Origin: an uncultured Bacillales bacterium
GTDB lineage: Bacteria > Bacillota_I > Bacilli_A > RF39 > UBA660
Length of the DNA stretch: 64,000 nucleotides
Assembly: GCA_946623125.1 (NCBI GenBank)
Contig: CAMOQR010000002.1
Location: 1,922-65,921, forward strand
Direction of reading: 5' to 3'
Shown: in pieces, positions 1 to 64,000 of the stretch
Layout of the letters: each line of letters opens with the position of its first letter
Numbering within the stretch: position 1 is the first letter of the stretch
Position numbers and translations under genes: made by a program
Notes under the pieces: generated by a model
Seen by the model: the letters and a program-made list of their open reading frames with translations, nothing else
Database searches by the model: none
What the model was told of the DNA's origin: nothing

Positions 1-1
1 T

Positions 2-502
2 GTTTTTCTTTCTTATTATAAAGTAAAAGATATGACTTTAGAAGATGAAGATACTTTACTTCTTATTAAAGATTTATTATCATCTGGTTCTTCTAGATTA
101 TTAAATAAAAGATTGAGAGATGATAATGATTTAGTTTATTCTACTCATTCTTTTCATTATAATAATTATGGAGTATTGGGAATCTGTGCTCTTATTCAAA
201 AAGAGAAAATTAATGATGTTAAAAGGATTATTGAAGAGACGTTAGATGAATTAAAAAATGAAGAATTTATTTTTCCTTTACTTGAAAATATTAAAGAAAG
301 AAAAAGAGTATCTTTACTTCGTGGTCTTGATAATAAAGTTACATTATTTCAAGAGGCTGTTATGGTAGATATGGGAGTTGATATATCTTCTTATGATCAT
401 TATCAGCATATTTGTTCTATTACTCCAAAAGATATTCATTCCTTTTTAAATCGGTTAATTCCTGATACTTATTACTTTTTAGAGGAGGGAGATCATGAAT
501 AA
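2..502 (+). CDS. C-terminal part of an M16 (pitrilysin)-family peptidase-like protein, truncated by the window edge
   Basis: The frame is open from base 2 to the stop at 500-502. No stop lies upstream of the ATG at 32, so the gene probably starts left of the window. An 8-nt overlap with the next M16-like gene suggests a paired-subunit operon. The family call rests on context and weak resemblance only. Confidence 0.45.
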   Translation, partial: VFLSYYKVKDMTLEDEDTLLLIKDLLSSGSSRLLNKRLRDDNDLVYSTHSFHYNNYGVLGICALIQKEKINDVKRIIEETLDELKNEEFIFPLLENIKERKRVSLLRGLDNKVTLFQEAVMVDMGVDISSYDHYQHICSITPKDIHSFLNRLIPDTYYFLEEGDHE

Positions 503-1739
503 ACTATATACTTATACATTAGATAATGGTTTAAAGGTGTATCTTTATCCTGATAAGAGACGTCATTCTACCTTTTTCCAATTAAGTACTTTTTGTGGAG
601 GAATGACAAAGCATTTTTCTGTTGATGGAAAAAATTATTCTTTTCAAGATGGAATTGCTCATATCTTAGAGCACTATATTGTTGAATGTAATAATCGTGG
701 AAATTTTTTAGAGGAGCTTGGAAAAAAACAAATGGCAACTAATGCTTCTACTTCTATTTCAGTAACATCTTATTATTTTGAGGCAGTTGAGAATGTTAAT
801 TTTGGAATCAATACTTTATTAGAGGGGGTTTATAGTGTATATTTTGATTCAGAAAAGTTAGAAAAATTAAAGAATCCTATTTGTCAAGAAATTCGTGGGA
901 AGATGGATAGTAAATTTTATCATTTAAACCGAAAAAAAATTGAAAATTTATTTGTAAATATTGATTATCGTGATGTTGGTGGTTTGCTCGATGAAGTTAA
1001 TCAAACAACGATTGATGATTTAAAAGTATTATATGAGGCTTTTTATCAACCAAGTAATCAATTTATTGTTATGGCTGGTAATTTTGATAAAAAGGATGTT
1101 TTATCTGTTATTAAAGATTTTTTTAAAAAACATTTTATTCCTAAAAAAGAAGTTCATATGATTGATTGGAGGGAGCCTCTAACAATTTCTAAGAAGGAAG
1201 ATACTGTCATTTTCCCTACTCCTATGGAATATTTCGATATTTCTTTTAAAATCGATATTTCTTCTTATACAAAGGACCAATTAATGGATTTTGATTTTTA
1301 TATACAAGCATTTTTAAATCACTCTTTTGGAATTCAATCTGTTTTATATCAAAAACTTATCGATGATAAGATTATTATTGAACCAATCCATTTTAGTAGT
1401 ACAATTATGAATCATTTTTTAATTGTTGCGGTGGGAGACTATACAAATAATTCTTCTCAATTAAAAGAGAAGATATTAAAAGAGTTTCAAGAACAAGAAC
1501 ATATGAATCCTGATCTGTTTTTATTAGATAAGCAGAATTCCATCATTCGTTTTATTCTTCGAGATGAAAGTATCTTTAAAATGATTAATCCTTTTATTAC
1601 GAATTTGATTGATTTTCAATATCCTTATTTAGATACTTTAGAAGATATTGAAAGGCTTAATTTTGATGATTTTGTAGATTGTATTCATAAAGTTGATTTT
1701 TCCAATTATGTTTGTATGCATATAAAAAATAATGAATAA
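495..1739 (+). CDS. M16-family zinc peptidase (YmfH/AlbF-like)
   Basis: 414-aa ORF. The inverted zinc-binding motif HxxEH is present as GIAHILEHYIVE near the N-terminus, typical of M16 peptidases. Confidence 0.7.
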   Translation: MNKLYTYTLDNGLKVYLYPDKRRHSTFFQLSTFCGGMTKHFSVDGKNYSFQDGIAHILEHYIVECNNRGNFLEELGKKQMATNASTSISVTSYYFEAVENVNFGINTLLEGVYSVYFDSEKLEKLKNPICQEIRGKMDSKFYHLNRKKIENLFVNIDYRDVGGLLDEVNQTTIDDLKVLYEAFYQPSNQFIVMAGNFDKKDVLSVIKDFFKKHFIPKKEVHMIDWREPLTISKKEDTVIFPTPMEYFDISFKIDISSYTKDQLMDFDFYIQAFLNHSFGIQSVLYQKLIDDKIIIEPIHFSSTIMNHFLIVAVGDYTNNSSQLKEKILKEFQEQEHMNPDLFLLDKQNSIIRFILRDESIFKMINPFITNLIDFQYPYLDTLEDIERLNFDDFVDCIHKVDFSNYVCMHIKNNE

Positions 1740-1741
1740 AA

Positions 1742-1764
1742 AAATAAGTTTTTGAAACTTATTT
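1742..1764. terminator. Bidirectional rho-independent terminator between convergent genes
   Basis: Perfect 10-bp inverted repeat AAATAAGTTT / AAACTTATTT with a 3-nt loop, flanked by an A-run on the left and a T-run on the right. Confidence 0.55.
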
Positions 1765-1766
1765 TT

Positions 1767-2678
1767 TTATGTGGACATTGCCCAAATTTGTTTTCCTTCT
1801 TTTACTAGTGTATTTACATCCCATGTTTGACTTGATCTTGATTCACTGTTTGGATCGGCAACGATTAATTTTCCATCGTTTGTTAATCCTCTAACTACGA
1901 TGAAATGTCCCTTTGAGGTAAAATGTCCTGGTCCCATTGACATAATTAATGTTTTTCCTGATTTAAGGTTATCTACTATATTGGCCTGACTTACACCCAT
2001 TTGTTGACAGTTTACACCATATTGCTTTGAAATATCTCCAAAGTAATTCCATGTTGTTCCTTGACTACATGTATAAGTTCCATTTCCTTTCTTGGCTGTT
2101 TCTCTTGGACTTACTTCTTGTCCTGTTAAATATGTTAAAACCATTGCTAGAGATGTTGGGCCACAACCAGATGTTTTAATGGTTCCTCTAGAATATGGAT
2201 CACTATAATTATATTGATAATAATTTACAAATTTTCCTTTGGCTGCACCACTTACAGTACTACTACTAGATATTTTTTTAGCAGTTAGTTTTTTAGAAGA
2301 AATAGATGCTAACAAAGACTGGATTCGTTCCTGTAAATTATTTATCTCGTTAGCATATTTTTCTGCTTCATAATAAAATGATGGTGCTCTATTATTGTCT
2401 CTATACTGAATAGCCTTATTGTAATTATTTGCCGCTATTTCATAATTTTGTTTTGCCACTTTGTATCTTTCATATTCACTTAAAGCCGTTGCAAAAGCAT
2501 CCATTTGATTCTTGATTACACCAGTAAACTCTGTTGCAAAATCATTTGCTTTTGCATTCAAGTTTTCATAGGATTTTCCTTTCCATACGGAAGATAATTC
2601 ACCTATTGTTGCAGTATAACTCGAAATGGTTGATGATAATTCTTCAGCGTTTGCTGATACTGTTCCACTACTTACCAT
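1767..2678 (-). CDS. WXG/LXG-like N-terminal helical domain fused to a C39-like (papain-fold) cysteine peptidase domain; no Sec signal peptide
   Basis: The ATG at 2678 is preceded by GGTGGTGGA; the track start at 2690 is a GTG inside that RBS-like run. The N-terminal ~130 aa are helical with W-x-G (SSVWKGKSY). The C-terminal ~150 aa carry GCGPTSLAM (Cys), GHFIVV (His) and ADPNS (Asp). Confidence 0.6.
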   Translation of the reverse strand: MVSSGTVSANAEELSSTISSYTATIGELSSVWKGKSYENLNAKANDFATEFTGVIKNQMDAFATALSEYERYKVAKQNYEIAANNYNKAIQYRDNNRAPSFYYEAEKYANEINNLQERIQSLLASISSKKLTAKKISSSSTVSGAAKGKFVNYYQYNYSDPYSRGTIKTSGCGPTSLAMVLTYLTGQEVSPRETAKKGNGTYTCSQGTTWNYFGDISKQYGVNCQQMGVSQANIVDNLKSGKTLIMSMGPGHFTSKGHFIVVRGLTNDGKLIVADPNSESRSSQTWDVNTLVKEGKQIWAMST

Positions 2679-2804
2679 ACATTCCACCACCTTATTATCA
2701 TTATAACATTATCTTTGTTAAAGAAGAAACCTTTTTCTTTTTGTTTTTGCTTTTTTAGTTTCCTAATGTAAATTTTTATTATATAATTATTGTAAGGTGA
2801 TAAT

Positions 2805-3323
2805 ATGAATAATGATCAATTGATGGATTTTGTTAGTGATTTAAATGAGAAGAATATTTTATCTTCTGTTTCTGTTCCTATTTTAGATGGTTTTCAATTA
2901 ATTCCTAATGAAGGTACTTTATTTACTGCTGTGTCTGATGAAAATTTTATTCAACAATTTTTATATGATGGAATTTTAGAAGATGGAGAAGATTTTGAAT
3001 CAAGATTAGATAAAGTCGTAGAAGATACGAAAGTATTTATGAGAGAGTCCGGTTTAAGTGATGTTGAACATAATTTTCATTTCTTTAAAAAATATAAAAA
3101 TTCTGATTTTCGATTTAAAATATATATTCAGGACAATATTTTAAATGAAAAAATTATGAGACAGTTTAATATTTATTTTGTTGATGATGATACGAGAGAG
3201 TTTTTTGAAGTAACCTTCTGTTGTTGCCCATACTCTATCGATGAGGAAGATTATGTAAGAGAAGATTTAACGATGAGTATGATATCAACAATCAATAATC
3301 TTATGGATAATATAAAAAAATAA
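2805..3323 (+). CDS. Hypothetical acidic cytoplasmic protein
   Basis: 172-aa ORF with an AAGGTGA RBS 4-5 nt upstream of the ATG. No TM segment, signal peptide or recognisable motif. Confidence 0.5.
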   Translation: MNNDQLMDFVSDLNEKNILSSVSVPILDGFQLIPNEGTLFTAVSDENFIQQFLYDGILEDGEDFESRLDKVVEDTKVFMRESGLSDVEHNFHFFKKYKNSDFRFKIYIQDNILNEKIMRQFNIYFVDDDTREFFEVTFCCCPYSIDEEDYVREDLTMSMISTINNLMDNIKK

Positions 3324-3338
3324 GGCTTCTATGAAGTC

Positions 3339-4847
3339 TTATTTTTTTATTAAGGAATCTCCATTTATTTCTACTGGTATTGGTATTTCCATTAAATTTA
3401 ATATTGTTGGAGCAATATCAGCAAGTTTTCCGTGTTCTTTTAATTGAACGTCCTTTTTTGTTAGATAGAATGGTACAGGATTGGTTGTATGAGTGGTACA
3501 AATTGTTCCATCTTCATTTACCATAACATCGCAGTTTCCATGATCTGCCGTAATAATCATCGTTCCCCCAATTTCTTCTACTTTGTCATATACTCTTTTA
3601 ATACATTTATCCATAAATTCTACAGCCTTTACAGCAGCATCATATACTCCTGTATGTCCTACCATATCTCCATTAGCATAGTTTATAACCACAAAATCCA
3701 AATAATCTTTTTCTAATTCTTCTAATAGATGATTGGTAACTTCCTCGGCACTCATTTCTGGTTTTAAATCATAAGTAGCAACTTTTGGAGAAGGAATTAA
3801 GATTTGTTTTGCATGTGGTAACTCTAGGTCTTTATCTCCATCAAAGAAATGTGTAACATGAGCATATTTTTCTGTTTCAGCAATACGTAATTGTGACATA
3901 CCTAAATTAGATAAGTATTCTCCTAAACCATTTGTTATTTCTTGATGTTCAAAAGCGTGCATACCTTTTACTGTATCATTTATTGGCATCATAGATACAA
4001 ATTTAATATTATTGAATTTTTTTGTCTCCATTGGAGATTCATCTGGATTTGTAATTGCGGTAAACATCTCTCTTAAACGATCTGGACGATAGTTCCATAC
4101 AATAATTCCATCATTATCAGATAATTTTCCATCAGCTATTACACTTGGAAGAATAAATTCATCTGTGATATCTTTCTTATATTGATCATCAAAGACTTCT
4201 TTTACGGTATCATAGTGTTCTCCTATTCCATAGCAAATTGCATCATAGGCAAGTTTTAAGCGATCATAGTTGTTATCTCTATCCATTGCGTAATATCTAC
4301 CAGAAATCGTTGTAATTTTCCCCATTTTTGTCTCATCGATTTTGTCTTCTAGTTTTTTAATCCATTGTTGGGCTGTACGTACTCCAGTATCCCTTCCATC
4401 CGTAAATAAATGGAAATAGATTTCTTTAATTCCATTCTGTTTACACATATCAATAATGGCTAATAAATGAGATGTATGAGAGTGGATTCCACCATCACTA
4501 ATTAATCCCATTACATGTAATTTAGAATTATTTTCTTTGGTATGATTTATTACCTTTAAAATATTTTCATTTTGAAAGAATTCTCCTGTTTCAATGGATT
4601 TATTAATCATTTCTAAAGATTGATAGACAATTCTTCCTGCTCCTATGTTCATATGTCCTACTTCACTTGTCCCCATTTGTCCTTTAGGAAGACCTACTGG
4701 TTGTCCGGATGCTTCTAGTATGGTGTGGGGATAGTTTTCTCTTATATAATCTAGCGTTGGAGTATTGGCATTGTCAAAGGCATTATATGGTCCTTTTGGT
4801 GCAATACCACATCCATCTAAAATACATAATACAAATGTCTTTTTCAT
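3339..4847 (-). CDS. gpmI: 2,3-bisphosphoglycerate-independent phosphoglycerate mutase
   Basis: 502 aa. It has the N-terminal ILDGCG, MGTSEVGHMNIGAGR and C-terminal ITADHGN motifs characteristic of iPGM. Confidence 0.9.
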   Translation of the reverse strand: MKKTFVLCILDGCGIAPKGPYNAFDNANTPTLDYIRENYPHTILEASGQPVGLPKGQMGTSEVGHMNIGAGRIVYQSLEMINKSIETGEFFQNENILKVINHTKENNSKLHVMGLISDGGIHSHTSHLLAIIDMCKQNGIKEIYFHLFTDGRDTGVRTAQQWIKKLEDKIDETKMGKITTISGRYYAMDRDNNYDRLKLAYDAICYGIGEHYDTVKEVFDDQYKKDITDEFILPSVIADGKLSDNDGIIVWNYRPDRLREMFTAITNPDESPMETKKFNNIKFVSMMPINDTVKGMHAFEHQEITNGLGEYLSNLGMSQLRIAETEKYAHVTHFFDGDKDLELPHAKQILIPSPKVATYDLKPEMSAEEVTNHLLEELEKDYLDFVVINYANGDMVGHTGVYDAAVKAVEFMDKCIKRVYDKVEEIGGTMIITADHGNCDVMVNEDGTICTTHTTNPVPFYLTKKDVQLKEHGKLADIAPTILNLMEIPIPVEINGDSLIKK

Positions 4848-4905
4848 ACTTTCACCTTTCTTTCATTATAATTATAACATGTTTTATTCTTCTTAAAAAG
4901 AATGC

Positions 4906-5607
4906 TTAACAAGCATTCTTTTGACATACGTTTGCTTCTTTTCCTAAGCATTCCCATAAACATTTAAAACTATTATAACTTGATGATTTCATTTCTTCTG
5001 TTAATTTAGAATATGGGTCTTCTAATCCTTCTGCAATTCCTTCTACCATTTGTTCTGCTTCTCCATTTACTACAGCAACTACATTAGGAGCATAGATTCT
5101 TTTTTCACCTGTTGGGACTTCTTCTCCTGAGTCCATTGTTAGTATATAATCTGATAGGACATCTGCCATGGTTTTAATTAATGTTTTATAAGATTCTGTT
5201 CCACTTTCTTTTTCTACTGGTTTATTATCTTTATCTAGTTCATATAAATCTCTTATATCATATACATCTACATAATAGATTTTATCAATATTATTATCTT
5301 TTGCGCTCTTTATAAATTGTTCTAACATAGAACGACACCATGGACATTTTGCAAATCCAAAATATACGACAAAGGTTTCTTTTTTATCCATTTTTTCTAC
5401 TATTTCATCTGCTGTTGCATAAATAAATGGATTGTCTTCTGGAATAGATAAGGTTCTGATCGTTTTACCAGATGATGATTTTGTTCCATTTAAAGATTCA
5501 TATTCTTCTTTAAACTTTATGGCATCTGTTTTTTCTTTGCTTTTCTCGCATCCTGTTAATGATATCATTGTAATAATCATTAATAATAGTATTCCTAATT
5601 TTTTCAT
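4906..5607 (-). CDS. Thioredoxin-fold lipoprotein (CPWC active site)
   Basis: ATG at 5607 with an AGGTGA RBS; the track start at 5616 is a GTG. The signal peptide ends in the lipobox LTGC. CxxC motif FAKCPWCRSM. Confidence 0.7.
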   Translation of the reverse strand: MKKLGILLLMIITMISLTGCEKSKEKTDAIKFKEEYESLNGTKSSSGKTIRTLSIPEDNPFIYATADEIVEKMDKKETFVVYFGFAKCPWCRSMLEQFIKSAKDNNIDKIYYVDVYDIRDLYELDKDNKPVEKESGTESYKTLIKTMADVLSDYILTMDSGEEVPTGEKRIYAPNVVAVVNGEAEQMVEGIAEGLEDPYSKLTEEMKSSSYNSFKCLWECLGKEANVCQKNAC

Positions 5608-5659
5608 TTTAATCACCTATTTAACATTATACATTCTATTTCGATATTTTTCTACAAAA

Positions 5660-5686
5660 AATAACTCAACTTTAGGTTGAGTTATT
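5660..5686 (-). terminator. Rho-independent terminator after the HTH membrane regulator gene
   Basis: 11-bp inverted repeat AATAACTCAAC / GTTGAGTTATT with a 5-nt loop. It overlaps the stop codon and is followed on the minus strand by TTTTG. Confidence 0.55.
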
Positions 5687-6389
5687 AACAATTATTTTCT
5701 AATTTTAATGGAATTATATAATTTATATTTTTATTATCTTTTGTTTTCGCATCTATTTCTAAAAATAATGTATTTGATGTAATCTTTTTACATATTGTAG
5801 AATAATTATCTACTTTAATATTCATTTCTTTTAAATAATCTTTTAATGTTATATTGTCTTTTTTCTTACAGGAACTAATTTCTTTTTTAATTTTTTCTTC
5901 ATTTTTTTCATATAAAGTACAATTAATTTCTTGATATTTTTCATTACTTTCTTTTCCACAAAACTCTATATTTGAAATGAAAATAGATGTTTTTTCTTTA
6001 TTATAGGCGGCACTTCCTGTAATTTTAAAATCACTACATTTAGATGAAATTGTTTTAAATTCAAATCCATTCTTTGGAAGATTCCATAATACTATGATTA
6101 CCAGAAAAAAACTGATTATTAATATGATCCCTATTAAGGTTATTGCTTTTGCATTCTTTTTCTTTGGTGTTTTTGTTTTTTCTCCATTTAATAGTTCGTC
6201 TATATTGACATGGAATTCTTCACTTATTTGTTTTAGAATTCCTATATCTGGAACATTTTTTCCGTTTTCCCATTTTGATACTGCCTGGTATGTAACTCCT
6301 AATAAGTCTGCGAATTCTTTTTGTGTCAGGTTATTATCAAGACGTATTTGTTTAATAAATAAGCCAATTTTATCTTGATTCATATACAT
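5685..6389 (-). CDS. Membrane-anchored XRE-family HTH regulator with an extracellular C-terminal domain
   Basis: N-terminal HTH (LTQKEFADLLGVTYQAVSKWENG), a single TM helix (ITLIGIILIISFFLVIIVLW), then a ~125-aa Cys-containing outside domain. Confidence 0.7.
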   Translation of the reverse strand: MYMNQDKIGLFIKQIRLDNNLTQKEFADLLGVTYQAVSKWENGKNVPDIGILKQISEEFHVNIDELLNGEKTKTPKKKNAKAITLIGIILIISFFLVIIVLWNLPKNGFEFKTISSKCSDFKITGSAAYNKEKTSIFISNIEFCGKESNEKYQEINCTLYEKNEEKIKKEISSCKKKDNITLKDYLKEMNIKVDNYSTICKKITSNTLFLEIDAKTKDNKNINYIIPLKLENNC

Positions 6390-6395
6390 ACTCCT

Positions 6396-7499
6396 TTACA
6401 AATACCAAAGCTTTTTTCCGTCTTTTTGTACTTCTTTGATAATTCCTCCACCTAAGCATTCTTCTCCATTATAGAATACGCAAGCCTGTCCTGGCGTAAC
6501 TGCTTTTACTCCTTGTGGATATTTTACTAGTACTTCCGTATCTGATAACCATTCTAGTTCTACCTCAATATCTTTTTGGCGATATCGGAATTTTGCAGTA
6601 CATTTTTTTAACTTTTCTTCTCCTAAATAGTTAACTTGATCAACAATTGCTGATGTAGTAATTAAATAATCATTGTCTTCACCTAAACAGATGTATAACA
6701 CATTTTTTTCTAGGTCTTTTCCAACAACGAACATTTTATCTTCCGTACCACCAATATTTAGTCCTTTTCTTTGACCTATTGTATAATTCATTAAACCAAT
6801 ATGTCTTCCTATTACTTCATTTGTATCAATATTGATTACATCTCCTGGTTGATTTGGAAGATAATTTTTTAAAAAGTTTTTAAAGTTTCTTTCTCCAATA
6901 AAACAAATACCTGTTGAATCTTTTTTCTTTGCTGTAATTAGATTATATTCTTCAGCAATTTTTCTTACTTCTGGTTTTATCATATCTCCAATTGGAAATA
7001 AAACATTTTTGAATTGTTCTTTTGATACTTGTGATAAAAAGTAAGTTTGATCCTTATTATCATCTTTTCCTCTTAATAATTTGCCATCTTCTAGTCTGGC
7101 ATAATGGCCTGTTGCGATATAGTCTGCGCCTAGTTTTCTTGCTTCTTCTGCAAACATATCAAACTTGATGTATTTATTACACATGATATCTGGATTTGGA
7201 GTACGTCCATTTTTTAATTCATCTAAAAAATAAGTAAATACATAATTCCAATATTCCTTTACAAAATCTTTTCTATATAATTTAATACCAAGTTTATCAC
7301 ATACAGCCTTTGCATCATTATAATCCTCTTCTTGTGGACAAATTCCAGATTTTGTTGTTGGACCATTTAGTTCTCCATCTGCAAGTGAGTCCCAATTTCT
7401 CATAAATAATCCTATTACTTCATATCCTTGCTTTTGTAATATGATGGCTGCAACAGATGAGTCTACTCCCCCACTCATTCCAATTACTACTTTTTTCAT
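6396..7499 (-). CDS. mnmA: tRNA-specific 2-thiouridylase
   Basis: ATG at 7499 with an AAGGAGGTGG RBS; the track start at 7520 lies upstream of it. It has the PP-loop GMSGGVDSS and MnmA-like length and layout. Confidence 0.9.
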
Positions 7500-7554
7500 T
7501 GTACTCCACCTCCTTTTCATACTTGGATATTATATCATATTTTTTTCATAATTA

Positions 7555-9738
7555 CTATTTTTTTAATCTTAATGCATTTATTGTTACTGTAAGGCTACTT
7601 AGGATCATAGCCATACATGCTATCATTGGATTTATTTTTATAAATGGTATGATTCCAGTTGCGACAGGAATCATACATATATTATAGATAAATGCCCAAA
7701 ATAAATTTTGTTTTATATTCTTTATTGTTTTATTACTAATATCAAATATATCTTCTATTTTTAATAAATTATTATTCATTAAAACAATATTTGCTGAGTT
7801 TGTTGCAATGTCTGTTCCCCCACTGATAGATACTCCTATATTTGCTGTTGAAAGGGATGGTGCATCATTGATACCATCTCCAACCATCATTACTTTTTTT
7901 CCTTCTTGTATTTTTTGTTTTATAAATTTTGTTTTTTTGTCTGGCGTCATTTCCCCTAGTGCATTCTCGATTCCTAACTGGTTTGCTATTTTTTCTGTTG
8001 TTATCTTATTATCACCTGATAACATTATAATTTCTATATTCTTATTTTTTAATTTTTGAATTAATTTTTTAGAACATGGTCTGACTGAATCTTTTAGTCC
8101 TACTGTTGCAATTACTTTCTTGTTTTTTACCATATATATGACACTATTTCCTTCTTGTGTCATTTTCTTTTCTTCTTCTTCATAAGAATTAATAATATCT
8201 AGTTTTTTTAATAAAGAAGAATTACAGGTGTAATAGATTGTTTGGTTATCTTTGGCTTTTATTCCATATCCTGGTAAATTTTCTATTTCCAATTCTTTAT
8301 TTGGCTTAATATTGTTTTCTTTTGCAACCTTTTGAATTCCTACTGCAATAGGATGAGTACTTTGTTGTTCTATTGATACTAAAATATTTAATAATTCTTC
8401 TTTTTCCATATCACAATGGTTATTAATAACAGATAAACTTGGGCAGCCATTTGTAAGTGTCCCTGTTTTATCAAAAATAATGGTATCTATTTTATTTGCT
8501 TCTTCTAATATTTCTCCATCTTTAATTAATATTCCTTTTTTTGCCGAATTTCCTATACTTACCACTAATGCTAATGGAGTAGCAAGTCCTAGACTACAAG
8601 GGCAAGCCACTACTAATACTGTTACCATTCTTGTAATGGCTTCTGTTATAGAATTTCCAAAAATGATATTTCCTAGTAATGTAATGAAGGCAATTCCTAT
8701 TACGCATGGTACAAAATATGAGCATACTTTATCTGCTATTCTTGAGATAGATGCTTTTGTATTGGTTGCTTCTACTACTAGTCTTACAATTTCTGAAATG
8801 GTTGAATCTTTTCCAATTCTTTCGGCTTCATATTCTATTACACTATCATAATTAATACTTCCAGCAATAACTTTATCCCCTATTGTTTTTCTGTTAGGAA
8901 TACTTTCTCCTGTAATAAATGACTCATCAAATGAAGATTTTCCTTTGGTAATAGTACCATCTACAGATACTTTTTCTCCCGGTAATGTGATTAAGATATC
9001 TCCTACTTTTACCTCATCTAATGTTATATTAACATAGGATTCTTTCTTTTTTAAATGAGCATTGTTTGGGGTAATGGTGACTAATTCTTTTATTGCATCT
9101 TTTGTTTTATTTTTACTTTTTTCTGTTATGAATCTTCCTAATTTCATAAAATAAATCATAAAAGATGTTGATTCTAAATATAGAAGATGTACATATTCTA
9201 CATTTCCTTGTATAATTCTTATTACTCCATAGGTGCTATATAAAAAACTTGTAATAAATCCTATTGTGATTAAAGTATCCATATTAGGCATTTTATGAAT
9301 AATATTTTTAATACCACTTTTAATAATATTTTTACCAAATATAATATAAGGGATTGTTAAAAGCCATAAAACGATTGCATAACATATCGGATTATGCTTA
9401 CTATCTAAAAATCTAGGAATTGGTATTTTTATCATATGTTGCATGGTTAATGCCATAATAAATATTTCTAATACTCCGAGTATTATGTATGGAGTTATTG
9501 AGTCTTTTTCTTCTTTTTTTATTTTTTCTTCTTCTCCCAAAGATTTAAATCCTGCTTCTTCTACAAATTTTTCTAGATCATGTATTGTTAATTTATCATC
9601 ATATGTAATGCTTGCTGTTGCCATTACTAAATTCACAGAAGCACTTTTAATTCCTGCTTGTTTTTGTAAATACTTCTCCAATCCATTGGAACAAGCACTG
9701 CAACTCATTCCTTCAATTTTTAGAATTGCTTTTTTCAT
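7555..9738 (-). CDS. copA: Copper-translocating P1B-type ATPase
   Basis: N-terminal HMA motif GMSCSACS, membrane CPC motif (VVACPCSLGLATP), DKTGTLT phosphorylation site and GDGINDAP hinge. Confidence 0.9.
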   Translation of the reverse strand: MKKAILKIEGMSCSACSNGLEKYLQKQAGIKSASVNLVMATASITYDDKLTIHDLEKFVEEAGFKSLGEEEKIKKEEKDSITPYIILGVLEIFIMALTMQHMIKIPIPRFLDSKHNPICYAIVLWLLTIPYIIFGKNIIKSGIKNIIHKMPNMDTLITIGFITSFLYSTYGVIRIIQGNVEYVHLLYLESTSFMIYFMKLGRFITEKSKNKTKDAIKELVTITPNNAHLKKKESYVNITLDEVKVGDILITLPGEKVSVDGTITKGKSSFDESFITGESIPNRKTIGDKVIAGSINYDSVIEYEAERIGKDSTISEIVRLVVEATNTKASISRIADKVCSYFVPCVIGIAFITLLGNIIFGNSITEAITRMVTVLVVACPCSLGLATPLALVVSIGNSAKKGILIKDGEILEEANKIDTIIFDKTGTLTNGCPSLSVINNHCDMEKEELLNILVSIEQQSTHPIAVGIQKVAKENNIKPNKELEIENLPGYGIKAKDNQTIYYTCNSSLLKKLDIINSYEEEEKKMTQEGNSVIYMVKNKKVIATVGLKDSVRPCSKKLIQKLKNKNIEIIMLSGDNKITTEKIANQLGIENALGEMTPDKKTKFIKQKIQEGKKVMMVGDGINDAPSLSTANIGVSISGGTDIATNSANIVLMNNNLLKIEDIFDISNKTIKNIKQNLFWAFIYNICMIPVATGIIPFIKINPMIACMAMILSSLTVTINALRLKK

Positions 9739-9739
9739 A

Positions 9740-9946
9740 TTACTCTCCTAGAGACTTAAAACCTATTTCTTCTATATAGTTTTCTATTTCTTCTTTTTTT
9801 ATTTTATCAAATTCGATTACTGCTTTTTTTTCTTCAAAAGATACTTCTACAGATTTTATATTTTCTTTTTTCTTTAGTGCGTTTTCTAGTCTTTTTGCAC
9901 AACCATCGCAATGCATTCCATCAATTTTTAATTCTATTTTTTCCAT
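9740..9946 (-). CDS. copZ: Copper chaperone (HMA domain)
   Basis: ATG at 9946 preceded by AAGGTGA. It has the GMHCDGC metal-binding motif and abuts the copA start. Confidence 0.85.
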   Translation of the reverse strand: MEKIELKIDGMHCDGCAKRLENALKKKENIKSVEVSFEEKKAVIEFDKIKKEEIENYIEEIGFKSLGE

Positions 9947-9993
9947 CTCATTCACCTTTTCTTTATTATATAACAATTCCTTTTTATAATAAA

Positions 9994-19300: not shown

Positions 19301-20710
19301 TACTTTAATATCTGGTTTCTTTGTTACTGTAACGGTTGCTGTTGCTGTTTTTCCGTTTGTTGTTGTAACTGTTATTTCTGCTGTACCTTCTGATACTCCT
19401 ACAACTTTTCCATTATTTACTGTAGCAACACTCGTATTATTACTTGTCCATGTTACTGTTTTATTTGTTGCATTACTTGGTGTAATTGTTGCTTCTAAGC
19501 CTACTTCTGTTCCCTCTTCTATAGTTACGTTCGTTTTATTTAATGTAATACTTTCTGCTTCTACTGGTGGTATGTCTTTTACAGTAAGTTTTGCTGTTGC
19601 TGTTTTTCCATTTGTTGTTCTAACCGTTATTTCTGCTGTACCCTTTGCAACTGCAGTTACTTTACCATTTTCTACTGTTGCAATTTTTGTATTACTACTT
19701 GTCCATGTTAGTGTTTTATCTGTTGTATTTTCTGGTAGTATGCTTGCAACAAGTGATGTGCTATCTCCAATTACTAATTCAAGAGATGTTTTATCTAGAG
19801 AAACACTTTCTGCTTCTATTGTTTCTTCATAAGGATTTGTTACTACTATATGATATGTATAAGTAATATTTCCAAGCTTTGCAATAACATCTGCTTTTCC
19901 TGCTTTTCTAGGAATCATTTGTCCTTGTTCATTAACTTCTACAATGCTTGTATCTGTACTACTCCATATAAAATCTGTTGCAAGAAAAGGTGTTTTAGCG
20001 TTTGGCCAACCTTTGTTTTTTGTAACAGGTGTGTTATATACAAACATATTGTTGTAACTAGTTCCCTCCTTTGGAACTTCTAAATTAATGGTATCTCCAG
20101 GATTTGCTCTAGCAGATGATTCTATATCAATGTATTTTTCATCTACTTCAACTTTTGGAGTTACTTCTATTGAACCAGTTCTATCTTCTGTTCCTGTTGA
20201 ATTTGTGGAAAATAATTGTACCCAATAGTTTGTTCCATTTACTTCAATATGTCCAATACCTATTGTTGTAAAATATTTTGAATAATCTTTTCCATCATAT
20301 TCATATCCCATAATATTGGCACAATGGCCTGGTGAATTCATCCAACCTGTCATTACAGCTGATGGGGTAGTATATCCTACGGCAATATTTTCTCCTGCGG
20401 TACTATAAGATAACCCATCAAATATTGTAAAGGTATCTGAATCATTTGCTCTTGTATGGCTGTAATAGACTGCAATTTCTGATGCCCTTTTCATGGCTCT
20501 ATTTGTTAATTCTTTATCAAGAATTAGAGCACTTTTCCCCTTTTTTGCTCTTTCTTCATTTACAATTTTATGTACTTCTTTGATATAATCAAAATTTTCA
20601 GTTCCTGAGATTGTTATTTCACCAGTTGCTGCATAAATACTTAAAGGATATGAAAATAGTGATAAAAACGTAAATATTATTGTAAATAAAATTTTACCTA
20701 TTTTCTTCAT
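16340..20710 (-). CDS. Cell-wall-anchored surface protein with a CAP/SCP domain, Big_2 Ig-like repeats, MBG-like repeats, Listeria-Bacteroides-type repeats and an IPNTG sorting signal
   Basis: ATG at 20710 with a GTGAGGAA RBS and a Sec signal peptide. CAP-like motifs are GENIAVGY and WMNSPGHCANIM. Three near-identical Big_2 units carry LTWTSSN..ATV.NGKVTAV..GTAEITV. The C-terminus is IPNTG, then a hydrophobic helix, then KRK. Confidence 0.8.
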   Translation of the reverse strand: MKKIGKILFTIIFTFLSLFSYPLSIYAATGEITISGTENFDYIKEVHKIVNEERAKKGKSALILDKELTNRAMKRASEIAVYYSHTRANDSDTFTIFDGLSYSTAGENIAVGYTTPSAVMTGWMNSPGHCANIMGYEYDGKDYSKYFTTIGIGHIEVNGTNYWVQLFSTNSTGTEDRTGSIEVTPKVEVDEKYIDIESSARANPGDTINLEVPKEGTSYNNMFVYNTPVTKNKGWPNAKTPFLATDFIWSSTDTSIVEVNEQGQMIPRKAGKADVIAKLGNITYTYHIVVTNPYEETIEAESVSLDKTSLELVIGDSTSLVASILPENTTDKTLTWTSSNTKIATVENGKVTAVAKGTAEITVRTTNGKTATAKLTVKDIPPVEAESITLNKTNVTIEEGTEVGLEATITPSNATNKTVTWTSNNTSVATVNNGKVVGVSEGTAEITVTTTNGKTATATVTVTKKPDIKVESIDILKDEISLTYGEEKEVGVEFTPQNATDKTLTWKSDNEKVATVINGKIKANSSGTATITATAANGSRDSIRVFVSRKIITIKNATMNELTTEVTSVTLDGLVNNDKPVMGVDYQTRGYLVNGDNGKRNALIQIYLEDEYTNKYAFERIYTDPETGKDYNITTNFDEYTYPTNIQNVVYNYIERFEVKNAKIDIKAGDAPKFYGEPGEVYYHTYETWLLVEEGKLVGASSDLYDQEFFETYGTPLTKFEEGKTYSYNVFFKQNPEYPKYLMKEPWEDVTIIVNGKEYELQNGGASKGPDGMDYELGGEVLRITIPYTLTEEDVSLEKTSYEYTGSKITPNPVVTKNGKTLEKDKDYKVTYQNNQEVGTATVTVEGIGEYSGKISKTYSITKENITPTIDEIPSQEYTGSKITPKVNVKNNNQLLKENKDYIITYTNNINVGEATATISPVENGSYRFEKFTTNFTITPKPITEKDITLKQESVKYNGEERTVEVVIRINGKTLEKDKDYKTTYTNNKNIGTATITVEGMGNYTGKVNKTFQIVEKDVQELFFEKEEVIKTYQDEDFTNQLSHSIGDGKITYTSSDDTIATIDTNGKVTIHKAGTVDITAEASETEEYASKTTSYKLVINKKKTEKPKENASTLSGIAGDSLSTISLSKGQWVKKEEIIQKGSKEYEFTYTENNDTENYTTETFKINVYGNSKVNVKTSVNGGHGTISDGLENVLENDIITVTFTPDEGYEIDKVTINGEENKINNNKIELQVSNEDMDIVVTYKEIIYNFKVTSSQGVNVELDDEKANYHSTKEIEILPDYGYQLVSIKVNGKESIQELENNILKISNIESDYTIQIEAKPIEYNYIKGANQEYIINQMEEALFEIDADYSLFEDGGIVLIDDIEISNSLYISEEGSTIIRLSKDLLNELSLGKHSLNVIFNDGGSAKTNFTVELPEYEKIPNTGIDNSTLELLGFFLLSSLVFIKNIKRKVLN

Positions 20711-20807
20711 ACTATTCCTCACTTTCTTGACTTATTATTATATATTAGTTTTTTTGTTTTTTTCAATATTTTTCTTTGAAAATTTAATTTTTAAAGAAAA
20801 AGAAATA

Positions 20808-21053
20808 TCAATTTGATATTTCTTCTAATGCTTTTACTAATTGATCGGGGCAGGATGTTCCTCTTCCTTTACAATCTATTCCTTTTAATTTTTCTTTTAC
20901 TGTATTAATGTCTTGTCCTTCTACTAAGGCTGCAATACCTTTTAGATTTCCATTGCAACCACCGGTAAATTTAACATTATATAATTTATTATCTTCTATA
21001 TCAAAATCTATTTGTACAGAACATGTTTTATTTGTTTTATATGTTTTATGCAT
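20808..21053 (-). CDS. TSCPD-domain small protein (TIGR03905-like)
   Basis: 81 aa with GGCNGNLKGI and RGTSCPDQL motifs. Confidence 0.7.
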   Translation of the reverse strand: MHKTYKTNKTCSVQIDFDIEDNKLYNVKFTGGCNGNLKGIAALVEGQDINTVKEKLKGIDCKGRGTSCPDQLVKALEEISN

Positions 21054-21055
21054 TC

Positions 21056-22282
21056 TTAACCTCTTATTTTATGTATTATTTTCATTAATTTATAATGCCA
21101 TGTAATTGGTAATTCAAATTCTCCAATTAATTCTTCTACATATCCATTGAATCCTCTTTTAAATTCATAAATACCATAGTCTTTTGGATGCTCATTTATA
21201 TTCGCTGGAATTCCATAAAAATTATGTTTATCAAATCCATTTTCAATTCCATATTTAATTAGTTCCCATTGAATTAAGTATTGAGAATTAAATTTCATAT
21301 ATTCTTCATAGTTACCACTTGATAGATAAATTACTTCTGGCTTGATTAACATAAACATGGAACCTGATAATGTAATGATTTCTTTTCCTGTTTTTTCTAT
21401 AATCTCTTTGGATTCTTGAATTCTTTTTTCAAATGATGCAATCTCATTTGTAAGATTCTTCTTTGCTCCATCGTTGTATTTTGCATCGCTTAGACTATCC
21501 ATTTTTTCTTGTTTTTCTCTCTTCTCTTTTTCTAGGCCTTCCATGTATTTTTTCAAGTCTAATTCTGTAATAAAGTATTTTACTTCTGCTTGATCATGAA
21601 ATAGTTTATACATTTCTTGAAAGTAAGATAAATCTCTTACTTTAAAATCTTTTCTTGCACCAGTTTCTATCATAATATTTTGGAAACGATCTAATTCATC
21701 ATATCCTATTTCTTTTACTGTAATTCCAAATTTTTCTGTTTTTTTGATTTGATTTCTTGTATTTGGTTTCATTTCTTTTAAGATTTCTTCTTTTGTTTTA
21801 CCTTTTAAATCTAGAGAAAACATCCAAATGACTTGTTCTGTTTGTTCAACTGGTACTTTTTTAAAGCCTAGGTTTTCTAACTCTTCTACTACTTTTCTAT
21901 TATCTTCTCCATCTTCAACTATATTTCCATCTATATCCCTTTGTCTATAGATTAAATAGGGATCTACTCTAAAAATATAGCCTTTCTTTTCTTTGATATA
22001 TTTTTTAATTTCTTCTGTAAAGAAATCTAATAATTCTTTATTATGAAAATCTAATAAATATCCTCTTGGGGAATAAAATTCATATTTATTAAAATGTCTT
22101 TTGTGGGATAGTAACATTGTTGCGGCAATCAATTTTTTATCTTCTTTTACTCCAACATAATATGTTTTCCAATTCTGTTTTTCTCTTAATTTTGATATTT
22201 TTGGAGAAGATAAAAATGTTTTTAAGGGATGTTCTTCCCAAAAGTCGGTATATTCTTTTTCTGTTATTTCTTGAAATTTCAT
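21056..22282 (-). CDS. FemAB-family peptidoglycan interpeptide-bridge aminoacyltransferase
   Basis: 408 aa. It has the typical FemX/MurM layout, with a central coiled-coil insert (EKEKREKQEKMD) between two GNAT-like halves. Confidence 0.75.
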   Translation of the reverse strand: MKFQEITEKEYTDFWEEHPLKTFLSSPKISKLREKQNWKTYYVGVKEDKKLIAATMLLSHKRHFNKYEFYSPRGYLLDFHNKELLDFFTEEIKKYIKEKKGYIFRVDPYLIYRQRDIDGNIVEDGEDNRKVVEELENLGFKKVPVEQTEQVIWMFSLDLKGKTKEEILKEMKPNTRNQIKKTEKFGITVKEIGYDELDRFQNIMIETGARKDFKVRDLSYFQEMYKLFHDQAEVKYFITELDLKKYMEGLEKEKREKQEKMDSLSDAKYNDGAKKNLTNEIASFEKRIQESKEIIEKTGKEIITLSGSMFMLIKPEVIYLSSGNYEEYMKFNSQYLIQWELIKYGIENGFDKHNFYGIPANINEHPKDYGIYEFKRGFNGYVEELIGEFELPITWHYKLMKIIHKIRG

Positions 22283-22351
22283 AGCAACACCTCATCTTTT
22301 CATTTACTATTATATCATAAGTTCTTTTAGAATGACTATGAATCCCTTTTC

Positions 22352-23062
22352 TTATTCTTTCTTTTTCTTGTTTTTCTTTTGTTTTTCAAACATAAACCTT
22401 GCTCGATCAATTTCTTTTTCTAATGTTTTATCGACTTTATCTACAATCATATCTTTATCTAATAAAGTAATTATAAATAAGAAAATCACTATAAATAGTA
22501 AGATTAAAGATACAAATAAAATGATACTAAAATTGTCCTTTTGCTCTTTTGTGGTATCTAAATAACTGTTTGTTAAATAAGATTCATAATTTTCTTCTGT
22601 TATTGTAACTTCGTTTTCTGCAGGCACAAAATTTTTTATGTTCTTAATGGCTATTTTTTTTAATTCTTCGCTAGTAATTACTGGATATCCATATACTTTT
22701 TTAGGGGATGGTTCTACAGTTGTTCTTTCATATGTATAATCTATAATATTTTTATACTCATCATACTCGCTTTCATCTATAGCGATTAAATAAGTATGCC
22801 ATTGTCCAGTTGCTTCTTTTTCAATAATAAAATGAATTCCTACATTTGATTCTTTATAATATGCAAATTTTTCTGACATTTTTGATATTGTAACATAAGT
22901 ATAATCTTCTACATTTTCAACATCTGACCATGGTACAATATCTTTTTTTTCTTGAAATAATCGATAAGAGCACACAAAAAGAATGCTTATTATTACTAAA
23001 TATACTAAGCACATAATCATTTTAATTGCTATTCTTTTTTCGTTTATCTTTTTCTTTTTCAT
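22352..23062 (-). CDS. Hypothetical membrane protein with two TM helices
   Basis: N-terminal and C-terminal TM helices flank a ~150-aa outside domain. No family recognised. Confidence 0.45.
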   Translation of the reverse strand: MKKKKINEKRIAIKMIMCLVYLVIISILFVCSYRLFQEKKDIVPWSDVENVEDYTYVTISKMSEKFAYYKESNVGIHFIIEKEATGQWHTYLIAIDESEYDEYKNIIDYTYERTTVEPSPKKVYGYPVITSEELKKIAIKNIKNFVPAENEVTITEENYESYLTNSYLDTTKEQKDNFSIILFVSLILLFIVIFLFIITLLDKDMIVDKVDKTLEKEIDRARFMFEKQKKNKKKKE

Positions 23063-23095
23063 TTTACTTCCTACTTCTTGAATAATAAAAAGTGG

Positions 23096-23950
23096 CTATT
23101 CCACTTTTTGAGGTTGTTTATTTAATTTTAACATTAATATTTCTATAAATCGATATCCATCTCTATTTTTTATATATAAATATCCAAATATAGAAAAAAC
23201 AAATGCTCCTATTAAGTTTACTAGTAAGTCTTTCATAGTATCATTCAACCCAATATCCAAATATCCTCCCTCAATTACAATTATATCGTCTCCATTGTCA
23301 CTATAAATTTCTGTTTTTACAATATCTTTTACTTTAATGGGTATATTTATTCCATCTGGATTTATTTTTACAGATTGAAAGCTTTCAACAATCTTATCCT
23401 TTTGCATATCTTTTTCAAGATATAGGTCTGCAGCATATTCTCCAAATTCCCAAAGTACTCCAATTGTCATGGAAAACGAAAAGGCTACTAGTGCTGCAAA
23501 TGCTGGGGACATGTTAATATGAAATTGTTCATGATTCATCATATCTACAATTGAAAAACCTATTGCTGCACATAAGAAACCATTTAAGGTATGTAATATA
23601 GTATCCCAGTGTGTGAATATTCCATAAAAATTTTGGATTTCTCCTAATATTTCCGCAGAAAAAATGAATAAATATACGATTATTTCTAATGTTTCTGGAA
23701 ATGTTACATGAAATCGTTTTGAAATAAAATTAGGTAATGTAAATAATATTAAAGTTAAAATACATAAGGCCACATTATTCCAGTTATGATTTAGTCCTTG
23801 ACCAATCATACTGGCAATTACTAATATTCTTAATAACAAATATACAACAATATTAACTCCTTTTTTTTCTTTTATTTTTGGAGATAATTTTTTTTTATTA
23901 TTTTTGTTAATATTATGATGATTTTCTTTTGCACTTTTCATCAGATTCAC
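23096..23950 (-). CDS. Polytopic membrane protein (possibly YjdF/DUF2238-like)
   Basis: About 6 TM helices. The HTLNGF and LWEFGEY motifs are reminiscent of DUF2238; this is a weak call. Confidence 0.4.
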   Translation of the reverse strand: MNLMKSAKENHHNINKNNKKKLSPKIKEKKGVNIVVYLLLRILVIASMIGQGLNHNWNNVALCILTLILFTLPNFISKRFHVTFPETLEIIVYLFIFSAEILGEIQNFYGIFTHWDTILHTLNGFLCAAIGFSIVDMMNHEQFHINMSPAFAALVAFSFSMTIGVLWEFGEYAADLYLEKDMQKDKIVESFQSVKINPDGINIPIKVKDIVKTEIYSDNGDDIIVIEGGYLDIGLNDTMKDLLVNLIGAFVFSIFGYLYIKNRDGYRFIEILMLKLNKQPQKVE

Positions 23951-23954
23951 TACC

Positions 23955-24875
23955 TTATTCTTCGAATAATTTTTTAATATTTTCTTTTGGAACTTGCATT
24001 TTCATACTTTGTTCTACTTTAAATACGTATTTATTTGTATCTTCTTTATATTCTTCTCCATCAATACACCATGATGTTTTTGGTTTATCTAAGAATTCTA
24101 TTTCAAATTGATTTGTTTGATAATATGTTATTTCTGGTATTTCTTTTACATCTAGGGAATCTACTTTAGCAAGTAATTTTAATAGTTCTTTTTTGTTTTT
24201 TGGATTTGCAAGTGCAACTTCAAACATCTTATCGTCTAATTTTACATCATAGTATACATCTGGTTGGCCTGCTATTCTTGAAGAGTTTGATATGAATATA
24301 AATGAATAAGTTCCTTCATATTCTTTTCCATCTACTTTAAATCTTATGTTATAGTGATGTAGTTTATTCCATATTTGTTTTGCACCATATATTAAATAGG
24401 CTATTTTTCCATATTTTTCTTTTAGATATCGCGGAGTAGAATATGCCATGTCAATATAATCACCTAAACATGCTACATATACAAAAGGAGTTTCATTAAT
24501 GTAACATACATCTACTTTTTTTGCTTTCCCTTTCAAAATTTTTTCTAAATTTTCATATATATTTTGATTTAGTCCATACATGTTTCCAACATCATTTGTA
24601 CTTCCCATAGGGAGTGGTGCAATTGTTAATTTCTTATTCCTTTGTAGATTTCCCGTTACTATTTCATTTAATGTTCCATCTCCTCCGGCGCTAATTACTA
24701 AATCTACTCTAGAATCTAGTCCTTGAATAATTTTTTCTGCATCATGTTTTGCTTTTGTAAAAATAATGTCTGTATCATATCCGTAATTTCTTAAAATGTC
24801 ATAAAACTCTTGATATGTCGTAATTTTCTTTTTTTTGCCGCTTTCTGGATTCATGATGATTACACATTTTTTCAT
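23955..24875 (-). CDS. Diacylglycerol/lipid kinase family protein (DagK/YegS-like)
   Basis: IMNPESGKKK N-terminus and the GGDGTLNE nucleotide-binding motif. Confidence 0.8.
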   Translation of the reverse strand: MKKCVIIMNPESGKKKKITTYQEFYDILRNYGYDTDIIFTKAKHDAEKIIQGLDSRVDLVISAGGDGTLNEIVTGNLQRNKKLTIAPLPMGSTNDVGNMYGLNQNIYENLEKILKGKAKKVDVCYINETPFVYVACLGDYIDMAYSTPRYLKEKYGKIAYLIYGAKQIWNKLHHYNIRFKVDGKEYEGTYSFIFISNSSRIAGQPDVYYDVKLDDKMFEVALANPKNKKELLKLLAKVDSLDVKEIPEITYYQTNQFEIEFLDKPKTSWCIDGEEYKEDTNKYVFKVEQSMKMQVPKENIKKLFEE

Positions 24876-24974
24876 GAGATCATCTCCCCTTTTTCAAGTT
24901 TTATTTTACACTATAATGTTATTCTTGTCTATTATCTGTTTTTAAGTTTTTTAAAGAAAAAAAGAATGATTTTC

Positions 24975-26555
24975 TCATTCTTTTTCTAAACTATAAAAAG
25001 TGAATCCCCCTAATCTATCATCAGGATCTTGGCACTGTTCTTTCCATATTAAATCAATATTTGTCCATCCATTATTATTTTCATTTAATGGATCTAGTGT
25101 ATATGTTTTTTCTTTTGATTCATTTTTATAATCATACATTACAATAGCATGATTCCATCTTTCTGTTGCAAATTTACCATTTTGCATTGTACCATATACA
25201 ATTTTTCCTTGTTTTAACTCTCCAATTAATTCTTCTTTTGAATTAATACCTTTCCATTTTACATGATAATGATCTGATGCATATATAATTCCTAATCCAC
25301 TTGTTCCTGAATATTTTTTATTGAATTGATCGGTATTATTATATAAATAATCCCCTATTTCTGTAGGTAAAATCTCTCTATTCAATATTGATGTAAAAGC
25401 CATAGCCATACTTGTTGGAGAACATCCTGTTGATCCAAATGTTTTTTTACCATATTTTTTGTTAGTCCATCTAGAATCCTTTTGTTTATAATAAACTGGA
25501 ATTTGCTGTGTTCTTATATATTCTCCCGTTTCCGAATCTAGATATATTCTATAATTATTTTTATTTATAACTCCGTATTGTTTTGTATAATTATTTTCAT
25601 CAAAATAATAGTTTTTATCGTCTATTTGAATAATTCCTTTTTCTAAGAATTTACCATGAATAAAAAATTCTTTTTCTTCACAGTTTACTAGTCCTTCTCC
25701 GGTTAATACTTCTCCATCTTCTTTTTGGTACCACGCACCTTCAGTTGAACCTTGTAATCCTTTTTTTAGGGCACCATTTACTCGACTATAGAAATAGATT
25801 TTATCATTTTTTTCAATGAATCCAGTTTGCATGATTCCTTGATCATTAAAATAATAGTTTTTGCCGTCTATTTGTTGCTCTTTTGTAACTACTTCTCCTT
25901 CTTCATTCTGATACCATTTTCCTTCTTCTGCACCTTGCCATCCATGTTTTAAGGCTCCATTTACCCGGCTATAGAAATAGATTTTTCCATTTTCCGTTAT
26001 AAATCCTTTTTGTAAGAATCCATTTTCATTAAAATAATAGTTTTTACCATCTATTTCAGTTTTTCCTACTACTAATGCTCCTTCTTCATCTTGATACCAT
26101 TGTCCTTCATCTGCACCTTGCCAGCCATGTTTTAAGGCTCCATTAACTCGACTATAGAAATAGATTTTTCCATTTTCTGGAATAAAACCTTTTTGCAAAA
26201 ATCCATTTTCATTAAAATAATAGTTTTTACCATCTATTTCAGTTTTTCCTACTACTAGTGCTCCTTCCTCATCTTGATACCATTGTCCTTCTTCTGCACC
26301 TTGCCATCCATGTTTTAGTTTTCCATTAACTCGACTATAGAAATAGATTTTTTCATTTTCCGGAATAAACCCTGTTTGCATGATTCCATCTTCATTAAAA
26401 TAATAATAGTCTCCATCAATTTCATATTTTCCTATTGCATATGTGTTTTCTTCTAATTCATATTTAATATTTTCTTCTGTTTTAATCCATCCTTCTGCAT
26501 AAACTGATGGTATTCCTAAGAATAATAATGTTATCAAAATAAAGTGTTTTTTCAT
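24975..26555 (-). CDS. Secreted cell-wall-binding-repeat protein with a C-terminal C39-like cysteine peptidase domain
   Basis: Sec signal peptide. Tandem CW_binding_1-type repeats carry (Y)YFNENGxxQxGF and IYFYSRVNG. The C-terminal domain has TGCSPTSMAMAF (Cys), NHAIVMYDY (His) and LDPLN (Asp). Confidence 0.7.
   Translation of the reverse strand: MKKHFILITLLFLGIPSVYAEGWIKTEENIKYELEENTYAIGKYEIDGDYYYFNEDGIMQTGFIPENEKIYFYSRVNGKLKHGWQGAEEGQWYQDEEGALVVGKTEIDGKNYYFNENGFLQKGFIPENGKIYFYSRVNGALKHGWQGADEGQWYQDEEGALVVGKTEIDGKNYYFNENGFLQKGFITENGKIYFYSRVNGALKHGWQGAEEGKWYQNEEGEVVTKEQQIDGKNYYFNDQGIMQTGFIEKNDKIYFYSRVNGALKKGLQGSTEGAWYQKEDGEVLTGEGLVNCEEKEFFIHGKFLEKGIIQIDDKNYYFDENNYTKQYGVINKNNYRIYLDSETGEYIRTQQIPVYYKQKDSRWTNKKYGKKTFGSTGCSPTSMAMAFTSILNREILPTEIGDYLYNNTDQFNKKYSGTSGLGIIYASDHYHVKWKGINSKEELIGELKQGKIVYGTMQNGKFATERWNHAIVMYDYKNESKEKTYTLDPLNENNNGWTNIDLIWKEQCQDPDDRLGGFTFYSLEKE
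25655..26483 (-). repeat. Intragenic tandem repeats encoding cell-wall-binding modules (~180-bp period, some copies near identical)
   Basis: The 60-aa unit YFYSRVNGALKHGWQGA.EGQWYQDEEGALVVGKTEIDGKNYYFNENGFLQKGFI occurs twice almost verbatim. The DNA around 25.92-26.28 kb is visibly repeated. Confidence 0.8.
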
Positions 26556-26640
26556 TACGTTCTATCCTTTCTACTCTAGCCTATTATTATTATATCATTT
26601 ATTTTTTTTTATAAAAGACTAAATTCATTATAAGAAACAA

Positions 26641-26662
26641 AAAAAGGGTTTTAACCCTTTTT
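26641..26662 (-). terminator. Rho-independent terminator after the GH25/CW-repeat gene
   Basis: AAAAAGGGTT / AACCCTTTTT inverted repeat followed on the minus strand by TTTTTTGTTTC. Confidence 0.55.
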
Positions 26663-28805
26663 ACATATAGAAATAACTCATGTCTACATTTCCATTAATA
26701 CCTGGAATGCTTCCTTCACTTGTATATTGCCATCCTTCATATGCTCCTTGATAGGTCAATACATCATTCCATTGTGCAACCCATGTTGCATATTGTTGAA
26801 CATCTTCTGGAAATCTTGTTTCAATATAATTCTTTGATGCATATACTCTTGTTTTAATACATAGATTTTTTTCGGTATTGTCTACAAAAGTATTTATCAT
26901 ATCTCTGTAAGTTTCTTTTCCTATTCCGTAACTATTTTCTCCTGTAGATTTTATTTCCCAATCTTCTAGATCATAGTAAATTCCAAATATATTTTTGGCA
27001 ATATGAACATCATTATTTTTAATTGTATTTACTACAAAGTTTGACTCTTTTAGTGCTTCATTTCCGTTTTCGGCATAACTAAAGATATATACAGAATAAG
27101 GAATTCCTACTCTATCTAATTCATTTTTGTTTCTAATAAAGTATTTGTCTACATATCCAATTCCATAACCAAGTCTTAATATTACTGCATCTACTTGTCC
27201 AGATGCTTTTACCATATCCCAATCAATCTTTCCTTGCCATGCAGATACATCAATTACTCTTATTTGTCTTACAAATTTTTCAAACTCTCCTGTTATTGCA
27301 TTAAATTGCCAAAATCTTTCTGCCATATATTGAATTCCTTTTGCTGTAGTACCATCAGGATTTTTATAATATTTCTTTCCATCTATTTCTGTAAAACCTT
27401 CTAATAATCCAGTGTTGTCATCAAATTTGTATTCTCTTCCATCAATTGTTTGAAGTCCTTTTACTAATGATCCTTCCTCTGTTTGATACCAATATCCATC
27501 TGCTGCACTTTGCCATCCATGTTTTAATTTTCCGTTTACTCGACTATAAAAATATCTATTTCCATCTTTTTCTACAAAACCTTTTTGCATAATTCCTTCA
27601 TCATTGAAATAGTATTCATCATTATCGATTATTTGTTTTCCTATTACTAGTGCTCCATCTTTATCTTGATACCATTGTCCTTCGGCTGCTCCTTGCCATC
27701 CATATTTTAAGGCTCCTGTTACCTTACTATAAAAATAGATTTTTTCATTTTCTTTTATAAATCCTGTTTTTAGAAATCCATCATCATCAAAATAATAATG
27801 ATTTGATTCCATTGTAATTTTACCAGTTAATAAAGATCCATCTTCTAGTTGATACCATTTTTTACCGTTTTCTTCATGCCATCCTTCTTTTATAATTCCT
27901 GTTTCTTTATCATAATAATACTTTTTATCTTCTTTTGTGACAAAGCCTTTTTCTAAGAATCCTTTTTCATTAAAACAATATTTTTCATTATCAATTGTTT
28001 GATTTCCTATTAAGAGTACTCCTTCATTATCTTGATACCATTGTCCTTCGGCTGCTCCTTGCCATCCATATTTTAAGGCTCCATTTACTCTACTATAAAA
28101 ATAGATTTTTTCGTTTTCTGTTATAAAACCTTTTTGTAAGAAACCATTTTCATTAAAGTAATATTTGTTACCATCTATTTCTGTTTTTCCTATGGCAAGG
28201 GATCCATCTTCTAATTGATACCATTGTCCTTCTACTGCTCCTTGCCATCCATATTTTAAGGCTCCATTTACTCTACTATAAAAATAGATTTTGTTATTTT
28301 CCGTTATAAATCCTTTTTCTAAGAATCCATTTTCATTAAAATAATAATAATTGCCATCTATTTCTGTTTTTCCTATGGCAAGGGATCCATCTTCTAATTG
28401 GTACCATTGTCCTTCTGCAGCACCCTGCCATCCATGTTTTAAAGCACCTGTTACTCTACTATAAAAATAGATTTTATCATTTTCTCTTATAAATCCTGTT
28501 TGTTGTACTCCATCTTCATTAAAATAATAAATATTATCTTCTATTGTTGTTCTTCCTGTCGCAATAGATCCATCTTCTTGACAGTATATAACATAATCTT
28601 CTATATTCGTCCATCCAGATAGTGTAGGATTTGTTCCATTCAAATAGTATTTTTTCCCATTTATCTCTTTTATTCCTTGATAATAGGTTCCATCCTCTTC
28701 AATAAAATAATACTTTCCTTCTTTTTCTATTAATCCTTCTTCTGCATATACTGGGAAAACTCCAAATATAAAGAATAGGATTAAAAACAACCATTTTTTT
28801 TGCAT
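26661..28805 (-). CDS. Secreted cell-wall-binding-repeat protein with a C-terminal GH25 muramidase domain
   Basis: Sec signal peptide and ~480 aa of CW_binding_1-type repeats. The last ~200 aa carry the GH25 signature VIDVSAWQGKIDWDMVKASGQVDAVILRLGYG. Confidence 0.8.
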   Translation of the reverse strand: MQKKWLFLILFFIFGVFPVYAEEGLIEKEGKYYFIEEDGTYYQGIKEINGKKYYLNGTNPTLSGWTNIEDYVIYCQEDGSIATGRTTIEDNIYYFNEDGVQQTGFIRENDKIYFYSRVTGALKHGWQGAAEGQWYQLEDGSLAIGKTEIDGNYYYFNENGFLEKGFITENNKIYFYSRVNGALKYGWQGAVEGQWYQLEDGSLAIGKTEIDGNKYYFNENGFLQKGFITENEKIYFYSRVNGALKYGWQGAAEGQWYQDNEGVLLIGNQTIDNEKYCFNEKGFLEKGFVTKEDKKYYYDKETGIIKEGWHEENGKKWYQLEDGSLLTGKITMESNHYYFDDDGFLKTGFIKENEKIYFYSKVTGALKYGWQGAAEGQWYQDKDGALVIGKQIIDNDEYYFNDEGIMQKGFVEKDGNRYFYSRVNGKLKHGWQSAADGYWYQTEEGSLVKGLQTIDGREYKFDDNTGLLEGFTEIDGKKYYKNPDGTTAKGIQYMAERFWQFNAITGEFEKFVRQIRVIDVSAWQGKIDWDMVKASGQVDAVILRLGYGIGYVDKYFIRNKNELDRVGIPYSVYIFSYAENGNEALKESNFVVNTIKNNDVHIAKNIFGIYYDLEDWEIKSTGENSYGIGKETYRDMINTFVDNTEKNLCIKTRVYASKNYIETRFPEDVQQYATWVAQWNDVLTYQGAYEGWQYTSEGSIPGINGNVDMSYFYM
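27264..28733 (-). repeat. Intragenic tandem repeats encoding cell-wall-binding modules, related to those at 25655-26483
   Basis: Repeated YFYSRV(N/T)GALK(H/Y)GWQGAAEGQWYQ...YYFNENGFL(E/Q)KGFI units with visible DNA-level repetition. Confidence 0.8.
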
Positions 28806-28897
28806 TTTACCAACTCTCCTATATCATGAATATCGTTATTATTATACCAAATCTATTACTATTATTCTACTTTCTTTTTTGTTTTATTACATCTTTA

Positions 28898-31252
28898 TTA
28901 TTTTCTTATTATTTTAGCAATATTATTTATAATTTTCCATCTTTTGCTATTCTTCATAGAGTCTAGTTCATGTTCTCTTTCTACTAGTTCTAATTTTAAA
29001 TTTGTAATTTCTCTATTTAAGTCATCTATTTTTCTTCTTCTTTGATCAAGCTCATAGGCTGTTTGCCATGAACTTTCTTTTATTCTTTTTTCAACGTTAT
29101 ATCGGTCTATTGGTTTTTTTGGAGATTGGTAAAGATTTGGATGTGTTATTTTTAAATGATCTATTTCTGTTTGTTTGTATAGTAGTTTGTTTTTTATTTT
29201 TTGAAACATTTCTTGTCCTTTTTTAGAATTAACAATTACAACAGATACTCCGTTATTATCAAACATTTCTTCTGCTTCTTCTTTAATTCCCCAATAATCA
29301 CCTAAAATAAGATCTGCTGGGTTGTTTTCTTTATACTTACATTCGTAACAGCTTTCTCTTAATATTACATTGCTAATATATAAAGATAGTAATTTGTCAT
29401 TATTAAATTCATTTGTATATTTATCATATTTCACATGTGATTGTTGCCAACCACGTTCTTTCGTTCTATATTGTAATAATTCTACGTTTTCTTTTTTACA
29501 GTATTCCTCTACTAACGCATCGTTTAATACTCCATGACAGATGACAGATACATAAACTATATTTTTATATTTTCCAATTAGTTTTTTCATGGCTCCTACT
29601 TGACATGGAGTTCCACTAAATAATATTTTTTTATTTGATTTGCAATCTTTTTCTATTAATCCTAATATGTCATCTAATTTACTATAGGAATATTTACTGC
29701 CTCTTATTTTTTGTAAATCTTTTTTATTGTTTACTCTAATATGAGATGTTTTGCCATGAATCCGTTGGGCTCCATACACAACACCTTTTTCTTTTAAAAT
29801 TTCTTCTGCAATGGCAGTAAACACTCCACCTGATGTACTTTCTTTTTGAATATTTATATCCTTATTTTTAGCCGCATAACTTACACTTTGAAAATTCTCT
29901 TTTTTCTCTGGATTCAAAATGGGGCATATCTTTAAACATTTTCCACAATTAATGCATTTATTTGTATCTCTTTGATTATAAGTAAAGTGTAGTTCTGTCT
30001 CCACTTGTTTTATGGCATCTTGTGGACACACTTTTTTACATAGATTGCAATTAATACATTCAGTTGATTTACATATTGCTTTTTTTTCTTGTTCTTCTAA
30101 CTTTTCTATGACTTTTTCAAAGATATGAGATGTGTCTATTTTGATGTTAATCATTTCTTTTTTTAATTTTTCTATGATTTTTTCTCTGCTTTTTTCTATA
30201 TATTGATATTTTTCAATTAGATTAGTACTTGTTAGTTCATCTTTGTTAATTACATAATTTTGATAATCACCAAATAAGTCTTTGGCAATTCCTTTTGATT
30301 TTACAGAATATCCTATTACTAGTGTGGGAACTGCTGTTGAATAGCCAGCAATTGATGCATGAGTTCTTGCAACTATAGCAAATGAACTTTTTGAAATGAT
30401 ATACTTTAATTCTTCACAATCATAGTTTCCTTCTTCTAAATATACTCTTTCTTCCTCTAAAAAATCATGATTAATTCTTGATAGAATTTCCATATCACTA
30501 CAATCTTCTGTTGTTACATGAGGAAGAAGACAAATAGAATATTTTGTTTCTTTTAAAATATATTTTATAAATTCTATAATGGCTTGATATTGGTTTTCAT
30601 TTTTTATTGTCAAAGGAGATAAGTTTATAATCATATATTTTCTATTATTATACCATTCGTTTAATTCTACTTCTTTCATTTTTAGGGAAAATGCAGGATC
30701 TCTTTCAAATATAATTTTATCTTGATCTACATAATCTTTAATGGCTTCTAATGTTAGGCTTTCTCTAATTACTAATACATCAAAATTATTTAGATTATTA
30801 ATCAAATCATGATCCGTTATTTTTTCAAATAAAGATGCTCCCCATAATACTGTTTTTTTCCCTAAATCATGACTTTTTTTATCTAGTGCATATAACCAAT
30901 TACATGGTGGATAACAATAACTATCTCCTCCAATAGAAATACAAATATCTGATTTTTCCATTTGATCTACAACATCTTTTTGGTATAAAAGTTCATAATT
31001 ATTATAATCAAATGGCATTCCTCTATATTTTTCTTCTAAGGCTTTTTCTTCTTCGGTTAAATTATTTTTTCTATTTTGATTGATATATTTTACTTTGTCA
31101 CTATAAAAATGTTTATTATATTCTAAATCATAAGTGGCTATTGTTAAATCATTCTGTTTTAAATCAATTTGATTTATTGTTGAATTAACAATTGCTTCTA
31201 CTCCCCTGTTTTTATATGTTCCTGTTCCATACAAAAGAATTTTTCTTTTCAT
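28898..31252 (-). CDS. Three-part fusion: polysaccharide pyruvyl transferase, 2x[4Fe-4S] ferredoxin, and an FrhB/FdhB-like (coenzyme F420 hydrogenase beta-like) domain
   Basis: Likely start is the ATG at 31252 (MKRKILLYGTGTYKNRGVEAI, a typical pyruvyl-transferase N-terminus). Two CxxCxxCxxxCP clusters are present (CINCNLCKKVCP, CINCGKCLKICP). The C-terminal ~330 aa resemble FrhB_FdhB N+C domains. Confidence 0.65.
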   Translation of the reverse strand: MKRKILLYGTGTYKNRGVEAIVNSTINQIDLKQNDLTIATYDLEYNKHFYSDKVKYINQNRKNNLTEEEKALEEKYRGMPFDYNNYELLYQKDVVDQMEKSDICISIGGDSYCYPPCNWLYALDKKSHDLGKKTVLWGASLFEKITDHDLINNLNNFDVLVIRESLTLEAIKDYVDQDKIIFERDPAFSLKMKEVELNEWYNNRKYMIINLSPLTIKNENQYQAIIEFIKYILKETKYSICLLPHVTTEDCSDMEILSRINHDFLEEERVYLEEGNYDCEELKYIISKSSFAIVARTHASIAGYSTAVPTLVIGYSVKSKGIAKDLFGDYQNYVINKDELTSTNLIEKYQYIEKSREKIIEKLKKEMINIKIDTSHIFEKVIEKLEEQEKKAICKSTECINCNLCKKVCPQDAIKQVETELHFTYNQRDTNKCINCGKCLKICPILNPEKKENFQSVSYAAKNKDINIQKESTSGGVFTAIAEEILKEKGVVYGAQRIHGKTSHIRVNNKKDLQKIRGSKYSYSKLDDILGLIEKDCKSNKKILFSGTPCQVGAMKKLIGKYKNIVYVSVICHGVLNDALVEEYCKKENVELLQYRTKERGWQQSHVKYDKYTNEFNNDKLLSLYISNVILRESCYECKYKENNPADLILGDYWGIKEEAEEMFDNNGVSVVIVNSKKGQEMFQKIKNKLLYKQTEIDHLKITHPNLYQSPKKPIDRYNVEKRIKESSWQTAYELDQRRRKIDDLNREITNLKLELVEREHELDSMKNSKRWKIINNIAKIIRK

Positions 31253-31337
31253 ATACCTACACCGCCCTCGTATATTATCTATTAACATTATATCAAATTT
31301 CTTTTAAAATACAAAAAAAAGATACTTTTTCAGTATC

Positions 31338-33641
31338 TTATTTTCGAAATGGTTTTGTTATAATTCTTGCTATGCATTTAAAAATGAAGGTAAAGAAAGA
31401 TGGAATACATCTTAAGAAATATTTCATTGTGAATATAAATTCTTGAGACATCCTCTTAAATCCCCTTGAAAATTCAATAAAATTCTTACCTTCTTTATAT
31501 GCACCTATTCGATATAGGAAATTGGTTGCGTGTCGATAGAACTTAGGAAATCTTACTTTTTTAGCAGTTGGCCATACTCCTAAATTTCTTTCATAATAGT
31601 CATTTGTATATTTAAAGTATAAATCATTGAATGCTTCTAAGGCTAGTTCATAGGTTGTTCTATTTAATTTTGGTTCAGTTGTATTATCTTCTTTTAATAA
31701 CTCCTGGAATATTCTATCAAATTTCTTTGCCATTAAGTCTAGAGTAAATCCTTCTATAATTCTTTTACGACAATTCTTCTTTATTTCATCTAGATTGTTC
31801 ATTACTCTAATGGTTTCATTCACATATTCTTCTATTTCTCTTTCATATATTTCTGGAGTTGGATTCTCATTAAAATGAACTAATCCTCCTACTTCTTTAT
31901 TAATTAATTCTGCTTGTCCTCCAGCATCGGTTGAGATAACAGGAACTCCCATTGAAAGAGATTCATATGATGTTAGGGCAAGTCCTTCGAATGATGAACA
32001 ATTTAGTGTTGCATCACTAATTGCATATATTTCTTCTGTTTTTTTAATCATTCCGAGTAATTTAAAGTTATCATCTACATTTGCTTTTACTTTTGGCATT
32101 AGTGGACCATCTCCTGCCACTACCCAAAAGATACTAGGGTCTTTTCTTGATACTCTTTTTGCAATTTCAACAAACATTTCGGGACGTTTCTGATCACTCA
32201 AACGACAGATAAAAGAAATAATTTTTTTATCTTTTGGAATGTCATATTTTTCTTTCAAACTTTCTTTATCATATTTTTCCGGATCAAATTTTTTCTCATC
32301 TGTTCCAATATAGATTGTTTCTGCATTTTTAATTCCAAAATCTTCTTTTAATTCTCTTAGTGTTGAATTATTACAGCAATATGTTCTAGATAAATATTCT
32401 GTTACATCTCTTGAGCATCTTGCGAAACCTTTTCTTTCATCAAATATATCAACACAATGAATGTAATCTAGGAATGGAATATTTGGATATTTTGTTTTTA
32501 AAAATGGAGTCATGTAATAGCCATACTCACTATTACTTATAAATACAATATCTACTTTTCTTGATGATATCATATAATCCGTAAAGGATAAATAATCAAT
32601 TCTATCTAAGAATGATGACATATCATAAACATCAGCGTATTTTTCAAATTCAGAACGAATTGGATTATTACTTGGTGTAGTGGTTAAAATGATTGCTCTA
32701 TACTTATCTTGTGGTAATCTTTTGATTAAATCTAAGTTAAAGAAATCAGCACCTCCTACGACCATCCATGGGAAGATATATAAAATGGTTGTTCTTTTAT
32801 CTTTCTTATAATCAGGAAGAACCATTTCATATTCTTTTTGCATTGCATAGGTATCTCCATAACGCGGAAATTGGATTGCTTCTAACTTATTATCTGGAAT
32901 TTCTTTTGCTGTTTCTTTTACGTATTTCATTGCTGCTTTATCATTCTTTTTTGCTTTAGAGAATTCTCCTGTATTTGTTTGTCTATACCAAAATAATGGA
33001 GCACTTACTCGGATTGGTTTTTTACCTGCTCGAATTAGCTTTAACCATAAATTCCAGTCTTCGTACATGGCTTTTTCTTTAATTCCAAATCCACCTACTT
33101 CAATTAAGTCTTCTTTTCTTACCATGGCACTTATAGTTAATAAATTTTCTTCTTTTTCATGTTCTACGGTAAAGTATCTTTCCCATAAGAATTCTCTTTC
33201 TCCAAAGTTTACTGTTGTTGTGTAGGCAAAAGATCCTTCTGGGTGAGTTTCTAATGTCCAATAAAGACACTCTAACATTGTTTTGTCAATCACATCATCA
33301 CTATCTAAGAAGAATACATATTTTGTTGAAGGAGATGCCTTTTCTATTGCATAATCTCTTGCGATGGCTGGCCCTCCATTTTTAATACTATAAGCTTTGA
33401 TTCTTGAATCTTTTTTCTCAATTTCTTTTAGTTTTTGAATAGATTCTTTTTCTTTAGATCCATCATCTACAATAATCCATTCAAAATAAGGATAGGTCTG
33501 ATTTACTATAGAATTATAGGTTTCTTCTATGGTATTGCCACTATTATAATATGGAGAAATAATGGTAATTAGAGGTTTATTTTGATTCGTATATTCTCCA
33601 TAGTTTTGTATTTTTTTTCCTGGGTAATTTTTATAATCCAT
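31338..33641 (-). CDS. Bifunctional glycosyltransferase (N-terminal GT2, C-terminal GT4/GT-B)
   Basis: The GT2 part has ITIISPYYNSGNTIEETYNSIVNQTYPYFEWIIVDDGS and a DSDD motif. The GT4 part has SSFEGLALTSYESLSMGVPVISTDAGGQAELI. A ~130-aa basic/hydrophobic tail follows. Confidence 0.75.
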   Translation of the reverse strand: MDYKNYPGKKIQNYGEYTNQNKPLITIISPYYNSGNTIEETYNSIVNQTYPYFEWIIVDDGSKEKESIQKLKEIEKKDSRIKAYSIKNGGPAIARDYAIEKASPSTKYVFFLDSDDVIDKTMLECLYWTLETHPEGSFAYTTTVNFGEREFLWERYFTVEHEKEENLLTISAMVRKEDLIEVGGFGIKEKAMYEDWNLWLKLIRAGKKPIRVSAPLFWYRQTNTGEFSKAKKNDKAAMKYVKETAKEIPDNKLEAIQFPRYGDTYAMQKEYEMVLPDYKKDKRTTILYIFPWMVVGGADFFNLDLIKRLPQDKYRAIILTTTPSNNPIRSEFEKYADVYDMSSFLDRIDYLSFTDYMISSRKVDIVFISNSEYGYYMTPFLKTKYPNIPFLDYIHCVDIFDERKGFARCSRDVTEYLSRTYCCNNSTLRELKEDFGIKNAETIYIGTDEKKFDPEKYDKESLKEKYDIPKDKKIISFICRLSDQKRPEMFVEIAKRVSRKDPSIFWVVAGDGPLMPKVKANVDDNFKLLGMIKKTEEIYAISDATLNCSSFEGLALTSYESLSMGVPVISTDAGGQAELINKEVGGLVHFNENPTPEIYEREIEEYVNETIRVMNNLDEIKKNCRKRIIEGFTLDLMAKKFDRIFQELLKEDNTTEPKLNRTTYELALEAFNDLYFKYTNDYYERNLGVWPTAKKVRFPKFYRHATNFLYRIGAYKEGKNFIEFSRGFKRMSQEFIFTMKYFLRCIPSFFTFIFKCIARIITKPFRK

Positions 33642-33705
33642 TTGATTACCTCACTTTCTTTTCATTATTATAACAAATATTATCATTTTTGACAAAAAAA
33701 GAGTT

Positions 33706-34479
33706 TTACAACTCTTCTACAAAAGTTCTTTCTAACTTTTTAAATATCATATATCCAACCACTAATATGATAATGCTTAATACAATCCATATTCCTAACC
33801 AATACATATCTGGCATTTTGTGATAATACAGAATTGCTCGATAAGATTCTACTAATACGGCCATTGGATTTATATGCATAACCCACTGAAATTTTTCAGG
33901 TAACATAGATGATAAGTAAACAACTGGTGTTGCATAGAAACCTAAGGTCATCGCAACTTGTACGAAGTGTGCAACATCATTTACAAAAACTGTTACTGCA
34001 GATAAGATTAAATTAATTCCTAATGTTAAAATAAATTGTACAAATACTAATACAGGAAAAAGTAAGAAGTGAATTGAGAATCCTACTCCACTAAATAGAA
34101 TGAATCCAAACATAATTAAACATGTTATTAAAAAGTTTACTAATTGAGATGTTGTAACAGATAATGGAATGATTTCTCTTGGAAAATATACTTTCTTTAA
34201 AATATTACCATTTATTGTTACAGAACTTGTTCCTGTTTGAACAGCTGTTGTGAAAAAATTCCATGGAATTAAGGCTACAATCATAAAAATTGTATAGTTT
34301 TCTACATCTACTCTTAAGATATATGGAAAAACAAAGGCGTATACAGCAAGCATTAATAATGGATTTAAGAATGTCCATAAAACACCTAACCAAGATCCTT
34401 TATATTTTCCTCTAATTTCTTTTTTAATGTTTGTTTTTAATAGTTCACGATAATTGTATAATTCTTTAAATACATTCAT
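33706..34479 (-). CDS. ABC-2-type polysaccharide/teichoic-acid export permease (TagG/Wzm-like)
   Basis: 257 aa with six TM helices and the typical N-terminal YRELLKTNIKKEIRGKYKGSWLGVLW. Confidence 0.8.
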   Translation of the reverse strand: MNVFKELYNYRELLKTNIKKEIRGKYKGSWLGVLWTFLNPLLMLAVYAFVFPYILRVDVENYTIFMIVALIPWNFFTTAVQTGTSSVTINGNILKKVYFPREIIPLSVTTSQLVNFLITCLIMFGFILFSGVGFSIHFLLFPVLVFVQFILTLGINLILSAVTVFVNDVAHFVQVAMTLGFYATPVVYLSSMLPEKFQWVMHINPMAVLVESYRAILYYHKMPDMYWLGIWIVLSIIILVVGYMIFKKLERTFVEEL

Positions 34480-34483
34480 GTTA

Positions 34484-35233
34484 TCACCCGCAAACCTTTA
34501 TATATTCTTGTAGTACTTTGTTGGTCTCTCCATCCATTCGGATTTCTCCGTTGTATAACCAAACAGCTCTATCACAAAACTTTTTAACTTTATCTGTATC
34601 ATGAGTTACTATTACAATTGTTTTTCCTGCTTTTTTTAATTCCATTAATTTTGCAAAACATTTATCTTGAAAGTGTTTATCTCCTACTGCTAAAATTTCA
34701 TCAATTAATAAGATTTCTGCTTGTACATTGATTGCAACAGAAAAAGCAAGTCTCATATACATTCCAGATGAATAAGTTCTTACTGGATTATCAATAAAAT
34801 CTTTTAACTCAGAAAACTCTATAATTTCATCTATTTTCTCATCAATTTCTTGTCTTGTTAATCCAAATATTGACGCATTAAAATAAATATTTTCTCTTCC
34901 TGTAAAATCTTCGTGAAATCCTGCTCCTAATTCTAGAAGTGATGTTAATTTTCCATTTGTTGTGATTCTTCCTTTATTTGGGTAAATAATTCTTGTCATT
35001 AATTTTAATAATGTTGATTTACCACTTCCGTTTGTTCCAATAAGAGCAACGCTTTCTCCTTTTTTTATTTCTAAGTTAATATCTTTTAATACATGTAATA
35101 TGTCGTTTTTATTTTTATTTTTTTTGGAAAAAAATAATAATTTTTCTTTTAAAGTATGTGCTTTATCATAATATAATTTAAAATCTTTTGACACATGTGT
35201 TGCTTTAATTGCTACATCTTTTTCCACACCCAT
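34484..35233 (-). CDS. ABC exporter ATP-binding protein (TagH/Wzt-like, short form)
   Basis: Walker A GTNGSGKST, signature YSSGM, Walker B LLIDEILAVGD. Confidence 0.85.
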   Translation of the reverse strand: MGVEKDVAIKATHVSKDFKLYYDKAHTLKEKLLFFSKKNKNKNDILHVLKDINLEIKKGESVALIGTNGSGKSTLLKLMTRIIYPNKGRITTNGKLTSLLELGAGFHEDFTGRENIYFNASIFGLTRQEIDEKIDEIIEFSELKDFIDNPVRTYSSGMYMRLAFSVAINVQAEILLIDEILAVGDKHFQDKCFAKLMELKKAGKTIVIVTHDTDKVKKFCDRAVWLYNGEIRMDGETNKVLQEYIKVCG

Positions 35234-35294
35234 ACCTCTTTCCGATTTCTCTAAAACCTACATTTAATTATACCAGTATTTTTTTTAGTTGTAA

Positions 35295-35323
35295 AATAAA
35301 ACAACTATTTCAGTTGTTTTATT
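35295..35323 (-). terminator. Hairpin downstream of the SGNH hydrolase gene (possible internal terminator or attenuator of the locus)
   Basis: 12-bp inverted repeat AATAAAACAACT / AGTTGTTTTATT with a 5-nt loop, just 3' of the stop at 35327. Confidence 0.45.
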
Positions 35324-35326
35324 ATT

Positions 35327-35992
35327 TTAATGATAAATATATTTCATTAATATTTCTGTTAATTTTGCATATCCTAAGTCATTTGGATGTAAGCCATCTT
35401 TTGTATAGGCAACATCAAGAGAGCCTTCATCGTTTGCTAGTGCAGAAAAGGCATCAATATAGATAATATTTTTTGATTCTGCACAATATTTTTCAAGTTT
35501 TTTATTAATACTTTGAATCTCGTCATTATGTCTATCATTTGCTCCTGGTAAATCGTTATTAACAGGATAGATTGAAATAATATATATCTCACTTTTTTTT
35601 CTATGTTTTTGAATACTTTCTGCTATTTTTACAATATTTTCATATACTTCTTGATTTAATTCTTCACTATCTTCATATTTTAAATCATTTGTTCCAATTT
35701 GAATAAATACTTTTGTTGGATTATAACGATATACTCTTTCTTCTAGATTTTCTAAAATATCAGTTGTTTTATTTCCAGCAATTCCACTATTTACAATTGG
35801 TAGATCATCAAATATTTTATCAATTGGATACCAATCAAAAATAGAATCTCCTAAAAATACAATATTCTCATATTTGTTAATATCTTCTGTTTTACTTATA
35901 ATATGGTTTTTTTCATCAGCAATTATATTCATTGTTTTATATGACAAAAAAGCAATGATGAATAATAGTATGATAAAATATTTCTTTTTCAT
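35327..35992 (-). CDS. Secreted or membrane-anchored SGNH/GDSL hydrolase (probable glycan esterase or O-acetyl handling enzyme)
   Basis: N-terminal hydrophobic anchor. Block I is FLGDSIFD, block III GTND, and the C-terminal block DGLHPN. Confidence 0.75.
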   Translation of the reverse strand: MKKKYFIILLFIIAFLSYKTMNIIADEKNHIISKTEDINKYENIVFLGDSIFDWYPIDKIFDDLPIVNSGIAGNKTTDILENLEERVYRYNPTKVFIQIGTNDLKYEDSEELNQEVYENIVKIAESIQKHRKKSEIYIISIYPVNNDLPGANDRHNDEIQSINKKLEKYCAESKNIIYIDAFSALANDEGSLDVAYTKDGLHPNDLGYAKLTEILMKYIYH

Positions 35993-36127
35993 TTTCCTTC
36001 GCCTACACTTTTTCCACAGTTCTTTGTTAATTACGATACTATTATATAATTATTTCTTTCGTTGTGAAAGAATTATTTGTCAATTTTTTGTATGAAAATG
36101 ACAAGTTATAGTAAAGAGTTGTTTTCT

Positions 36128-37180
36128 TTACACTTTTTGTCTTTTTTTATTATGTTCTTTTACTCTCTTTTTTATACTTACATATATCATTGAAAGAATA
36201 AATGATGTTACTACAACCCATATATAAATTCCTAGCATTAACCCTATTTCTTTTATTCCACTTGTCTTAATAATAATTGGTTTTAATATTCTTGTTGTAC
36301 TATCCAAGATTAAGATATGAATTAAGTATACATAGAAAACACAATAAGTACATTTATTAATCCAGGCTTGACACTTTATTTTTGGATAATGATTTTTAAA
36401 TAATAAAAATATTGTTATTGATGGAAATACTACTAATGGAGATAAAGAATTTAGTAAAGTATCAATTACTGCTTCTTCACTTAACCATATGGTAAATACG
36501 GGAAGTAATATAATGGATATAATACTTAGTAAAATGTGATATTTTTTTATTTTTACTTCATATTTATATAAATAATATCCCATGAATAAATAGTTCATAT
36601 AAATCATTAAATCTGGAAAAATAAATTGTTTTAATAACATGTGTTTTAATTTTTCTGTTACAACACTTCCAAAGAATGTCATGTTTCCAAATAAGAATAA
36701 TACAATAATTAAAGTTTCTAATTCTTTTTTTGATAAATTATCTACTAGTTTTTTCATAAATGGAATCAATAAATATATCATGATAATTACAGGCAAATAC
36801 CATAAATGATGTTTTACATAACTTGATGTTATCCATTCCATTGCAATGAAAGGTGTTGTTGAAACATGATTTATTTTTATATCATATAGTAAATAGATAA
36901 TTGAAAAAAGAAAATAAGCAATAACTAATTTTATAATTCTTTTTTTAAAATATATTATATAGTTTTTTTCTTCTTTTTTAGAAAGCATTAAGGCTCCTGA
37001 TAACATAAAGAAGATTGGTACTCCCATTCTTGTAAAAGAATCTAAAATGGTATATAGTGTATAATAATTTTTACTAATTGGAAAATACTTATATCGAAAT
37101 GTTAATAATACATGTAATAGAATAATACTTAGTATTGCAAATATTCTTAATCCATCTAGATAATCTAATCTTTTTTTCAT
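36128..37180 (-). CDS. Acyltransferase-3 family membrane O-acyltransferase
   Basis: 350 aa, ~10 TM helices, with the N-terminal LDGLRIFAILSIILLHV motif typical of the family. Confidence 0.75.
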   Translation of the reverse strand: MKKRLDYLDGLRIFAILSIILLHVLLTFRYKYFPISKNYYTLYTILDSFTRMGVPIFFMLSGALMLSKKEEKNYIIYFKKRIIKLVIAYFLFSIIYLLYDIKINHVSTTPFIAMEWITSSYVKHHLWYLPVIIMIYLLIPFMKKLVDNLSKKELETLIIVLFLFGNMTFFGSVVTEKLKHMLLKQFIFPDLMIYMNYLFMGYYLYKYEVKIKKYHILLSIISIILLPVFTIWLSEEAVIDTLLNSLSPLVVFPSITIFLLFKNHYPKIKCQAWINKCTYCVFYVYLIHILILDSTTRILKPIIIKTSGIKEIGLMLGIYIWVVVTSFILSMIYVSIKKRVKEHNKKRQKV

Positions 37181-37194
37181 TTTATTCTCCTTGT

Positions 37195-38139
37195 TTATTT
37201 TACATGATAATACTTACAATATAGTTTTGTTAAAAACTTATTCTTTTCAATTGTTCTACGTAAGAATCCTCTATTCTCATAATATTTATTATTTTTATAA
37301 TCTGGTACTTCTTTTTCTAAATATTGGAATGCTTCCTCAATAAACTCCATTCCTATCTTTTTATTTTCTTGTACTCTTTGTTGAATCGTATAATTTGTAA
37401 TCATTCTAACTGTTAATTTATCGATTTTTTCTTGTAAGTATTTTTTCCCTTTTGTATAGTTTCTAATTTTATCTATTATTTTTAATATATCAAAACATCT
37501 TCTATCTCTTATCGTTGTTTCACTATTTGTATGAATTACGTAATAGTTTAGGCATTCATTAATTTTCCCAATTGTTTTTGCTTTATCAAGTGCTTCGATA
37601 ACAAATGGAGCATCTTCATATTTTAAGTTTTCTACAAATCGAATCTTGTTATCAATTAGTAATTCTCTCTTATATATTTTTGCCCAAGGGGATAGAAATT
37701 CATTTATAATATCTGGGTTTTCTTGTAAAGAAGAATTTTCAAAATTTGCATTATGAATCTCTTCTATTTCTCCATTATCATATTTTTTATAAAAGTCACA
37801 TATTACAATATCTAATTTATCTTTTTCTGCTTTTTCATATAGAAGTTCACAGGCATTTTTTTCTAAATAGTCGTCACTATCTAAAAACATAATATATTTA
37901 CCAGTTGATTTTAATATACCAAAGTTTCTTGTTTTACCGATTCCTTGATTGCTGTTTTTATAGTATTTAATACGATTATCTTTATATTCTTTTATAATCT
38001 TTTCTGTGTGATCTGTTGATCCATCATTTACTACTATAATTTCTAATTCTTTTTTTGTTTGATTTATTACAGAATCAAGGCACTTGTTTATATACTTTTC
38101 GGCATTATATGAAGGAATTATGATACTGATATCTGCCAT
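37195..38139 (-). CDS. GT2 glycosyltransferase
   Basis: ISIIIPSYNAEKYINKCLDSVINQT...VVNDGSTD and LDSDD motifs. Confidence 0.8.
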   Translation of the reverse strand: MADISIIIPSYNAEKYINKCLDSVINQTKKELEIIVVNDGSTDHTEKIIKEYKDNRIKYYKNSNQGIGKTRNFGILKSTGKYIMFLDSDDYLEKNACELLYEKAEKDKLDIVICDFYKKYDNGEIEEIHNANFENSSLQENPDIINEFLSPWAKIYKRELLIDNKIRFVENLKYEDAPFVIEALDKAKTIGKINECLNYYVIHTNSETTIRDRRCFDILKIIDKIRNYTKGKKYLQEKIDKLTVRMITNYTIQQRVQENKKIGMEFIEEAFQYLEKEVPDYKNNKYYENRGFLRRTIEKNKFLTKLYCKYYHVK

Positions 38140-38205
38140 AGAATCACCTCATCTTTACTCATCATTATAAACTATTTCTCTTCTACAATCAAATAAGAAA
38201 GCATT

Positions 38206-40032
38206 CTACACTTTCTTATTCATTTTTTTATACTTTTCTATAACATTTTGATACAATTCTGGAAACTGTTTTGATTCTTCTTTTAACGCTTTTTCATAAA
38301 GATTTATTTCTTCTTCGTCTACTTCTTTTACTCTTTCATATATTAGAATTTGATAACTGTTATTCATATTGAATATTTTTTTTATTTGAAATTTTTCTTC
38401 TTCTATTAATTTTTCAAATACTTCTTCATATTTATATTCTATAGACATTCTTTCAAATGGAGTTGTTGTAATAATGTATTTTGAGGTGAATAGTTCTGTT
38501 GGGAAAGGATGAACTCCTATGATAGCAGATCCATATGGTAAATATTTTGAAATAGTTTTATCTGGAAGAAATATATTTCTTAATTTATCAGGATTATACT
38601 GATCTGTATGAGTAATCATATAGGCTGTGTTTTGTTCATTTAAATTGTTTTTTAACCAGGTTGCAGCCTCTTTTAATTCTTCATAATCTTCTTGATAAGG
38701 TATTTTTAGATTTACCTCTGTGAAGAATAGATTATTTTTATCCATAAATCCATTCATAAAATTAAAAATCATAATTATTATGATAAGACTTGTTAAATAC
38801 TGTTTTCTTGGAAATTCTTGACAATAATACAAGGTAATCCATGTAAAAAACGTATATGCAGTAACATTCATAAGAGAGTGATGATATCCCATGGCTTGTA
38901 TTCTATTAAATAAAATAATAATGAATAGTGTTTGAAGTATGAATAACCCTGTTTTTTCTCGGTATTCTTTTTTGAATAATCCAATTATTATTCCCATTCC
39001 AATTAGAATACACTGAGAAATTCCTAATATTTTTATTTGATGAATAATCTCATCCAATACTCCTCCATTTTTATAATAGATATAGTGTCCTTGAAAATCA
39101 CTTTCTATGATGTTTTTCATTAAAGGATGAAGAGTAATAATAAATAATATTATGCATATTCCAATATATATACTAGCATTTTTTAAGATCTTTAATAAAT
39201 CTTTTTTATTTGTTCTATTCTTATATAATACTTGTAATCCATAAATCATATAGTAAGTTAAAATCCAATAAATATACCATCTTCTACTAATAAACAAAAG
39301 ATAGGTGTTGATAAAGATTCCTAGTAATCTTCCTATTTCTATTTTTTTAAAATCATAGTGATTTGTTAGGGTTAAAATCATAAAAATAAAGAATAGTCCA
39401 AAGAAATCTGGTTGTCCATATATAGATGTTGCATGTAATAATGGTAATAAGATGAACGTCAATAAACTAAGTCCAAATAATGATTCTTTATTCTTTTGTA
39501 GTAATGTTTTTAAAAATAAAGAGATGGAAAATACAATATAAGGAATTGTTGTTAGAACATAACTTGCTATATAACTGTTTTCTGTTTTATTTGTAAATTG
39601 AAATATCACTTGAGGAATAAATGATAAAAAGTTTCCATAACTTGCAGAATATGTACTGTTTAAAAAATAATAAATGCCTGATTGCAATCCTTGTTGAAAA
39701 CGTTCCATTGTCGTTAATTGGATATTGTAGTAACAAGAGTAATCCCAATAATAGATAAACTTTCTTGTAAGGAGACTTATAAAGTAAAATAGAAAACATA
39801 ATAAAATAGATATTAAAATTGCATGTTTTTCTTTTTTGGTAAAATCTATTTTTAATATTCTTTTTGTTTCTTTTAGAATATTAATGAATAATATATTTAC
39901 CATTATACTTATAAACAGAAAAATTAGGGAATTTATATTCCCTAATGAAATGATTAATAATCCAATTGTGAATACTAATTCTATAATTAAGAATTTTTTA
40001 TTATTTTCAAAAAGATTTTTTATTTCTTTCAT
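38206..40032 (-). CDS. Large polytopic membrane protein, putative GT-C-type (YfhO/ArnT-like) extracytoplasmic glycosyltransferase
   Basis: 608 aa with ~13 TM helices and a C-terminal soluble domain. Its start overlaps the stop of the upstream CsbB/GtrB-like GT2 gene as ATGA. The functional call is by context only. Confidence 0.4.
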   Translation of the reverse strand: MKEIKNLFENNKKFLIIELVFTIGLLIISLGNINSLIFLFISIMVNILFINILKETKRILKIDFTKKEKHAILISILLCFLFYFISLLTRKFIYYWDYSCYYNIQLTTMERFQQGLQSGIYYFLNSTYSASYGNFLSFIPQVIFQFTNKTENSYIASYVLTTIPYIVFSISLFLKTLLQKNKESLFGLSLLTFILLPLLHATSIYGQPDFFGLFFIFMILTLTNHYDFKKIEIGRLLGIFINTYLLFISRRWYIYWILTYYMIYGLQVLYKNRTNKKDLLKILKNASIYIGICIILFIITLHPLMKNIIESDFQGHYIYYKNGGVLDEIIHQIKILGISQCILIGMGIIIGLFKKEYREKTGLFILQTLFIIILFNRIQAMGYHHSLMNVTAYTFFTWITLYYCQEFPRKQYLTSLIIIIMIFNFMNGFMDKNNLFFTEVNLKIPYQEDYEELKEAATWLKNNLNEQNTAYMITHTDQYNPDKLRNIFLPDKTISKYLPYGSAIIGVHPFPTELFTSKYIITTTPFERMSIEYKYEEVFEKLIEEEKFQIKKIFNMNNSYQILIYERVKEVDEEEINLYEKALKEESKQFPELYQNVIEKYKKMNKKV

Positions 40033-40988
40033 TCTTTTTCCTCTAAATTCTCGGCAATAATAAATCTTGGCCTTTGTTTTGTTTCACTATACATTTTTCC
40101 AACATATTCTCCTATGATTCCTATTGATATCATTTGTAATCCTCCAATAAACCAAATAGAAATTGATAAGAATGTCCATCCACTTACAGTGTTTCCTGTT
40201 AAGAAACGGATAAGAGAATAAATCATGATTGCAATACTTACAAATAAAATTACAAATCCTAATGTACAGATTAATCTTAATGGTTTTACACTAAATGAAG
40301 TAATTCCATCCCAAGCAAAATTTAACATCTTTTTTAATGGGTATTTTGATTCTCCCGCAAATCTTTCATTTCTTTCATAATAAACAATATCTGATTTAAA
40401 TCCTACTAATGGGAACATTCCTCTTAAAAATAGATTTACTTCTTTAAAGTTTTCAAATTCATCTAATACTCTTTTTGATGTTAATCGATAATCTGCATGA
40501 TTATATACACAGTCTACTCCTAAAACTTTCATAAATTTATAGAAGCCTTCTGCCGTTACTCTTTTAAAGAAAGTATCTTTTTTTCTTGCACTTCTTACTC
40601 CGTATACAATATCCTTACCCTCTTTATATTTTTCAATCATTTCATCCATAGCATTGATATCATCCTGTAAGTCTGCATCCATTGATATTACAATATCTGC
40701 ATATTTTTTAGCAGTCATTAAACCACCAAGTAATGCATTTTGATGTCCTCTATTTCTTGATAAAGTAATTCCTGTAAATAATTTTTCTTTTTGATGAATT
40801 TCTTGGATAATATCCCAAGTTTTATCTTTTGATCCATCATTTACATACATTACTTTACTTTTTGGAGAAATCTTTTTTGTCTTTATTAGTTTCTCCATCT
40901 TTGCTTTTAATTGTCTTGTTGTTTCTTCTAATACTTCTTCTTCATTGTAGCATGGAACTACTACGTATAATATTGGTTCTTTTTTCAT
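40029..40988 (-). CDS. Polyprenyl-phosphate glycosyltransferase (GT2, CsbB/GtrB-like, two C-terminal TM helices)
   Basis: ATG at 40988 with an AGGAG RBS. Motifs: LYVVVPCYNEEEV, VNDGSKD, DADLQD. Two C-terminal TM helices end in GEYVGKMY. Confidence 0.8.
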   Translation of the reverse strand: MKKEPILYVVVPCYNEEEVLEETTRQLKAKMEKLIKTKKISPKSKVMYVNDGSKDKTWDIIQEIHQKEKLFTGITLSRNRGHQNALLGGLMTAKKYADIVISMDADLQDDINAMDEMIEKYKEGKDIVYGVRSARKKDTFFKRVTAEGFYKFMKVLGVDCVYNHADYRLTSKRVLDEFENFKEVNLFLRGMFPLVGFKSDIVYYERNERFAGESKYPLKKMLNFAWDGITSFSVKPLRLICTLGFVILFVSIAIMIYSLIRFLTGNTVSGWTFLSISIWFIGGLQMISIGIIGEYVGKMYSETKQRPRFIIAENLEEKE

Positions 40989-41046
40989 ATTATTCACTCC
41001 TAAAGTCATTATATCAAACTTTTCTTTTATTTGACAAATTTCCCCT

Positions 41047-43737
41047 TTATTCTTCCGTTTCTTCTAGTATCCAAAGTAATAATTCAGATGCTGACCAGGT
41101 ATGAAGTGGTGATATTTTTCCAATTTGCATTTCTGTATCTAATCCTTCATAGTTATCATATTTTGCTTGTGAGGCATTAATCTCCCATGATAATGGATAA
41201 AGTGATTGATTCATTGTAATCTTACCAAATCCTAGTTTATGTCTTGTGGCATAAGATAAGTAAGGATACTCAAGAGATTCTATTGCATCTTTATCTTTTA
41301 CTTCGTAATCACTCCACCATGCCATATTGGTATATCCATCTTCTGCTACCGAATCAATATCAAAGTGAAAGTCTTTTCCTACTGATTCAATTCCTAATTT
41401 GTACCATAGATTTTGATATAAGTACATATCGCCAAAATCAGTTTTTCCTTTTATATAATATCCATCTTCATTTTCATTTGCTATTCTTTCAGCTTCGTCT
41501 TCTATTTTTTGAATCAATTCTTTATTCTTCTCATCTTGTGTTGATAGGATATATAATAACTCTCCAAGATTATCGGCTTCTTCCACTCCATCATTTTGTT
41601 TGTCATATATTTCTGTTATATTTTTAACCCAATCTTTTATTAAATCTAAGTTATTGGTCTTTTTTAGTACCATACACGCAAGTGCCGCATCTCGATACCA
41701 TGGTTTATCATATACAATAATATTAGGATAAATTACACTGTCTTTTATGTTGAATAAGATTTCTCCATATAATACTTTCTTTATATTTGAATATTTTTGA
41801 TTTGAGAAATCATATAATTCTATTTTTTTATTTGTTCCATCTAAAATCTTATCTTTTCCATTTACGATATAGTGAACTCCTTCTTCATCTTCTTTTATTT
41901 TGATTTTATCTCCTGATTTTGTTTCTATTACTACTGTATATAAGTTTGGAATAATCATATGTTCTTTTTCTTGAAAATGAATAATTTCTTTTTTTGTTTC
42001 TATATCAATGATTCTATTGTTTCTATATAAATATTTTTTTCTGTTTCCTAGTCCTAAATAATAGTAATCTGACCAGTTCGTTCTATTTGATAATTCTGGT
42101 TTATATTCTTCTATAAACTCTTTATATTCTTTTTTATAATGATCTAATTCTTTTAGTTCTTCTTTAAACGCTTTTTTGAAACTTTCATCTAAGTATTCAC
42201 TTTTTGATTTAGCGGCTACTTCCCCGCTTAGTCCTTGTGTGTGGAATAGTAACCATTTATGATTAAATGGTGCTGATTCTAGAGAAATAAAAATAGATTC
42301 TATTCCTATTACTAGGACAAATAGTAGAACTGAATATACTATTTTCTTTTCTTTTTTCTTTTCTTTTTTAATTTGTTGATATATTTCTCTTATTCCAAAT
42401 ACTATGATTGTAACGAGTATGATTAATAAAGCCTCAATAATTGTTGTTTTCACAAACCCAAAGTTTGCTATTAAATAGGTATTATTTAATGTTTCTTTTA
42501 CTAGTTTTAAACATTTCACAAAAATAATATTATTATTGATAAATTCATATACTAGGAATAATCCTAAAAAGTATGTAATATATTTTTTGTATTTTTTATT
42601 ATTTTCTGTTGTAAGATTTACTCCTAATAATAACATAATAATATAGATAAAATGTAGAGAATATAGGAATGCTCCATTATTTCCATAAAATAAATGTAGT
42701 GCTGTATTAAAGCCAAGTGATAGTAATAATCCTATATTTAGATATTTTTGTTTTTGAAAGTTTCTAATAATCATTCCTAATGTAATGATATAGAAAATAG
42801 TTAGTATGATGATGTTTATTAGATTTTGATTTTGAAAATTAATAATATAATTTTGTCCATTATAATCTGTTCCATAGATAATTCCCATTCTGATATTGCT
42901 TCCAATCATAGAATTGAAATAATCATCTGTTACTACATTTTTAATGTTACGGATTGATAATTGTTTTTCTGAAAAGCTTTTTTGCTCCCCTGCTACATTT
43001 GTTTTCCATATTAGTGGAGTATTATTCCAGATTACTTTTTGAGTTACATTTAAGAATACTACTCCCATTAGTGTTGCAATTCCAATTATGATAATATTTT
43101 TTGTATTTATTTTTTTTGTTATCCATAATAAGAATAATAGTATTAAAAAGATAATACAATTTGTTAGAGTAAATGCAAATGATAATATTCCTAATATTAT
43201 TAAAATAATATAGGAAAAAATATCATATTTATCTTGTTTTTGTACATAGTAATACCACATCATAATTAAAAATAATGCTGCAAAATTATAGGTTTCAATT
43301 CCTGATGTAAAAATGATATTGGAAAAAGAAAATAAATATAGAAGAGATATGATAATATTTTCTTTTTTTCCTTTATTGATGTGTTCTAGGATTCGATAAA
43401 GATATAATACTGATAATGCAGATACAAGGGCTGATAATATGGAAATAGCAATTGCTTTATTTAGTACAATTCCTTTTATTAAGAATACCACTGGTTGAGT
43501 CATTAATACAAATAAAGGATGAACACTTAATCGATAGTGTTCTGCACCTATTTCTGTTGCATCTCCTATTACTCTGGCTGTATCAGAATCGAATAATAAA
43601 TTATAATTGTGATCTACTTCATAATTGTATGTTAATAGGATGGTTGTGAAGACTAAAAATAAAAAGGAAAAAAGAAATAGTTTTGTCTCTTTTTTCTGTG
43701 GAAGTAGTTTAATTATTCTTCTTTTTATGTTTTCCAT
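41047..43737 (-). CDS. Polytopic membrane protein (GT-C-like) fused to a ~400-aa extracytoplasmic domain with six-hairpin-glycosidase-like motifs
   Basis: 896 aa. The N-terminal ~480 aa have ~13 TM helices. The C-terminal domain contains PWYRDAALACMVL and PLHTWSASELLLWI, reminiscent of GH15-type (alpha/alpha)6 enzymes; this is a weak call. Confidence 0.4.
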   Translation of the reverse strand: MENIKRRIIKLLPQKKETKLFLFSFLFLVFTTILLTYNYEVDHNYNLLFDSDTARVIGDATEIGAEHYRLSVHPLFVLMTQPVVFLIKGIVLNKAIAISILSALVSALSVLYLYRILEHINKGKKENIIISLLYLFSFSNIIFTSGIETYNFAALFLIMMWYYYVQKQDKYDIFSYIILIILGILSFAFTLTNCIIFLILLFLLWITKKINTKNIIIIGIATLMGVVFLNVTQKVIWNNTPLIWKTNVAGEQKSFSEKQLSIRNIKNVVTDDYFNSMIGSNIRMGIIYGTDYNGQNYIINFQNQNLINIIILTIFYIITLGMIIRNFQKQKYLNIGLLLSLGFNTALHLFYGNNGAFLYSLHFIYIIMLLLGVNLTTENNKKYKKYITYFLGLFLVYEFINNNIIFVKCLKLVKETLNNTYLIANFGFVKTTIIEALLIILVTIIVFGIREIYQQIKKEKKKEKKIVYSVLLFVLVIGIESIFISLESAPFNHKWLLFHTQGLSGEVAAKSKSEYLDESFKKAFKEELKELDHYKKEYKEFIEEYKPELSNRTNWSDYYYLGLGNRKKYLYRNNRIIDIETKKEIIHFQEKEHMIIPNLYTVVIETKSGDKIKIKEDEEGVHYIVNGKDKILDGTNKKIELYDFSNQKYSNIKKVLYGEILFNIKDSVIYPNIIVYDKPWYRDAALACMVLKKTNNLDLIKDWVKNITEIYDKQNDGVEEADNLGELLYILSTQDEKNKELIQKIEDEAERIANENEDGYYIKGKTDFGDMYLYQNLWYKLGIESVGKDFHFDIDSVAEDGYTNMAWWSDYEVKDKDAIESLEYPYLSYATRHKLGFGKITMNQSLYPLSWEINASQAKYDNYEGLDTEMQIGKISPLHTWSASELLLWILEETEE

Positions 43738-45244
43738 TTTTATCTTCCTTTCCCTCTATTTCAATATAGTTCTTATGGTAAATTATGGTTGCTGGTTCAT
43801 TTAACCAATTATCTCTATCCTCTGAAAAGTCACAATAATAGATTGGATATGGATAATATGTTAATGGTTTAAATGTTACATCTTTTATGGAATCATCTTC
43901 TAAAACCTTATATCTTTCTAACCACTCTTTTTGATAAGTTTTATGTTCATTCGTTCTAAGTAAAGCAAGTGTTTGATAAGATGTTAAATCCTCTCTTCCA
44001 TAATATAGAGCCAGTCCTAATACCATTAATACCGTTCCTAATAATAGAAAGGAATTATCTTTGATATATTTATTTCCTAATTCTGCTGCATTTTTTGTAG
44101 TAATTTTATTTGTCTTTAGAACATTTCTAAAGTATCCTACGATGTAGTATAAAGATATAACCATAAAGAATAAGTAACTAAAATATATAATATTTAGTAA
44201 TCTTCCTTCTCCTGTTGATGACATAGAATATAGTGTTGGAGTAAATTCTGCGGATAATATACAATACATAAATAAAACTACTATTAATGGATAAGAATAC
44301 TTTTTCTCTACCTTTTTATAAGTTGGATATAATAAATATCCTATTATTAATATTACAATTATATTAATTGCATTTGTCCATTCTGTCATAAATTTTAGAC
44401 AGAAATAGAATGATAAAATAATTGCTTTAACAGGATTCATTCCTGTTACATTTTTTTGTCTAAATTTATTTCCTGGTGCTGTTGCACTGATTCCTAGACC
44501 TAGAATAGAAATTGCTAGATATGGAAGTGCAGACTTATCTTTCTTTATGATTAGTAAATAGATATTTAAGAAGAATAGAATTATTACTTGTTGAAGGGCA
44601 ATAATGAAGTTTCCTCCTCCAATGATTCCTATTAATAAAAGAAGAATTATCGTATTTGTTTTTGTCTTTTCTTTTAACCAATATTGTTTTATTAATAAAG
44701 CAAATTCTAATAGTTCTAATGAGAAGAATATAATATAATAACTTGCTCCATTCCACCAATATAGACCTTGTGTTTTATCTACTAGTGTTTCCATACATAA
44801 TAAGAAAAATAATAATAATACAATCCAATAAGATTTTTTATCTAGTTTTAGTGCTTTTACTAGTAGTTGTTTTAATAAATAAGCAAGACTTAAAAAGAAG
44901 ATTCCTAATACTAAGAAAGTAGTTAAAAAGTAAGCGTTTTTCCCTAATATTCCAGGGTTTAGGCTGAATAAAATAATTGCAGAATAAGTTCCTTGCCATG
45001 TATGATAGAATTCATTTAACGTTTTGAATGATCCCGTAACTACCTTCCCTATTCCTTCTGTTTGTAAAACGTTCATGGTCTCTTTTCCATAACTAAAATC
45101 ATCTGCAGATGGAACGGTATAAAAAGATACCCATAATACAGGTACTAATAAAAGTATTGTTATTAGAATTGTAATTATTAGAACATTTTTTTTGGTTATT
45201 AGTTTGTTTAAGGCTTGATTCCATTTTTTCATTTTTTGTTGCAT
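43709..45244 (-). CDS. Polytopic membrane protein, possibly a GT-C-type glycosyltransferase
   Basis: 511 aa with ~12 TM helices and a short C-terminal soluble tail. It lies directly downstream of the UbiA/HAD pair. No motif recognised. Confidence 0.4.
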   Translation of the reverse strand: MQQKMKKWNQALNKLITKKNVLIITILITILLLVPVLWVSFYTVPSADDFSYGKETMNVLQTEGIGKVVTGSFKTLNEFYHTWQGTYSAIILFSLNPGILGKNAYFLTTFLVLGIFFLSLAYLLKQLLVKALKLDKKSYWIVLLLFFLLCMETLVDKTQGLYWWNGASYYIIFFSLELLEFALLIKQYWLKEKTKTNTIILLLLIGIIGGGNFIIALQQVIILFFLNIYLLIIKKDKSALPYLAISILGLGISATAPGNKFRQKNVTGMNPVKAIILSFYFCLKFMTEWTNAINIIVILIIGYLLYPTYKKVEKKYSYPLIVVLFMYCILSAEFTPTLYSMSSTGEGRLLNIIYFSYLFFMVISLYYIVGYFRNVLKTNKITTKNAAELGNKYIKDNSFLLLGTVLMVLGLALYYGREDLTSYQTLALLRTNEHKTYQKEWLERYKVLEDDSIKDVTFKPLTYYPYPIYYCDFSEDRDNWLNEPATIIYHKNYIEIEGKEDKNGKHKKKNN

Positions 45245-45258
45245 AATAAACCTTCTTT

Positions 45259-45837
45259 CTATTTTTTTATTTTATTCTTATCTAATTTTATAATTTCATT
45301 TTTTTTCACTAAATAAGCATTTTGTGCATAATGAAACATTGGGTAATCTGCAGAAATAGAGTCAGAATAAAAGTTTTTTATTTTTTGATTAGGATACTGT
45401 TCTTCATACCTCTTTATTTTTTCATAATCATGACAGTTTTTTGATATAAATTTTCCTGTTTTTTTGTCAACAATTGATGCAATTATTTTTACATTTAATT
45501 TTTTTTCTAATGGTTTTAATAAGAATTCTGGTGATGCAGAAATAATAACATCACTTGATTTTTGTTGCTTTTTATACCATTCTTTTATATTTATTATTTT
45601 TATATTCCAAAACTCATCAATTAAATCATCTACCGAGTTCATTCTTTTTAAAAAAGAAAAAATATGTTCTTTCATTGCTGTTTTATCAATTTTTTTTAAT
45701 TTATATAAAATAACTCCTTTTATTTGAGATGGAATATCTAATAATACTTTTTTATTTTTTTTGAGACAAAAAAAGTAAAAGTCAATGGATGAGTCTCCAT
45801 CATATATAGTCTCATCAAAGTCATAGGCATTTATCAT
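45259..45837 (-). CDS. HAD-superfamily phosphatase
   Basis: HAD motif I is present as YDFDETIYDGDS at the N-terminus. The start overlaps the UbiA-like stop as ATGA. Confidence 0.65.
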   Translation of the reverse strand: MINAYDFDETIYDGDSSIDFYFFCLKKNKKVLLDIPSQIKGVILYKLKKIDKTAMKEHIFSFLKRMNSVDDLIDEFWNIKIINIKEWYKKQQKSSDVIISASPEFLLKPLEKKLNVKIIASIVDKKTGKFISKNCHDYEKIKRYEEQYPNQKIKNFYSDSISADYPMFHYAQNAYLVKKNEIIKLDKNKIKK

Positions 45838-46703
45838 AGATAAAGAATTCCTCCCATTACAATTACATAAATAATTGCTGTTATTAATAATTTTTTATCT
45901 CCTAGTAATACTTCAATTGGATCCCCATGAGAGTTTCCTTCTATATCTAGACTATATAGTTGTAATATAATCATTAATAATGGAATTGTCCAGAATAAAT
46001 AATCATTTCCTATTCTTGATATTGTAGTTGGATCTACACACCATAATGTATAAGATACAACAGCAAGAGCAAGAGATACATACATGTTTTTATCTAGGAA
46101 ACTTTCGTTGTATCGTTCTAGTACTTTTCTGCTTTTTTCTCCATTTTTCATCATTTCATTCCGTCTTTTTCCAAATCCTAAATAGAATGATCCAAAGATA
46201 ATCATTAAGTATAAGTATTTTGATACTTCTACATTAACGATTACTCCTCCATACATTACGCGGAATACAAATCCTGATACTAATATCACTACATCAATAA
46301 TTGGTACATTTTTTAATCCATTACTATATAAAATATTTAAAAATAAATAACAGAATGGAATAATAAAAATAAAGATATTATTCTCTTTTATATATAATAG
46401 ACTCATTAGTGAAACTGCAAAAATACATAATAGACCAATTATTATTTTTGCTTCTGTTACTTTTACTTTTCCACTAGCAAGTGGTCTATTCTTTTTAATG
46501 GGATGTAGTTTATCTTTTTCAATATCTTTCATATCATTTATTACATAGACAATACTTGATATAAATGAGAATATGAAAAAACCAATGATTCCTTTTTCTA
46601 AATAAGTAGTATTTAACATATTTAGGCTAAAAAATATTGGTAAAAAAATTAATCCATTTTTTAACCAGTGTTTTGCACGTATTAGTTTTATATAATTTTT
46701 CAT
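45834..46703 (-). CDS. UbiA-family polyprenyl-phosphate phosphoribosyltransferase (decaprenyl-phosphate phosphoribosyltransferase-like)
   Basis: True start is the ATG at 46703 (MKNYIKLIRAKHWLKNGLIF). The track ORF extends to 47078 only because the frame stays open across the upstream gene. The Asp-rich motif NDMKDIEKDKLHPIKKNRPLASG matches my memory of the DPPR-synthase signature. Confidence 0.75.
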   Translation of the reverse strand: MKNYIKLIRAKHWLKNGLIFLPIFFSLNMLNTTYLEKGIIGFFIFSFISSIVYVINDMKDIEKDKLHPIKKNRPLASGKVKVTEAKIIIGLLCIFAVSLMSLLYIKENNIFIFIIPFCYLFLNILYSNGLKNVPIIDVVILVSGFVFRVMYGGVIVNVEVSKYLYLMIIFGSFYLGFGKRRNEMMKNGEKSRKVLERYNESFLDKNMYVSLALAVVSYTLWCVDPTTISRIGNDYLFWTIPLLMIILQLYSLDIEGNSHGDPIEVLLGDKKLLITAIIYVIVMGGILYL

Positions 46704-46717
46704 GTTATCCTTCTTTC

Positions 46718-47656
46718 TTATTGTTCTTTTTCTGTTTCTTTTATAATGTATACTGGGCGTTGTTTTACTTCTAAATATATTTTTGAAAGATATAATCCAA
46801 TGATTCCCAAGAAGAATAGTTGAATTCCACCGACAAAAATAATAATACATGCCATAGATGGCCATCCTGTTGCAGGATCTCCCCAAATAATTGTTTTTAA
46901 TATGATAAATATAATTGCTAGGAACGATACTAAGCAAAAGAACATTCCAACATATGCTGACATAATCAGTGGTGTTGTTGAGGATGATGCTACTCCTTCT
47001 ACTGCATATTTTATTAATTTTCTTAAATTGAATTTTGATGTTCCAGCACTTCTTTTTGGTGCTTGATAGGATATCCATTTTGTTTTAAATCCAATATAAC
47101 CATAAATACCTTTTGTATATCGATTATACTCCTTTAATGATAAAATTGCATCTACCATTTTTCTTTTCATTAATCTAAAATCTCTTGCACCTGGCATTTG
47201 CTTTGAATCAGATATTTTATCGATTAATTTATACCAAGTATTTGTTAGAGATCTTCTTATCAAATTATAATCTTTATGAGAATCGGTATATAATGCCACG
47301 CAGTCATAATCTTCTTTCTCTAAAATCTCATACATTTCGATTATTTTTTCAGGTGGATCTTGTAAGTCGACATCAAGTATTGCAGCATAATCACCCGTTA
47401 CAGCATTTAATCCTGCAAACATTCCTGCTTCTTTTCCATAATTTTTAGAAAAGGATATGTATCTTACTCTTTTATCTTCTTTAGAGTAATCTCTTATAAT
47501 TTTTAATGTATTATCTTTTGATCCATCATCTATAAAAATTAATTCAAATTCTTGATGAGGCATTTTTTCCATGACTTTTTTCATTTCTTCGTAAAAGATT
47601 GGAATGGCTTCTTCCTCATTATAGCATGGTATTATCAATGATATTTTCTTTGACAT
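46718..47656 (-). CDS. Polyprenyl-phosphate glycosyltransferase (GT2, GtrB/ArnC-like, two C-terminal TM helices)
   Basis: Motifs: ISLIIPCYNEEEAI, IDDGSKDNT, DVDLQDPP. Two C-terminal TM helices. Confidence 0.8.
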   Translation of the reverse strand: MSKKISLIIPCYNEEEAIPIFYEEMKKVMEKMPHQEFELIFIDDGSKDNTLKIIRDYSKEDKRVRYISFSKNYGKEAGMFAGLNAVTGDYAAILDVDLQDPPEKIIEMYEILEKEDYDCVALYTDSHKDYNLIRRSLTNTWYKLIDKISDSKQMPGARDFRLMKRKMVDAILSLKEYNRYTKGIYGYIGFKTKWISYQAPKRSAGTSKFNLRKLIKYAVEGVASSSTTPLIMSAYVGMFFCLVSFLAIIFIILKTIIWGDPATGWPSMACIIIFVGGIQLFFLGIIGLYLSKIYLEVKQRPVYIIKETEKEQ

Positions 47657-47667
47657 ACTGTATACTC

Positions 47668-48582
47668 CTATCTATTTCTATATACTAATTTTGGACTGAT
47701 TTTAACCAGTATTTTTTTAATTTTTCTGGATGCTGTATCTGTTAGTAAATAATCAAATACTTTTTCTTTTCTTAATAGGCTTTTATATTCTTTATAATCT
47801 TTCTTATTTAATTCTGTTATCTTTATGATTAATGAATTAGAAATAAAACTCATAAAATATTTTAAATCTAAATTTGTCTTTTTTATTTCATTTCTTAAAA
47901 ATAGATAATGATTATAAAAGTCCTCTACTTTCTTTTTTGTTTTCTCATAATTGTTTGTGCTCATAATACTATTTTCTCTTTGTCGGTAATTGTATCCAAT
48001 ATAGGATATTGATTTTACTTTTTTGGCTTTTATAATGACTAGTGGAATTAATCCAAAATCTTCATGAATTTTTCCTTTGGCAAATTCAAAATGATTTTCT
48101 TCGTAATAACTTTTTTTTATTGCATAACACCAAGCATTTTCTACAAAATGGTACTTACATATTTTTTCAAAGGCTTTCTCTCCATTACATGTATCAAATC
48201 CTTCTTCTTGCCATTTTTTAGGCTCTTGATTAGAATAAGTTTCTTGTATTTGAAAACGTATCAAATCTGGATTATCTTTTGTTGCGTTATTTAATTTTTC
48301 TAATAATTCTTCTTCTATTGTATCATCACTATCTAAAAATAAAATATACTCTCCTCTTGCTTTTTTTACTCCATTATTTCTAGCAACACTTAACCCTTGG
48401 TTTTCTTGATTAATAATTTTTACTTTGTAATCTTTTACAATTTCCATACTATTATCTTTTGTTCCGTCATTTACAACGATTACTTCATAATCTTTAAAGG
48501 TTTGTCTTGCAACACTTTCTAGACAATCTTTTATATATTCTTCTACATTATATACTGGGATTATGATACTGAATTTTGGCAT
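47668..48582 (-). CDS. GT2 glycosyltransferase (first gene of the glycopolymer locus)
   Basis: Motifs: FSIIIPVYNVEEYIKDCLESVARQT, VVNDGTKDNS, LDSDD. RBS GAGGTGAT. Confidence 0.8.
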   Translation of the reverse strand: MPKFSIIIPVYNVEEYIKDCLESVARQTFKDYEVIVVNDGTKDNSMEIVKDYKVKIINQENQGLSVARNNGVKKARGEYILFLDSDDTIEEELLEKLNNATKDNPDLIRFQIQETYSNQEPKKWQEEGFDTCNGEKAFEKICKYHFVENAWCYAIKKSYYEENHFEFAKGKIHEDFGLIPLVIIKAKKVKSISYIGYNYRQRENSIMSTNNYEKTKKKVEDFYNHYLFLRNEIKKTNLDLKYFMSFISNSLIIKITELNKKDYKEYKSLLRKEKVFDYLLTDTASRKIKKILVKISPKLVYRNR

Positions 48583-48625
48583 CTTATCACCTCATATTTT
48601 TATTTTATCATATATTTTAATCTTT

Positions 48626-48654
48626 TTGTAAAAATAGAGTTTTTATATTATAAT
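48626..48654 (+). promoter_or_regulatory. Sigma-A-type promoter for the lipoprotein gene
   Basis: TTGTAA (48626-48631), a 17-nt spacer, then TATAAT (48649-48654), 20 nt upstream of the ATG at 48675. Confidence 0.5.
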
Positions 48655-48674
48655 TATTATGATAGAGGTGTGTT

Positions 48675-49346
48675 ATGAAAAAATATTTTGTTTTATTCAT
48701 AATCATGTTTTTAATATGTGGTTGTGGTCGTGATAAAAAAATTATAATGGAAGAAAAGAATGATCCTAATGAGACTGTTATTGATGATTCTGAAAAGAAT
48801 GATAATCATAGTCTTAATATTCCTATTCATTTTTATCAGAAAAAAAAGAATTCATTAAAAATGGTTCATTCTGTTTCAAAAAAAGATATTACTAATAATA
48901 GTTTAGGTAGATATTATATCTATTTTTCTGATCAGGAAGAGGTTTCTTTAAAAGATGATTTTTCTTATTCTTTTTATGATAAATGGTTAAAGTATCAAGA
49001 TAAATCTTCTTTTAAGATTGGATTTCGTATTCAGTATCATACAAGTGATTTAGGAGATATTTCATATGATATTTTTGATATAAGTAATTTCTTGAATCAA
49101 GATTATTTAGAGATCAGAATATTTGATGATTATCAAAATCGAAATCATAAAGAAGAGTTTTTTCTAAATCAAGATAATTTTAATGATAAAAGTTTATTTT
49201 CTTCTATTCAGTTATTAGGTGGAAATAAAGGAGGATTAATTGATTCTAAAATACTAATTCGTGTATTTACATATACTGATCGAGAGCATATTCAATATAA
49301 TAATGGAGATCAATTTACAATTTGTATTGATTCTTATGAATGTTAA
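48675..49346 (+). CDS. Hypothetical lipoprotein
   Basis: Signal peptide MKKYFVLFIIMFLICGCG with a lipobox-like ICGC; RBS GAGGTG. This is the only plus-strand gene between 12.9 and 60.6 kb. Confidence 0.6.
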   Translation: MKKYFVLFIIMFLICGCGRDKKIIMEEKNDPNETVIDDSEKNDNHSLNIPIHFYQKKKNSLKMVHSVSKKDITNNSLGRYYIYFSDQEEVSLKDDFSYSFYDKWLKYQDKSSFKIGFRIQYHTSDLGDISYDIFDISNFLNQDYLEIRIFDDYQNRNHKEEFFLNQDNFNDKSLFSSIQLLGGNKGGLIDSKILIRVFTYTDREHIQYNNGDQFTICIDSYEC

Positions 49347-49370
49347 AAGGGTTTCATTTGAAACCCTTTT
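49345..49370. terminator. Bidirectional rho-independent terminator
   Basis: 11-bp inverted repeat AAAAGGGTTTC / GAAACCCTTTT with a 4-nt loop and a T-run after it. It sits between convergent genes. Confidence 0.65.
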
Positions 49371-49371
49371 T

Positions 49372-52300
49372 TTATGTAGTAATTAATGAACCTTTTGTAA
49401 CATTCGATGAGGATGATTTTGTTGCGATTACATTATCAATTGCTGTTACGACACTTGTATAATTTACTGTTATGGATGCTCCTGTTTTAGTTGCAGCATT
49501 GTAAAACGTATTTGAGTAAGTTGTTGGATTTTTATATAAATTCATTGTGCAACTAATTCCTACTGCATTATAAAACATTGATTTAATGTTGGTTGCATAT
49601 ACTTTAAGTGTTCCAATACTAAATGGTGCAGCATTATATCCTGTGTAGTAAAACATCTCTGTCATATTAGTTACTTTTGCTGTGTTCCAATTTGATAAAT
49701 TTCCTATTGATAATGTGCTTGCATTATATCCTAAATAGGCAAACATATAAGACATGTTTGTTGCTTGCGTTACATTCCATCCTGATAAGTCTCCAATGTT
49801 TATTGAAGTACAGTTATATCCCAGTTTGTAAAACATGTACTGAAAATATTTTACTTTTGATACATTCCAGTTTGATAGATTTCCAAATGAAATAGAGGAA
49901 GAATTCAATCCAAAACAATAAAACATATATCTTAAATCTGTAGCGCTCGATAGATTCCATCCGGAGATATCTCCTAGATTGATTCCATTTGTTGTAACTC
50001 CTTGTGCAGCATTGTGAAACATATAAGATAAATTTGTTACATTTGTTAAAGTCCATCTGGAGATATCTCCTATGCTCCAAGTAGTCGCAGCATTTCCTGT
50101 ATTGCTAAACATGTAACTCAAATTATTAGCACTTGACATATCCCATTTTCCAAAATCCGTAAGATTAAAACTGGCTGTTGCATTTCCTGCTCCTTTGAAC
50201 ATTGATGCAAAACTAGTAACGTTTGATACATCCCATTTACTAATATCGCCTAAGCTCCAATTTAGAGCACTACTTGCTGCTCCTGTAAACATACATCCTA
50301 ATGAGGTTGCTCCTGACATATTCCAGCTGGATATGTCTCCAATAGACCACACTGTTGCTTTTTTTCCTGAATCTCCAAATAAATAGTAGAAATTTGTAAC
50401 GTGACTTACATCCCAATTTTGTAAATTTCCTAAATTAAAGGTTGTGTCGGCTCCTCCTGCACCATGAAATGCGTGAGCAATCTTTGTAATTGCTGATGTG
50501 TTCCAGCCTGATAAATCTCCTATATACCAAGTTGTTGCATTTCGTGCCGTATAATAAAACATATCTTCTATCGTTTCTAATTTTACTATATTCCATTTTC
50601 CAATATTTCCTATGTTAAATGTTAATGAATTACCTGCACAATTATAAAACATATAAGCCATATTTGTAACGTTTTCTGTGTTCCAATTTGACAAGTCTCC
50701 TATACTCCAATTGTTTTCTTGTGAATATTGTGCAGCATTTGAGAACATTCTTTCCATTGTTGTAACATTTCCAGTATCCCAGTTAGATAAATCTCCAATA
50801 TACCATTCAGTGTTATTACTTTTTGTACCTGTTTCAGAAAACATAGAGTTCATTTTTGTAACTTTTGCAGTCGTCCAACTGCCAATATTTCCTATGTTAA
50901 ATGAATTTGCTGATGAACCAGCATTGTTAAACATATGTTCCATACTTGTTACAGCAGTTGTGTTCCATCCGGATAAATCTCCTATATACCAAGTTGTTGC
51001 ACTATGTCCTGCATTAGCAAACATATTTGCAAAGCTAGTAGCTTTTTCAACATTCCAATTTCCAATATTTCCTATATTAAATGTTGAAGCACTACTCCCT
51101 GTATTTAAGAATAGGTATGTCATGTTTGTTACTTTGGATGTATTCCATCCGGATAAATCTCCTACATTCCATGTATTTGCATTAAAACCACTTTCTCGAA
51201 ACATGTTACTCATCGATGTTGCGGCCAGTGTTTGCCAATTATTAAGATTTCCAATATTCCATTCTTCTTCGGTCGTGAATCCTGCACCATAAAACATACT
51301 ATCAAAACTTTTTACTTTTTTTACATTCCAGTTATCTAATGAGCCAATTGACCAGGTCGTTGCTTTATATCCAAAATTTTTAAACATTTGATACATTGAT
51401 TCAACATTTCCTACATTCCAACTTGACAAATCTCCCAAATACACTGTATCTGCTTGTTCTCCTGCGAAACTAAACATATCATCCATGCTTTGTATATTTG
51501 AAGTATCCCATTTCCCAATATCTCCAATATTAAAGTTATCTGCATTTTGGCCAGCATATGAGAACATTTCTTTCGTATCTTTCACGGCAGATGTTGTCCA
51601 ATTTGATAAATCTCCTATTTCCCATGTCATTGCTTCATTTCCAAAGTAGGAAAACGTTGCATTCATTGTTGTGGCACTTTGGGGCCTCCATCCTGATAAG
51701 TCTAGGGTTACTGTAGTTGAATTAATTCCCGCTTCACTAAAAGTTTCTGTCATGTCTGTTACATTTGTAACATTCCAATTGCTTATATTTCCTATCGACC
51801 AGTTTTCTGCTTCTGCACCAAACCCTTCAAAGGTATCTTTTAAATTAGTAAGAGCCTGGGGCCGCCAATTTCCTAAATTTAAAGATATTGATGTGGCGTT
51901 ATATGCTGCTTGTTGAAACATACTTTCAAAAGTTGTTACTTTTGAAACATCCCAATTTGAAATATTTAAACTCCAACTAGAAGCAGGCTTCCCTGTTACT
52001 GCAAACATAAAATCCATTGTTGTTACATTTGAGGTATTCCAATTGCTTAGGTCTAGACTCCAAGTAGTAGCCGAAAAGCCTGCACTTTGAAACATTTTTG
52101 TCATATTTTCTACATTAGAAACATTCCAATTCGATAAATCTCCAATATAAAAAGTTGATTGGGCATGTTGAATGGCATAAAACATCAAATCCATTTTTGT
52201 TGCGGATTGTGTATTCCAATTAGTTAAGTCAAGATTTACAAAGCTTGAGTTTAAACCTGCTTGGGTAAAAGTATTAGTAAATATTTTTACACTTGAAACA

Positions 52301-53346
52301 TCCCATTTACCAATCTCTCCTACATTCCATTCTGTGGTTTGTTTTGATCCAGCATTAAAGAATAATCCATTCATTGTTGTAACTTTAGAAGTATTCCAAT
52401 TGGAAATATCTCCAATATTAAACCCATTATTTCCGGCATTATTGAAAACTGCTTGCATTTGAGTAACATTTCCCGTGTTCCAATTTGATAAATCTCCTAT
52501 ACTCCACGTTTTTGCTTTGCTTCCAGTACTTTGAAATAATCCATTTATATTGACTACATTCCTAATATCCCAATCATCTAATCCTATAATGTTCACCACA
52601 CCTGCATAATCCATTCCCACTCTTCCAAAGGTTCGATACAATGTTGTTACTTTTGATGTATCCCATCCTGTTACGTTAATGGTTACTGAGTTTGAATCAC
52701 TATATGTACCACTTCCCATTTTTCCTGCTGCAAAAGCAAAGGTATCTGTTAAGTTATTTAGACTATTCATGTTCCAGTGTGATAATTCAAAATTTACATT
52801 TGTTGAGTTGTATCCTGAACCATAAAAGGCTTGCGATAAGTCAGTCAGTTTTGGGGCATATAGATTTCCTGATACATTAAATGAAGATGCACTAAAACCT
52901 GCGTATTGAAACATGTTATTTGCTCTTTCAACATTTGTAAAATCCATATTATTTGTATTTATTCCTATTAAATATTGTTTAGCATAGAACATATAACTAG
53001 TTGATACAATTGGATAATTATTAATAGAACTACATGTTGCTGTTGAAACAGTAACATTAGAAGTGTCTAAAGCATAATACACTCCCCAACCAAATTCACT
53101 AATATCTTGCCATCCATCTTCTGTTTTTTCTTGCATGAAATGATATTCGTAAGTTCCATCATTATAGGATGCTCCAACAGATAAGGCACCATCATATGTA
53201 CATGGATTTGCACCCGTATACTTGTAATAATCCGTATTTCCAGACACAAAAAGATTATTGGATAAGGCAGAATATCCAACAGACTCAAATAACAAAATTG
53301 CAAAAATTGCAATTGAAAATAAAATGTTTATTTTCTTTTTACTCAC
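49372..53346 (-). CDS. Giant DUF285/BspA-type leucine-rich-repeat surface protein with a SipW-cognate-like signal peptide and no C-terminal anchor
   Basis: GTG start at 53346 with an AGGTGA RBS that contains the stop of the signal peptidase gene. I count about 35 units of the W(N/D)xSxVTxMxxMF type, with a ~28-30-aa period. The N-terminus is ...LLFESVGYSALSNNL. The C-terminus has no LPXTG motif or TM helix. Confidence 0.8.
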   Translation of the reverse strand: MSKKKINILFSIAIFAILLFESVGYSALSNNLFVSGNTDYYKYTGANPCTYDGALSVGASYNDGTYEYHFMQEKTEDGWQDISEFGWGVYYALDTSNVTVSTATCSSINNYPIVSTSYMFYAKQYLIGINTNNMDFTNVERANNMFQYAGFSASSFNVSGNLYAPKLTDLSQAFYGSGYNSTNVNFELSHWNMNSLNNLTDTFAFAAGKMGSGTYSDSNSVTINVTGWDTSKVTTLYRTFGRVGMDYAGVVNIIGLDDWDIRNVVNINGLFQSTGSKAKTWSIGDLSNWNTGNVTQMQAVFNNAGNNGFNIGDISNWNTSKVTTMNGLFFNAGSKQTTEWNVGEIGKWDVSSVKIFTNTFTQAGLNSSFVNLDLTNWNTQSATKMDLMFYAIQHAQSTFYIGDLSNWNVSNVENMTKMFQSAGFSATTWSLDLSNWNTSNVTTMDFMFAVTGKPASSWSLNISNWDVSKVTTFESMFQQAAYNATSISLNLGNWRPQALTNLKDTFEGFGAEAENWSIGNISNWNVTNVTDMTETFSEAGINSTTVTLDLSGWRPQSATTMNATFSYFGNEAMTWEIGDLSNWTTSAVKDTKEMFSYAGQNADNFNIGDIGKWDTSNIQSMDDMFSFAGEQADTVYLGDLSSWNVGNVESMYQMFKNFGYKATTWSIGSLDNWNVKKVKSFDSMFYGAGFTTEEEWNIGNLNNWQTLAATSMSNMFRESGFNANTWNVGDLSGWNTSKVTNMTYLFLNTGSSASTFNIGNIGNWNVEKATSFANMFANAGHSATTWYIGDLSGWNTTAVTSMEHMFNNAGSSANSFNIGNIGSWTTAKVTKMNSMFSETGTKSNNTEWYIGDLSNWDTGNVTTMERMFSNAAQYSQENNWSIGDLSNWNTENVTNMAYMFYNCAGNSLTFNIGNIGKWNIVKLETIEDMFYYTARNATTWYIGDLSGWNTSAITKIAHAFHGAGGADTTFNLGNLQNWDVSHVTNFYYLFGDSGKKATVWSIGDISSWNMSGATSLGCMFTGAASSALNWSLGDISKWDVSNVTSFASMFKGAGNATASFNLTDFGKWDMSSANNLSYMFSNTGNAATTWSIGDISRWTLTNVTNLSYMFHNAAQGVTTNGINLGDISGWNLSSATDLRYMFYCFGLNSSSISFGNLSNWNVSKVKYFQYMFYKLGYNCTSINIGDLSGWNVTQATNMSYMFAYLGYNASTLSIGNLSNWNTAKVTNMTEMFYYTGYNAAPFSIGTLKVYATNIKSMFYNAVGISCTMNLYKNPTTYSNTFYNAATKTGASITVNYTSVVTAIDNVIATKSSSSNVTKGSLITT
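49626..52899 (-). repeat. Array of ~35 degenerate 84-90-bp coding repeats (DUF285 LRR units)
   Basis: The periodic motif GD(I/L)SxWN(T/V)SxVTxMxxMFxxA recurs throughout the translated ORF. Confidence 0.85.
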
Positions 53347-53352
53347 AAATTA

Positions 53353-54483
53353 TCACCTGTTTTTGATTAATTCACTTAATGAAACGGTTGGCCAACCTAA
53401 CCATTTTATATTCATTACTACTTTTCCAACAACATCGTTGTTGTTTACAACCCACGCATCTTCACTTTCATTCGCATCTCCTTTAGTTCGAAAGTGATTT
53501 TTATCTTGTTCCACTTCTATTACTCTATGAACTACAACTTTTCCTAGTTCTTGAAAAGCAATAATATCTCCTTTTTTTATTTCTTTTTTCTTTTTATCTA
53601 TAATTACAATATCCCCTTTATTGATTGTTCCTTGCATAGAACCTGATCCAATGGCAAGAGAATAAAATCTAAATTTATTACTTGTAAGATATAACATGAT
53701 ACAAACATTTACGGCTATAAATATATTGCATGCGGTAAACAATATCTTATTATTTTTTAATTTTCTACTATTCTTTATTTTTTCTGTTTTTACATTTGTT
53801 ACATTGGCAATAAATAATCCTGTTACGATTGGAAGTAATACTTGTGCAATGATTTCAAAGAAATCTCCTAAGTTTGGGAATACTGGTAAAAGATATTTTG
53901 GAATGATTATTAATAATTGATATATTAGACTACATTTCTTATCTGATTTATATGTAATATATGACAATAGTATATGTTTTAAGATACATGGAAGAATCAA
54001 TGATAATATTGCATTAAATATATCTAGTCTTGATGTATACATCCTTAAATTGATAAGAGATGGCATTTCTAACATAATTCCAATTAATGGAGTTATATAG
54101 ATAATTGATTTATGATAGAAATTGTTTTTAATTAAGTTTTCTCTTAATACTTCAATTGATCCTATTACGATTAATGCAGTTGTGATATTAGTTACAATTC
54201 CAAAGAATGATCTACTATATGATGTATAATAAAATCCAAAGAAAAATCCTAAGAAGTTTGTTATAAAGTAATAAAACAAAATACAAATAATAATAATTAG
54301 TGTTATATCTGTATGAAATCTTTCTTTTCTTTTTTCTGGTTTAAATATAACTGAAGGAATAATTGCCATTAATAGAAGGATTCCTAAATACACATATCTA
54401 TTGATGGTAATATAAAAGAAACAAAAAAAAGAAAGAAGTATGATTATACATTCAGTCAACTTTATTTTTGTTGAATATTTCAT
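53353..54483 (-). CDS. ER/archaeal-type (S26B, SipW-like) signal peptidase I fused to a ~270-aa N-terminal polytopic membrane domain
   Basis: ATG at 54483 with an AAGGAG RBS. The C-terminal ~100 aa carry SGSMQGT (catalytic Ser), VVHRVIEV (His) and TKGDANESED (GDAN box), with no Ser-Lys dyad signature. About 9 predicted TM helices precede this domain. No in-frame ATG would give a stand-alone one-TM enzyme. Confidence 0.7.
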   Translation of the reverse strand: MKYSTKIKLTECIIILLSFFCFFYITINRYVYLGILLLMAIIPSVIFKPEKRKERFHTDITLIIIICILFYYFITNFLGFFFGFYYTSYSRSFFGIVTNITTALIVIGSIEVLRENLIKNNFYHKSIIYITPLIGIMLEMPSLINLRMYTSRLDIFNAILSLILPCILKHILLSYITYKSDKKCSLIYQLLIIIPKYLLPVFPNLGDFFEIIAQVLLPIVTGLFIANVTNVKTEKIKNSRKLKNNKILFTACNIFIAVNVCIMLYLTSNKFRFYSLAIGSGSMQGTINKGDIVIIDKKKKEIKKGDIIAFQELGKVVVHRVIEVEQDKNHFRTKGDANESEDAWVVNNNDVVGKVVMNIKWLGWPTVSLSELIKNR

Positions 54484-54498
54484 ACAATCCACTCCTTT

Positions 54499-55077
54499 TT
54501 ATTTTTGTGAAAAATTTAATTGATAGGAAAAACCCTGCGCGGTAAAATTTCCTACTCCCTCTCCTAACTCATAATATACATTTAAAAATACATTCTTTTT
54601 AGTTGCAGTTGTTCCATTTTTTGCTTCTAATATATCTCCTATTTGTACCAATTGTTCCCCATTTGGATCATAACTTACTGTATATTTAACATTTCCACAT
54701 GTCATAGTGCTTCCATTTGTTGTACAACTCATTCCTGTTGGAGGGGTCATTGTAATGCCGGAAATTTGTCCCGCTATATCTCCATTATTTACTAGCATTA
54801 AATTATATAAGCATTTACTGTCTGTTTTATAAAATTTTGCTGAAACATTGCTAACTGTAGTTTTGTTTATTACTCCTACACTACAATCTGCATTAACGTT
54901 TCCTGTGCTTTTGGTATTAGGATCAAATCCAATATCCCAAGTTAGAGCATTTTGTGTTGTTTTATTGACTGTCATTGTAACATTGGAACTTAAAAGAGCA
55001 AATGCAATGGACATTGTTATTAAAGTAAGAGAAAAAATTATGACTCCACCATATATTAATTTCTTATTGCGAATCAT
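54499..55077 (-). CDS. TasA/CalY (camelysin, M73)-like secreted protein, paralog 4 (most divergent)
   Basis: ATG at 55077 preceded by GGAGGA; an alternative ATG at 55092 overlaps the upstream stop as TAATG. The signal peptide ends SIAFALLSS. It also has QNALTWDIGF, four conserved Cys and the C-terminal FSYQLNFSQK. Confidence 0.55.
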   Translation of the reverse strand: MIRNKKLIYGGVIIFSLTLITMSIAFALLSSNVTMTVNKTTQNALTWDIGFDPNTKSTGNVNADCSVGVINKTTVSNVSAKFYKTDSKCLYNLMLVNNGDIAGQISGITMTPPTGMSCTTNGSTMTCGNVKYTVSYDPNGEQLVQIGDILEAKNGTTATKKNVFLNVYYELGEGVGNFTAQGFSYQLNFSQK

Positions 55078-55091
55078 ATTTTTCTCCTCCA

Positions 55092-56354
55092 TTACTCATC
55101 TATGTCTGCTTCTTTTAAAGTATATTTATAAGTACGATCAATATCTTGAACATAGAATTCTGATTTTACATTATTAACTTTAAAATATAATATTGGTTTA
55201 TTTACCGTATCCCGTACATCTAATAATTCTAAGAATGTAGTAACGGTATAGATATCATTACTATTTTTCAACATATTATTATCTTTTAAAGTTACAATTA
55301 CTTTATCGTATGTTGTTAATATTTGTTTTAGTTTTTTATCATATTTTGAATCATTTTTAAATGATTTTGATAATAATTCTGTTAATTTATATAAATTATA
55401 AATACTAAATCCAAGTGATATTGTTAATACAATGAATGATAATATTACAACTATTCCATAAGATTTTGTAATATGAGTATCCATATTATTAGATGTTTCA
55501 CTCTTTGTGATACCATATGTTAATTCTTTTAGTGGAATTGTTAGAGATGATACTTCTCTTTCTCCTTTTTCATCTTTTATAAATAATGAAACTTTTAGAT
55601 TAGATTTTCCAATAATTGCGTATTCATTCATATAATCAATTATATAATCGTTATAATCTTGAAATGGAATATCAATTGATTCTACAAAGGATAAAACATT
55701 TCCATTTACTGATACTTTTTTATTGTCTAGTATTTTTTCTTCTTTTTTAAATAATTCTTTTCCACTTTCGGCATCTAATTTAACATCCATTTTTGTTGTA
55801 ATATAATATTCAAAGTTTGCTTTTGTTTTTTCTTGGAATACTTTATTATAATTAAAATCAACACGAATATTTTTTGTTAGGGAGGTTACATATTGTAACC
55901 CTTCCTCTAAACAAGAAGTATTATAAAATTTATTTTCATTTAAGCATACTTGATAATTAATGCTTGTATTTTCATTTGCTTGAATTACTTTTGTTCTATT
56001 TTTTTGAAAAATGATTAATGATATTACAAATATCATGATTGTCATACAACATAGAAGTATTTTCTTTGTTAATCTTGGTAAAAATCCATAGTAATCATTC
56101 TTTTTCTTTGGTTTTGTTAATTTTATTTTGTTTTGTTTTTCCGGTTCTTGCTCTTCTAATAGTTCTGGTTGATTATTATCTATTGATTCTTGTAGATTCT
56201 CTTCTTTTTGTGTGTTTTCTAATTCTTCTATGTTTGTATTTGATTGAAAAGTGTCATTTTTAATATCTAATTCTTCATTTTCGGAAATATTTTCAGATTC
56301 ATCTAATAATTCTTCAATTTCTTCTGGTTCATTTGTTTTATTATTTATTTCCAT
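55092..56354 (-). CDS. Two-TM membrane protein with an acidic cytoplasmic N-terminus and a ~200-aa outside domain (I recall a similar DUF5305-type protein next to SipW genes; unverified)
   Basis: 420 aa. The first ~90 aa are very acidic (E/D/N-rich). TM1 is ILLCCMTIMIFVISLIIF and TM2 is YGIVVILSFIVLTISLGFSIY, followed by a ~95-aa C-terminal cytoplasmic domain. Confidence 0.5.
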   Translation of the reverse strand: MEINNKTNEPEEIEELLDESENISENEELDIKNDTFQSNTNIEELENTQKEENLQESIDNNQPELLEEQEPEKQNKIKLTKPKKKNDYYGFLPRLTKKILLCCMTIMIFVISLIIFQKNRTKVIQANENTSINYQVCLNENKFYNTSCLEEGLQYVTSLTKNIRVDFNYNKVFQEKTKANFEYYITTKMDVKLDAESGKELFKKEEKILDNKKVSVNGNVLSFVESIDIPFQDYNDYIIDYMNEYAIIGKSNLKVSLFIKDEKGEREVSSLTIPLKELTYGITKSETSNNMDTHITKSYGIVVILSFIVLTISLGFSIYNLYKLTELLSKSFKNDSKYDKKLKQILTTYDKVIVTLKDNNMLKNSNDIYTVTTFLELLDVRDTVNKPILYFKVNNVKSEFYVQDIDRTYKYTLKEADIDE

Positions 56355-56391
56355 TAGACACCCTTCTTTCTTTTTTTACTTTTTATTTTTT

Positions 56392-64000: not shown

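Follow-up and report, generated by a model that had tools for sequence, protein, structure and literature searches.

The window, that is, the whole stretch of 64,000 nucleotides that we analysed, comes from an uncultured gut or rumen Bacilli MAG (G000, below called the host genome), which is 71% complete. Two genes on its minus strand are considered here. The first (45834..46703) encodes a protein of 289 aa from the UbiA superfamily, a predicted Rv3806c-like polyprenyl-phosphate 5-phosphoribosyltransferase (PPPRS), and the second (45259..45837) a HAD-IB phosphatase of 192 aa, predicted to be a phosphoribose 5-phosphatase (PRP). The TGA stop of the UbiA gene and the ATG of the HAD gene overlap by 4 nt (plus-strand 'tcat' at 45834-45837, ATGA on the minus strand), which bears out the coupling that a sequence-only reading of this DNA had claimed; the motif DFDET, which it had also named, is present in the N-terminus of the HAD protein, MINAYDFDET. 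A ribosome-binding site precedes each start codon, GAAGGA by 6 nt in UbiA and GGGAGGAA by about 10 nt in HAD. An alternative UbiA frame of 414 aa (to 47078) runs into the GT2 gene upstream. Since more than 100 homologues have a length of 289-290 aa and the alignment begins at residue 1, we consider the 289-aa start to be correct. Residues 56-78 of this protein are NDMKDIEKDKLHPIKKNRPLASG.

The neighbouring genes discussed here are likewise on the minus strand. Just 14 nt upstream of the UbiA gene lies the gene of a 312-aa GT2 protein (46718..47656) of the GtrB/PgfS-like, polyprenyl-phosphate-hexose synthase type (Glycos_transf_2 in Pfam, E 6.6e-35; PgfS, E 2.9e-86, and ArnC-like, E 7.3e-45, in NCBIfam, both full-length). 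After the pair we found the three large polytopic membrane proteins that had been claimed to follow it. The 511-aa protein (43709..45244), encoded directly after the HAD gene, is a GT-C protein of the DUF6056 / GT_STM0557_N (GtrC-type) family. The 896-aa protein (41047..43737) consists of a DUF6080-like GT-C membrane domain and a C-terminal outside domain. The 608-aa protein (38206..40032) belongs to a family without Pfam annotation, and its gene overlaps the stop of a second GtrB/PgfS-like GT2 gene (40029..41009; 326 aa, NCBIfam PgfS E 6.8e-73), which in most loci of the genus adjoins the 896-aa gene. The permease and ATPase of an ABC-2 exporter are encoded at 33706..35233 (Pfam ABC2_membrane E 3.4e-22, ABC_tran E 2.8e-22), and it is probably this glycopolymer locus with its exporter that makes the acceptor polymer.

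The UbiA protein matches the Pfam UbiA model (PF01040) with E 9.7e-22. In NCBIfam, the two decaprenyl-phosphate phosphoribosyltransferase models give 211.9 bits (NF008977) and 198.7 bits (NF008978), which is just under their curated equivalog cut-offs of 234 and 207, while the remaining UbiA families reach at most 50 bits. A comparison with solved structures gives E 3.1e-36 for Rv3806c (PDB 8j8j), aligned full-length over residues 4-285, versus E 2.8e-7 for the second-best solved UbiA relative. The substrate-binding residues of Rv3806c and their roles have been described (R22, K28, Y70, N73, D77, K87, R90, Q135, Y138, K143, Y157, K191 and K208; PMC10994848). Their counterparts in the 8j8j alignment are R9, K15, Y53, N56, D60, K70, R73, N123, Y126, K131, F145, K179 and K193; thus, 11 of the 13 are identical and two are conservative changes, namely N123 (Gln to Asn, Q135) and F145 (Tyr to Phe, Y157). 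The Tyr157 position is also Phe in some mycobacteria (PMC10994848). Ten of the 13 positions are invariant among 40 diverse homologues, the exceptions being, by one count or the other, K193, F145 and N123 versus Q135. Both the N-D-x-x-D-x-x-x-D motif for Mg2+/PRPP and the pyrophosphate-binding K/R cluster are present, and N56, D60, R9, K70, R73, K131 and Y126 are identical to Rv3806c as well as invariant in the 40 homologues. The phosphoribose and lipid-phosphate positions (K28, Y70, Q135, Y157, K191), which distinguish the enzyme from prenyltransferases, correspond to K15, Y53, N123, F145 and K179. In terms of its predicted activity, the UbiA protein is a PPPRS of the Rv3806c type, as the sequence-only reading had proposed.

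The HAD protein is recognised by Pfam HAD (E 1.7e-13) and by the HAD-IB model TIGR01490 (E 1.4e-17). Its catalytic motifs are complete (D6, D8, T10, S100/S102, K140, D159 and D164, including the nucleophilic Asp of motif I), and these residues are invariant or nearly invariant in the family (sets of 50 and 24 members). Furthermore, a natural HAD-UbiA fusion (P0205) has a HAD domain with 44% identity to this protein (E 4e-38); the fusion covers model positions 94-480 of the fused PRK08238 family (NF006088). We used this fused model as a stand-in for ORF15, an enzyme of Citrobacter youngae described below; it matched two of the 24 HAD-family members weakly, with a best E of 5.6e-4. In the structure searches, a single sequence gave no solved relative, the profile gave the generic HAD-IB structure 3fvv alone, and neither of them matched a solved phosphoribose phosphatase. 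No protein of the locus has a PAP2 domain according to Pfam. Homology, conserved residues, pairing with UbiA and domain fusions lead us to predict that the HAD protein is the 5-phosphatase of the lipid-P-phosphoribose.

To describe the pairing, we used 80 UbiA loci from named genomes and searched for HAD within the DNA fetched for each locus. A HAD homologue occurs in 53 of the 80 loci and adjoins UbiA in 43. In 39 loci it lies directly downstream on the same strand, and 14 of these have the 4-nt overlap. Within the genus, UbiA and HAD share a locus in 9 of 10 cases despite rearrangement. The phosphatase is not obligatorily linked to UbiA, since no HAD homologue was found in the DNA fetched for 27 of the 80 loci. 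Of the 53 HAD homologues, 19 carry a fused GtrA domain and 8 a fused GT-C-like protein; a GT-C-like domain fused to UbiA is seen in two representatives. Domain fusions thereby tie together all four steps of the pathway set out below. The recurrent gene order in Bacillota is GT-C gene, UbiA, HAD, where HAD is in some cases fused to a GtrA domain. Half of the UbiA loci (40/80) have an ABC ATPase homologue.

An experimental precedent is available. In C. youngae, ORF15, a fused phosphatase-PPPRS, makes farnesyl-P-Ribf from PRPP, and a D18A mutant of its HAD domain accumulates the 5-phosphate product (PMC11127046). Together with ORF14, a MATE flippase, and ORF12, a GT-C enzyme and the founder of GT136, it forms the three-component system of C. 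youngae O1/O2 (PMC11127046). The replacement of the PAP2 phosphatase by a HAD enzyme, which the sequence-only reading had postulated, is the arrangement shown there for ORF15. As far as can be judged from sequence, the window pair is a split form of this fused enzyme.

We consider it likely that the two genes form the half of a three-component system for pentofuranose glycosylation that makes the donor, a lipid-linked ribofuranose derived from PRPP. Here, the enzyme identities come from homology and conserved residues, and the pairing from comparative genomics and domain fusions; around this core we infer which lipid, flippase and acceptor take part, which sugar is finally transferred and which transferase does so. 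At the cytoplasmic face, the UbiA enzyme would transfer 5-phosphoribose from PRPP to a polyprenyl phosphate, presumably undecaprenyl phosphate, giving polyprenyl-P-beta-D-5-phosphoribofuranose. The translationally coupled, cytoplasmic HAD-IB phosphatase would then take off the 5-phosphate to yield polyprenyl-P-ribofuranose. The lipid-linked sugar would be flipped, probably by a GtrA-family flippase, and a GT-C membrane glycosyltransferase of the locus would add it as a ribofuranose side branch to a wall glycopolymer, namely the product of the surrounding ABC-transporter-dependent locus.

Which pentose is finally transferred depends on an epimerase. The sequence-only reading had left the choice between ribofuranose and arabinofuranose, and had noted that the window is without DprE1/DprE2-like oxidoreductases. 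Indeed, none is found among the window ORFs that were scanned, which are all but seven (at 11313-22282 and 62730-63962). The genome search that it had suggested agrees with this: the ALO domain, the Pfam marker of DprE1, is detected in Corynebacterium as a control, but it is lacking in the host genome (71% complete) and in every one of 47 genomes of the genus, a set that includes UbiA-positive genomes of 94-98% completeness. Because the DprE1 marker is absent from all of these, we predict ribofuranose and not arabinofuranose as the final sugar, and keep the first half of the earlier alternative only. A single FAD_binding_4 match in the host genome lies in a frame of 305 aa, which is too short for DprE1. 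The sole strong SDR epimerase of the host genome is GalE, on another contig. In other loci, UbiA is flanked by proteins of 256-274 aa and of 462-464 aa, but these do not resemble DprE2 or DprE1.

One may argue that the pair does make polyprenyl-P-ribofuranose, but that the sugar transferred is an epimer, arabinofuranose or xylofuranose, the epimerase being encoded elsewhere or belonging to a family that we do not recognise. In support, an added epimerase (ORF13) turns the donor into Xylf, and the GT-C enzyme is promiscuous (Kelly 2024, PMC11127046). The host genome is just 71% complete, and three weak PF01370/SDR-type matches lie on other contigs of it. On the other hand, the Pfam scan shows no epimerase gene in the window's locus, the cluster of 332-aa epimerases present in 11 of the 80 related loci turned out to be GalE and not a lipid-pentose epimerase, and the ALO domain is missing even from the nearly complete UbiA-positive genomes. 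We therefore regard transfer of an epimer as unlikely.

It would also be conceivable that the HAD protein acts on another phosphorylated intermediate of the glycopolymer, while the 5-phosphate is removed by a different enzyme or retained as a phosphoribosyl decoration. Functions within the HAD-IB subfamily are diverse, the closest equivalog matches of the HAD protein in NCBIfam (histidinol-phosphatase and PgpC) have low scores, the protein resembles the characterised fused family weakly in direct comparison, and 27 of the 80 UbiA loci have no detectable HAD homologue. Yet a natural HAD-UbiA fusion exists whose HAD domain resembles the window's protein, 14 loci have the 4-nt overlap in common, fusions of the family to GtrA and to GT-C-like proteins stand beside UbiA in every case, and the D18A mutant of ORF15 demonstrates exactly the role that we propose; a separate role for the HAD protein is in our view quite improbable. 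A reading of the UbiA protein as an ordinary prenyltransferase (aromatic or quinone/heme), placed next to HAD by coincidence, can be practically dismissed even though prenyltransferases dominate Pfam UbiA (PF01040), as the MenA, UbiA, CyoE and DGGGP-synthase models stay at 16-50 bits while the DPPR-synthase model reaches about 212, the Rv3806c-specific phosphoribose- and pyrophosphate-binding residues are kept, all 80 UbiA relatives have a glycan-locus context, and the protein falls in the decaprenyl/polyprenyl-phosphate phosphoribosyltransferase clade instead of grouping with menaquinone or heme O prenyltransferases.

With the ribofuranose donor as the preferred reading, we turn to the transferase. 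A GT-C-fold transferase is encoded with the synthase: the models of the 896-aa and 511-aa proteins match GT-C enzymes alone meaningfully in Foldseek. For the 896-aa protein (AlphaFold2, pLDDT 87.9), the top matches are all GT-C (ALG12 at E 6.6e-5, Pmt1/2/4, STT3 and AftB), and for the 511-aa protein (pLDDT 92.8), the best matches are the GT-C enzymes STT3, AglB, DPY19, AftA/B and ArnT. None of the three polytopic proteins matched a solved structure by sequence. The locus offers as many GT-C-like proteins as donors, three of each. The sequence-only reading had cited the three polytopic proteins alongside the pentose donor; the presence of two GtrB-type donors makes it more likely that two of the three serve hexose transfer.

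From its position after the HAD gene, we had assumed the DUF6056 protein to be the pentosyltransferase. It matches PF19528 (DUF6056, now GT_STM0557_N) with E 7.3e-12. We downgraded it to the second candidate because it belongs to a GtrC-type family, is always accompanied by GtrB (in 5 of the 5 related UbiA loci that carry DUF6056) and stands after a GtrB-like GT2 gene in a locus without a UbiA gene (L114). A GtrB-type hexose donor is its more probable partner. Similarly, the 608-aa protein is the probable partner of the GtrB-like GT2 upstream of it; in three loci (L110-L112) that have no UbiA gene close by, the gene immediately before a member of its family encodes a GtrB-like GT2 of 318-321 aa. 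None of the 113 homologues of this family has a Pfam domain covering the family.

We favour the 896-aa DUF6080-like protein as the candidate ribofuranosyltransferase. An hhalign comparison relates it to a DUF6080-like family of about 550 aa with a probability of 93.9%. This family flanks UbiA in 12 loci without any GtrB gene, is the sole GT-C candidate in a Lactococcus cassette (see below), and is HAD-fused in one locus (L043). The commonest UbiA partner is missing here: when the host genome was searched with tblastn, neither the ~575-aa family nor the ~550-aa DUF6080-like family had a member in it. The GT-C-like proteins of the window were also tried as remote members of the ~575-aa family, and this was rejected (hhalign probabilities: 608-aa protein, 18%; DUF6056, 0.7%). 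Probably, the GT-C candidates (DUF6080-like, DUF6056 and the unannotated families) fall outside GT136.

The Pfam scan reveals no GtrA or MATE flippase gene in the locus and no GtrA-family flippase among the scanned ORFs of the window, and PF04138 (GtrA) has no match in the host genome, which is 71% complete. Of 47 genomes of the genus, 44 contain GtrA, and 19 relatives have it fused to HAD, so that the GtrA gene of the host probably lies elsewhere or was not assembled.

The proposed system resembles that of C. youngae in that a UbiA-type, PRPP-dependent polyprenyl-phosphate phosphoribosyltransferase and a HAD enzyme provide a lipid-P-Ribf donor, a GT-C enzyme uses this donor outside the cytoplasm after polymer synthesis, the acceptor glycan is ABC-transporter-dependent, and the sugar remains Ribf without an epimerase. 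Whereas ORF15 is one protein with an N-terminal HAD domain, the window has two translationally coupled genes with HAD downstream; the Gram-negative system has a MATE flippase and the GT136 enzyme ORF12, while the window, from a Gram-positive host, has no flippase in the locus, DUF6080-like or DUF6056 candidates and, additionally, two GtrB-type hexose donors.

A second precedent, Clostridioides difficile Ox247 (SLCT-11), shares with the window a Firmicute host, an ABC-transporter-dependent glycan and a UbiA-type gene (orf4, PRK12324/PT_UbiA_2) beside a GT-C gene (orf5). Its orf4 mutant has a glycan without the alpha-Ribf branch (PMC6254364), which is genetic proof that such a UbiA-type gene supplies ribofuranose, although Richards et al. 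(2018) interpret orf4 as the ribosyltransferase itself (PMC6254364). In contrast to the window, the locus lists no HAD gene (Table S1), orf5 is of YfhO type, and an S-layer protein O-glycan serves as acceptor.

The mycobacterial decaprenyl-phospho-arabinose pathway (Rv3806c, the PAP2 enzyme Rv3807c, DprE1/DprE2, Rv3789 and the Emb/Aft GT-C enzymes) shares the homologous first enzyme (E 3e-36) and a lipid-linked pentofuranose donor for GT-C enzymes. It differs in its PAP2 phosphatase (HAD here), in DprE1/DprE2, which are not found here, hence no Araf, in its decaprenyl lipid (presumably undecaprenyl here) and in building an essential arabinan polymer rather than the side-chain decoration that we propose. 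The GtrABC and CsbB-GtcA-YfhO hexose systems of O antigens and Gram-positive wall polymers also combine a lipid-P-monosaccharide donor, a small GtrA flippase and a GT-C enzyme. The window's locus contains two GtrB modules of this kind, and relatives fuse GtrA domains to the HAD family; still, a GT2 makes the GtrABC-type donor from a UDP-sugar, whereas the window pair would make it from PRPP with a polytopic UbiA-fold enzyme and a phosphatase.

Finally, an eps cluster on plasmid pF27D of Lactococcus cremoris F.2.7 (NZ_CP068515.2) has UbiA (43% identical) and HAD (48%) in the same order, labelled by PGAP as 'decaprenyl-phosphate phosphoribosyltransferase' and 'HAD-IB family phosphatase', together with a 'GtrA family protein'. 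Ahead of this split pair, the plasmid encodes a DUF6080-like polytopic protein, whose relative in the window is the membrane domain of the 896-aa protein. The cluster differs from the window in being plasmid-borne and of Wzx/Wzy type, with GtrA (83 aa as annotated) following directly. We found no experimental characterisation of this cassette in the literature searched, and it would be a tractable test bed for the pathway.

The type of pathway is already known, from Gram-negatives (2024, PMC11127046) and, for alpha-Ribf in a Firmicute, since 2018 (PMC6254364); the window is a further example, a Gram-positive one from gut or rumen, of an established route of glycan diversification, and the current understanding of the pathway is unchanged by our findings. 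From the locus we would expect the wall polymer of this uncultured Bacilli lineage to bear ribofuranose branches, and such branches are relevant to phage receptors and host recognition. More useful than the single locus are the comparative data, in which two uncharacterised GT-C families appear as candidate ribofuranosyltransferases. Tentatively, and as a possibility that we would not bet on, the lipid-linked ribofuranose route of Bacillota may use these two families (the ~575-aa one, without a Pfam model, and the DUF6080-like one, with the 896-aa protein as one such transferase), and fusions of the phosphatase to GtrA or GT-C may couple dephosphorylation to flipping or transfer. If this were true, the two would be new pentofuranosyltransferase families outside GT136, and the fusions would let only dephosphorylated lipid leave the cytoplasmic face. 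In the phage collection searched, from which the phage system cited by Kelly 2024 is absent, a UbiA homologue is present in just one unannotated record of 6.6 kb.

The sequence-only reading had assigned the minus-strand gene pair at 45259-46703 to a polyprenyl-phospho-pentose donor pathway. Our analysis supports this reading: the pair represents the donor module of a known pathway, a polyprenyl-phosphate 5-phosphoribosyltransferase (PPPRS) and a phosphatase, here encoded by two separate, translationally coupled genes. It lies in a wall-glycopolymer locus, of the ABC-transporter-dependent type, in an uncultured genus of Bacilli. The UbiA-family ORF (45834-46703, 289 aa, Pfam UbiA E 9.7e-22) carries NDMKDIEKDKLHPIKKNRPLASG at residues 56-78, and the HAD ORF (45259-45837, 192 aa, Pfam HAD E 1.7e-13) begins with MINAYDFDET. 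Read on the coding strand, tcat at 45834-45837 (plus strand) gives ATGA, a 4-nt overlap between the TGA stop of UbiA and the ATG of HAD, as had been noted from the sequence; Shine-Dalgarno-like purine runs lie 5' of both starts (GAAGGA for UbiA, GGGAGGAA for HAD). A longer UbiA frame of 414 aa was rejected: it runs into the upstream GT2 gene, and over 100 homologues have lengths of 289-290 aa and align from residue 1.

The top NCBIfam ranks of the UbiA protein include three 'decaprenyl-phosphate phosphoribosyltransferase' models (211.9, 198.7 and 157.7 bits, the best two just below the curated equivalog cut-offs of 234 and 207), and PRK08238, a 482-aa HAD-UbiA fusion family, gives 161.7 bits. 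Models for UbiA, MenA, heme O synthase and DGGGP-synthase-type enzymes reach 16-50 bits, so the protein does not cluster among the prenyltransferases of menaquinone or heme O synthesis. The sole strong PDB match is Rv3806c (8j8j, E 3.1e-36, residues 4-285), followed by DGGGP synthase (E 2.8e-7). In Rv3806c, pyrophosphate is bound by R22, K87, R90, K143 and Y138, Mg2+ and ribose by N73, D77 and Q135, and the 5-phosphate and lipid phosphate by K28, Y70, Y157, K191 and K208 (PMC10994848). In the alignment to 8j8j, the respective counterparts are R9, K70, R73, K131 and Y126; N56, D60 and N123; and K15, Y53, F145, K179 and K193. That is, 11 residues are identical and two are conservatively replaced (Gln to Asn, Tyr to Phe), the latter change at Y157 being also found in some mycobacteria (PMC10994848). 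Most of the matching positions are invariant across 40 homologues (35-62% identity). By homology, we predict a PRPP-dependent polyprenyl-phosphate phosphoribosyltransferase of the Rv3806c type rather than a quinone or heme enzyme, as first proposed.

The HAD protein is a HAD-IB member (TIGR01490, E 1.4e-17) whose motifs I (D6-x-D8-x-T10), II (S100/S102), III (K140) and IV (D159...D164) are kept across 50 relatives. Since the catalytic motif begins at residue 6, there is no signal peptide or transmembrane segment, and the protein should therefore act in the cytoplasm, where lipid-P-ribose-5-P arises. Among the UbiA-family representatives at 50% identity, we found a natural HAD-UbiA fusion (P0205, 498 aa) that covers PRK08238 model positions 94-480 and whose HAD domain shares 44% identity with the window protein (E 4e-38). 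Compared directly, stand-alone HADs resemble the proteobacterial fused family NF006088 weakly (2 of 24 match, best E 5.6e-4), and searches of solved structures with the HAD protein matched no phosphoribose phosphatase. It is the predicted partner phosphatase of the UbiA enzyme, to which its fusion with UbiA, its gene neighbourhood and its fusions with proteins of later steps all connect it.

The predicted chemistry is known from Citrobacter youngae. There, a single protein, ORF15, joins an N-terminal HAD phosphoribose phosphatase to a UbiA-type PPPRS and uses PRPP to make farnesyl-P-Ribf, and the 5-phosphate builds up in the D18A mutant (Kelly et al. 2024, PMC11127046). The other two parts of this 'three-component' system are a MATE flippase and a GT-C enzyme (GT136), and the pentose is diversified by epimerases (ORF13, or DprE1/E2); Gram-positive candidate systems were pointed out, none of them characterised there (PMC11127046). 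The alpha-Rib branches of the C. difficile Ox247 S-layer glycan provide a second case: ribose is missing in the orf4 mutant (Richards et al. 2018, PMC6254364), and orf4 is listed as a PRK12324/PT_UbiA_2 phosphoribosyltransferase and orf5 as YfhO (Table S1, PMC6254364). The mechanism proposed from the sequence is thus correct but already published. Unlike the single fused ORF15, the window pair is split into two translationally coupled genes.

To place the pair in context, we compared 80 UbiA loci, all from named genomes (uncultured gut and rumen Bacilli and Clostridia, Solibacillus, Clostridium puniceum, Christensenellaceae, Saccharibacteria and a spirochaete). A HAD homologue lies within the fetched DNA in 53 of them and adjoins UbiA in 43; in 39 it is immediately downstream on the same strand, 14 times with the identical 4-nt overlap. 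Within the genus, both genes share one locus in 9/10 cases, even with genes inserted between them. Stand-alone proteins make up 26 of the 53 HAD homologues. Another 19 (305-342 aa) have a C-terminal GtrA flippase domain; all match the GtrA HMM, with Pfam verified in four. These fusions (L057:10864-11820, L075:3544-4524, L097:8921-9895, L087:5453-6454 and 15 further loci) occur directly 3' of UbiA in Solibacillus, Clostridium puniceum, Christensenellaceae and gut MAGs. In the remaining eight, HAD is one domain of a large GT-C-like membrane fusion protein (663-772 aa, for example L026:9790-11877, L024:12834-15152 and L043:9323-11509). Two UbiA representatives have a polytopic GT-C-like N-terminal domain and a C-terminal PPPRS, namely P0160 (1094 aa, PgfM/YfhO-like by NCBIfam) and P0134 (740 aa, N-terminal domain unassigned). 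Fusions of these domains thus connect the synthase, phosphatase, flippase and transferase steps. UbiA was present in 11 of 24 sampled congeners and is therefore an accessory trait. In one other genome of the genus (G001, locus L043/L020), UbiA and a HAD-GT-C-like fusion form a minimal two-gene module amid the housekeeping genes cysS and lysS.

The DprE1 marker domain (Pfam ALO) is absent from the MAG carrying the window (G000; 1.14 Mb, 41 contigs, 71% complete), with a positive Corynebacterium control. It is likewise missing from 47/47 genomes of the genus; these include UbiA-positive ones that are 94-98% complete, and 18 of the 47 are high-quality. FAD_binding_4 has one match in G000, in a frame of 305 aa that is shorter than DprE1 would require and probably encodes MurB. 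GalE, on a different contig, is the only strong SDR epimerase there, and an epimerase cluster in 11 of the 80 loci, considered as a lipid-pentose epimerase, also proved to be GalE. Ribofuranose is therefore the default prediction for the pentose added, although an unrecognised epimerase could conceivably convert lipid-linked ribose to another pentose. The lipid-linked sugar would then be flipped by a GtrA-type flippase. No GtrA or MATE gene was found in the window locus or in the 71% complete G000; GtrA is carried by 44 of the 47 genomes, including 18/18 high-quality ones, and in one congener lies 2 kb from UbiA. The GtrA gene of the window organism is probably in the unassembled part.

In transcription direction, the locus reads GT2, GtrB1, UbiA, HAD, DUF6056, 896-aa protein, GtrB2, 608-aa protein, GT2, acyltransferase, SGNH, ABC exporter (GtrB1 and GtrB2 being GtrB/PgfS-like GT2 genes), and so holds three lipid-P-sugar synthases and three polytopic proteins. 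The latter had been noted as following the pair, and they do; as for the pentose step, we favour the 896-aa protein, and the other two are likelier to go with GtrB hexoses.

The 896-aa protein (41047-43737, model pLDDT 87.9) has about an even chance of being the pentosyltransferase. Its top Foldseek match is ALG12 (E 6.6e-5), with Pmt, STT3, AftB and ArnT, and its membrane domain is related to a DUF6080-like family of ~550 aa (hhalign probability 93.9%, E 1.6e-7). That family adjoins UbiA in 15 loci, 12 of them without a GtrB gene, and is fused to HAD in L043. Within the genus, on the other hand, the 896-aa gene usually adjoins GtrB2, and the assignment therefore stays tentative. The C-terminal ~400 aa of the protein, behind the GT-C module, form a well-modelled extracytoplasmic beta-rich and helical domain, part of which may be (alpha/alpha)-barrel-like, as suggested by weak Foldseek matches to squalene-hopene cyclase. 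The DUF6056 protein (511 aa) is a possible, somewhat less probable pentosyltransferase: its model (pLDDT 92.8) has GT-C enzymes as top Foldseek matches, and its likely donor is a GtrB-type hexose. The family is now called GT_STM0557_N, i.e. GtrC-type, GtrB is also present in 5/5 related UbiA loci with DUF6056, and in L114, which has no UbiA, it comes after GtrA and a GtrB-like GT2. The 608-aa protein (38206-40032, no Pfam family) is an improbable candidate, as it overlaps GtrB2, the likely source of its hexose donor. Members of its family (~113 sequences) recurrently lie directly behind, or overlap, GtrB-like GT2 genes in loci without UbiA, and the family is probably one of GT-C-like hexosyltransferases not described before. 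Overall, UbiA is most often partnered by a ~575-aa family without a Pfam model (33 loci, 15 without GtrB; directly upstream of UbiA in 24), which is absent from G000.

A compact cassette on a dairy EPS plasmid, pF27D of Lactococcus cremoris F.2.7 (NZ_CP068515.2, 8614-11733), encodes a DUF6080-like 462-aa membrane protein, its only GT-C candidate, then PPPRS (43% identical to the window protein), a HAD-IB phosphatase (48%) and GtrA, annotated at only 83 aa. The EPS cluster has no GtrB gene. The plasmid offers a genetically tractable model for the lipid-linked ribofuranose pathway. What the window pair and its relatives add to the published pathway is chiefly the fusion network and the Gram-positive GT-C families, which are uncharacterised.

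Elsewhere in the window, a 796-aa fusion of a polysaccharide pyruvyl transferase with a 4Fe-4S / F420-hydrogenase beta-subunit-like domain (28898-31288) is kept in related loci. Just downstream of the glycopolymer locus (24975-28805) are two choline-binding-repeat proteins, a GH25 muramidase and a C39-like peptidase, which hint that the wall polymer bears choline. A 242-aa protein at 9994-10722 has an ADP-ribosyltransferase exoenzyme domain (PF03496, E 5.5e-18).

What the first reader, a model, noticed from the sequence alone, without database searches (positions are those of the whole stretch)
53212..53346. The giant DUF285/LRR protein carries the same signal-peptide end and mature N-terminus as the four small subunits
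Aligning the N-termini by eye:
- P1: ..GIAIAYAALSQNLNVTV
- P2: ..GVGIAYAALSTTLTMTF
- P3: ..GVSIAYAAMSSTFNLTF
- P4: ..TMSIAFALLSSNVTMTV
- Giant protein: ..ESVGYSALSNNLFVSG

The conserved core (A/G)-(Y/F)-(A/S)-A-(L/M)-S-x-x-(L/F/V)-x-(V/L/M)-(T/S) spans the predicted cleavage site and the first ~10 mature residues. In TasA fibres, the N-terminal strand of one subunit is known to be donated into the next subunit. The 1324-aa protein shares this strand but otherwise consists of LRR units. It has no LPXTG, TM or cell-wall-binding module at its C-terminus (it ends ...SSSNVTKGSLITT). It could therefore be held at the surface by inserting its N-terminal strand into the fibre, acting as a fibre-tip or fibre-decorating adhesin. 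That would be a modular adhesin-on-TasA-fibre arrangement, analogous in logic to tip adhesins of chaperone-usher or sortase pili.
Basis: inference. Interest (0 to 1): 0.8.

Follow-up and report, generated by a model that had tools for sequence, protein, structure and literature searches.

The report
Subunit-like N-terminal tag on giant adhesin
In an uncultured sheep-rumen bacterium, a giant repeat protein begins with the same short N-terminal sequence as four small proteins that probably build a surface fibre, which suggests the giant is plugged onto that fibre as an adhesin, an arrangement recently described in related systems.

Summary
The pattern [YF][AS][AL][LM]S occurs five times in the window. 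Each time it sits at residue 25-34, after a hydrophobic leader, in four ~195-aa paralogues and in the 1324-aa DUF285/PARCEL protein.

All five genes lie in one minus-strand operon: P1-P2-P3, a DUF5305-type protein, P4, a ~9-TM SipW/archaeal-type signal peptidase I, then the giant.

In related loci the large protein after the peptidase keeps G[YF]SALxxxLx[IV]SGDV in 8 of 19 cases, on at least three unrelated bodies that share only their first ~40 residues. One of these bodies also occurs fused behind a complete small-subunit domain.

The motif is the most conserved segment of the small-subunit family, yet it is an unstructured N-terminal extension in the AlphaFold monomer.

The locus matches the published Tafi/AbpX/TasA-type layout of dedicated peptidase, DUF5305, small donor-strand subunits and a variable tip protein.

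- **Not shown:** the small subunits are not demonstrably TasA. They have no Pfam hit and no significant fold match. Cleavage and strand insertion were not tested.
- **Verdict:** It is a new variant of a known kind, of moderate interest.

The parts
58218..58245 (-). Promoter-like site (TTGAAA-16-TAAAAT with TG) just upstream of P1. It follows a terminator-like hairpin at 58261-58282 that ends the upstream gene.
   Evidence: consensus scan only
57612..58202 (-). Small subunit P1 (196 aa), first gene of the operon. Leader plus AYAALSQNLNVTV (residues 26-38, nt 58089-58127), then a beta-sandwich domain with 4 conserved Cys.
57014..57598 (-). Small subunit P2 (194 aa). Motif AYAALSTTLTMTF at nt 57488-57526.
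56392..56982 (-). Small subunit P3 (196 aa). Motif AYAAMSSTFNLTF at nt 56863-56901.
55092..56354 (-). DUF5305-type accessory membrane protein (420 aa): acidic N-terminus, TM 99-117, an outside domain of about 180 aa, TM 300-318, and a cytoplasmic C-terminal domain.
   Evidence: TM segments. BLAST gives 219 bits to the L009 homologue, which hits PF17231 at 51 bits, as does the L078 homologue at 46 bits. The window protein itself gives no direct Pfam hit.
54499..55092 (-). Divergent small subunit P4 (197 aa, or 192 aa from Met6 as called in L085). Motif AFALLSSNVTMTV at nt 54967-55005. It forms a separate orthologue group placed between the DUF5305 gene and the peptidase in related loci.
53353..54492 (-). 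Dedicated signal peptidase I, SipW/archaeal (S26B) type, fused behind a polytopic domain (about 9 predicted TM segments). Catalytic-type motifs GSGSM (282), VHRV (321) and GDAN (338).
   Evidence: (TIGR02228 84 bits, above its cutoff of 51.85; SipW model 59 bits, below its cutoff of 190)
49372..53346 (-). Giant cargo protein (1324 aa): leader, shared N-terminal strand, a cap of about 65 aa, then about 35 DUF285/PARCEL LRR-like repeats. No C-terminal anchor. GTG start lies 6 nt after an AGGTGA Shine-Dalgarno sequence and 6 nt after the peptidase stop.
53212..53346 (-). The flagged segment: residues 1-45 of the giant (n-region KKK, h-region INILFSIAIFAILLF, c-region ESVG, then the shared motif).
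53239..53277 (-). Shared motif in the giant, GYSALSNNLFVSG (residues 24-36). Predicted cleavage is G|Y or GYS|A. The proposed donor strand is ALSNNLFVS.
   Evidence: Cleavage and strand role are inferred.
49345..49370 (.). 11-bp palindromic hairpin with flanking A/T runs, lying between the giant's stop codon and the convergent lipoprotein gene. Likely bidirectional terminator and the end of the operon.

Best explanation
The giant DUF285/PARCEL protein is the last gene of a seven-gene operon: P1-P2-P3, DUF5305 protein, P4, polytopic SipW-type signal peptidase, giant. The operon encodes a sortase-independent, TasA/Tafi/AbpX-like surface-fibre system of an uncultured sheep-rumen Bacilli bacterium.

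Shown:
- The giant and the small subunits carry one family of Sec leaders ending in [AG]-[YF]-[AS]-A-L-x-x-x-L-x-[IV]-[ST].
- This leader travels with the peptidase and DUF5305 operon.
- It sits on interchangeable cargo bodies.

Inferred:
- The dedicated peptidase, helped by the DUF5305 protein, cleaves at [AG]|[YF] or [YF]-[AS]|A.
- Cleavage frees an amphipathic strand of about 10 residues (ALSxxLxV/I-T/S).
- Small subunits polymerise by inserting this strand into the beta-sandwich of the neighbouring subunit (donor-strand complementation).
- The giant has the strand but no acceptor domain. It can therefore only fill the free groove at one fibre end, acting as initiator and distal tip adhesin, one copy per fibre, as proposed for TapA, TafC and F-BclA.
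- If the fibre grows at the membrane, each cleavage would hand the new N-terminus to the next, still membrane-tethered subunit. That would place the first-loaded protein, the giant, at the tip.
For: - Motif restricted to these five genes.
- Operon structure, tight gene spacing and a Shine-Dalgarno sequence before the giant.
- Peptidase is archaeal/SipW-type SPase I with about 9 TM segments.
- DUF5305 homology of the 420-aa protein.
- In 8 of 19 related loci the protein after the peptidase starts with G[YF]SALxxxLx[IV]SGDV.
- Those cargo proteins are DUF285 (5 loci), an L005/L029-type body or an L078-type body. Unrelated bodies share only residues 1 to about 40: 46% identity for window vs L005, E=2.7e-7.
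- None of the 9 cargo proteins has a C-terminal TM segment or LPxTG.
- Fusion link: P0190, L063 and L065 consist of a complete small-subunit domain (E=2e-37 to P1) followed by the L005/L029 cargo body (E=1e-55).
- Some small subunits carry the cargo-type GYSALS variant, for example in L073.
- In 243 family members the 13-residue motif is the most conserved stretch: top-residue frequency 0.73, against 0.56 for the folded domain.
- The same stretch is coil with the lowest pLDDT (64-80) in two high-confidence monomer models with mean pLDDT 90.7 and 93.6.
- The highest-probability fold matches (prob 0.93-0.98), though statistically weak and not the lowest-E-value hits (those are family-3 carbohydrate-binding modules), are donor-strand pilin domains of chaperone-usher pili.
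- Published systems have the same parts list and a strand-donating tip or initiator protein: PMC10151520, PMC11821415, PMC12337348, bioRxiv 10.64898/2026.01.04.697558, PMC11844507.
Against: - There is no direct evidence that the small subunits polymerise or that any strand is exchanged. No multimer prediction was possible.
- The small subunits have no significant sequence or fold match to TasA, AbpA, Tafi or CanA.
- After about 10 shared residues the two classes diverge. Cargo has SGDV and small subunits have TxxKVTQN, so part of the conservation is class-specific and unexplained.
- Eleven of 19 loci have no cargo after the peptidase.
- Cargo-type leaders also occur away from any peptidase operon, as expected for mere peptidase substrates.
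- The cleavage site is unknown.
- No protein that would hold the fibre on the cell was identified.
Confidence: 0.5

Rival explanations
1. Peptidase-substrate tag only. The shared motif is the recognition and cleavage signal of the dedicated polytopic signal peptidase, comparable to the SipW-cognate class of signal peptides. The giant is simply exported and released, or held on the wall or a glycan by its repeats, without physical attachment to a polymer of the small subunits.
For: - The motif spans both candidate cleavage sites.
- The whole leader, including the n- and h-regions, is conserved among cargo proteins, as expected if the peptidase's membrane domain reads it.
- Cargo genes with this leader occur unlinked to the operon.
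- Many operons lack cargo.
- SipW is known to process both TasA and TapA (PMC10151520).
Against: - Conservation continues 8-10 residues past either cleavage site with beta-strand periodicity (L at +7, I/V at +9).
- The fusion of a cargo body to a whole subunit domain argues for physical association.
- The motif is more conserved than the folded domain.
- No alternative anchor exists in any cargo protein.
Confidence: 0.3
2. Uncleaved signal-anchor. The leader is not removed from the giant, which stays in the membrane as a type II protein. The motif sits at the membrane-water interface and may mediate lateral association with the peptidase or the DUF5305 complex.
For: - The AlphaFold model of full-length P1 continues the leader helix through residue 30, that is, through AYAAL.
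- No experimental cleavage data exist.
- The giant has no other anchor.
Against: - The c-region has the canonical small residues at -3 and -1 and a helix breaker (G or P) at -5/-6 for either candidate site in nearly all of 149 small subunits and all cargo proteins.
- A dedicated catalytically intact SPase I (GSGSM, HR, GDAN) is encoded 6 nt upstream.
- In Haloarcula, deleting the equivalent peptidase blocks subunit processing and fibre formation (PMC11821415).
Confidence: 0.1
3. The small proteins are not fibre subunits. They could be a surface coat, carbohydrate-binding or spore-associated proteins. The shared leader would then reflect only common descent of signal peptides within a recently duplicated gene cluster.
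For: - The top Foldseek E-values are to family-3 carbohydrate-binding modules, and one PDB sequence match (E=0.36) is a CBM3.
- DUF11/Ig-like sub-threshold hits occur, and the same central domain is repeated in giant multi-domain proteins.
- In L002 the operon lies next to sporulation genes.
Against: - The giant's body is unrelated to the small subunits, so the shared leader is not a duplication remnant.
- The leader is found on three unrelated bodies.
- The combination of peptidase, DUF5305 and multiple 150-200-aa paralogues is the published signature of donor-strand fibres.
- None of the CBM matches is significant (all E>1e-3, TM<0.25).
Confidence: 0.08

Closest known systems
TapA-SipW-TasA of Bacillus subtilis (PMC10151520, PMC9674648)
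   Same: A dedicated archaeal-type signal peptidase sits in the operon. The fibre subunit polymerises through its N-terminal strand. A second, non-fibre protein (TapA) shares N-terminal residues with the subunit, donates that strand, and can only sit at a filament end as initiator.
   Different: - The small subunits here do not reach the Peptidase_M73 threshold and show no TasA fold match.
- The peptidase has about 9 TM segments rather than 1-2.
- A DUF5305 protein is present.
- There are four or more subunit paralogues.
- The strand-bearing accessory protein is a 1324-aa DUF285 repeat protein rather than a small Ig-domain protein, and it is interchangeable between loci.
Haloarchaeal Tat-fimbriae (Tafi: TafA/E subunits, TafC tip, TafD peptidase, TafG DUF5305) and the related DUF1102 clusters of Thermococcales and Archaeoglobales (PMC11821415, PMC12337348)
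   Same: The parts list matches: a multi-TM signal peptidase I, a DUF5305 protein, two to several subunits of 150-200 aa, and a variable tip protein predicted to give the first donor strand. The structural genes vary while the peptidase and DUF5305 are conserved.
   Different: - The host here is bacterial (Bacilli), with Sec rather than Tat leaders.
- No DUF1102, TafA or TafE similarity was detected.
- The peptidase domain order differs: the catalytic domain is C-terminal here and N-terminal in TafD.
- No TafF-like membrane anchor and no TafB regulator were seen.
- The tip candidate is a DUF285 solenoid with no subunit-like domain.
AbpX-type loci of archaea and Bacillota/Chloroflexota (bioRxiv 10.64898/2026.01.04.697558)
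   Same: The dedicated SPase I has about ten TM helices. A DUF5305 accessory protein has two TM helices, an outside beta-sandwich and a cytoplasmic domain. Minor subunits and structurally variable predicted tip proteins co-assemble by donor strand in AF3 models.
   Different: [quoted passage not shown] P1 has pI 9.0 and begins (Y-A-)A-L-S-x-x-L.
- No SLH or LPXTG anchor or sortase gene was seen in the loci examined.
- No sequence match to any PDB chain.
F-ENA endospore appendages with the F-BclA tip fibrillum (PMC11844507)
   Same: A tip protein carries an N-terminal peptide that mimics the subunit's N-terminal docking peptide, and so caps the distal end of a Firmicute fibre.
   Different: F-ENA subunits are DUF4183 proteins assembled without signal peptides on spores. 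Those authors found no alternative cargo bodies behind the docking peptide, whereas here at least three body types carry it.
Tip adhesins of chaperone-usher pili (FimH, PapG) and sortase pili
   Same: The logic is the same: a large adhesin sits at the end of a polymer of small Ig-like subunits. The highest-probability (though statistically weak) fold matches of P1 are chaperone-usher pilin domains.
   Different: The polarity is reversed, because FimH and PapG accept a strand through a pilin domain whereas the giant would donate one. There is no chaperone, usher, sortase or LPXTG here.

Membership tests
TasA/camelysin family (Pfam PF12389 Peptidase_M73) | Sequence match to the family profile above its curated threshold | tested here: not met
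   P1-P4 give no hit at E<=0.1. Among 88 family members, 17 give sub-threshold hits, best E=0.0046; for example P0206 scores 14.9 bits against a cutoff of 22.5, aligning residues 50-117 with profile positions 15-81. hhalign of the family against B. subtilis TasA gives probability 8.9% and aligns only the KPGD...NxG segment.
TasA/camelysin family (Pfam PF12389 Peptidase_M73) | TasA-like jelly-roll fold | tested here: inconclusive
   Foldseek against the PDB with two high-confidence models gave no hit at E<=1e-3. No TasA, AbpA, thread, CanA or Tafi chain appears in the top 50. The highest probabilities are for chaperone-usher pilin domains and the lowest E-values for CBM3.
SipW-cognate class signal peptide (NCBIfam TIGR04088) | Match to the signal-peptide model | tested here: not met
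   No hit for P1-P4 or the giant at E<=0.1. No hit for ten cargo N-termini at E<=10.
Tafi/AbpX-type donor-strand fibre loci (TasA superfamily in the sense of the 2025-2026 papers) | Dedicated archaeal/SipW-type signal peptidase I with extra TM helices in the locus | tested here: met
   TIGR02228 at 84.1 bits, above its cutoff of 51.85. About 9 hydrophobic segments. Ser/His/Asp-type motifs present. Conserved in 26 related loci.
Tafi/AbpX-type donor-strand fibre loci (TasA superfamily in the sense of the 2025-2026 papers) | DUF5305 (PF17231) accessory protein with two TM helices flanking an outside domain | tested here: met
   The window protein has TM segments at 99-117 and 300-318. It has no direct Pfam hit. 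It is homologous (219 bits) to the L009 protein, which scores 51.4 bits on PF17231; the L078 orthologue scores 46.2 bits. Membership is therefore by transitive homology.
Tafi/AbpX-type donor-strand fibre loci (TasA superfamily in the sense of the 2025-2026 papers) | Several paralogous Sec-exported subunits of 150-200 aa with a conserved N-terminal extension outside the fold | tested here: met
   Four paralogues in the window and 2-8 in related loci. The extension is coil in the models and is the most conserved segment.
Tafi/AbpX-type donor-strand fibre loci (TasA superfamily in the sense of the 2025-2026 papers) | Subunits polymerise by donor-strand complementation | not testable with these tools
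   No multimer structure prediction was available. This needs AF-Multimer/AF3, cryo-EM or biochemistry.
Tafi/AbpX-type donor-strand fibre loci (TasA superfamily in the sense of the 2025-2026 papers) | Detectable homology of the subunits to TafA/TafE, DUF1102 or AbpX, including the AbpX hallmarks (acidic pI, aromatic residue at position 2, acidic residue at position 4) | tested here: not met
   No DUF1102 hit or other relevant Pfam hit. No PDB sequence match. P1 has pI 9.0. The mature start would be (YA)ALSxxL.
DUF285 / PARCEL repeat surface proteins (PF03382, TIGR02167) | Tandem DUF285/PARCEL repeats above threshold | tested here: met
   PF03382 at 608 bits in 15 stretches. TIGR02167 at 186 bits, above its cutoff of 30. 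About 35 repeats with a 30-residue period.
Sortase-assembled pili and LPXTG surface proteins | C-terminal LPXTG sorting signal with a TM segment and a charged tail | tested here: not met
   No LPx[TSA]G and no C-terminal hydrophobic segment in the giant or in 8 other cargo proteins.
Type IV pilin-like proteins (class III signal peptide) | G|F-x-x-x-E prepilin motif before the hydrophobic helix | tested here: not met
   Read directly from the sequence: the leaders are K/R-rich n-region, then h-region, then a small-x-small c-region, with no Gly-Phe...Glu5. A true prepilin-type leader is seen on a different DUF285 protein in L046.

The most novel reading that the evidence does not exclude
A large, unnamed family of Bacilli surface-fibre subunits (4045 representative clusters) is assembled by a peptidase-coupled donor-strand mechanism. 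It uses a portable N-terminal 'strand tag' of about 12 residues to load interchangeable, anchor-less giant adhesins onto fibre ends. These adhesins include DUF285/PARCEL solenoids and at least two other body types, some encoded far from the operon. This would be a plug-in display system, and it would give DUF285 proteins their first defined structural context.
Probability: 0.35. Interest if true: 0.75.

Novelty: new variant of a known kind. Interest (0 to 1): 0.6.

Why it matters
DUF285/PARCEL proteins are abundant, mostly uncharacterised surface proteins of Mollicutes, Listeria, lactic acid bacteria and gut or rumen Firmicutes. How the anchor-less ones stay on the cell is unknown.

If the N-terminal tag docks them onto a TasA-like fibre, three things follow:
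- It explains how they are retained.
- It defines a new bacterial branch of the donor-strand fibre systems described in archaea only in 2025-2026.
- It shows that one short strand can serve as a modular address for very different adhesins. That would be useful for predicting adhesin repertoires in uncultured rumen and gut bacteria, and possibly as a display tag.

The hypothesis can be tested directly with AF3 and a handful of constructs.

Tried and rejected
- The search for homologous proteins with the giant's first 120 residues found nothing. With a profile of ten cargo leaders it found only 11 contig-end fragments. These still showed a widespread VGFGALNxxLNIAGDVEY subclass.
- The exact giant and peptidase sequences are not in the protein collection. 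P1 is, which led to the same strain in a sheep-rumen assembly.
- A PDB sequence search with the family profile gave only a CBM3 at E=0.36.
- Foldseek with the full-length and the mature model gave nothing at E<=1e-3.
- hhalign against TasA was not significant.
- TIGR04088 was not detected.

Readings rejected:
- Lipoprotein: no lipobox Cys in the leader.
- Type IV pilin: no G|FxxxE, and the linked peptidase is SPase I.
- Sortase substrate: no LPXTG.
- Chance similarity: rejected.
- Leader shared through gene duplication: the bodies are unrelated.

I looked for a correlation between Y or F at the aromatic position of cargo and of small subunits in the same locus and found none that was consistent.
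Full report
**1. Observation**

The segment 53212-53346 on the minus strand encodes residues 1-45 of a 1324-aa ORF (49372-53346, GTG start). The pattern [YF][AS][AL][LM]S occurs five times in all six-frame ORFs of 60 aa or more in the 64-kb window. Each occurrence is at residue 25-34, directly after a hydrophobic leader, in five co-oriented neighbouring genes: P1 57612-58202, P2 57014-57598, P3 56392-56982, P4 54499-55092 and the giant. Composition predicts 0.57 matches, and 500 residue shuffles gave a mean of 0.57 and a maximum of 5. Position and context make chance negligible.

The giant is a DUF285 (608 bits, 15 stretches) and PARCEL-repeat protein with about 35 repeats of about 30 residues. 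Its only hydrophobic segment is the leader. It has no LPxTG and no other Pfam domain.

**2. Context in the window**

The genes form one minus-strand operon.
- A terminator-like hairpin (58282-58261) ends the upstream gene, which encodes an O-antigen-ligase/glycosyltransferase-like protein.
- A promoter-like site (58245-58218) precedes P1.
- Gene spacings run from a 1-nt overlap to 37 nt.
- The giant's GTG lies 6 nt after the peptidase stop and 6 nt after an AGGTGA Shine-Dalgarno sequence.
- An 11-bp palindromic hairpin (49345-49370) follows the giant.

Between P3 and P4 lies a 420-aa protein with two TM helices, at 99-117 and 300-318. Between P4 and the giant lies a 379-aa protein. Its C-terminal 130 residues are an archaeal/SipW-type signal peptidase I: TIGR02228 at 84 bits against a cutoff of 51.85, and the SipW model at 59 bits. 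It carries GSGSM, VHRV and GDAN motifs. Its N-terminal ~250 residues hold about eight further hydrophobic segments.

**3. The small subunits**

P1-P4 have no Pfam or NCBIfam family.
- They belong to an unnamed family. A word-indexed search found 333 hits, all unnamed or labelled 'hypothetical protein [Bacilli bacterium]'. An exhaustive profile search found 4045 representative clusters at E<=1e-3.
- AlphaFold models are confident: pLDDT 90.7 for the full-length protein and 93.6 for the mature form. They show a beta-sandwich starting at about Trp48. The 22 residues after the leader (Y27-D49) are coil with the lowest pLDDT, 64-80.
- In 243 family members that same stretch is the most conserved part of the protein. 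The mean top-residue frequency is 0.73 for residues 26-38, 0.56 for the folded domain and 0.40 for the h-region.
- The consensus is G-[ILV]-[SGT]-[IV]-[AG]-[YF]-A-A-L-S-T-T-L-x-I-T-x-x-K-V-T-Q-N. Hydrophobic residues alternate at L(+7), I/V(+9) and F/V(+11).

Sequence and fold comparisons do not place the family in TasA.
- The PDB profile search found nothing apart from a CBM3 at E=0.36.
- hhalign against TasA gave 8.9% probability, aligning only a KPGD...NxG segment.
- Seventeen of 88 members give sub-threshold Peptidase_M73 hits, best E=0.0046. Similar numbers hit DUF11 and HYDIN-type Ig models.
- Foldseek gave no hit at E<=1e-3. The highest-probability matches were chaperone-usher pilin domains: the PapG pilin domain at probability 0.98 and FimA at 0.93. 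No TasA, AbpA or Tafi chain appeared in the top 50.

**4. Related loci**

Seventy-one metagenome loci and several long contigs were fetched.
- The core is conserved: 2-8 small subunits, one homologue of the 420-aa protein, and one ~380-aa peptidase fusion.
- Homologues of the 420-aa protein reach the Pfam threshold for DUF5305. L009 scores 51.4 bits and L078 scores 46.2 bits, and hits are also on record for L079-84. The window protein itself does not reach it.
- In 8 of the 19 distinct loci where sequence beyond the peptidase is visible, the next large protein starts with a leader ending in G-[YF]-[SAG]-[AV]-[LY]-x-x-x-[LMV]-x-[IV]-[SRTA]-G-[DNS]-[VT]. This protein lies 2.3 kb downstream in L044. 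The loci are the window, L002 (three in tandem), L005, L020 (two), L029, L031, L044 and L078.
- Among 212 ORFs of 260 aa or more in the non-redundant loci, a relaxed version of the motif pattern picked out 18. Eleven are these cargo proteins, all downstream of a peptidase. Three are subunit fusions and five are obvious false positives.

The cargo bodies differ.
- DUF285 occurs in the window, L002, L020, L031 and L044.
- A second body type is shared by L005 and L029, and a third occurs in L078. Neither has a Pfam hit.
- Between unrelated bodies the only detectable similarity is the first ~40 residues. Examples are window vs L005 at 46% over residues 1-41 (E=2.7e-7), and L020 vs L029 at 59% over 37 residues.
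- None of nine cargo proteins has a C-terminal TM segment or LPxTG.

**5. A fusion link**

P0190 (589 aa), like the 588-aa proteins of L063 and L065, has two parts. Residues 4-194 are a complete small-subunit domain, 41% identical to P1 (E=2e-37). Residues 215-587 are the body of the L005/L029 cargo (E=1e-55 and 4e-54).

The same cargo body is therefore found either covalently behind a whole subunit or behind only the leader and strand. This is the classical fusion argument that the two proteins associate physically. Some small subunits also carry the cargo-type variant, for example L073 with GIGYSALSTNLYVS, so the two N-terminal classes form one continuum.

**6. Points that weaken the fibre-tip reading**

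- Eleven of 19 loci have no such cargo after the peptidase. They have instead a GH25 muramidase, a membrane-anchored cyclophilin, housekeeping genes or another small subunit.
- The VGFGALNxxLNIAGDVEY subclass of cargo leader also occurs with no peptidase operon nearby (L089 and the P0130 contig).
- After about 10 shared residues the classes diverge, with SGDV in cargo and TxxKVTQN in small subunits.
- The cleavage position is ambiguous. Both [SGT]-[IV]-[AG]|[YF] and [AG]-[YF]-[AS]|A obey the -3/-1 rule. The second resembles TasA's T-W-A|A-F.
- No multimer model could be computed.

**7. Comparison with what is known**

DUF5305 is mentioned in only four papers of the library, and all concern donor-strand fibres.
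- *Tafi.* In Haloarcula, a multi-TM signal peptidase (TafD, needed for subunit processing and for fimbriae), a DUF5305 protein (TafG), the subunits TafA/TafE and a tip protein TafC form one cluster. TafC is modelled as giving the first donor strand. DUF1102 clusters of Thermococcales and Archaeoglobales have the same layout (PMC11821415; PMC12337348).
- *AbpX.* A 2026 preprint describes AbpX loci in archaea and in Bacillota and Chloroflexota. They have an SPase I with ten TM helices, a DUF5305 protein with two TM helices, minor subunits and structurally variable tip proteins that AF3 docks by donor strand.
- *TapA-TasA.* In B. subtilis, TapA shares N-terminal residues with TasA, donates that strand and can sit only at a filament end (PMC10151520).
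- *F-ENA.* In F-ENA spore fibres the tip protein F-BclA mimics the subunit's N-terminal hook (PMC11844507).

Four things are new here:
- a bacterial subunit family not recognisable as TasA, AbpX or Tafi;
- a giant DUF285 solenoid as the strand-bearing partner, with no subunit-like domain;
- the same tag on several unrelated bodies, including unlinked genes;
- fused and unfused versions of one cargo.

A DUF285 protein has been linked to adhesion in Lactococcus (PMC5071367).

**8. Best explanation (confidence 0.5)**

Shown: the shared leader and strand family, its linkage to the peptidase and DUF5305 operon, the modular cargo, the absence of other anchors, and the fusion link.

Inferred: cleavage at the motif, polymerisation of P1-P4 by strand donation, and docking of the giant's ALSNNLFVS strand into the free groove at one fibre end. 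Having no acceptor domain, the giant would act as initiator or tip, one per fibre. It could not decorate the shaft.

Rivals:
- peptidase-substrate tag only (0.3);
- uncleaved signal anchor (0.1);
- small proteins that are not fibre subunits (0.08).

**9. Source**

The same strain is present in sheep-rumen assemblies; the giant differs at 2 residues (L085). Relatives are labelled 'Bacilli bacterium' MAGs. The window is 27% G+C.

Noticed in passing
L046:12040-13854 (+), 270 bp downstream of that locus's peptidase: A 604-aa DUF285 protein (115 bits) starts with MKKGFVFVETMVVIAFLG..., a type IV prepilin-like leader (G|F...E5), instead of the GYSAL-type leader. DUF285 bodies in this lineage may therefore be mounted on two different filament systems by swapping the N-terminal module.
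   Followed up: partly
P0190; L063:6808-8574; L065:1770-3536; also P0162 and P0171: Proteins of 470-590 aa consist of a complete small-subunit domain followed by an extra C-terminal body. In P0190, L063 and L065 this is the same body as the L005/L029 cargo, ending ...VRPVISL..G.G...PY. The L063 and L065 genes lie away from any peptidase operon.
   Followed up: yes
P0174 (4825 aa, 36 stretches), P0239 (5970 aa), P0241, P0243, P0278, P0279: The central part of the small-subunit domain (profile positions ~55-160, with the KPGD...NxG and CGN motifs) is repeated 12-36 times in giant proteins. This points to a relationship with DUF11-like Ig repeats.
   Followed up: no
L089:8001-8226 and the contig carrying P0130: Cargo-type leaders of the VGFGALNxxLNIAGDVEY subclass occur with no peptidase or small-subunit genes in the 4.6-8 kb upstream. 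Proteins carrying the tag are therefore not confined to the operon.
   Followed up: partly
L014:4807-5131, L032:2747-3439, L044:3713-4429: In several loci a membrane-anchored cyclophilin-type peptidyl-prolyl isomerase directly follows the peptidase (PF00160, 139 bits in L044). It may be a folding helper for the exported subunits.
   Followed up: partly
L079-L084 (e.g. L079:14832-16043) and L078:16160-17365: In the closest relatives of the window's operon, a GH25 muramidase with an N-terminal membrane anchor follows the peptidase, or follows the cargo in L078. It might open the wall for the fibre, but it is absent from the window.
   Followed up: no
window 43709-48582 and 58281-60590 (minus strand): The operon is embedded in envelope-glycan genes. 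Upstream is an O-antigen-ligase-like protein fused to a GT1 domain (Pfam hit on record for the identical L085 gene). Immediately downstream is a GT2 glycosyltransferase (Pfam on record for the identical L085 gene) and a second GT2 whose start is visible there. Further downstream, a UbiA-type prenyltransferase-like ORF, a HAD-like ORF and a large polytopic membrane protein were read by eye only and not scanned. The giant has 50 N-x-S/T sequons and the small subunits have 6-8. Any link to glycosylation is untested.
   Followed up: no
window 48675-49346 (+): A convergent 223-aa ORF has a lipoprotein-type leader (MKKYFVLFIIMFLICGCG) and no Pfam family. It shares the bidirectional hairpin at 49345-49370 with the giant.
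   Followed up: partly
L002:7183-8854: In the MAG GCA_017525015.1 the homologous operon lies directly after the sporulation genes gpr (Peptidase_A25) and spoIIP. A spore-associated role for the fibres was not examined.
   Followed up: no
window 54499-55092 and 53353-54492: The longest-ORF starts are probably a few codons too long. Gene calls for the same strain (L085) start P4 at Met6 (192 aa) and the peptidase at Met4 (376 aa).
   Followed up: yes

What the first reader, a model, noticed from the sequence alone, without database searches (positions are those of the whole stretch)
53353..54483. SipW-like signal peptidase fused to a ~270-aa, ~9-helix membrane domain of unknown function
Stand-alone SipW/S26B enzymes are about 190 aa, with one N-terminal TM anchor and often one C-terminal TM. 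Here the catalytic module is compact, covering only the last ~100 aa: SGSMQGT ... VVHRVIEV ... TKGDANESED. It has no C-terminal TM.

About nine hydrophobic helices precede it. No internal ATG lies near the last helix, so this is unlikely to be two genes merged by the ORF caller. The extra domain has conserved-looking polar positions inside helices (for example GSIEVLRENL and ILKHILLSY).

It could be an assembly platform, a substrate-docking module or a second enzymatic activity. Coupling cleavage to polymerisation would be mechanistically new for TasA-type fibres.
Basis: partly seen in the sequence, partly recalled or inferred. Interest (0 to 1): 0.7.

Follow-up and report, generated by a model that had tools for sequence, protein, structure and literature searches.

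The report
Multi-pass signal peptidase for surface fibres
This gene encodes a real, widely conserved enzyme that trims the export tags off neighbouring fibre-building proteins; it carries an extra eight-helix membrane module whose role is unknown, an architecture a 2026 preprint has already noted in one sentence.

Summary
Window 53353..54483 (minus strand) is one 376-aa ORF. It has eight TM helices (residues 1-233), a basic linker, a ninth anchor helix, and an outward-facing archaeal/ER-type signal peptidase I domain (TIGR02228, 84 bits; Ser282/His319/Asp336/Asp342).

It is not two merged genes. About 290 sampled relatives keep the fusion, from Bacilli and Clostridia to Archaeoglobus and Thermoproteales. 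An N-domain profile finds 1,423 clusters, and no true stand-alone copy turned up.

The gene sits in a conserved cassette: small secreted subunits, the fused peptidase and a DUF5305 partner. Here a DUF285 giant protein with the same 'Y(A/S)ALS' signal motif follows.

A January 2026 preprint on AbpX fibres already mentions a "ten-TM" dedicated SPase I with a DUF5305 accessory. The architecture is therefore not new, but the membrane module has not been analysed.

New here:
- The module's only structural neighbour is the CAAX protease Rce1, and the match is weak (TM 0.44-0.51).
- It lacks the CPBP catalytic histidines.
- It has an absolutely invariant Glu111-x-x-Arg114 in the inner membrane leaflet.

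Best reading: a dedicated peptidase whose membrane module recognises substrates or acts as a scaffold. A second catalytic activity is not excluded. Nothing supports coupling to polymerisation.

The parts
58218..58245 (-). Promoter-like site (TTGAAA, 16 nt, TG-TAAAAT) just upstream of the first subunit gene. A terminator-like hairpin at 58261-58282 closes the upstream gene.
   Evidence: consensus scan only; inferred operon start
57612..58202 (-). Secreted subunit paralogue 1 (196 aa), signal peptide ending ...IAYA|ALSQNL.
   Evidence: hhalign 97.3% to AbpX-like subunits of related loci
57014..57598 (-). Secreted subunit paralogue 2 (194 aa), ...IAYA|ALSTTL.
56392..56982 (-). Secreted subunit paralogue 3 (196 aa), ...IAYA|AMSSTF.
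55092..56354 (-). Two-TM protein of 420 aa, a divergent DUF5305-family member and the presumed accessory partner of the peptidase.
   Evidence: The protein itself gives no Pfam hit. Its orthologue in L001 (39% identity, E 3.5e-83) scores 57 bits on PF17231. It also aligns along its length with the L039 DUF5305 protein (BLASTP 5e-16; 98.6 bits on PF17231).
54499..55092 (-). Secreted subunit paralogue 4 (197 aa), ...IAFA|LLSSNV, the most divergent of the four.
53785..54483 (-). Fused peptidase, residues 1-233: eight-TM N-terminal module with no family assignment and a weak Rce1-like fold.
54142..54153 (-). Codons for Glu111-Val-Leu-Arg114 in TM4, cytoplasmic half: the family-wide invariant polar pair.
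53683..53784 (-). Residues 234-267: basic cytoplasmic linker (EKIKNSRKLKNNK) and ninth TM helix, which is the peptidase membrane anchor.
   Evidence: TIGR02228 match starts at residue 244
53356..53682 (-). Residues 268-376: extracytoplasmic S26B catalytic domain. Ser282 is at 53638-53640, His319 at 53527-53529, Asp336 at 53476-53478 and Asp342 at 53458-53460.
49372..53346 (-). DUF285-repeat surface protein of 1,324 aa. Its GTG start lies 6 nt after the peptidase stop and its signal motif is ...SVGYS|ALSNNL. Probable further substrate, possibly a tip adhesin.
49345..49370 (.). Hairpin with an 11-bp stem flanked by A and T runs, a probable bidirectional terminator closing the operon.

Best explanation
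The gene encodes a dedicated, polytopic type I signal peptidase. It belongs to a fibre or adhesin operon of the AbpX branch of the TasA superfamily, in an uncultured low-GC Bacilli bacterium.

**Shown**
- It is one ORF with nine TM helices, the N-terminus inside, and an ER/archaeal-type Ser-His peptidase domain outside.
- The same architecture occurs across Bacillota and Archaea.
- It always sits beside small secreted beta-rich subunits and a DUF5305 membrane protein.

**Inferred**
- After Sec export, the C-terminal domain cleaves after the A-Y-A (or G-Y-S) of the shared 'I-A-Y-A|A-L-S' motif.
- Its substrates are the four co-encoded subunits and the downstream DUF285 giant protein. Cleavage exposes the N-terminal strand these subunits are expected to use for donor-strand assembly.
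- DUF5305 acts as an accessory subunit.
- The eight-helix N-terminal module is most likely a non-protease membrane scaffold fused to the enzyme's anchor helix.
- It has an Rce1-like helix bundle, but the CPBP catalytic histidines are absent.
- Its invariant Glu111/Arg114 pair lies in the inner leaflet. There it could grip the basic n/h boundary of the cognate signal peptide, or shape the local membrane.
- This would give substrate selection and positioning, much as accessory subunits do in the eukaryotic signal peptidase complex.
For: **Single ORF, start and topology:**

**Peptidase identity**
- TIGR02228 scores 84.1 bits against a cut-off of 51.85.
- Foldseek matches SEC11A and SEC11C at E 5e-5.
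- Ser282, His319, Asp336 and Asp342 are each kept in 267-270 of the roughly 270 sequences that cover the domain.

**The fusion is conserved**
- 194 full-length relatives.
- 1,423 clusters match the N-domain profile, and most of the top 150 are 364-393 aa long.
- All 19 hits to a Clostridia/archaeal N-domain profile are 373-453 aa long, and 17 carry S24/S26.
- Genome loci in Peptococcaceae, Syntrophomonadaceae, Archaeoglobus and Thermoproteales carry it.

**The cassette is conserved**
- tblastn finds subunits and the 420-aa protein next to the peptidase in most of L001-L041.
- The partner is DUF5305.
- The subunits are homologous to those of the distant loci (hhalign 97.3%, E 2.5e-11).

**Shared signal motif,** including on the DUF285 protein.

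**Experimental precedent**
- Deleting the dedicated S26 peptidase TafD blocks pilin processing, and DUF5305 (TafG) is its proposed partner (PMC11821415).
- The AbpX preprint describes a ten-TM SPase I plus DUF5305 accessory.

**N-domain**
- Confident models (pTM 0.83).
- Rce1 is the only PDB neighbour (probability 0.87-0.96, TM 0.44-0.51; the next hit is at 0.16 or below).
- Invariants are mostly Gly and Pro, plus E111/R114.
- There is no invariant His or Cys.
Against: - No experiment bears on this protein.
- The scaffold role is an inference from missing catalytic residues.
- E111 and R114 are as invariant as the peptidase nucleophile. That is unusual for a purely structural pair and would fit a second active site.
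- One orphan paralogue (L035) has lost the peptidase Ser and His yet keeps every N-domain invariant. So the module may have a function of its own.
- The Rce1 similarity is weak. Foldseek E is 0.05-0.44, and hhalign against CPBP gives only 11% probability.
- I had no model coordinates. I could not check whether E111/R114 face a groove next to the anchor helix.
- The window's subunits lack the aromatic-2/acidic-4 donor-strand hallmark of AbpX. Their fold was not modelled.
Confidence: 0.55

Rival explanations
1. The N-terminal module is a second enzyme. It would be an Rce1/CPBP-derived intramembrane hydrolase using Glu111 (with Arg114, Asn170 and Tyr188), acting from the inner leaflet. For example, it could degrade the signal peptide left behind after cleavage, giving a combined signal peptidase and signal-peptide peptidase. 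Alternatively it could make a second cut in the substrates.
For: - Rce1 is the only structural neighbour.
- hhalign places R114 on the Arg of the CPBP EExxxR motif and keeps TM4-TM7 colinear.
- E111 and R114 are invariant in 289/289 and 290/290 sequences. N170 is N in 256 of 292 and Y188 is Y in 274 of 292.
- By helix position, all lie 6-10 residues from the cytoplasmic face.
- L035 keeps these residues after losing the peptidase catalytic residues.
- Four to six abundant substrates per operon would leave many signal peptides to clear.
- CPBP enzymes do act in surface-protein sorting, as in myxosortase (PMC11980579, title and abstract).
Against: - The CPBP catalytic set is absent. A 19-sequence CPBP alignment has E140, E141, R145, H170, H214 and N218 invariant. 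The N-domain has no invariant His, and E111 aligns one position off the Glu pair.
- There is no Pfam PF02517 hit in 19 members, even at E<=10.
- hhalign probability is 11%.
- A single acidic residue is a thin catalytic inventory.
Confidence: 0.2
2. The membrane module would be an assembly or anchoring platform that couples cleavage to polymerisation or holds the growing fibre.
For: - The module is always fused to the peptidase and always sits beside the subunit genes.
- The operon carries no recognisable sortase or LPXTG anchor in this window, so some anchor is needed.
- An outer-face conserved patch exists: G79, G83, Y89, the P200-x-x-P203 loop and a two-strand beta pair.
Against: - Related AbpX subunits assemble into fibrils in vitro from mature recombinant protein alone (preprint).
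- The strictly invariant polar pair lies in the inner leaflet, away from where polymerisation would occur.
- The extracytoplasmic loops of the module are only 5-10 residues long.
- Related loci use LPXTG/sortase or SLH anchors instead.
Confidence: 0.1
3. The module has a function unrelated to proteolysis, for example handling a lipid-linked glycan or another membrane substrate. In that case the fusion only ensures co-expression.
For: - The operon sits next to a large glycan-synthesis region. This includes an O-antigen-ligase-like/GT4 fusion at 58281-60590, and GT2, acyltransferase and UbiA genes at 36-48 kb.
- The subunits are Ser/Thr-rich.
- E/R pairs can bind phosphate head groups (general knowledge).
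Against: - The fusion and its cassette are conserved in loci without such glycan genes, including archaeal ones.
- There is no fold or family match to any transporter or glycosyltransferase: Foldseek probability is 0.16 or below for all except Rce1.
Confidence: 0.08
4. Artefact: two adjacent genes (a membrane protein plus a normal one-TM SipW) were merged by the ORF caller or by a sequencing error.
For: - An internal TTG (codon 248) and ATG (codon 263) exist.
- A few database entries contain only the N-part.
Against: - Neither internal start has an SD, and both lie in or beside the anchor helix.
- The single-ORF architecture recurs in hundreds of independent assemblies across two domains of life.
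- The short entries examined are a contig-end piece with an in-frame TAA in an A-rich run (P0121) and an N-terminally truncated piece (P0055).
Confidence: 0.01

Closest known systems
The 'ten-TM' dedicated signal peptidase I of AbpX loci (bioRxiv 10.64898/2026.01.04.697558)
   Same: - A TIGR02228-type SPase I with a polytopic membrane domain.
- It is encoded beside AbpX-like subunits, tip proteins and a DUF5305 accessory, in Bacteria and Archaea.
- The window's peptidase is homologous along its full length to archaeal and clostridial copies that sit beside subunits carrying the AbpX 'A-W-x-D' hallmark.
- The subunits are homologous too.
   Different: - The preprint gives the architecture one sentence and no analysis of the membrane module.
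- Here there are nine TM helices and no C-terminal TM.
- The subunits lack the aromatic-2/acidic-4 donor-strand residues.
- The presumed tip is a DUF285 repeat protein.
- I could not compare directly with the preprint's accessions.
Bacillus subtilis SipW (tapA-sipW-tasA operon)
   Same: - ER/archaeal-type Ser-His signal peptidase.
- Dedicated to co-encoded fibre subunits.
- Weak match to the SipW equivalog model.
   Different: - SipW is about 189 aa, with one N-terminal and one C-terminal TM.
- The score here is 59 bits against a cut-off of 190, so this is not an orthologue.
- The eight-TM module and the DUF5305 partner are absent from the tasA operon (PMC9245690).
Haloarchaeal TafD/TafG (tat-fimbriae; PMC11821415)
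   Same: - A dedicated S26 peptidase plus a DUF5305 protein next to donor-strand pilins.
- Genetic proof that the peptidase is needed for pilin processing.
   Different: - TafD has four TM helices, with the peptidase domain at the N-terminus and a second outside domain.
- Its substrates use the Tat pathway.
- It has no eight-TM module.
Eukaryotic signal peptidase complex (SEC11 with SPCS1/2/3)
   Same: - The catalytic domain is the closest solved structure: 7p2p and 7p2q, E 5e-5.
- A catalytic subunit surrounded by extra membrane helices and a partner with outside and inside domains. The preprint draws this analogy for DUF5305.
   Different: - The extra helices here are fused in cis and are unrelated in sequence to SPCS1/2.
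- The analogy is functional, not a homology claim.
Rce1 / CPBP (type II CAAX protease, Pfam PF02517)
   Same: - An eight-helix bundle of similar size.
- The only PDB neighbour of the module.
- An acidic-plus-Arg motif on TM4 near the cytoplasmic face. The Arg aligns in hhalign.
   Different: - No Pfam hit.
- 11% profile-profile probability.
- ExxR instead of EExxxR.
- The FxxxH and HxxxN histidines are absent.
- From memory (Pei et al. 2011, not checked here), gamma-secretase APH-1 is an inactive CPBP relative that serves as a scaffold. That would be the nearest functional parallel.

Membership tests
Archaeal/ER-type signal peptidase I (S26B; NCBIfam TIGR02228) | Family HMM score above the curated cut-off | tested here: met
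   84.1 bits against 51.85, residues 244-373. Pfam S24 scores 34 bits and S26 26.9 bits, both above cut-off.
Archaeal/ER-type signal peptidase I (S26B; NCBIfam TIGR02228) | Ser nucleophile in an S-x-S-M motif, and a His (not Lys) general base | tested here: met
   GSGS282M and VH319R. Ser is present in 270/272 and His in 270/272 relatives that cover the domain.
Archaeal/ER-type signal peptidase I (S26B; NCBIfam TIGR02228) | Conserved Asp residues of the GDxN...D box | tested here: met
   D336 and D342 are invariant in the 40-sequence alignment and present in 267/270 of the wider set.
Archaeal/ER-type signal peptidase I (S26B; NCBIfam TIGR02228) | Catalytic domain on the outer face, behind an N-terminal TM anchor | tested here: met
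   Nine TM helices with a positive-inside count of 12 to 2 place the domain outside. This is a prediction only.
Archaeal/ER-type signal peptidase I (S26B; NCBIfam TIGR02228) | Cleaves signal peptides of exported proteins | not testable with these tools
   Inferred from the shared AYA|ALS motif of neighbouring genes and from the TafD genetics.
SipW proper (NCBIfam NF046067 equivalog) | Equivalog HMM score above cut-off; about 189 aa with N- and C-terminal TM | tested here: not met
   59.3 bits against a cut-off of 190. The protein is 376 aa with no C-terminal TM.
Polytopic ('ten-TM') SPase I of AbpX-type loci (preprint 2026) | TIGR02228 domain fused to a multi-helix membrane domain | tested here: met
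   Nine TM helices here. Homologous fusions occur in Clostridia and Archaea.
Polytopic ('ten-TM') SPase I of AbpX-type loci (preprint 2026) | Encoded next to a DUF5305 accessory protein | tested here: met
   The 420-aa neighbour is homologous to PF17231 proteins. The window copy itself falls below Pfam detection.
Polytopic ('ten-TM') SPase I of AbpX-type loci (preprint 2026) | Encoded next to AbpX-like subunits with aromatic-2 and acidic-4 in the mature N-terminal strand | tested here: inconclusive
   The subunits are homologous to those of the distant loci, which read A-W-T-D or Y-W-E-D (hhalign 97.3%). The window subunits read A-L-S-T/Q. No direct comparison with P. abyssi AbpX was possible, and a profile search of PDB sequences found nothing.
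CPBP / Rce1 intramembrane protease (Pfam PF02517) | Family HMM match | tested here: not met
   No PF02517 hit in 19 N-domains at E<=10. hhalign against a 19-sequence PF02517 alignment gives 11% probability.
CPBP / Rce1 intramembrane protease (Pfam PF02517) | Motifs EExxxR, FxxxH and HxxxN/D | tested here: not met
   The CPBP alignment shows E140, E141, R145, H170, H214 and N218 invariant. The N-domain has only E111-x-x-R114 and no invariant His.
CPBP / Rce1 intramembrane protease (Pfam PF02517) | Eight-TM Rce1 fold | tested here: inconclusive
   4cad chains are the only hits with probability 0.87-0.96, TM 0.44-0.51 and 250-270 aligned columns. However, E is 0.05-0.44 and rmsd 6-8 A.
Exosortase / archaeosortase | Invariant Cys (with Arg and His) in a polytopic domain (from memory of Haft et al. 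2012) | tested here: not met
   No invariant Cys or His in the N-domain. No Pfam or NCBIfam hit. The subunits carry no C-terminal TM sorting tag.
TasA / camelysin (Pfam PF12389), for the neighbouring subunits | Family HMM match over the jelly-roll domain | tested here: not met
   2 of 12 subunits hit weakly (best E 0.0057). Matches in relatives cover only the signal-peptide region.

The most novel reading that the evidence does not exclude
The eight-helix module may be an Rce1-derived intramembrane enzyme with a new catalytic arrangement built on the invariant Glu111/Arg114. It would work from the inner leaflet on the same precursors that the outer Ser-His site cleaves. One polypeptide would then both remove and dispose of (or re-cut) the signal peptide. 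Together with DUF5305, it would form a prokaryotic counterpart of the eukaryotic signal peptidase complex.
Probability: 0.15. Interest if true: 0.75.

Novelty: new member of a known kind. Interest (0 to 1): 0.45.

Why it matters
Dedicated signal peptidases control when and which fibre subunits mature, in biofilm-matrix systems found in both Bacteria and Archaea.

This family is large: at least 1,400 sequence clusters, many from gut and rumen Bacilli. It is annotated only as 'signal peptidase I'. Two-thirds of each protein is an unstudied membrane module with a strictly invariant Glu/Arg pair.

If the module selects substrates or shapes the membrane, the peptidase plus DUF5305 would be a simple, genetically tractable model for how the eukaryotic signal peptidase complex uses accessory helices. 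If the module is catalytic, it would be a new kind of intramembrane enzyme.

For annotation, the practical gain is a name for the cassette: subunits, polytopic SPase I, DUF5305 and a tip adhesin.

Tried and rejected
**N-domain family searches that found nothing**
- Pfam and NCBIfam scans found nothing consistent. This covered 19 members at E<=10, plus five distant members.
- A profile search of PDB sequences gave only chance hits to PsbI and a rhodopsin.

- A genome scan with the N-domain alignment failed for lack of a conserved 7-10 column stretch. I used the full-length alignment instead.
I used the 19-sequence alignment.

**CPBP hypothesis**
- I found one CPBP gene in a fetched locus and built a PF02517 alignment from it.
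- hhalign gave only 11% probability. CPBP membership is rejected; fold resemblance is kept as a lead.

**Exosortase idea:** rejected, because there is no invariant Cys and no C-terminal sorting tags.

**Stand-alone N-domain**
- P0121 has an in-frame TAA in an A-rich linker on a 953-bp contig.
- P0055 is an N-terminally truncated piece.
- A search with a distant N-domain profile returned only fused proteins.
- The weaker 1,270 hits are not listed, so rare stand-alone forms cannot be excluded.

**Subunits:** searches against PDB sequences and Pfam were uninformative.

**Literature:** the Pyrobaculum bundling-pilus paper (PMC9245690) mentions no dedicated or fused peptidase.

**Limitation:** I had no access to model coordinates. 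The spatial clustering of E111, R114, N170 and Y188 is inferred only from helix positions.
Full report
**What is there**

The finding's coordinates match a minus-strand ORF. The ATG is at 54481-54483 and the TGA stop at 53353-53355, giving 376 aa. An AAAGGAG ribosome-binding site lies 7 nt upstream, and the preceding gene ends only 15 nt away. The window has 27% G+C.

Residues 244-373 match NCBIfam TIGR02228, the archaeal-type signal peptidase I. The score is 84.1 bits against a cut-off of 51.85. Pfam S24 and S26 are also above their cut-offs. The match to the B. subtilis SipW equivalog is far below cut-off (59 against 190). The protein is therefore SipW-like in type but not an orthologue.

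In a 40-sequence alignment, Ser282, His319, Asp336 and Asp342 are invariant. Foldseek places the C-terminal domain closest to human SEC11A and SEC11C (E 5e-5).

**Topology**

Hydropathy and two AlphaFold2 models agree on the layout (full length: pLDDT 83.3, pTM 0.77; residues 1-240: pLDDT 83.8, pTM 0.83). There are eight helices between residues 2 and 233, then a basic linker, then a ninth helix that anchors the peptidase (model helix 239-267). There is no C-terminal TM.

K/R counts are 12 in the predicted inner loops and 2 in the outer loops. This fits an N-in, C-out protein with the catalytic domain outside.

The only internal start codons near the junction are TTG 248 and ATG 263. Both lie in or beside the anchor helix and neither has a Shine-Dalgarno sequence.

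**Is the fusion real and how common is it?**

- A search of 5.8 billion proteins found 194 relatives. Of the 120 listed, 116 are 360-395 aa long, with identity to the query as low as 32%. The only source names are 'signal peptidase I'.
- A profile of the N-domain alone, run against 1.84 billion cluster representatives, found 1,423 proteins at E<=0.001 and 924 at E<=1e-10. Most of the top 150 are 364-393 aa long.
- A scan of one genome per species found the full fusion in about 40 loci. These include Peptococcaceae, Syntrophomonadaceae, an Archaeoglobus and a Thermoproteales archaeon.
- A profile built only from the clostridial and archaeal N-domains returned 19 proteins. All are 373-453 aa long, and 17 carry S24 or S26.
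- The short entries I could inspect are not stand-alone domains. P0121 has an in-frame TAA in the A-rich linker on a 953-bp contig. P0055 is an N-terminally truncated copy.

The two-genes-merged explanation is therefore excluded. The domain was not seen alone, although the weaker hits could not be listed.

**Context**

The gene is sixth in what looks like a seven-gene minus-strand operon:

1. a promoter-like site at 58245-58218;
2. three paralogous genes for secreted proteins of about 195 aa;
3. a gene for a 420-aa two-TM protein;
4. a fourth paralogue;
5. the peptidase;
6. a 1,324-aa DUF285 repeat protein, whose GTG start lies 6 nt after the peptidase stop;
7. a strong hairpin at 49345-49370.

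The four small proteins share a signal peptide ending I-A-Y-A followed by A-L-S-x-x-L. The DUF285 protein has S-V-G-Y-S followed by A-L-S-N-N-L. Downstream large proteins in related loci have the same motif.

tblastn shows the same trio next to each other in most of L001-L041: one to six subunit genes, the fused peptidase and the 420-aa protein.

The 420-aa protein does not itself reach Pfam thresholds. Its orthologues do: they score 46-108 bits on DUF5305 (PF17231). It also aligns end to end with one of them at E 5e-16.

The window's subunits are homologous to the subunits of the clostridial and archaeal loci (hhalign 97.3%, E 2.5e-11). Pfam gives only weak Ig-like hits and weak hits to the camelysin signal-peptide region.

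**What the literature says**

*The tafi paper (PMC11821415).* It shows by deletion and complementation that a dedicated S26 peptidase (TafD) is needed to process the pilin TafA. It proposes that the DUF5305 protein TafG works with it. TafD has a different architecture: four TM helices with the peptidase domain at the N-terminus.

[quoted passage not shown] It says AbpX loci usually also encode minor subunits, tip proteins and a DUF5305 accessory, and it likens this to the eukaryotic signal peptidase complex. It also reports that mature recombinant AbpX forms fibrils in vitro. [quoted passage not shown]

The distant loci I fetched show that hallmark (A-W-T-D, Y-W-E-D and L-W-A-D after the AYA site). 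The window's subunits read A-L-S-T/Q instead.

The fused architecture is thus already on record, though only in one sentence. The earlier Pyrobaculum paper found no dedicated peptidase in its loci. Two further literature searches turned up no analysis of the membrane module.

**The membrane module**

No Pfam or NCBIfam family matches it, in the window protein or in 24 relatives.

Across 292 family members the pattern of conservation is:

- G79, P200 and P203 are nearly invariant.
- G83, P165, Y188 and P218 are strongly conserved.
- E111 is E in 289 of 289 sequences that cover it.
- R114 is R in 290 of 290.

This is the same level of conservation as the peptidase Ser and His. There is no invariant His or Cys.

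By helix position, E111, R114, K169/N170 and Y188 all lie 6-10 residues from the cytoplasmic ends of TM4, TM6 and TM7. G79, G83, Y89 and the P-x-x-P loop lie at the outer face, where the model has a small two-strand sheet.

One orphan paralogue (L035) has lost the peptidase Ser and His (S282 to D, H319 to G) and the GDxN box. It keeps every N-domain invariant.

**Fold comparison**

With the full-length model, the only membrane-protein hit of note was the CAAX protease Rce1 (4cad: E 0.054, probability 0.96, 268 columns).

With the N-domain model alone, three Rce1 chains are the top three hits (probability 0.87-0.91, TM 0.44-0.51, E 0.26-0.44). Everything else has probability 0.16 or less.

To test membership, I built a 19-sequence alignment of PF02517 proteins. 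In it E140, E141, R145, H170, H214 and N218 are invariant.

hhalign against the N-domain gave 11% probability (P 0.0027). The alignment is colinear over TM4-TM7. It puts R114 on the motif Arg, puts E111 one position away from the Glu pair, and puts a non-conserved E/D139 on the first His.

I conclude that the module may share the Rce1 helix arrangement. It fails the defining features of the CPBP family, so it should not be filed there.

**How it most likely works**

*Shown:*

- the architecture;
- the topology (predicted);
- intact S26B catalytic residues;
- the conserved cassette;
- the shared cleavage motif.

*Inferred:*

- The outer Ser-His site cleaves after AYA (or GYS) in the four subunits and the DUF285 protein. 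This frees the N-terminal strand expected to be used for donor-strand assembly.
- DUF5305 acts as a partner.

For the membrane module, I favour a substrate-recognition or scaffold role. Four observations point that way:

- Most invariants are Gly or Pro.
- The canonical protease residues are missing.
- The module is fused directly to the anchor helix, beside which signal peptides must dock.
- The invariant E/R pair sits at the depth where the basic n/h boundary of a signal peptide would lie.

The main rival is that E111/R114 form a second, non-canonical catalytic centre, for example for signal-peptide disposal. The extreme conservation and the L035 paralogue keep that alive.

Related subunits self-assemble without any factor, the invariant polar pair faces the wrong side of the membrane, and the outer loops are very short.

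**Verdict**

- The gene is a new member of a large family, and the family's architecture has recently been noted in print.
- The family's membrane module has not been studied.
- The weak Rce1-like fold, the missing CPBP residues, the invariant Glu-x-x-Arg and the always-fused distribution are, as far as I could find, not in the literature held here.
- They make a concrete mutagenesis test possible.

Interest is moderate.

Noticed in passing
window 49372..53346 (-); also L002 7045-8517 and L075 1029-2057: The 1,324-aa DUF285 repeat protein starts 6 nt after the peptidase stop, and an AGGTGA SD overlaps the TGA. Its N-terminal motif (SVGYS|ALSNNL) matches that of the small subunits, and downstream large proteins in related loci do the same. 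It looks like a co-substrate, perhaps a tip adhesin joined to the fibre by its N-terminal strand.
   Followed up: partly
window 54499..58202 (-), four subunit genes; alignment A4: The subunits have an invariant Gln two residues from the C-terminus (Q195), plus invariant W48, N103, G105, C134 and Y139. The distant AbpX-like relatives end in Q-W/F-N. The mature N-terminus (A-L-S-T) lacks the aromatic-2/acidic-4 pair reported for AbpX, which suggests a calcium-independent variant.
   Followed up: partly
L035 7986-9080 (Bacilli MAG RGIG5819): This is an orphan paralogue with no subunit or DUF5305 neighbours. The peptidase Ser and His are replaced (GTSDM; IGK for VHR) and the GDxN box is gone, yet all N-domain invariants (E..R, P165, Y188, PxxP) are kept. 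It hints at a peptidase-independent role for the membrane module.
   Followed up: partly
P0154 (812 aa): The N-domain and the first roughly 50 residues of the peptidase domain are followed by about 500 unrelated residues. This is either a chimeric assembly or a different fusion. Its context could not be looked up.
   Followed up: no
L033 3198-5385 and 8010-10000: Two tandem pairs of fused peptidase plus DUF5305 sit on one contig. This echoes the duplicated tafD/tafG pairs reported in haloarchaea.
   Followed up: no
L036 4679-12795 (Peptococcaceae MAG): The related locus has AbpX-like proteins with acidic/Gly-rich linkers ending in LPKTGE plus a TM, and a sortase gene at 12133-12795. So this lineage anchors the system to the wall, unlike the window's operon.
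   Followed up: no
L074 200-907 (P0121): An in-frame TAA sits inside the A-rich linker between the membrane module and the anchor helix, and linker-like sequence continues in frame. It could be a sequencing error, or a hint that the linker is a hotspot for splitting the gene. The contig is only 953 bp.
   Followed up: partly
window 58281..60590 (-) and 36128..48582: Directly upstream of the operon is a 769-aa fusion of an O-antigen-ligase-like membrane domain to a GT4 glycosyltransferase. Beyond it lies a block of glycan genes: two GT2, Acyl_transf_3, UbiA prenyltransferase next to a HAD hydrolase, DUF6056 and DUF6080. There may be a link to glycosylation of the Ser/Thr-rich subunits.
   Followed up: no
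window 60745..62703 (+): A protein with four PASTA domains is encoded here. The organism therefore probably has a peptidoglycan wall, despite its Mollicutes-like 27% G+C.
   Followed up: no
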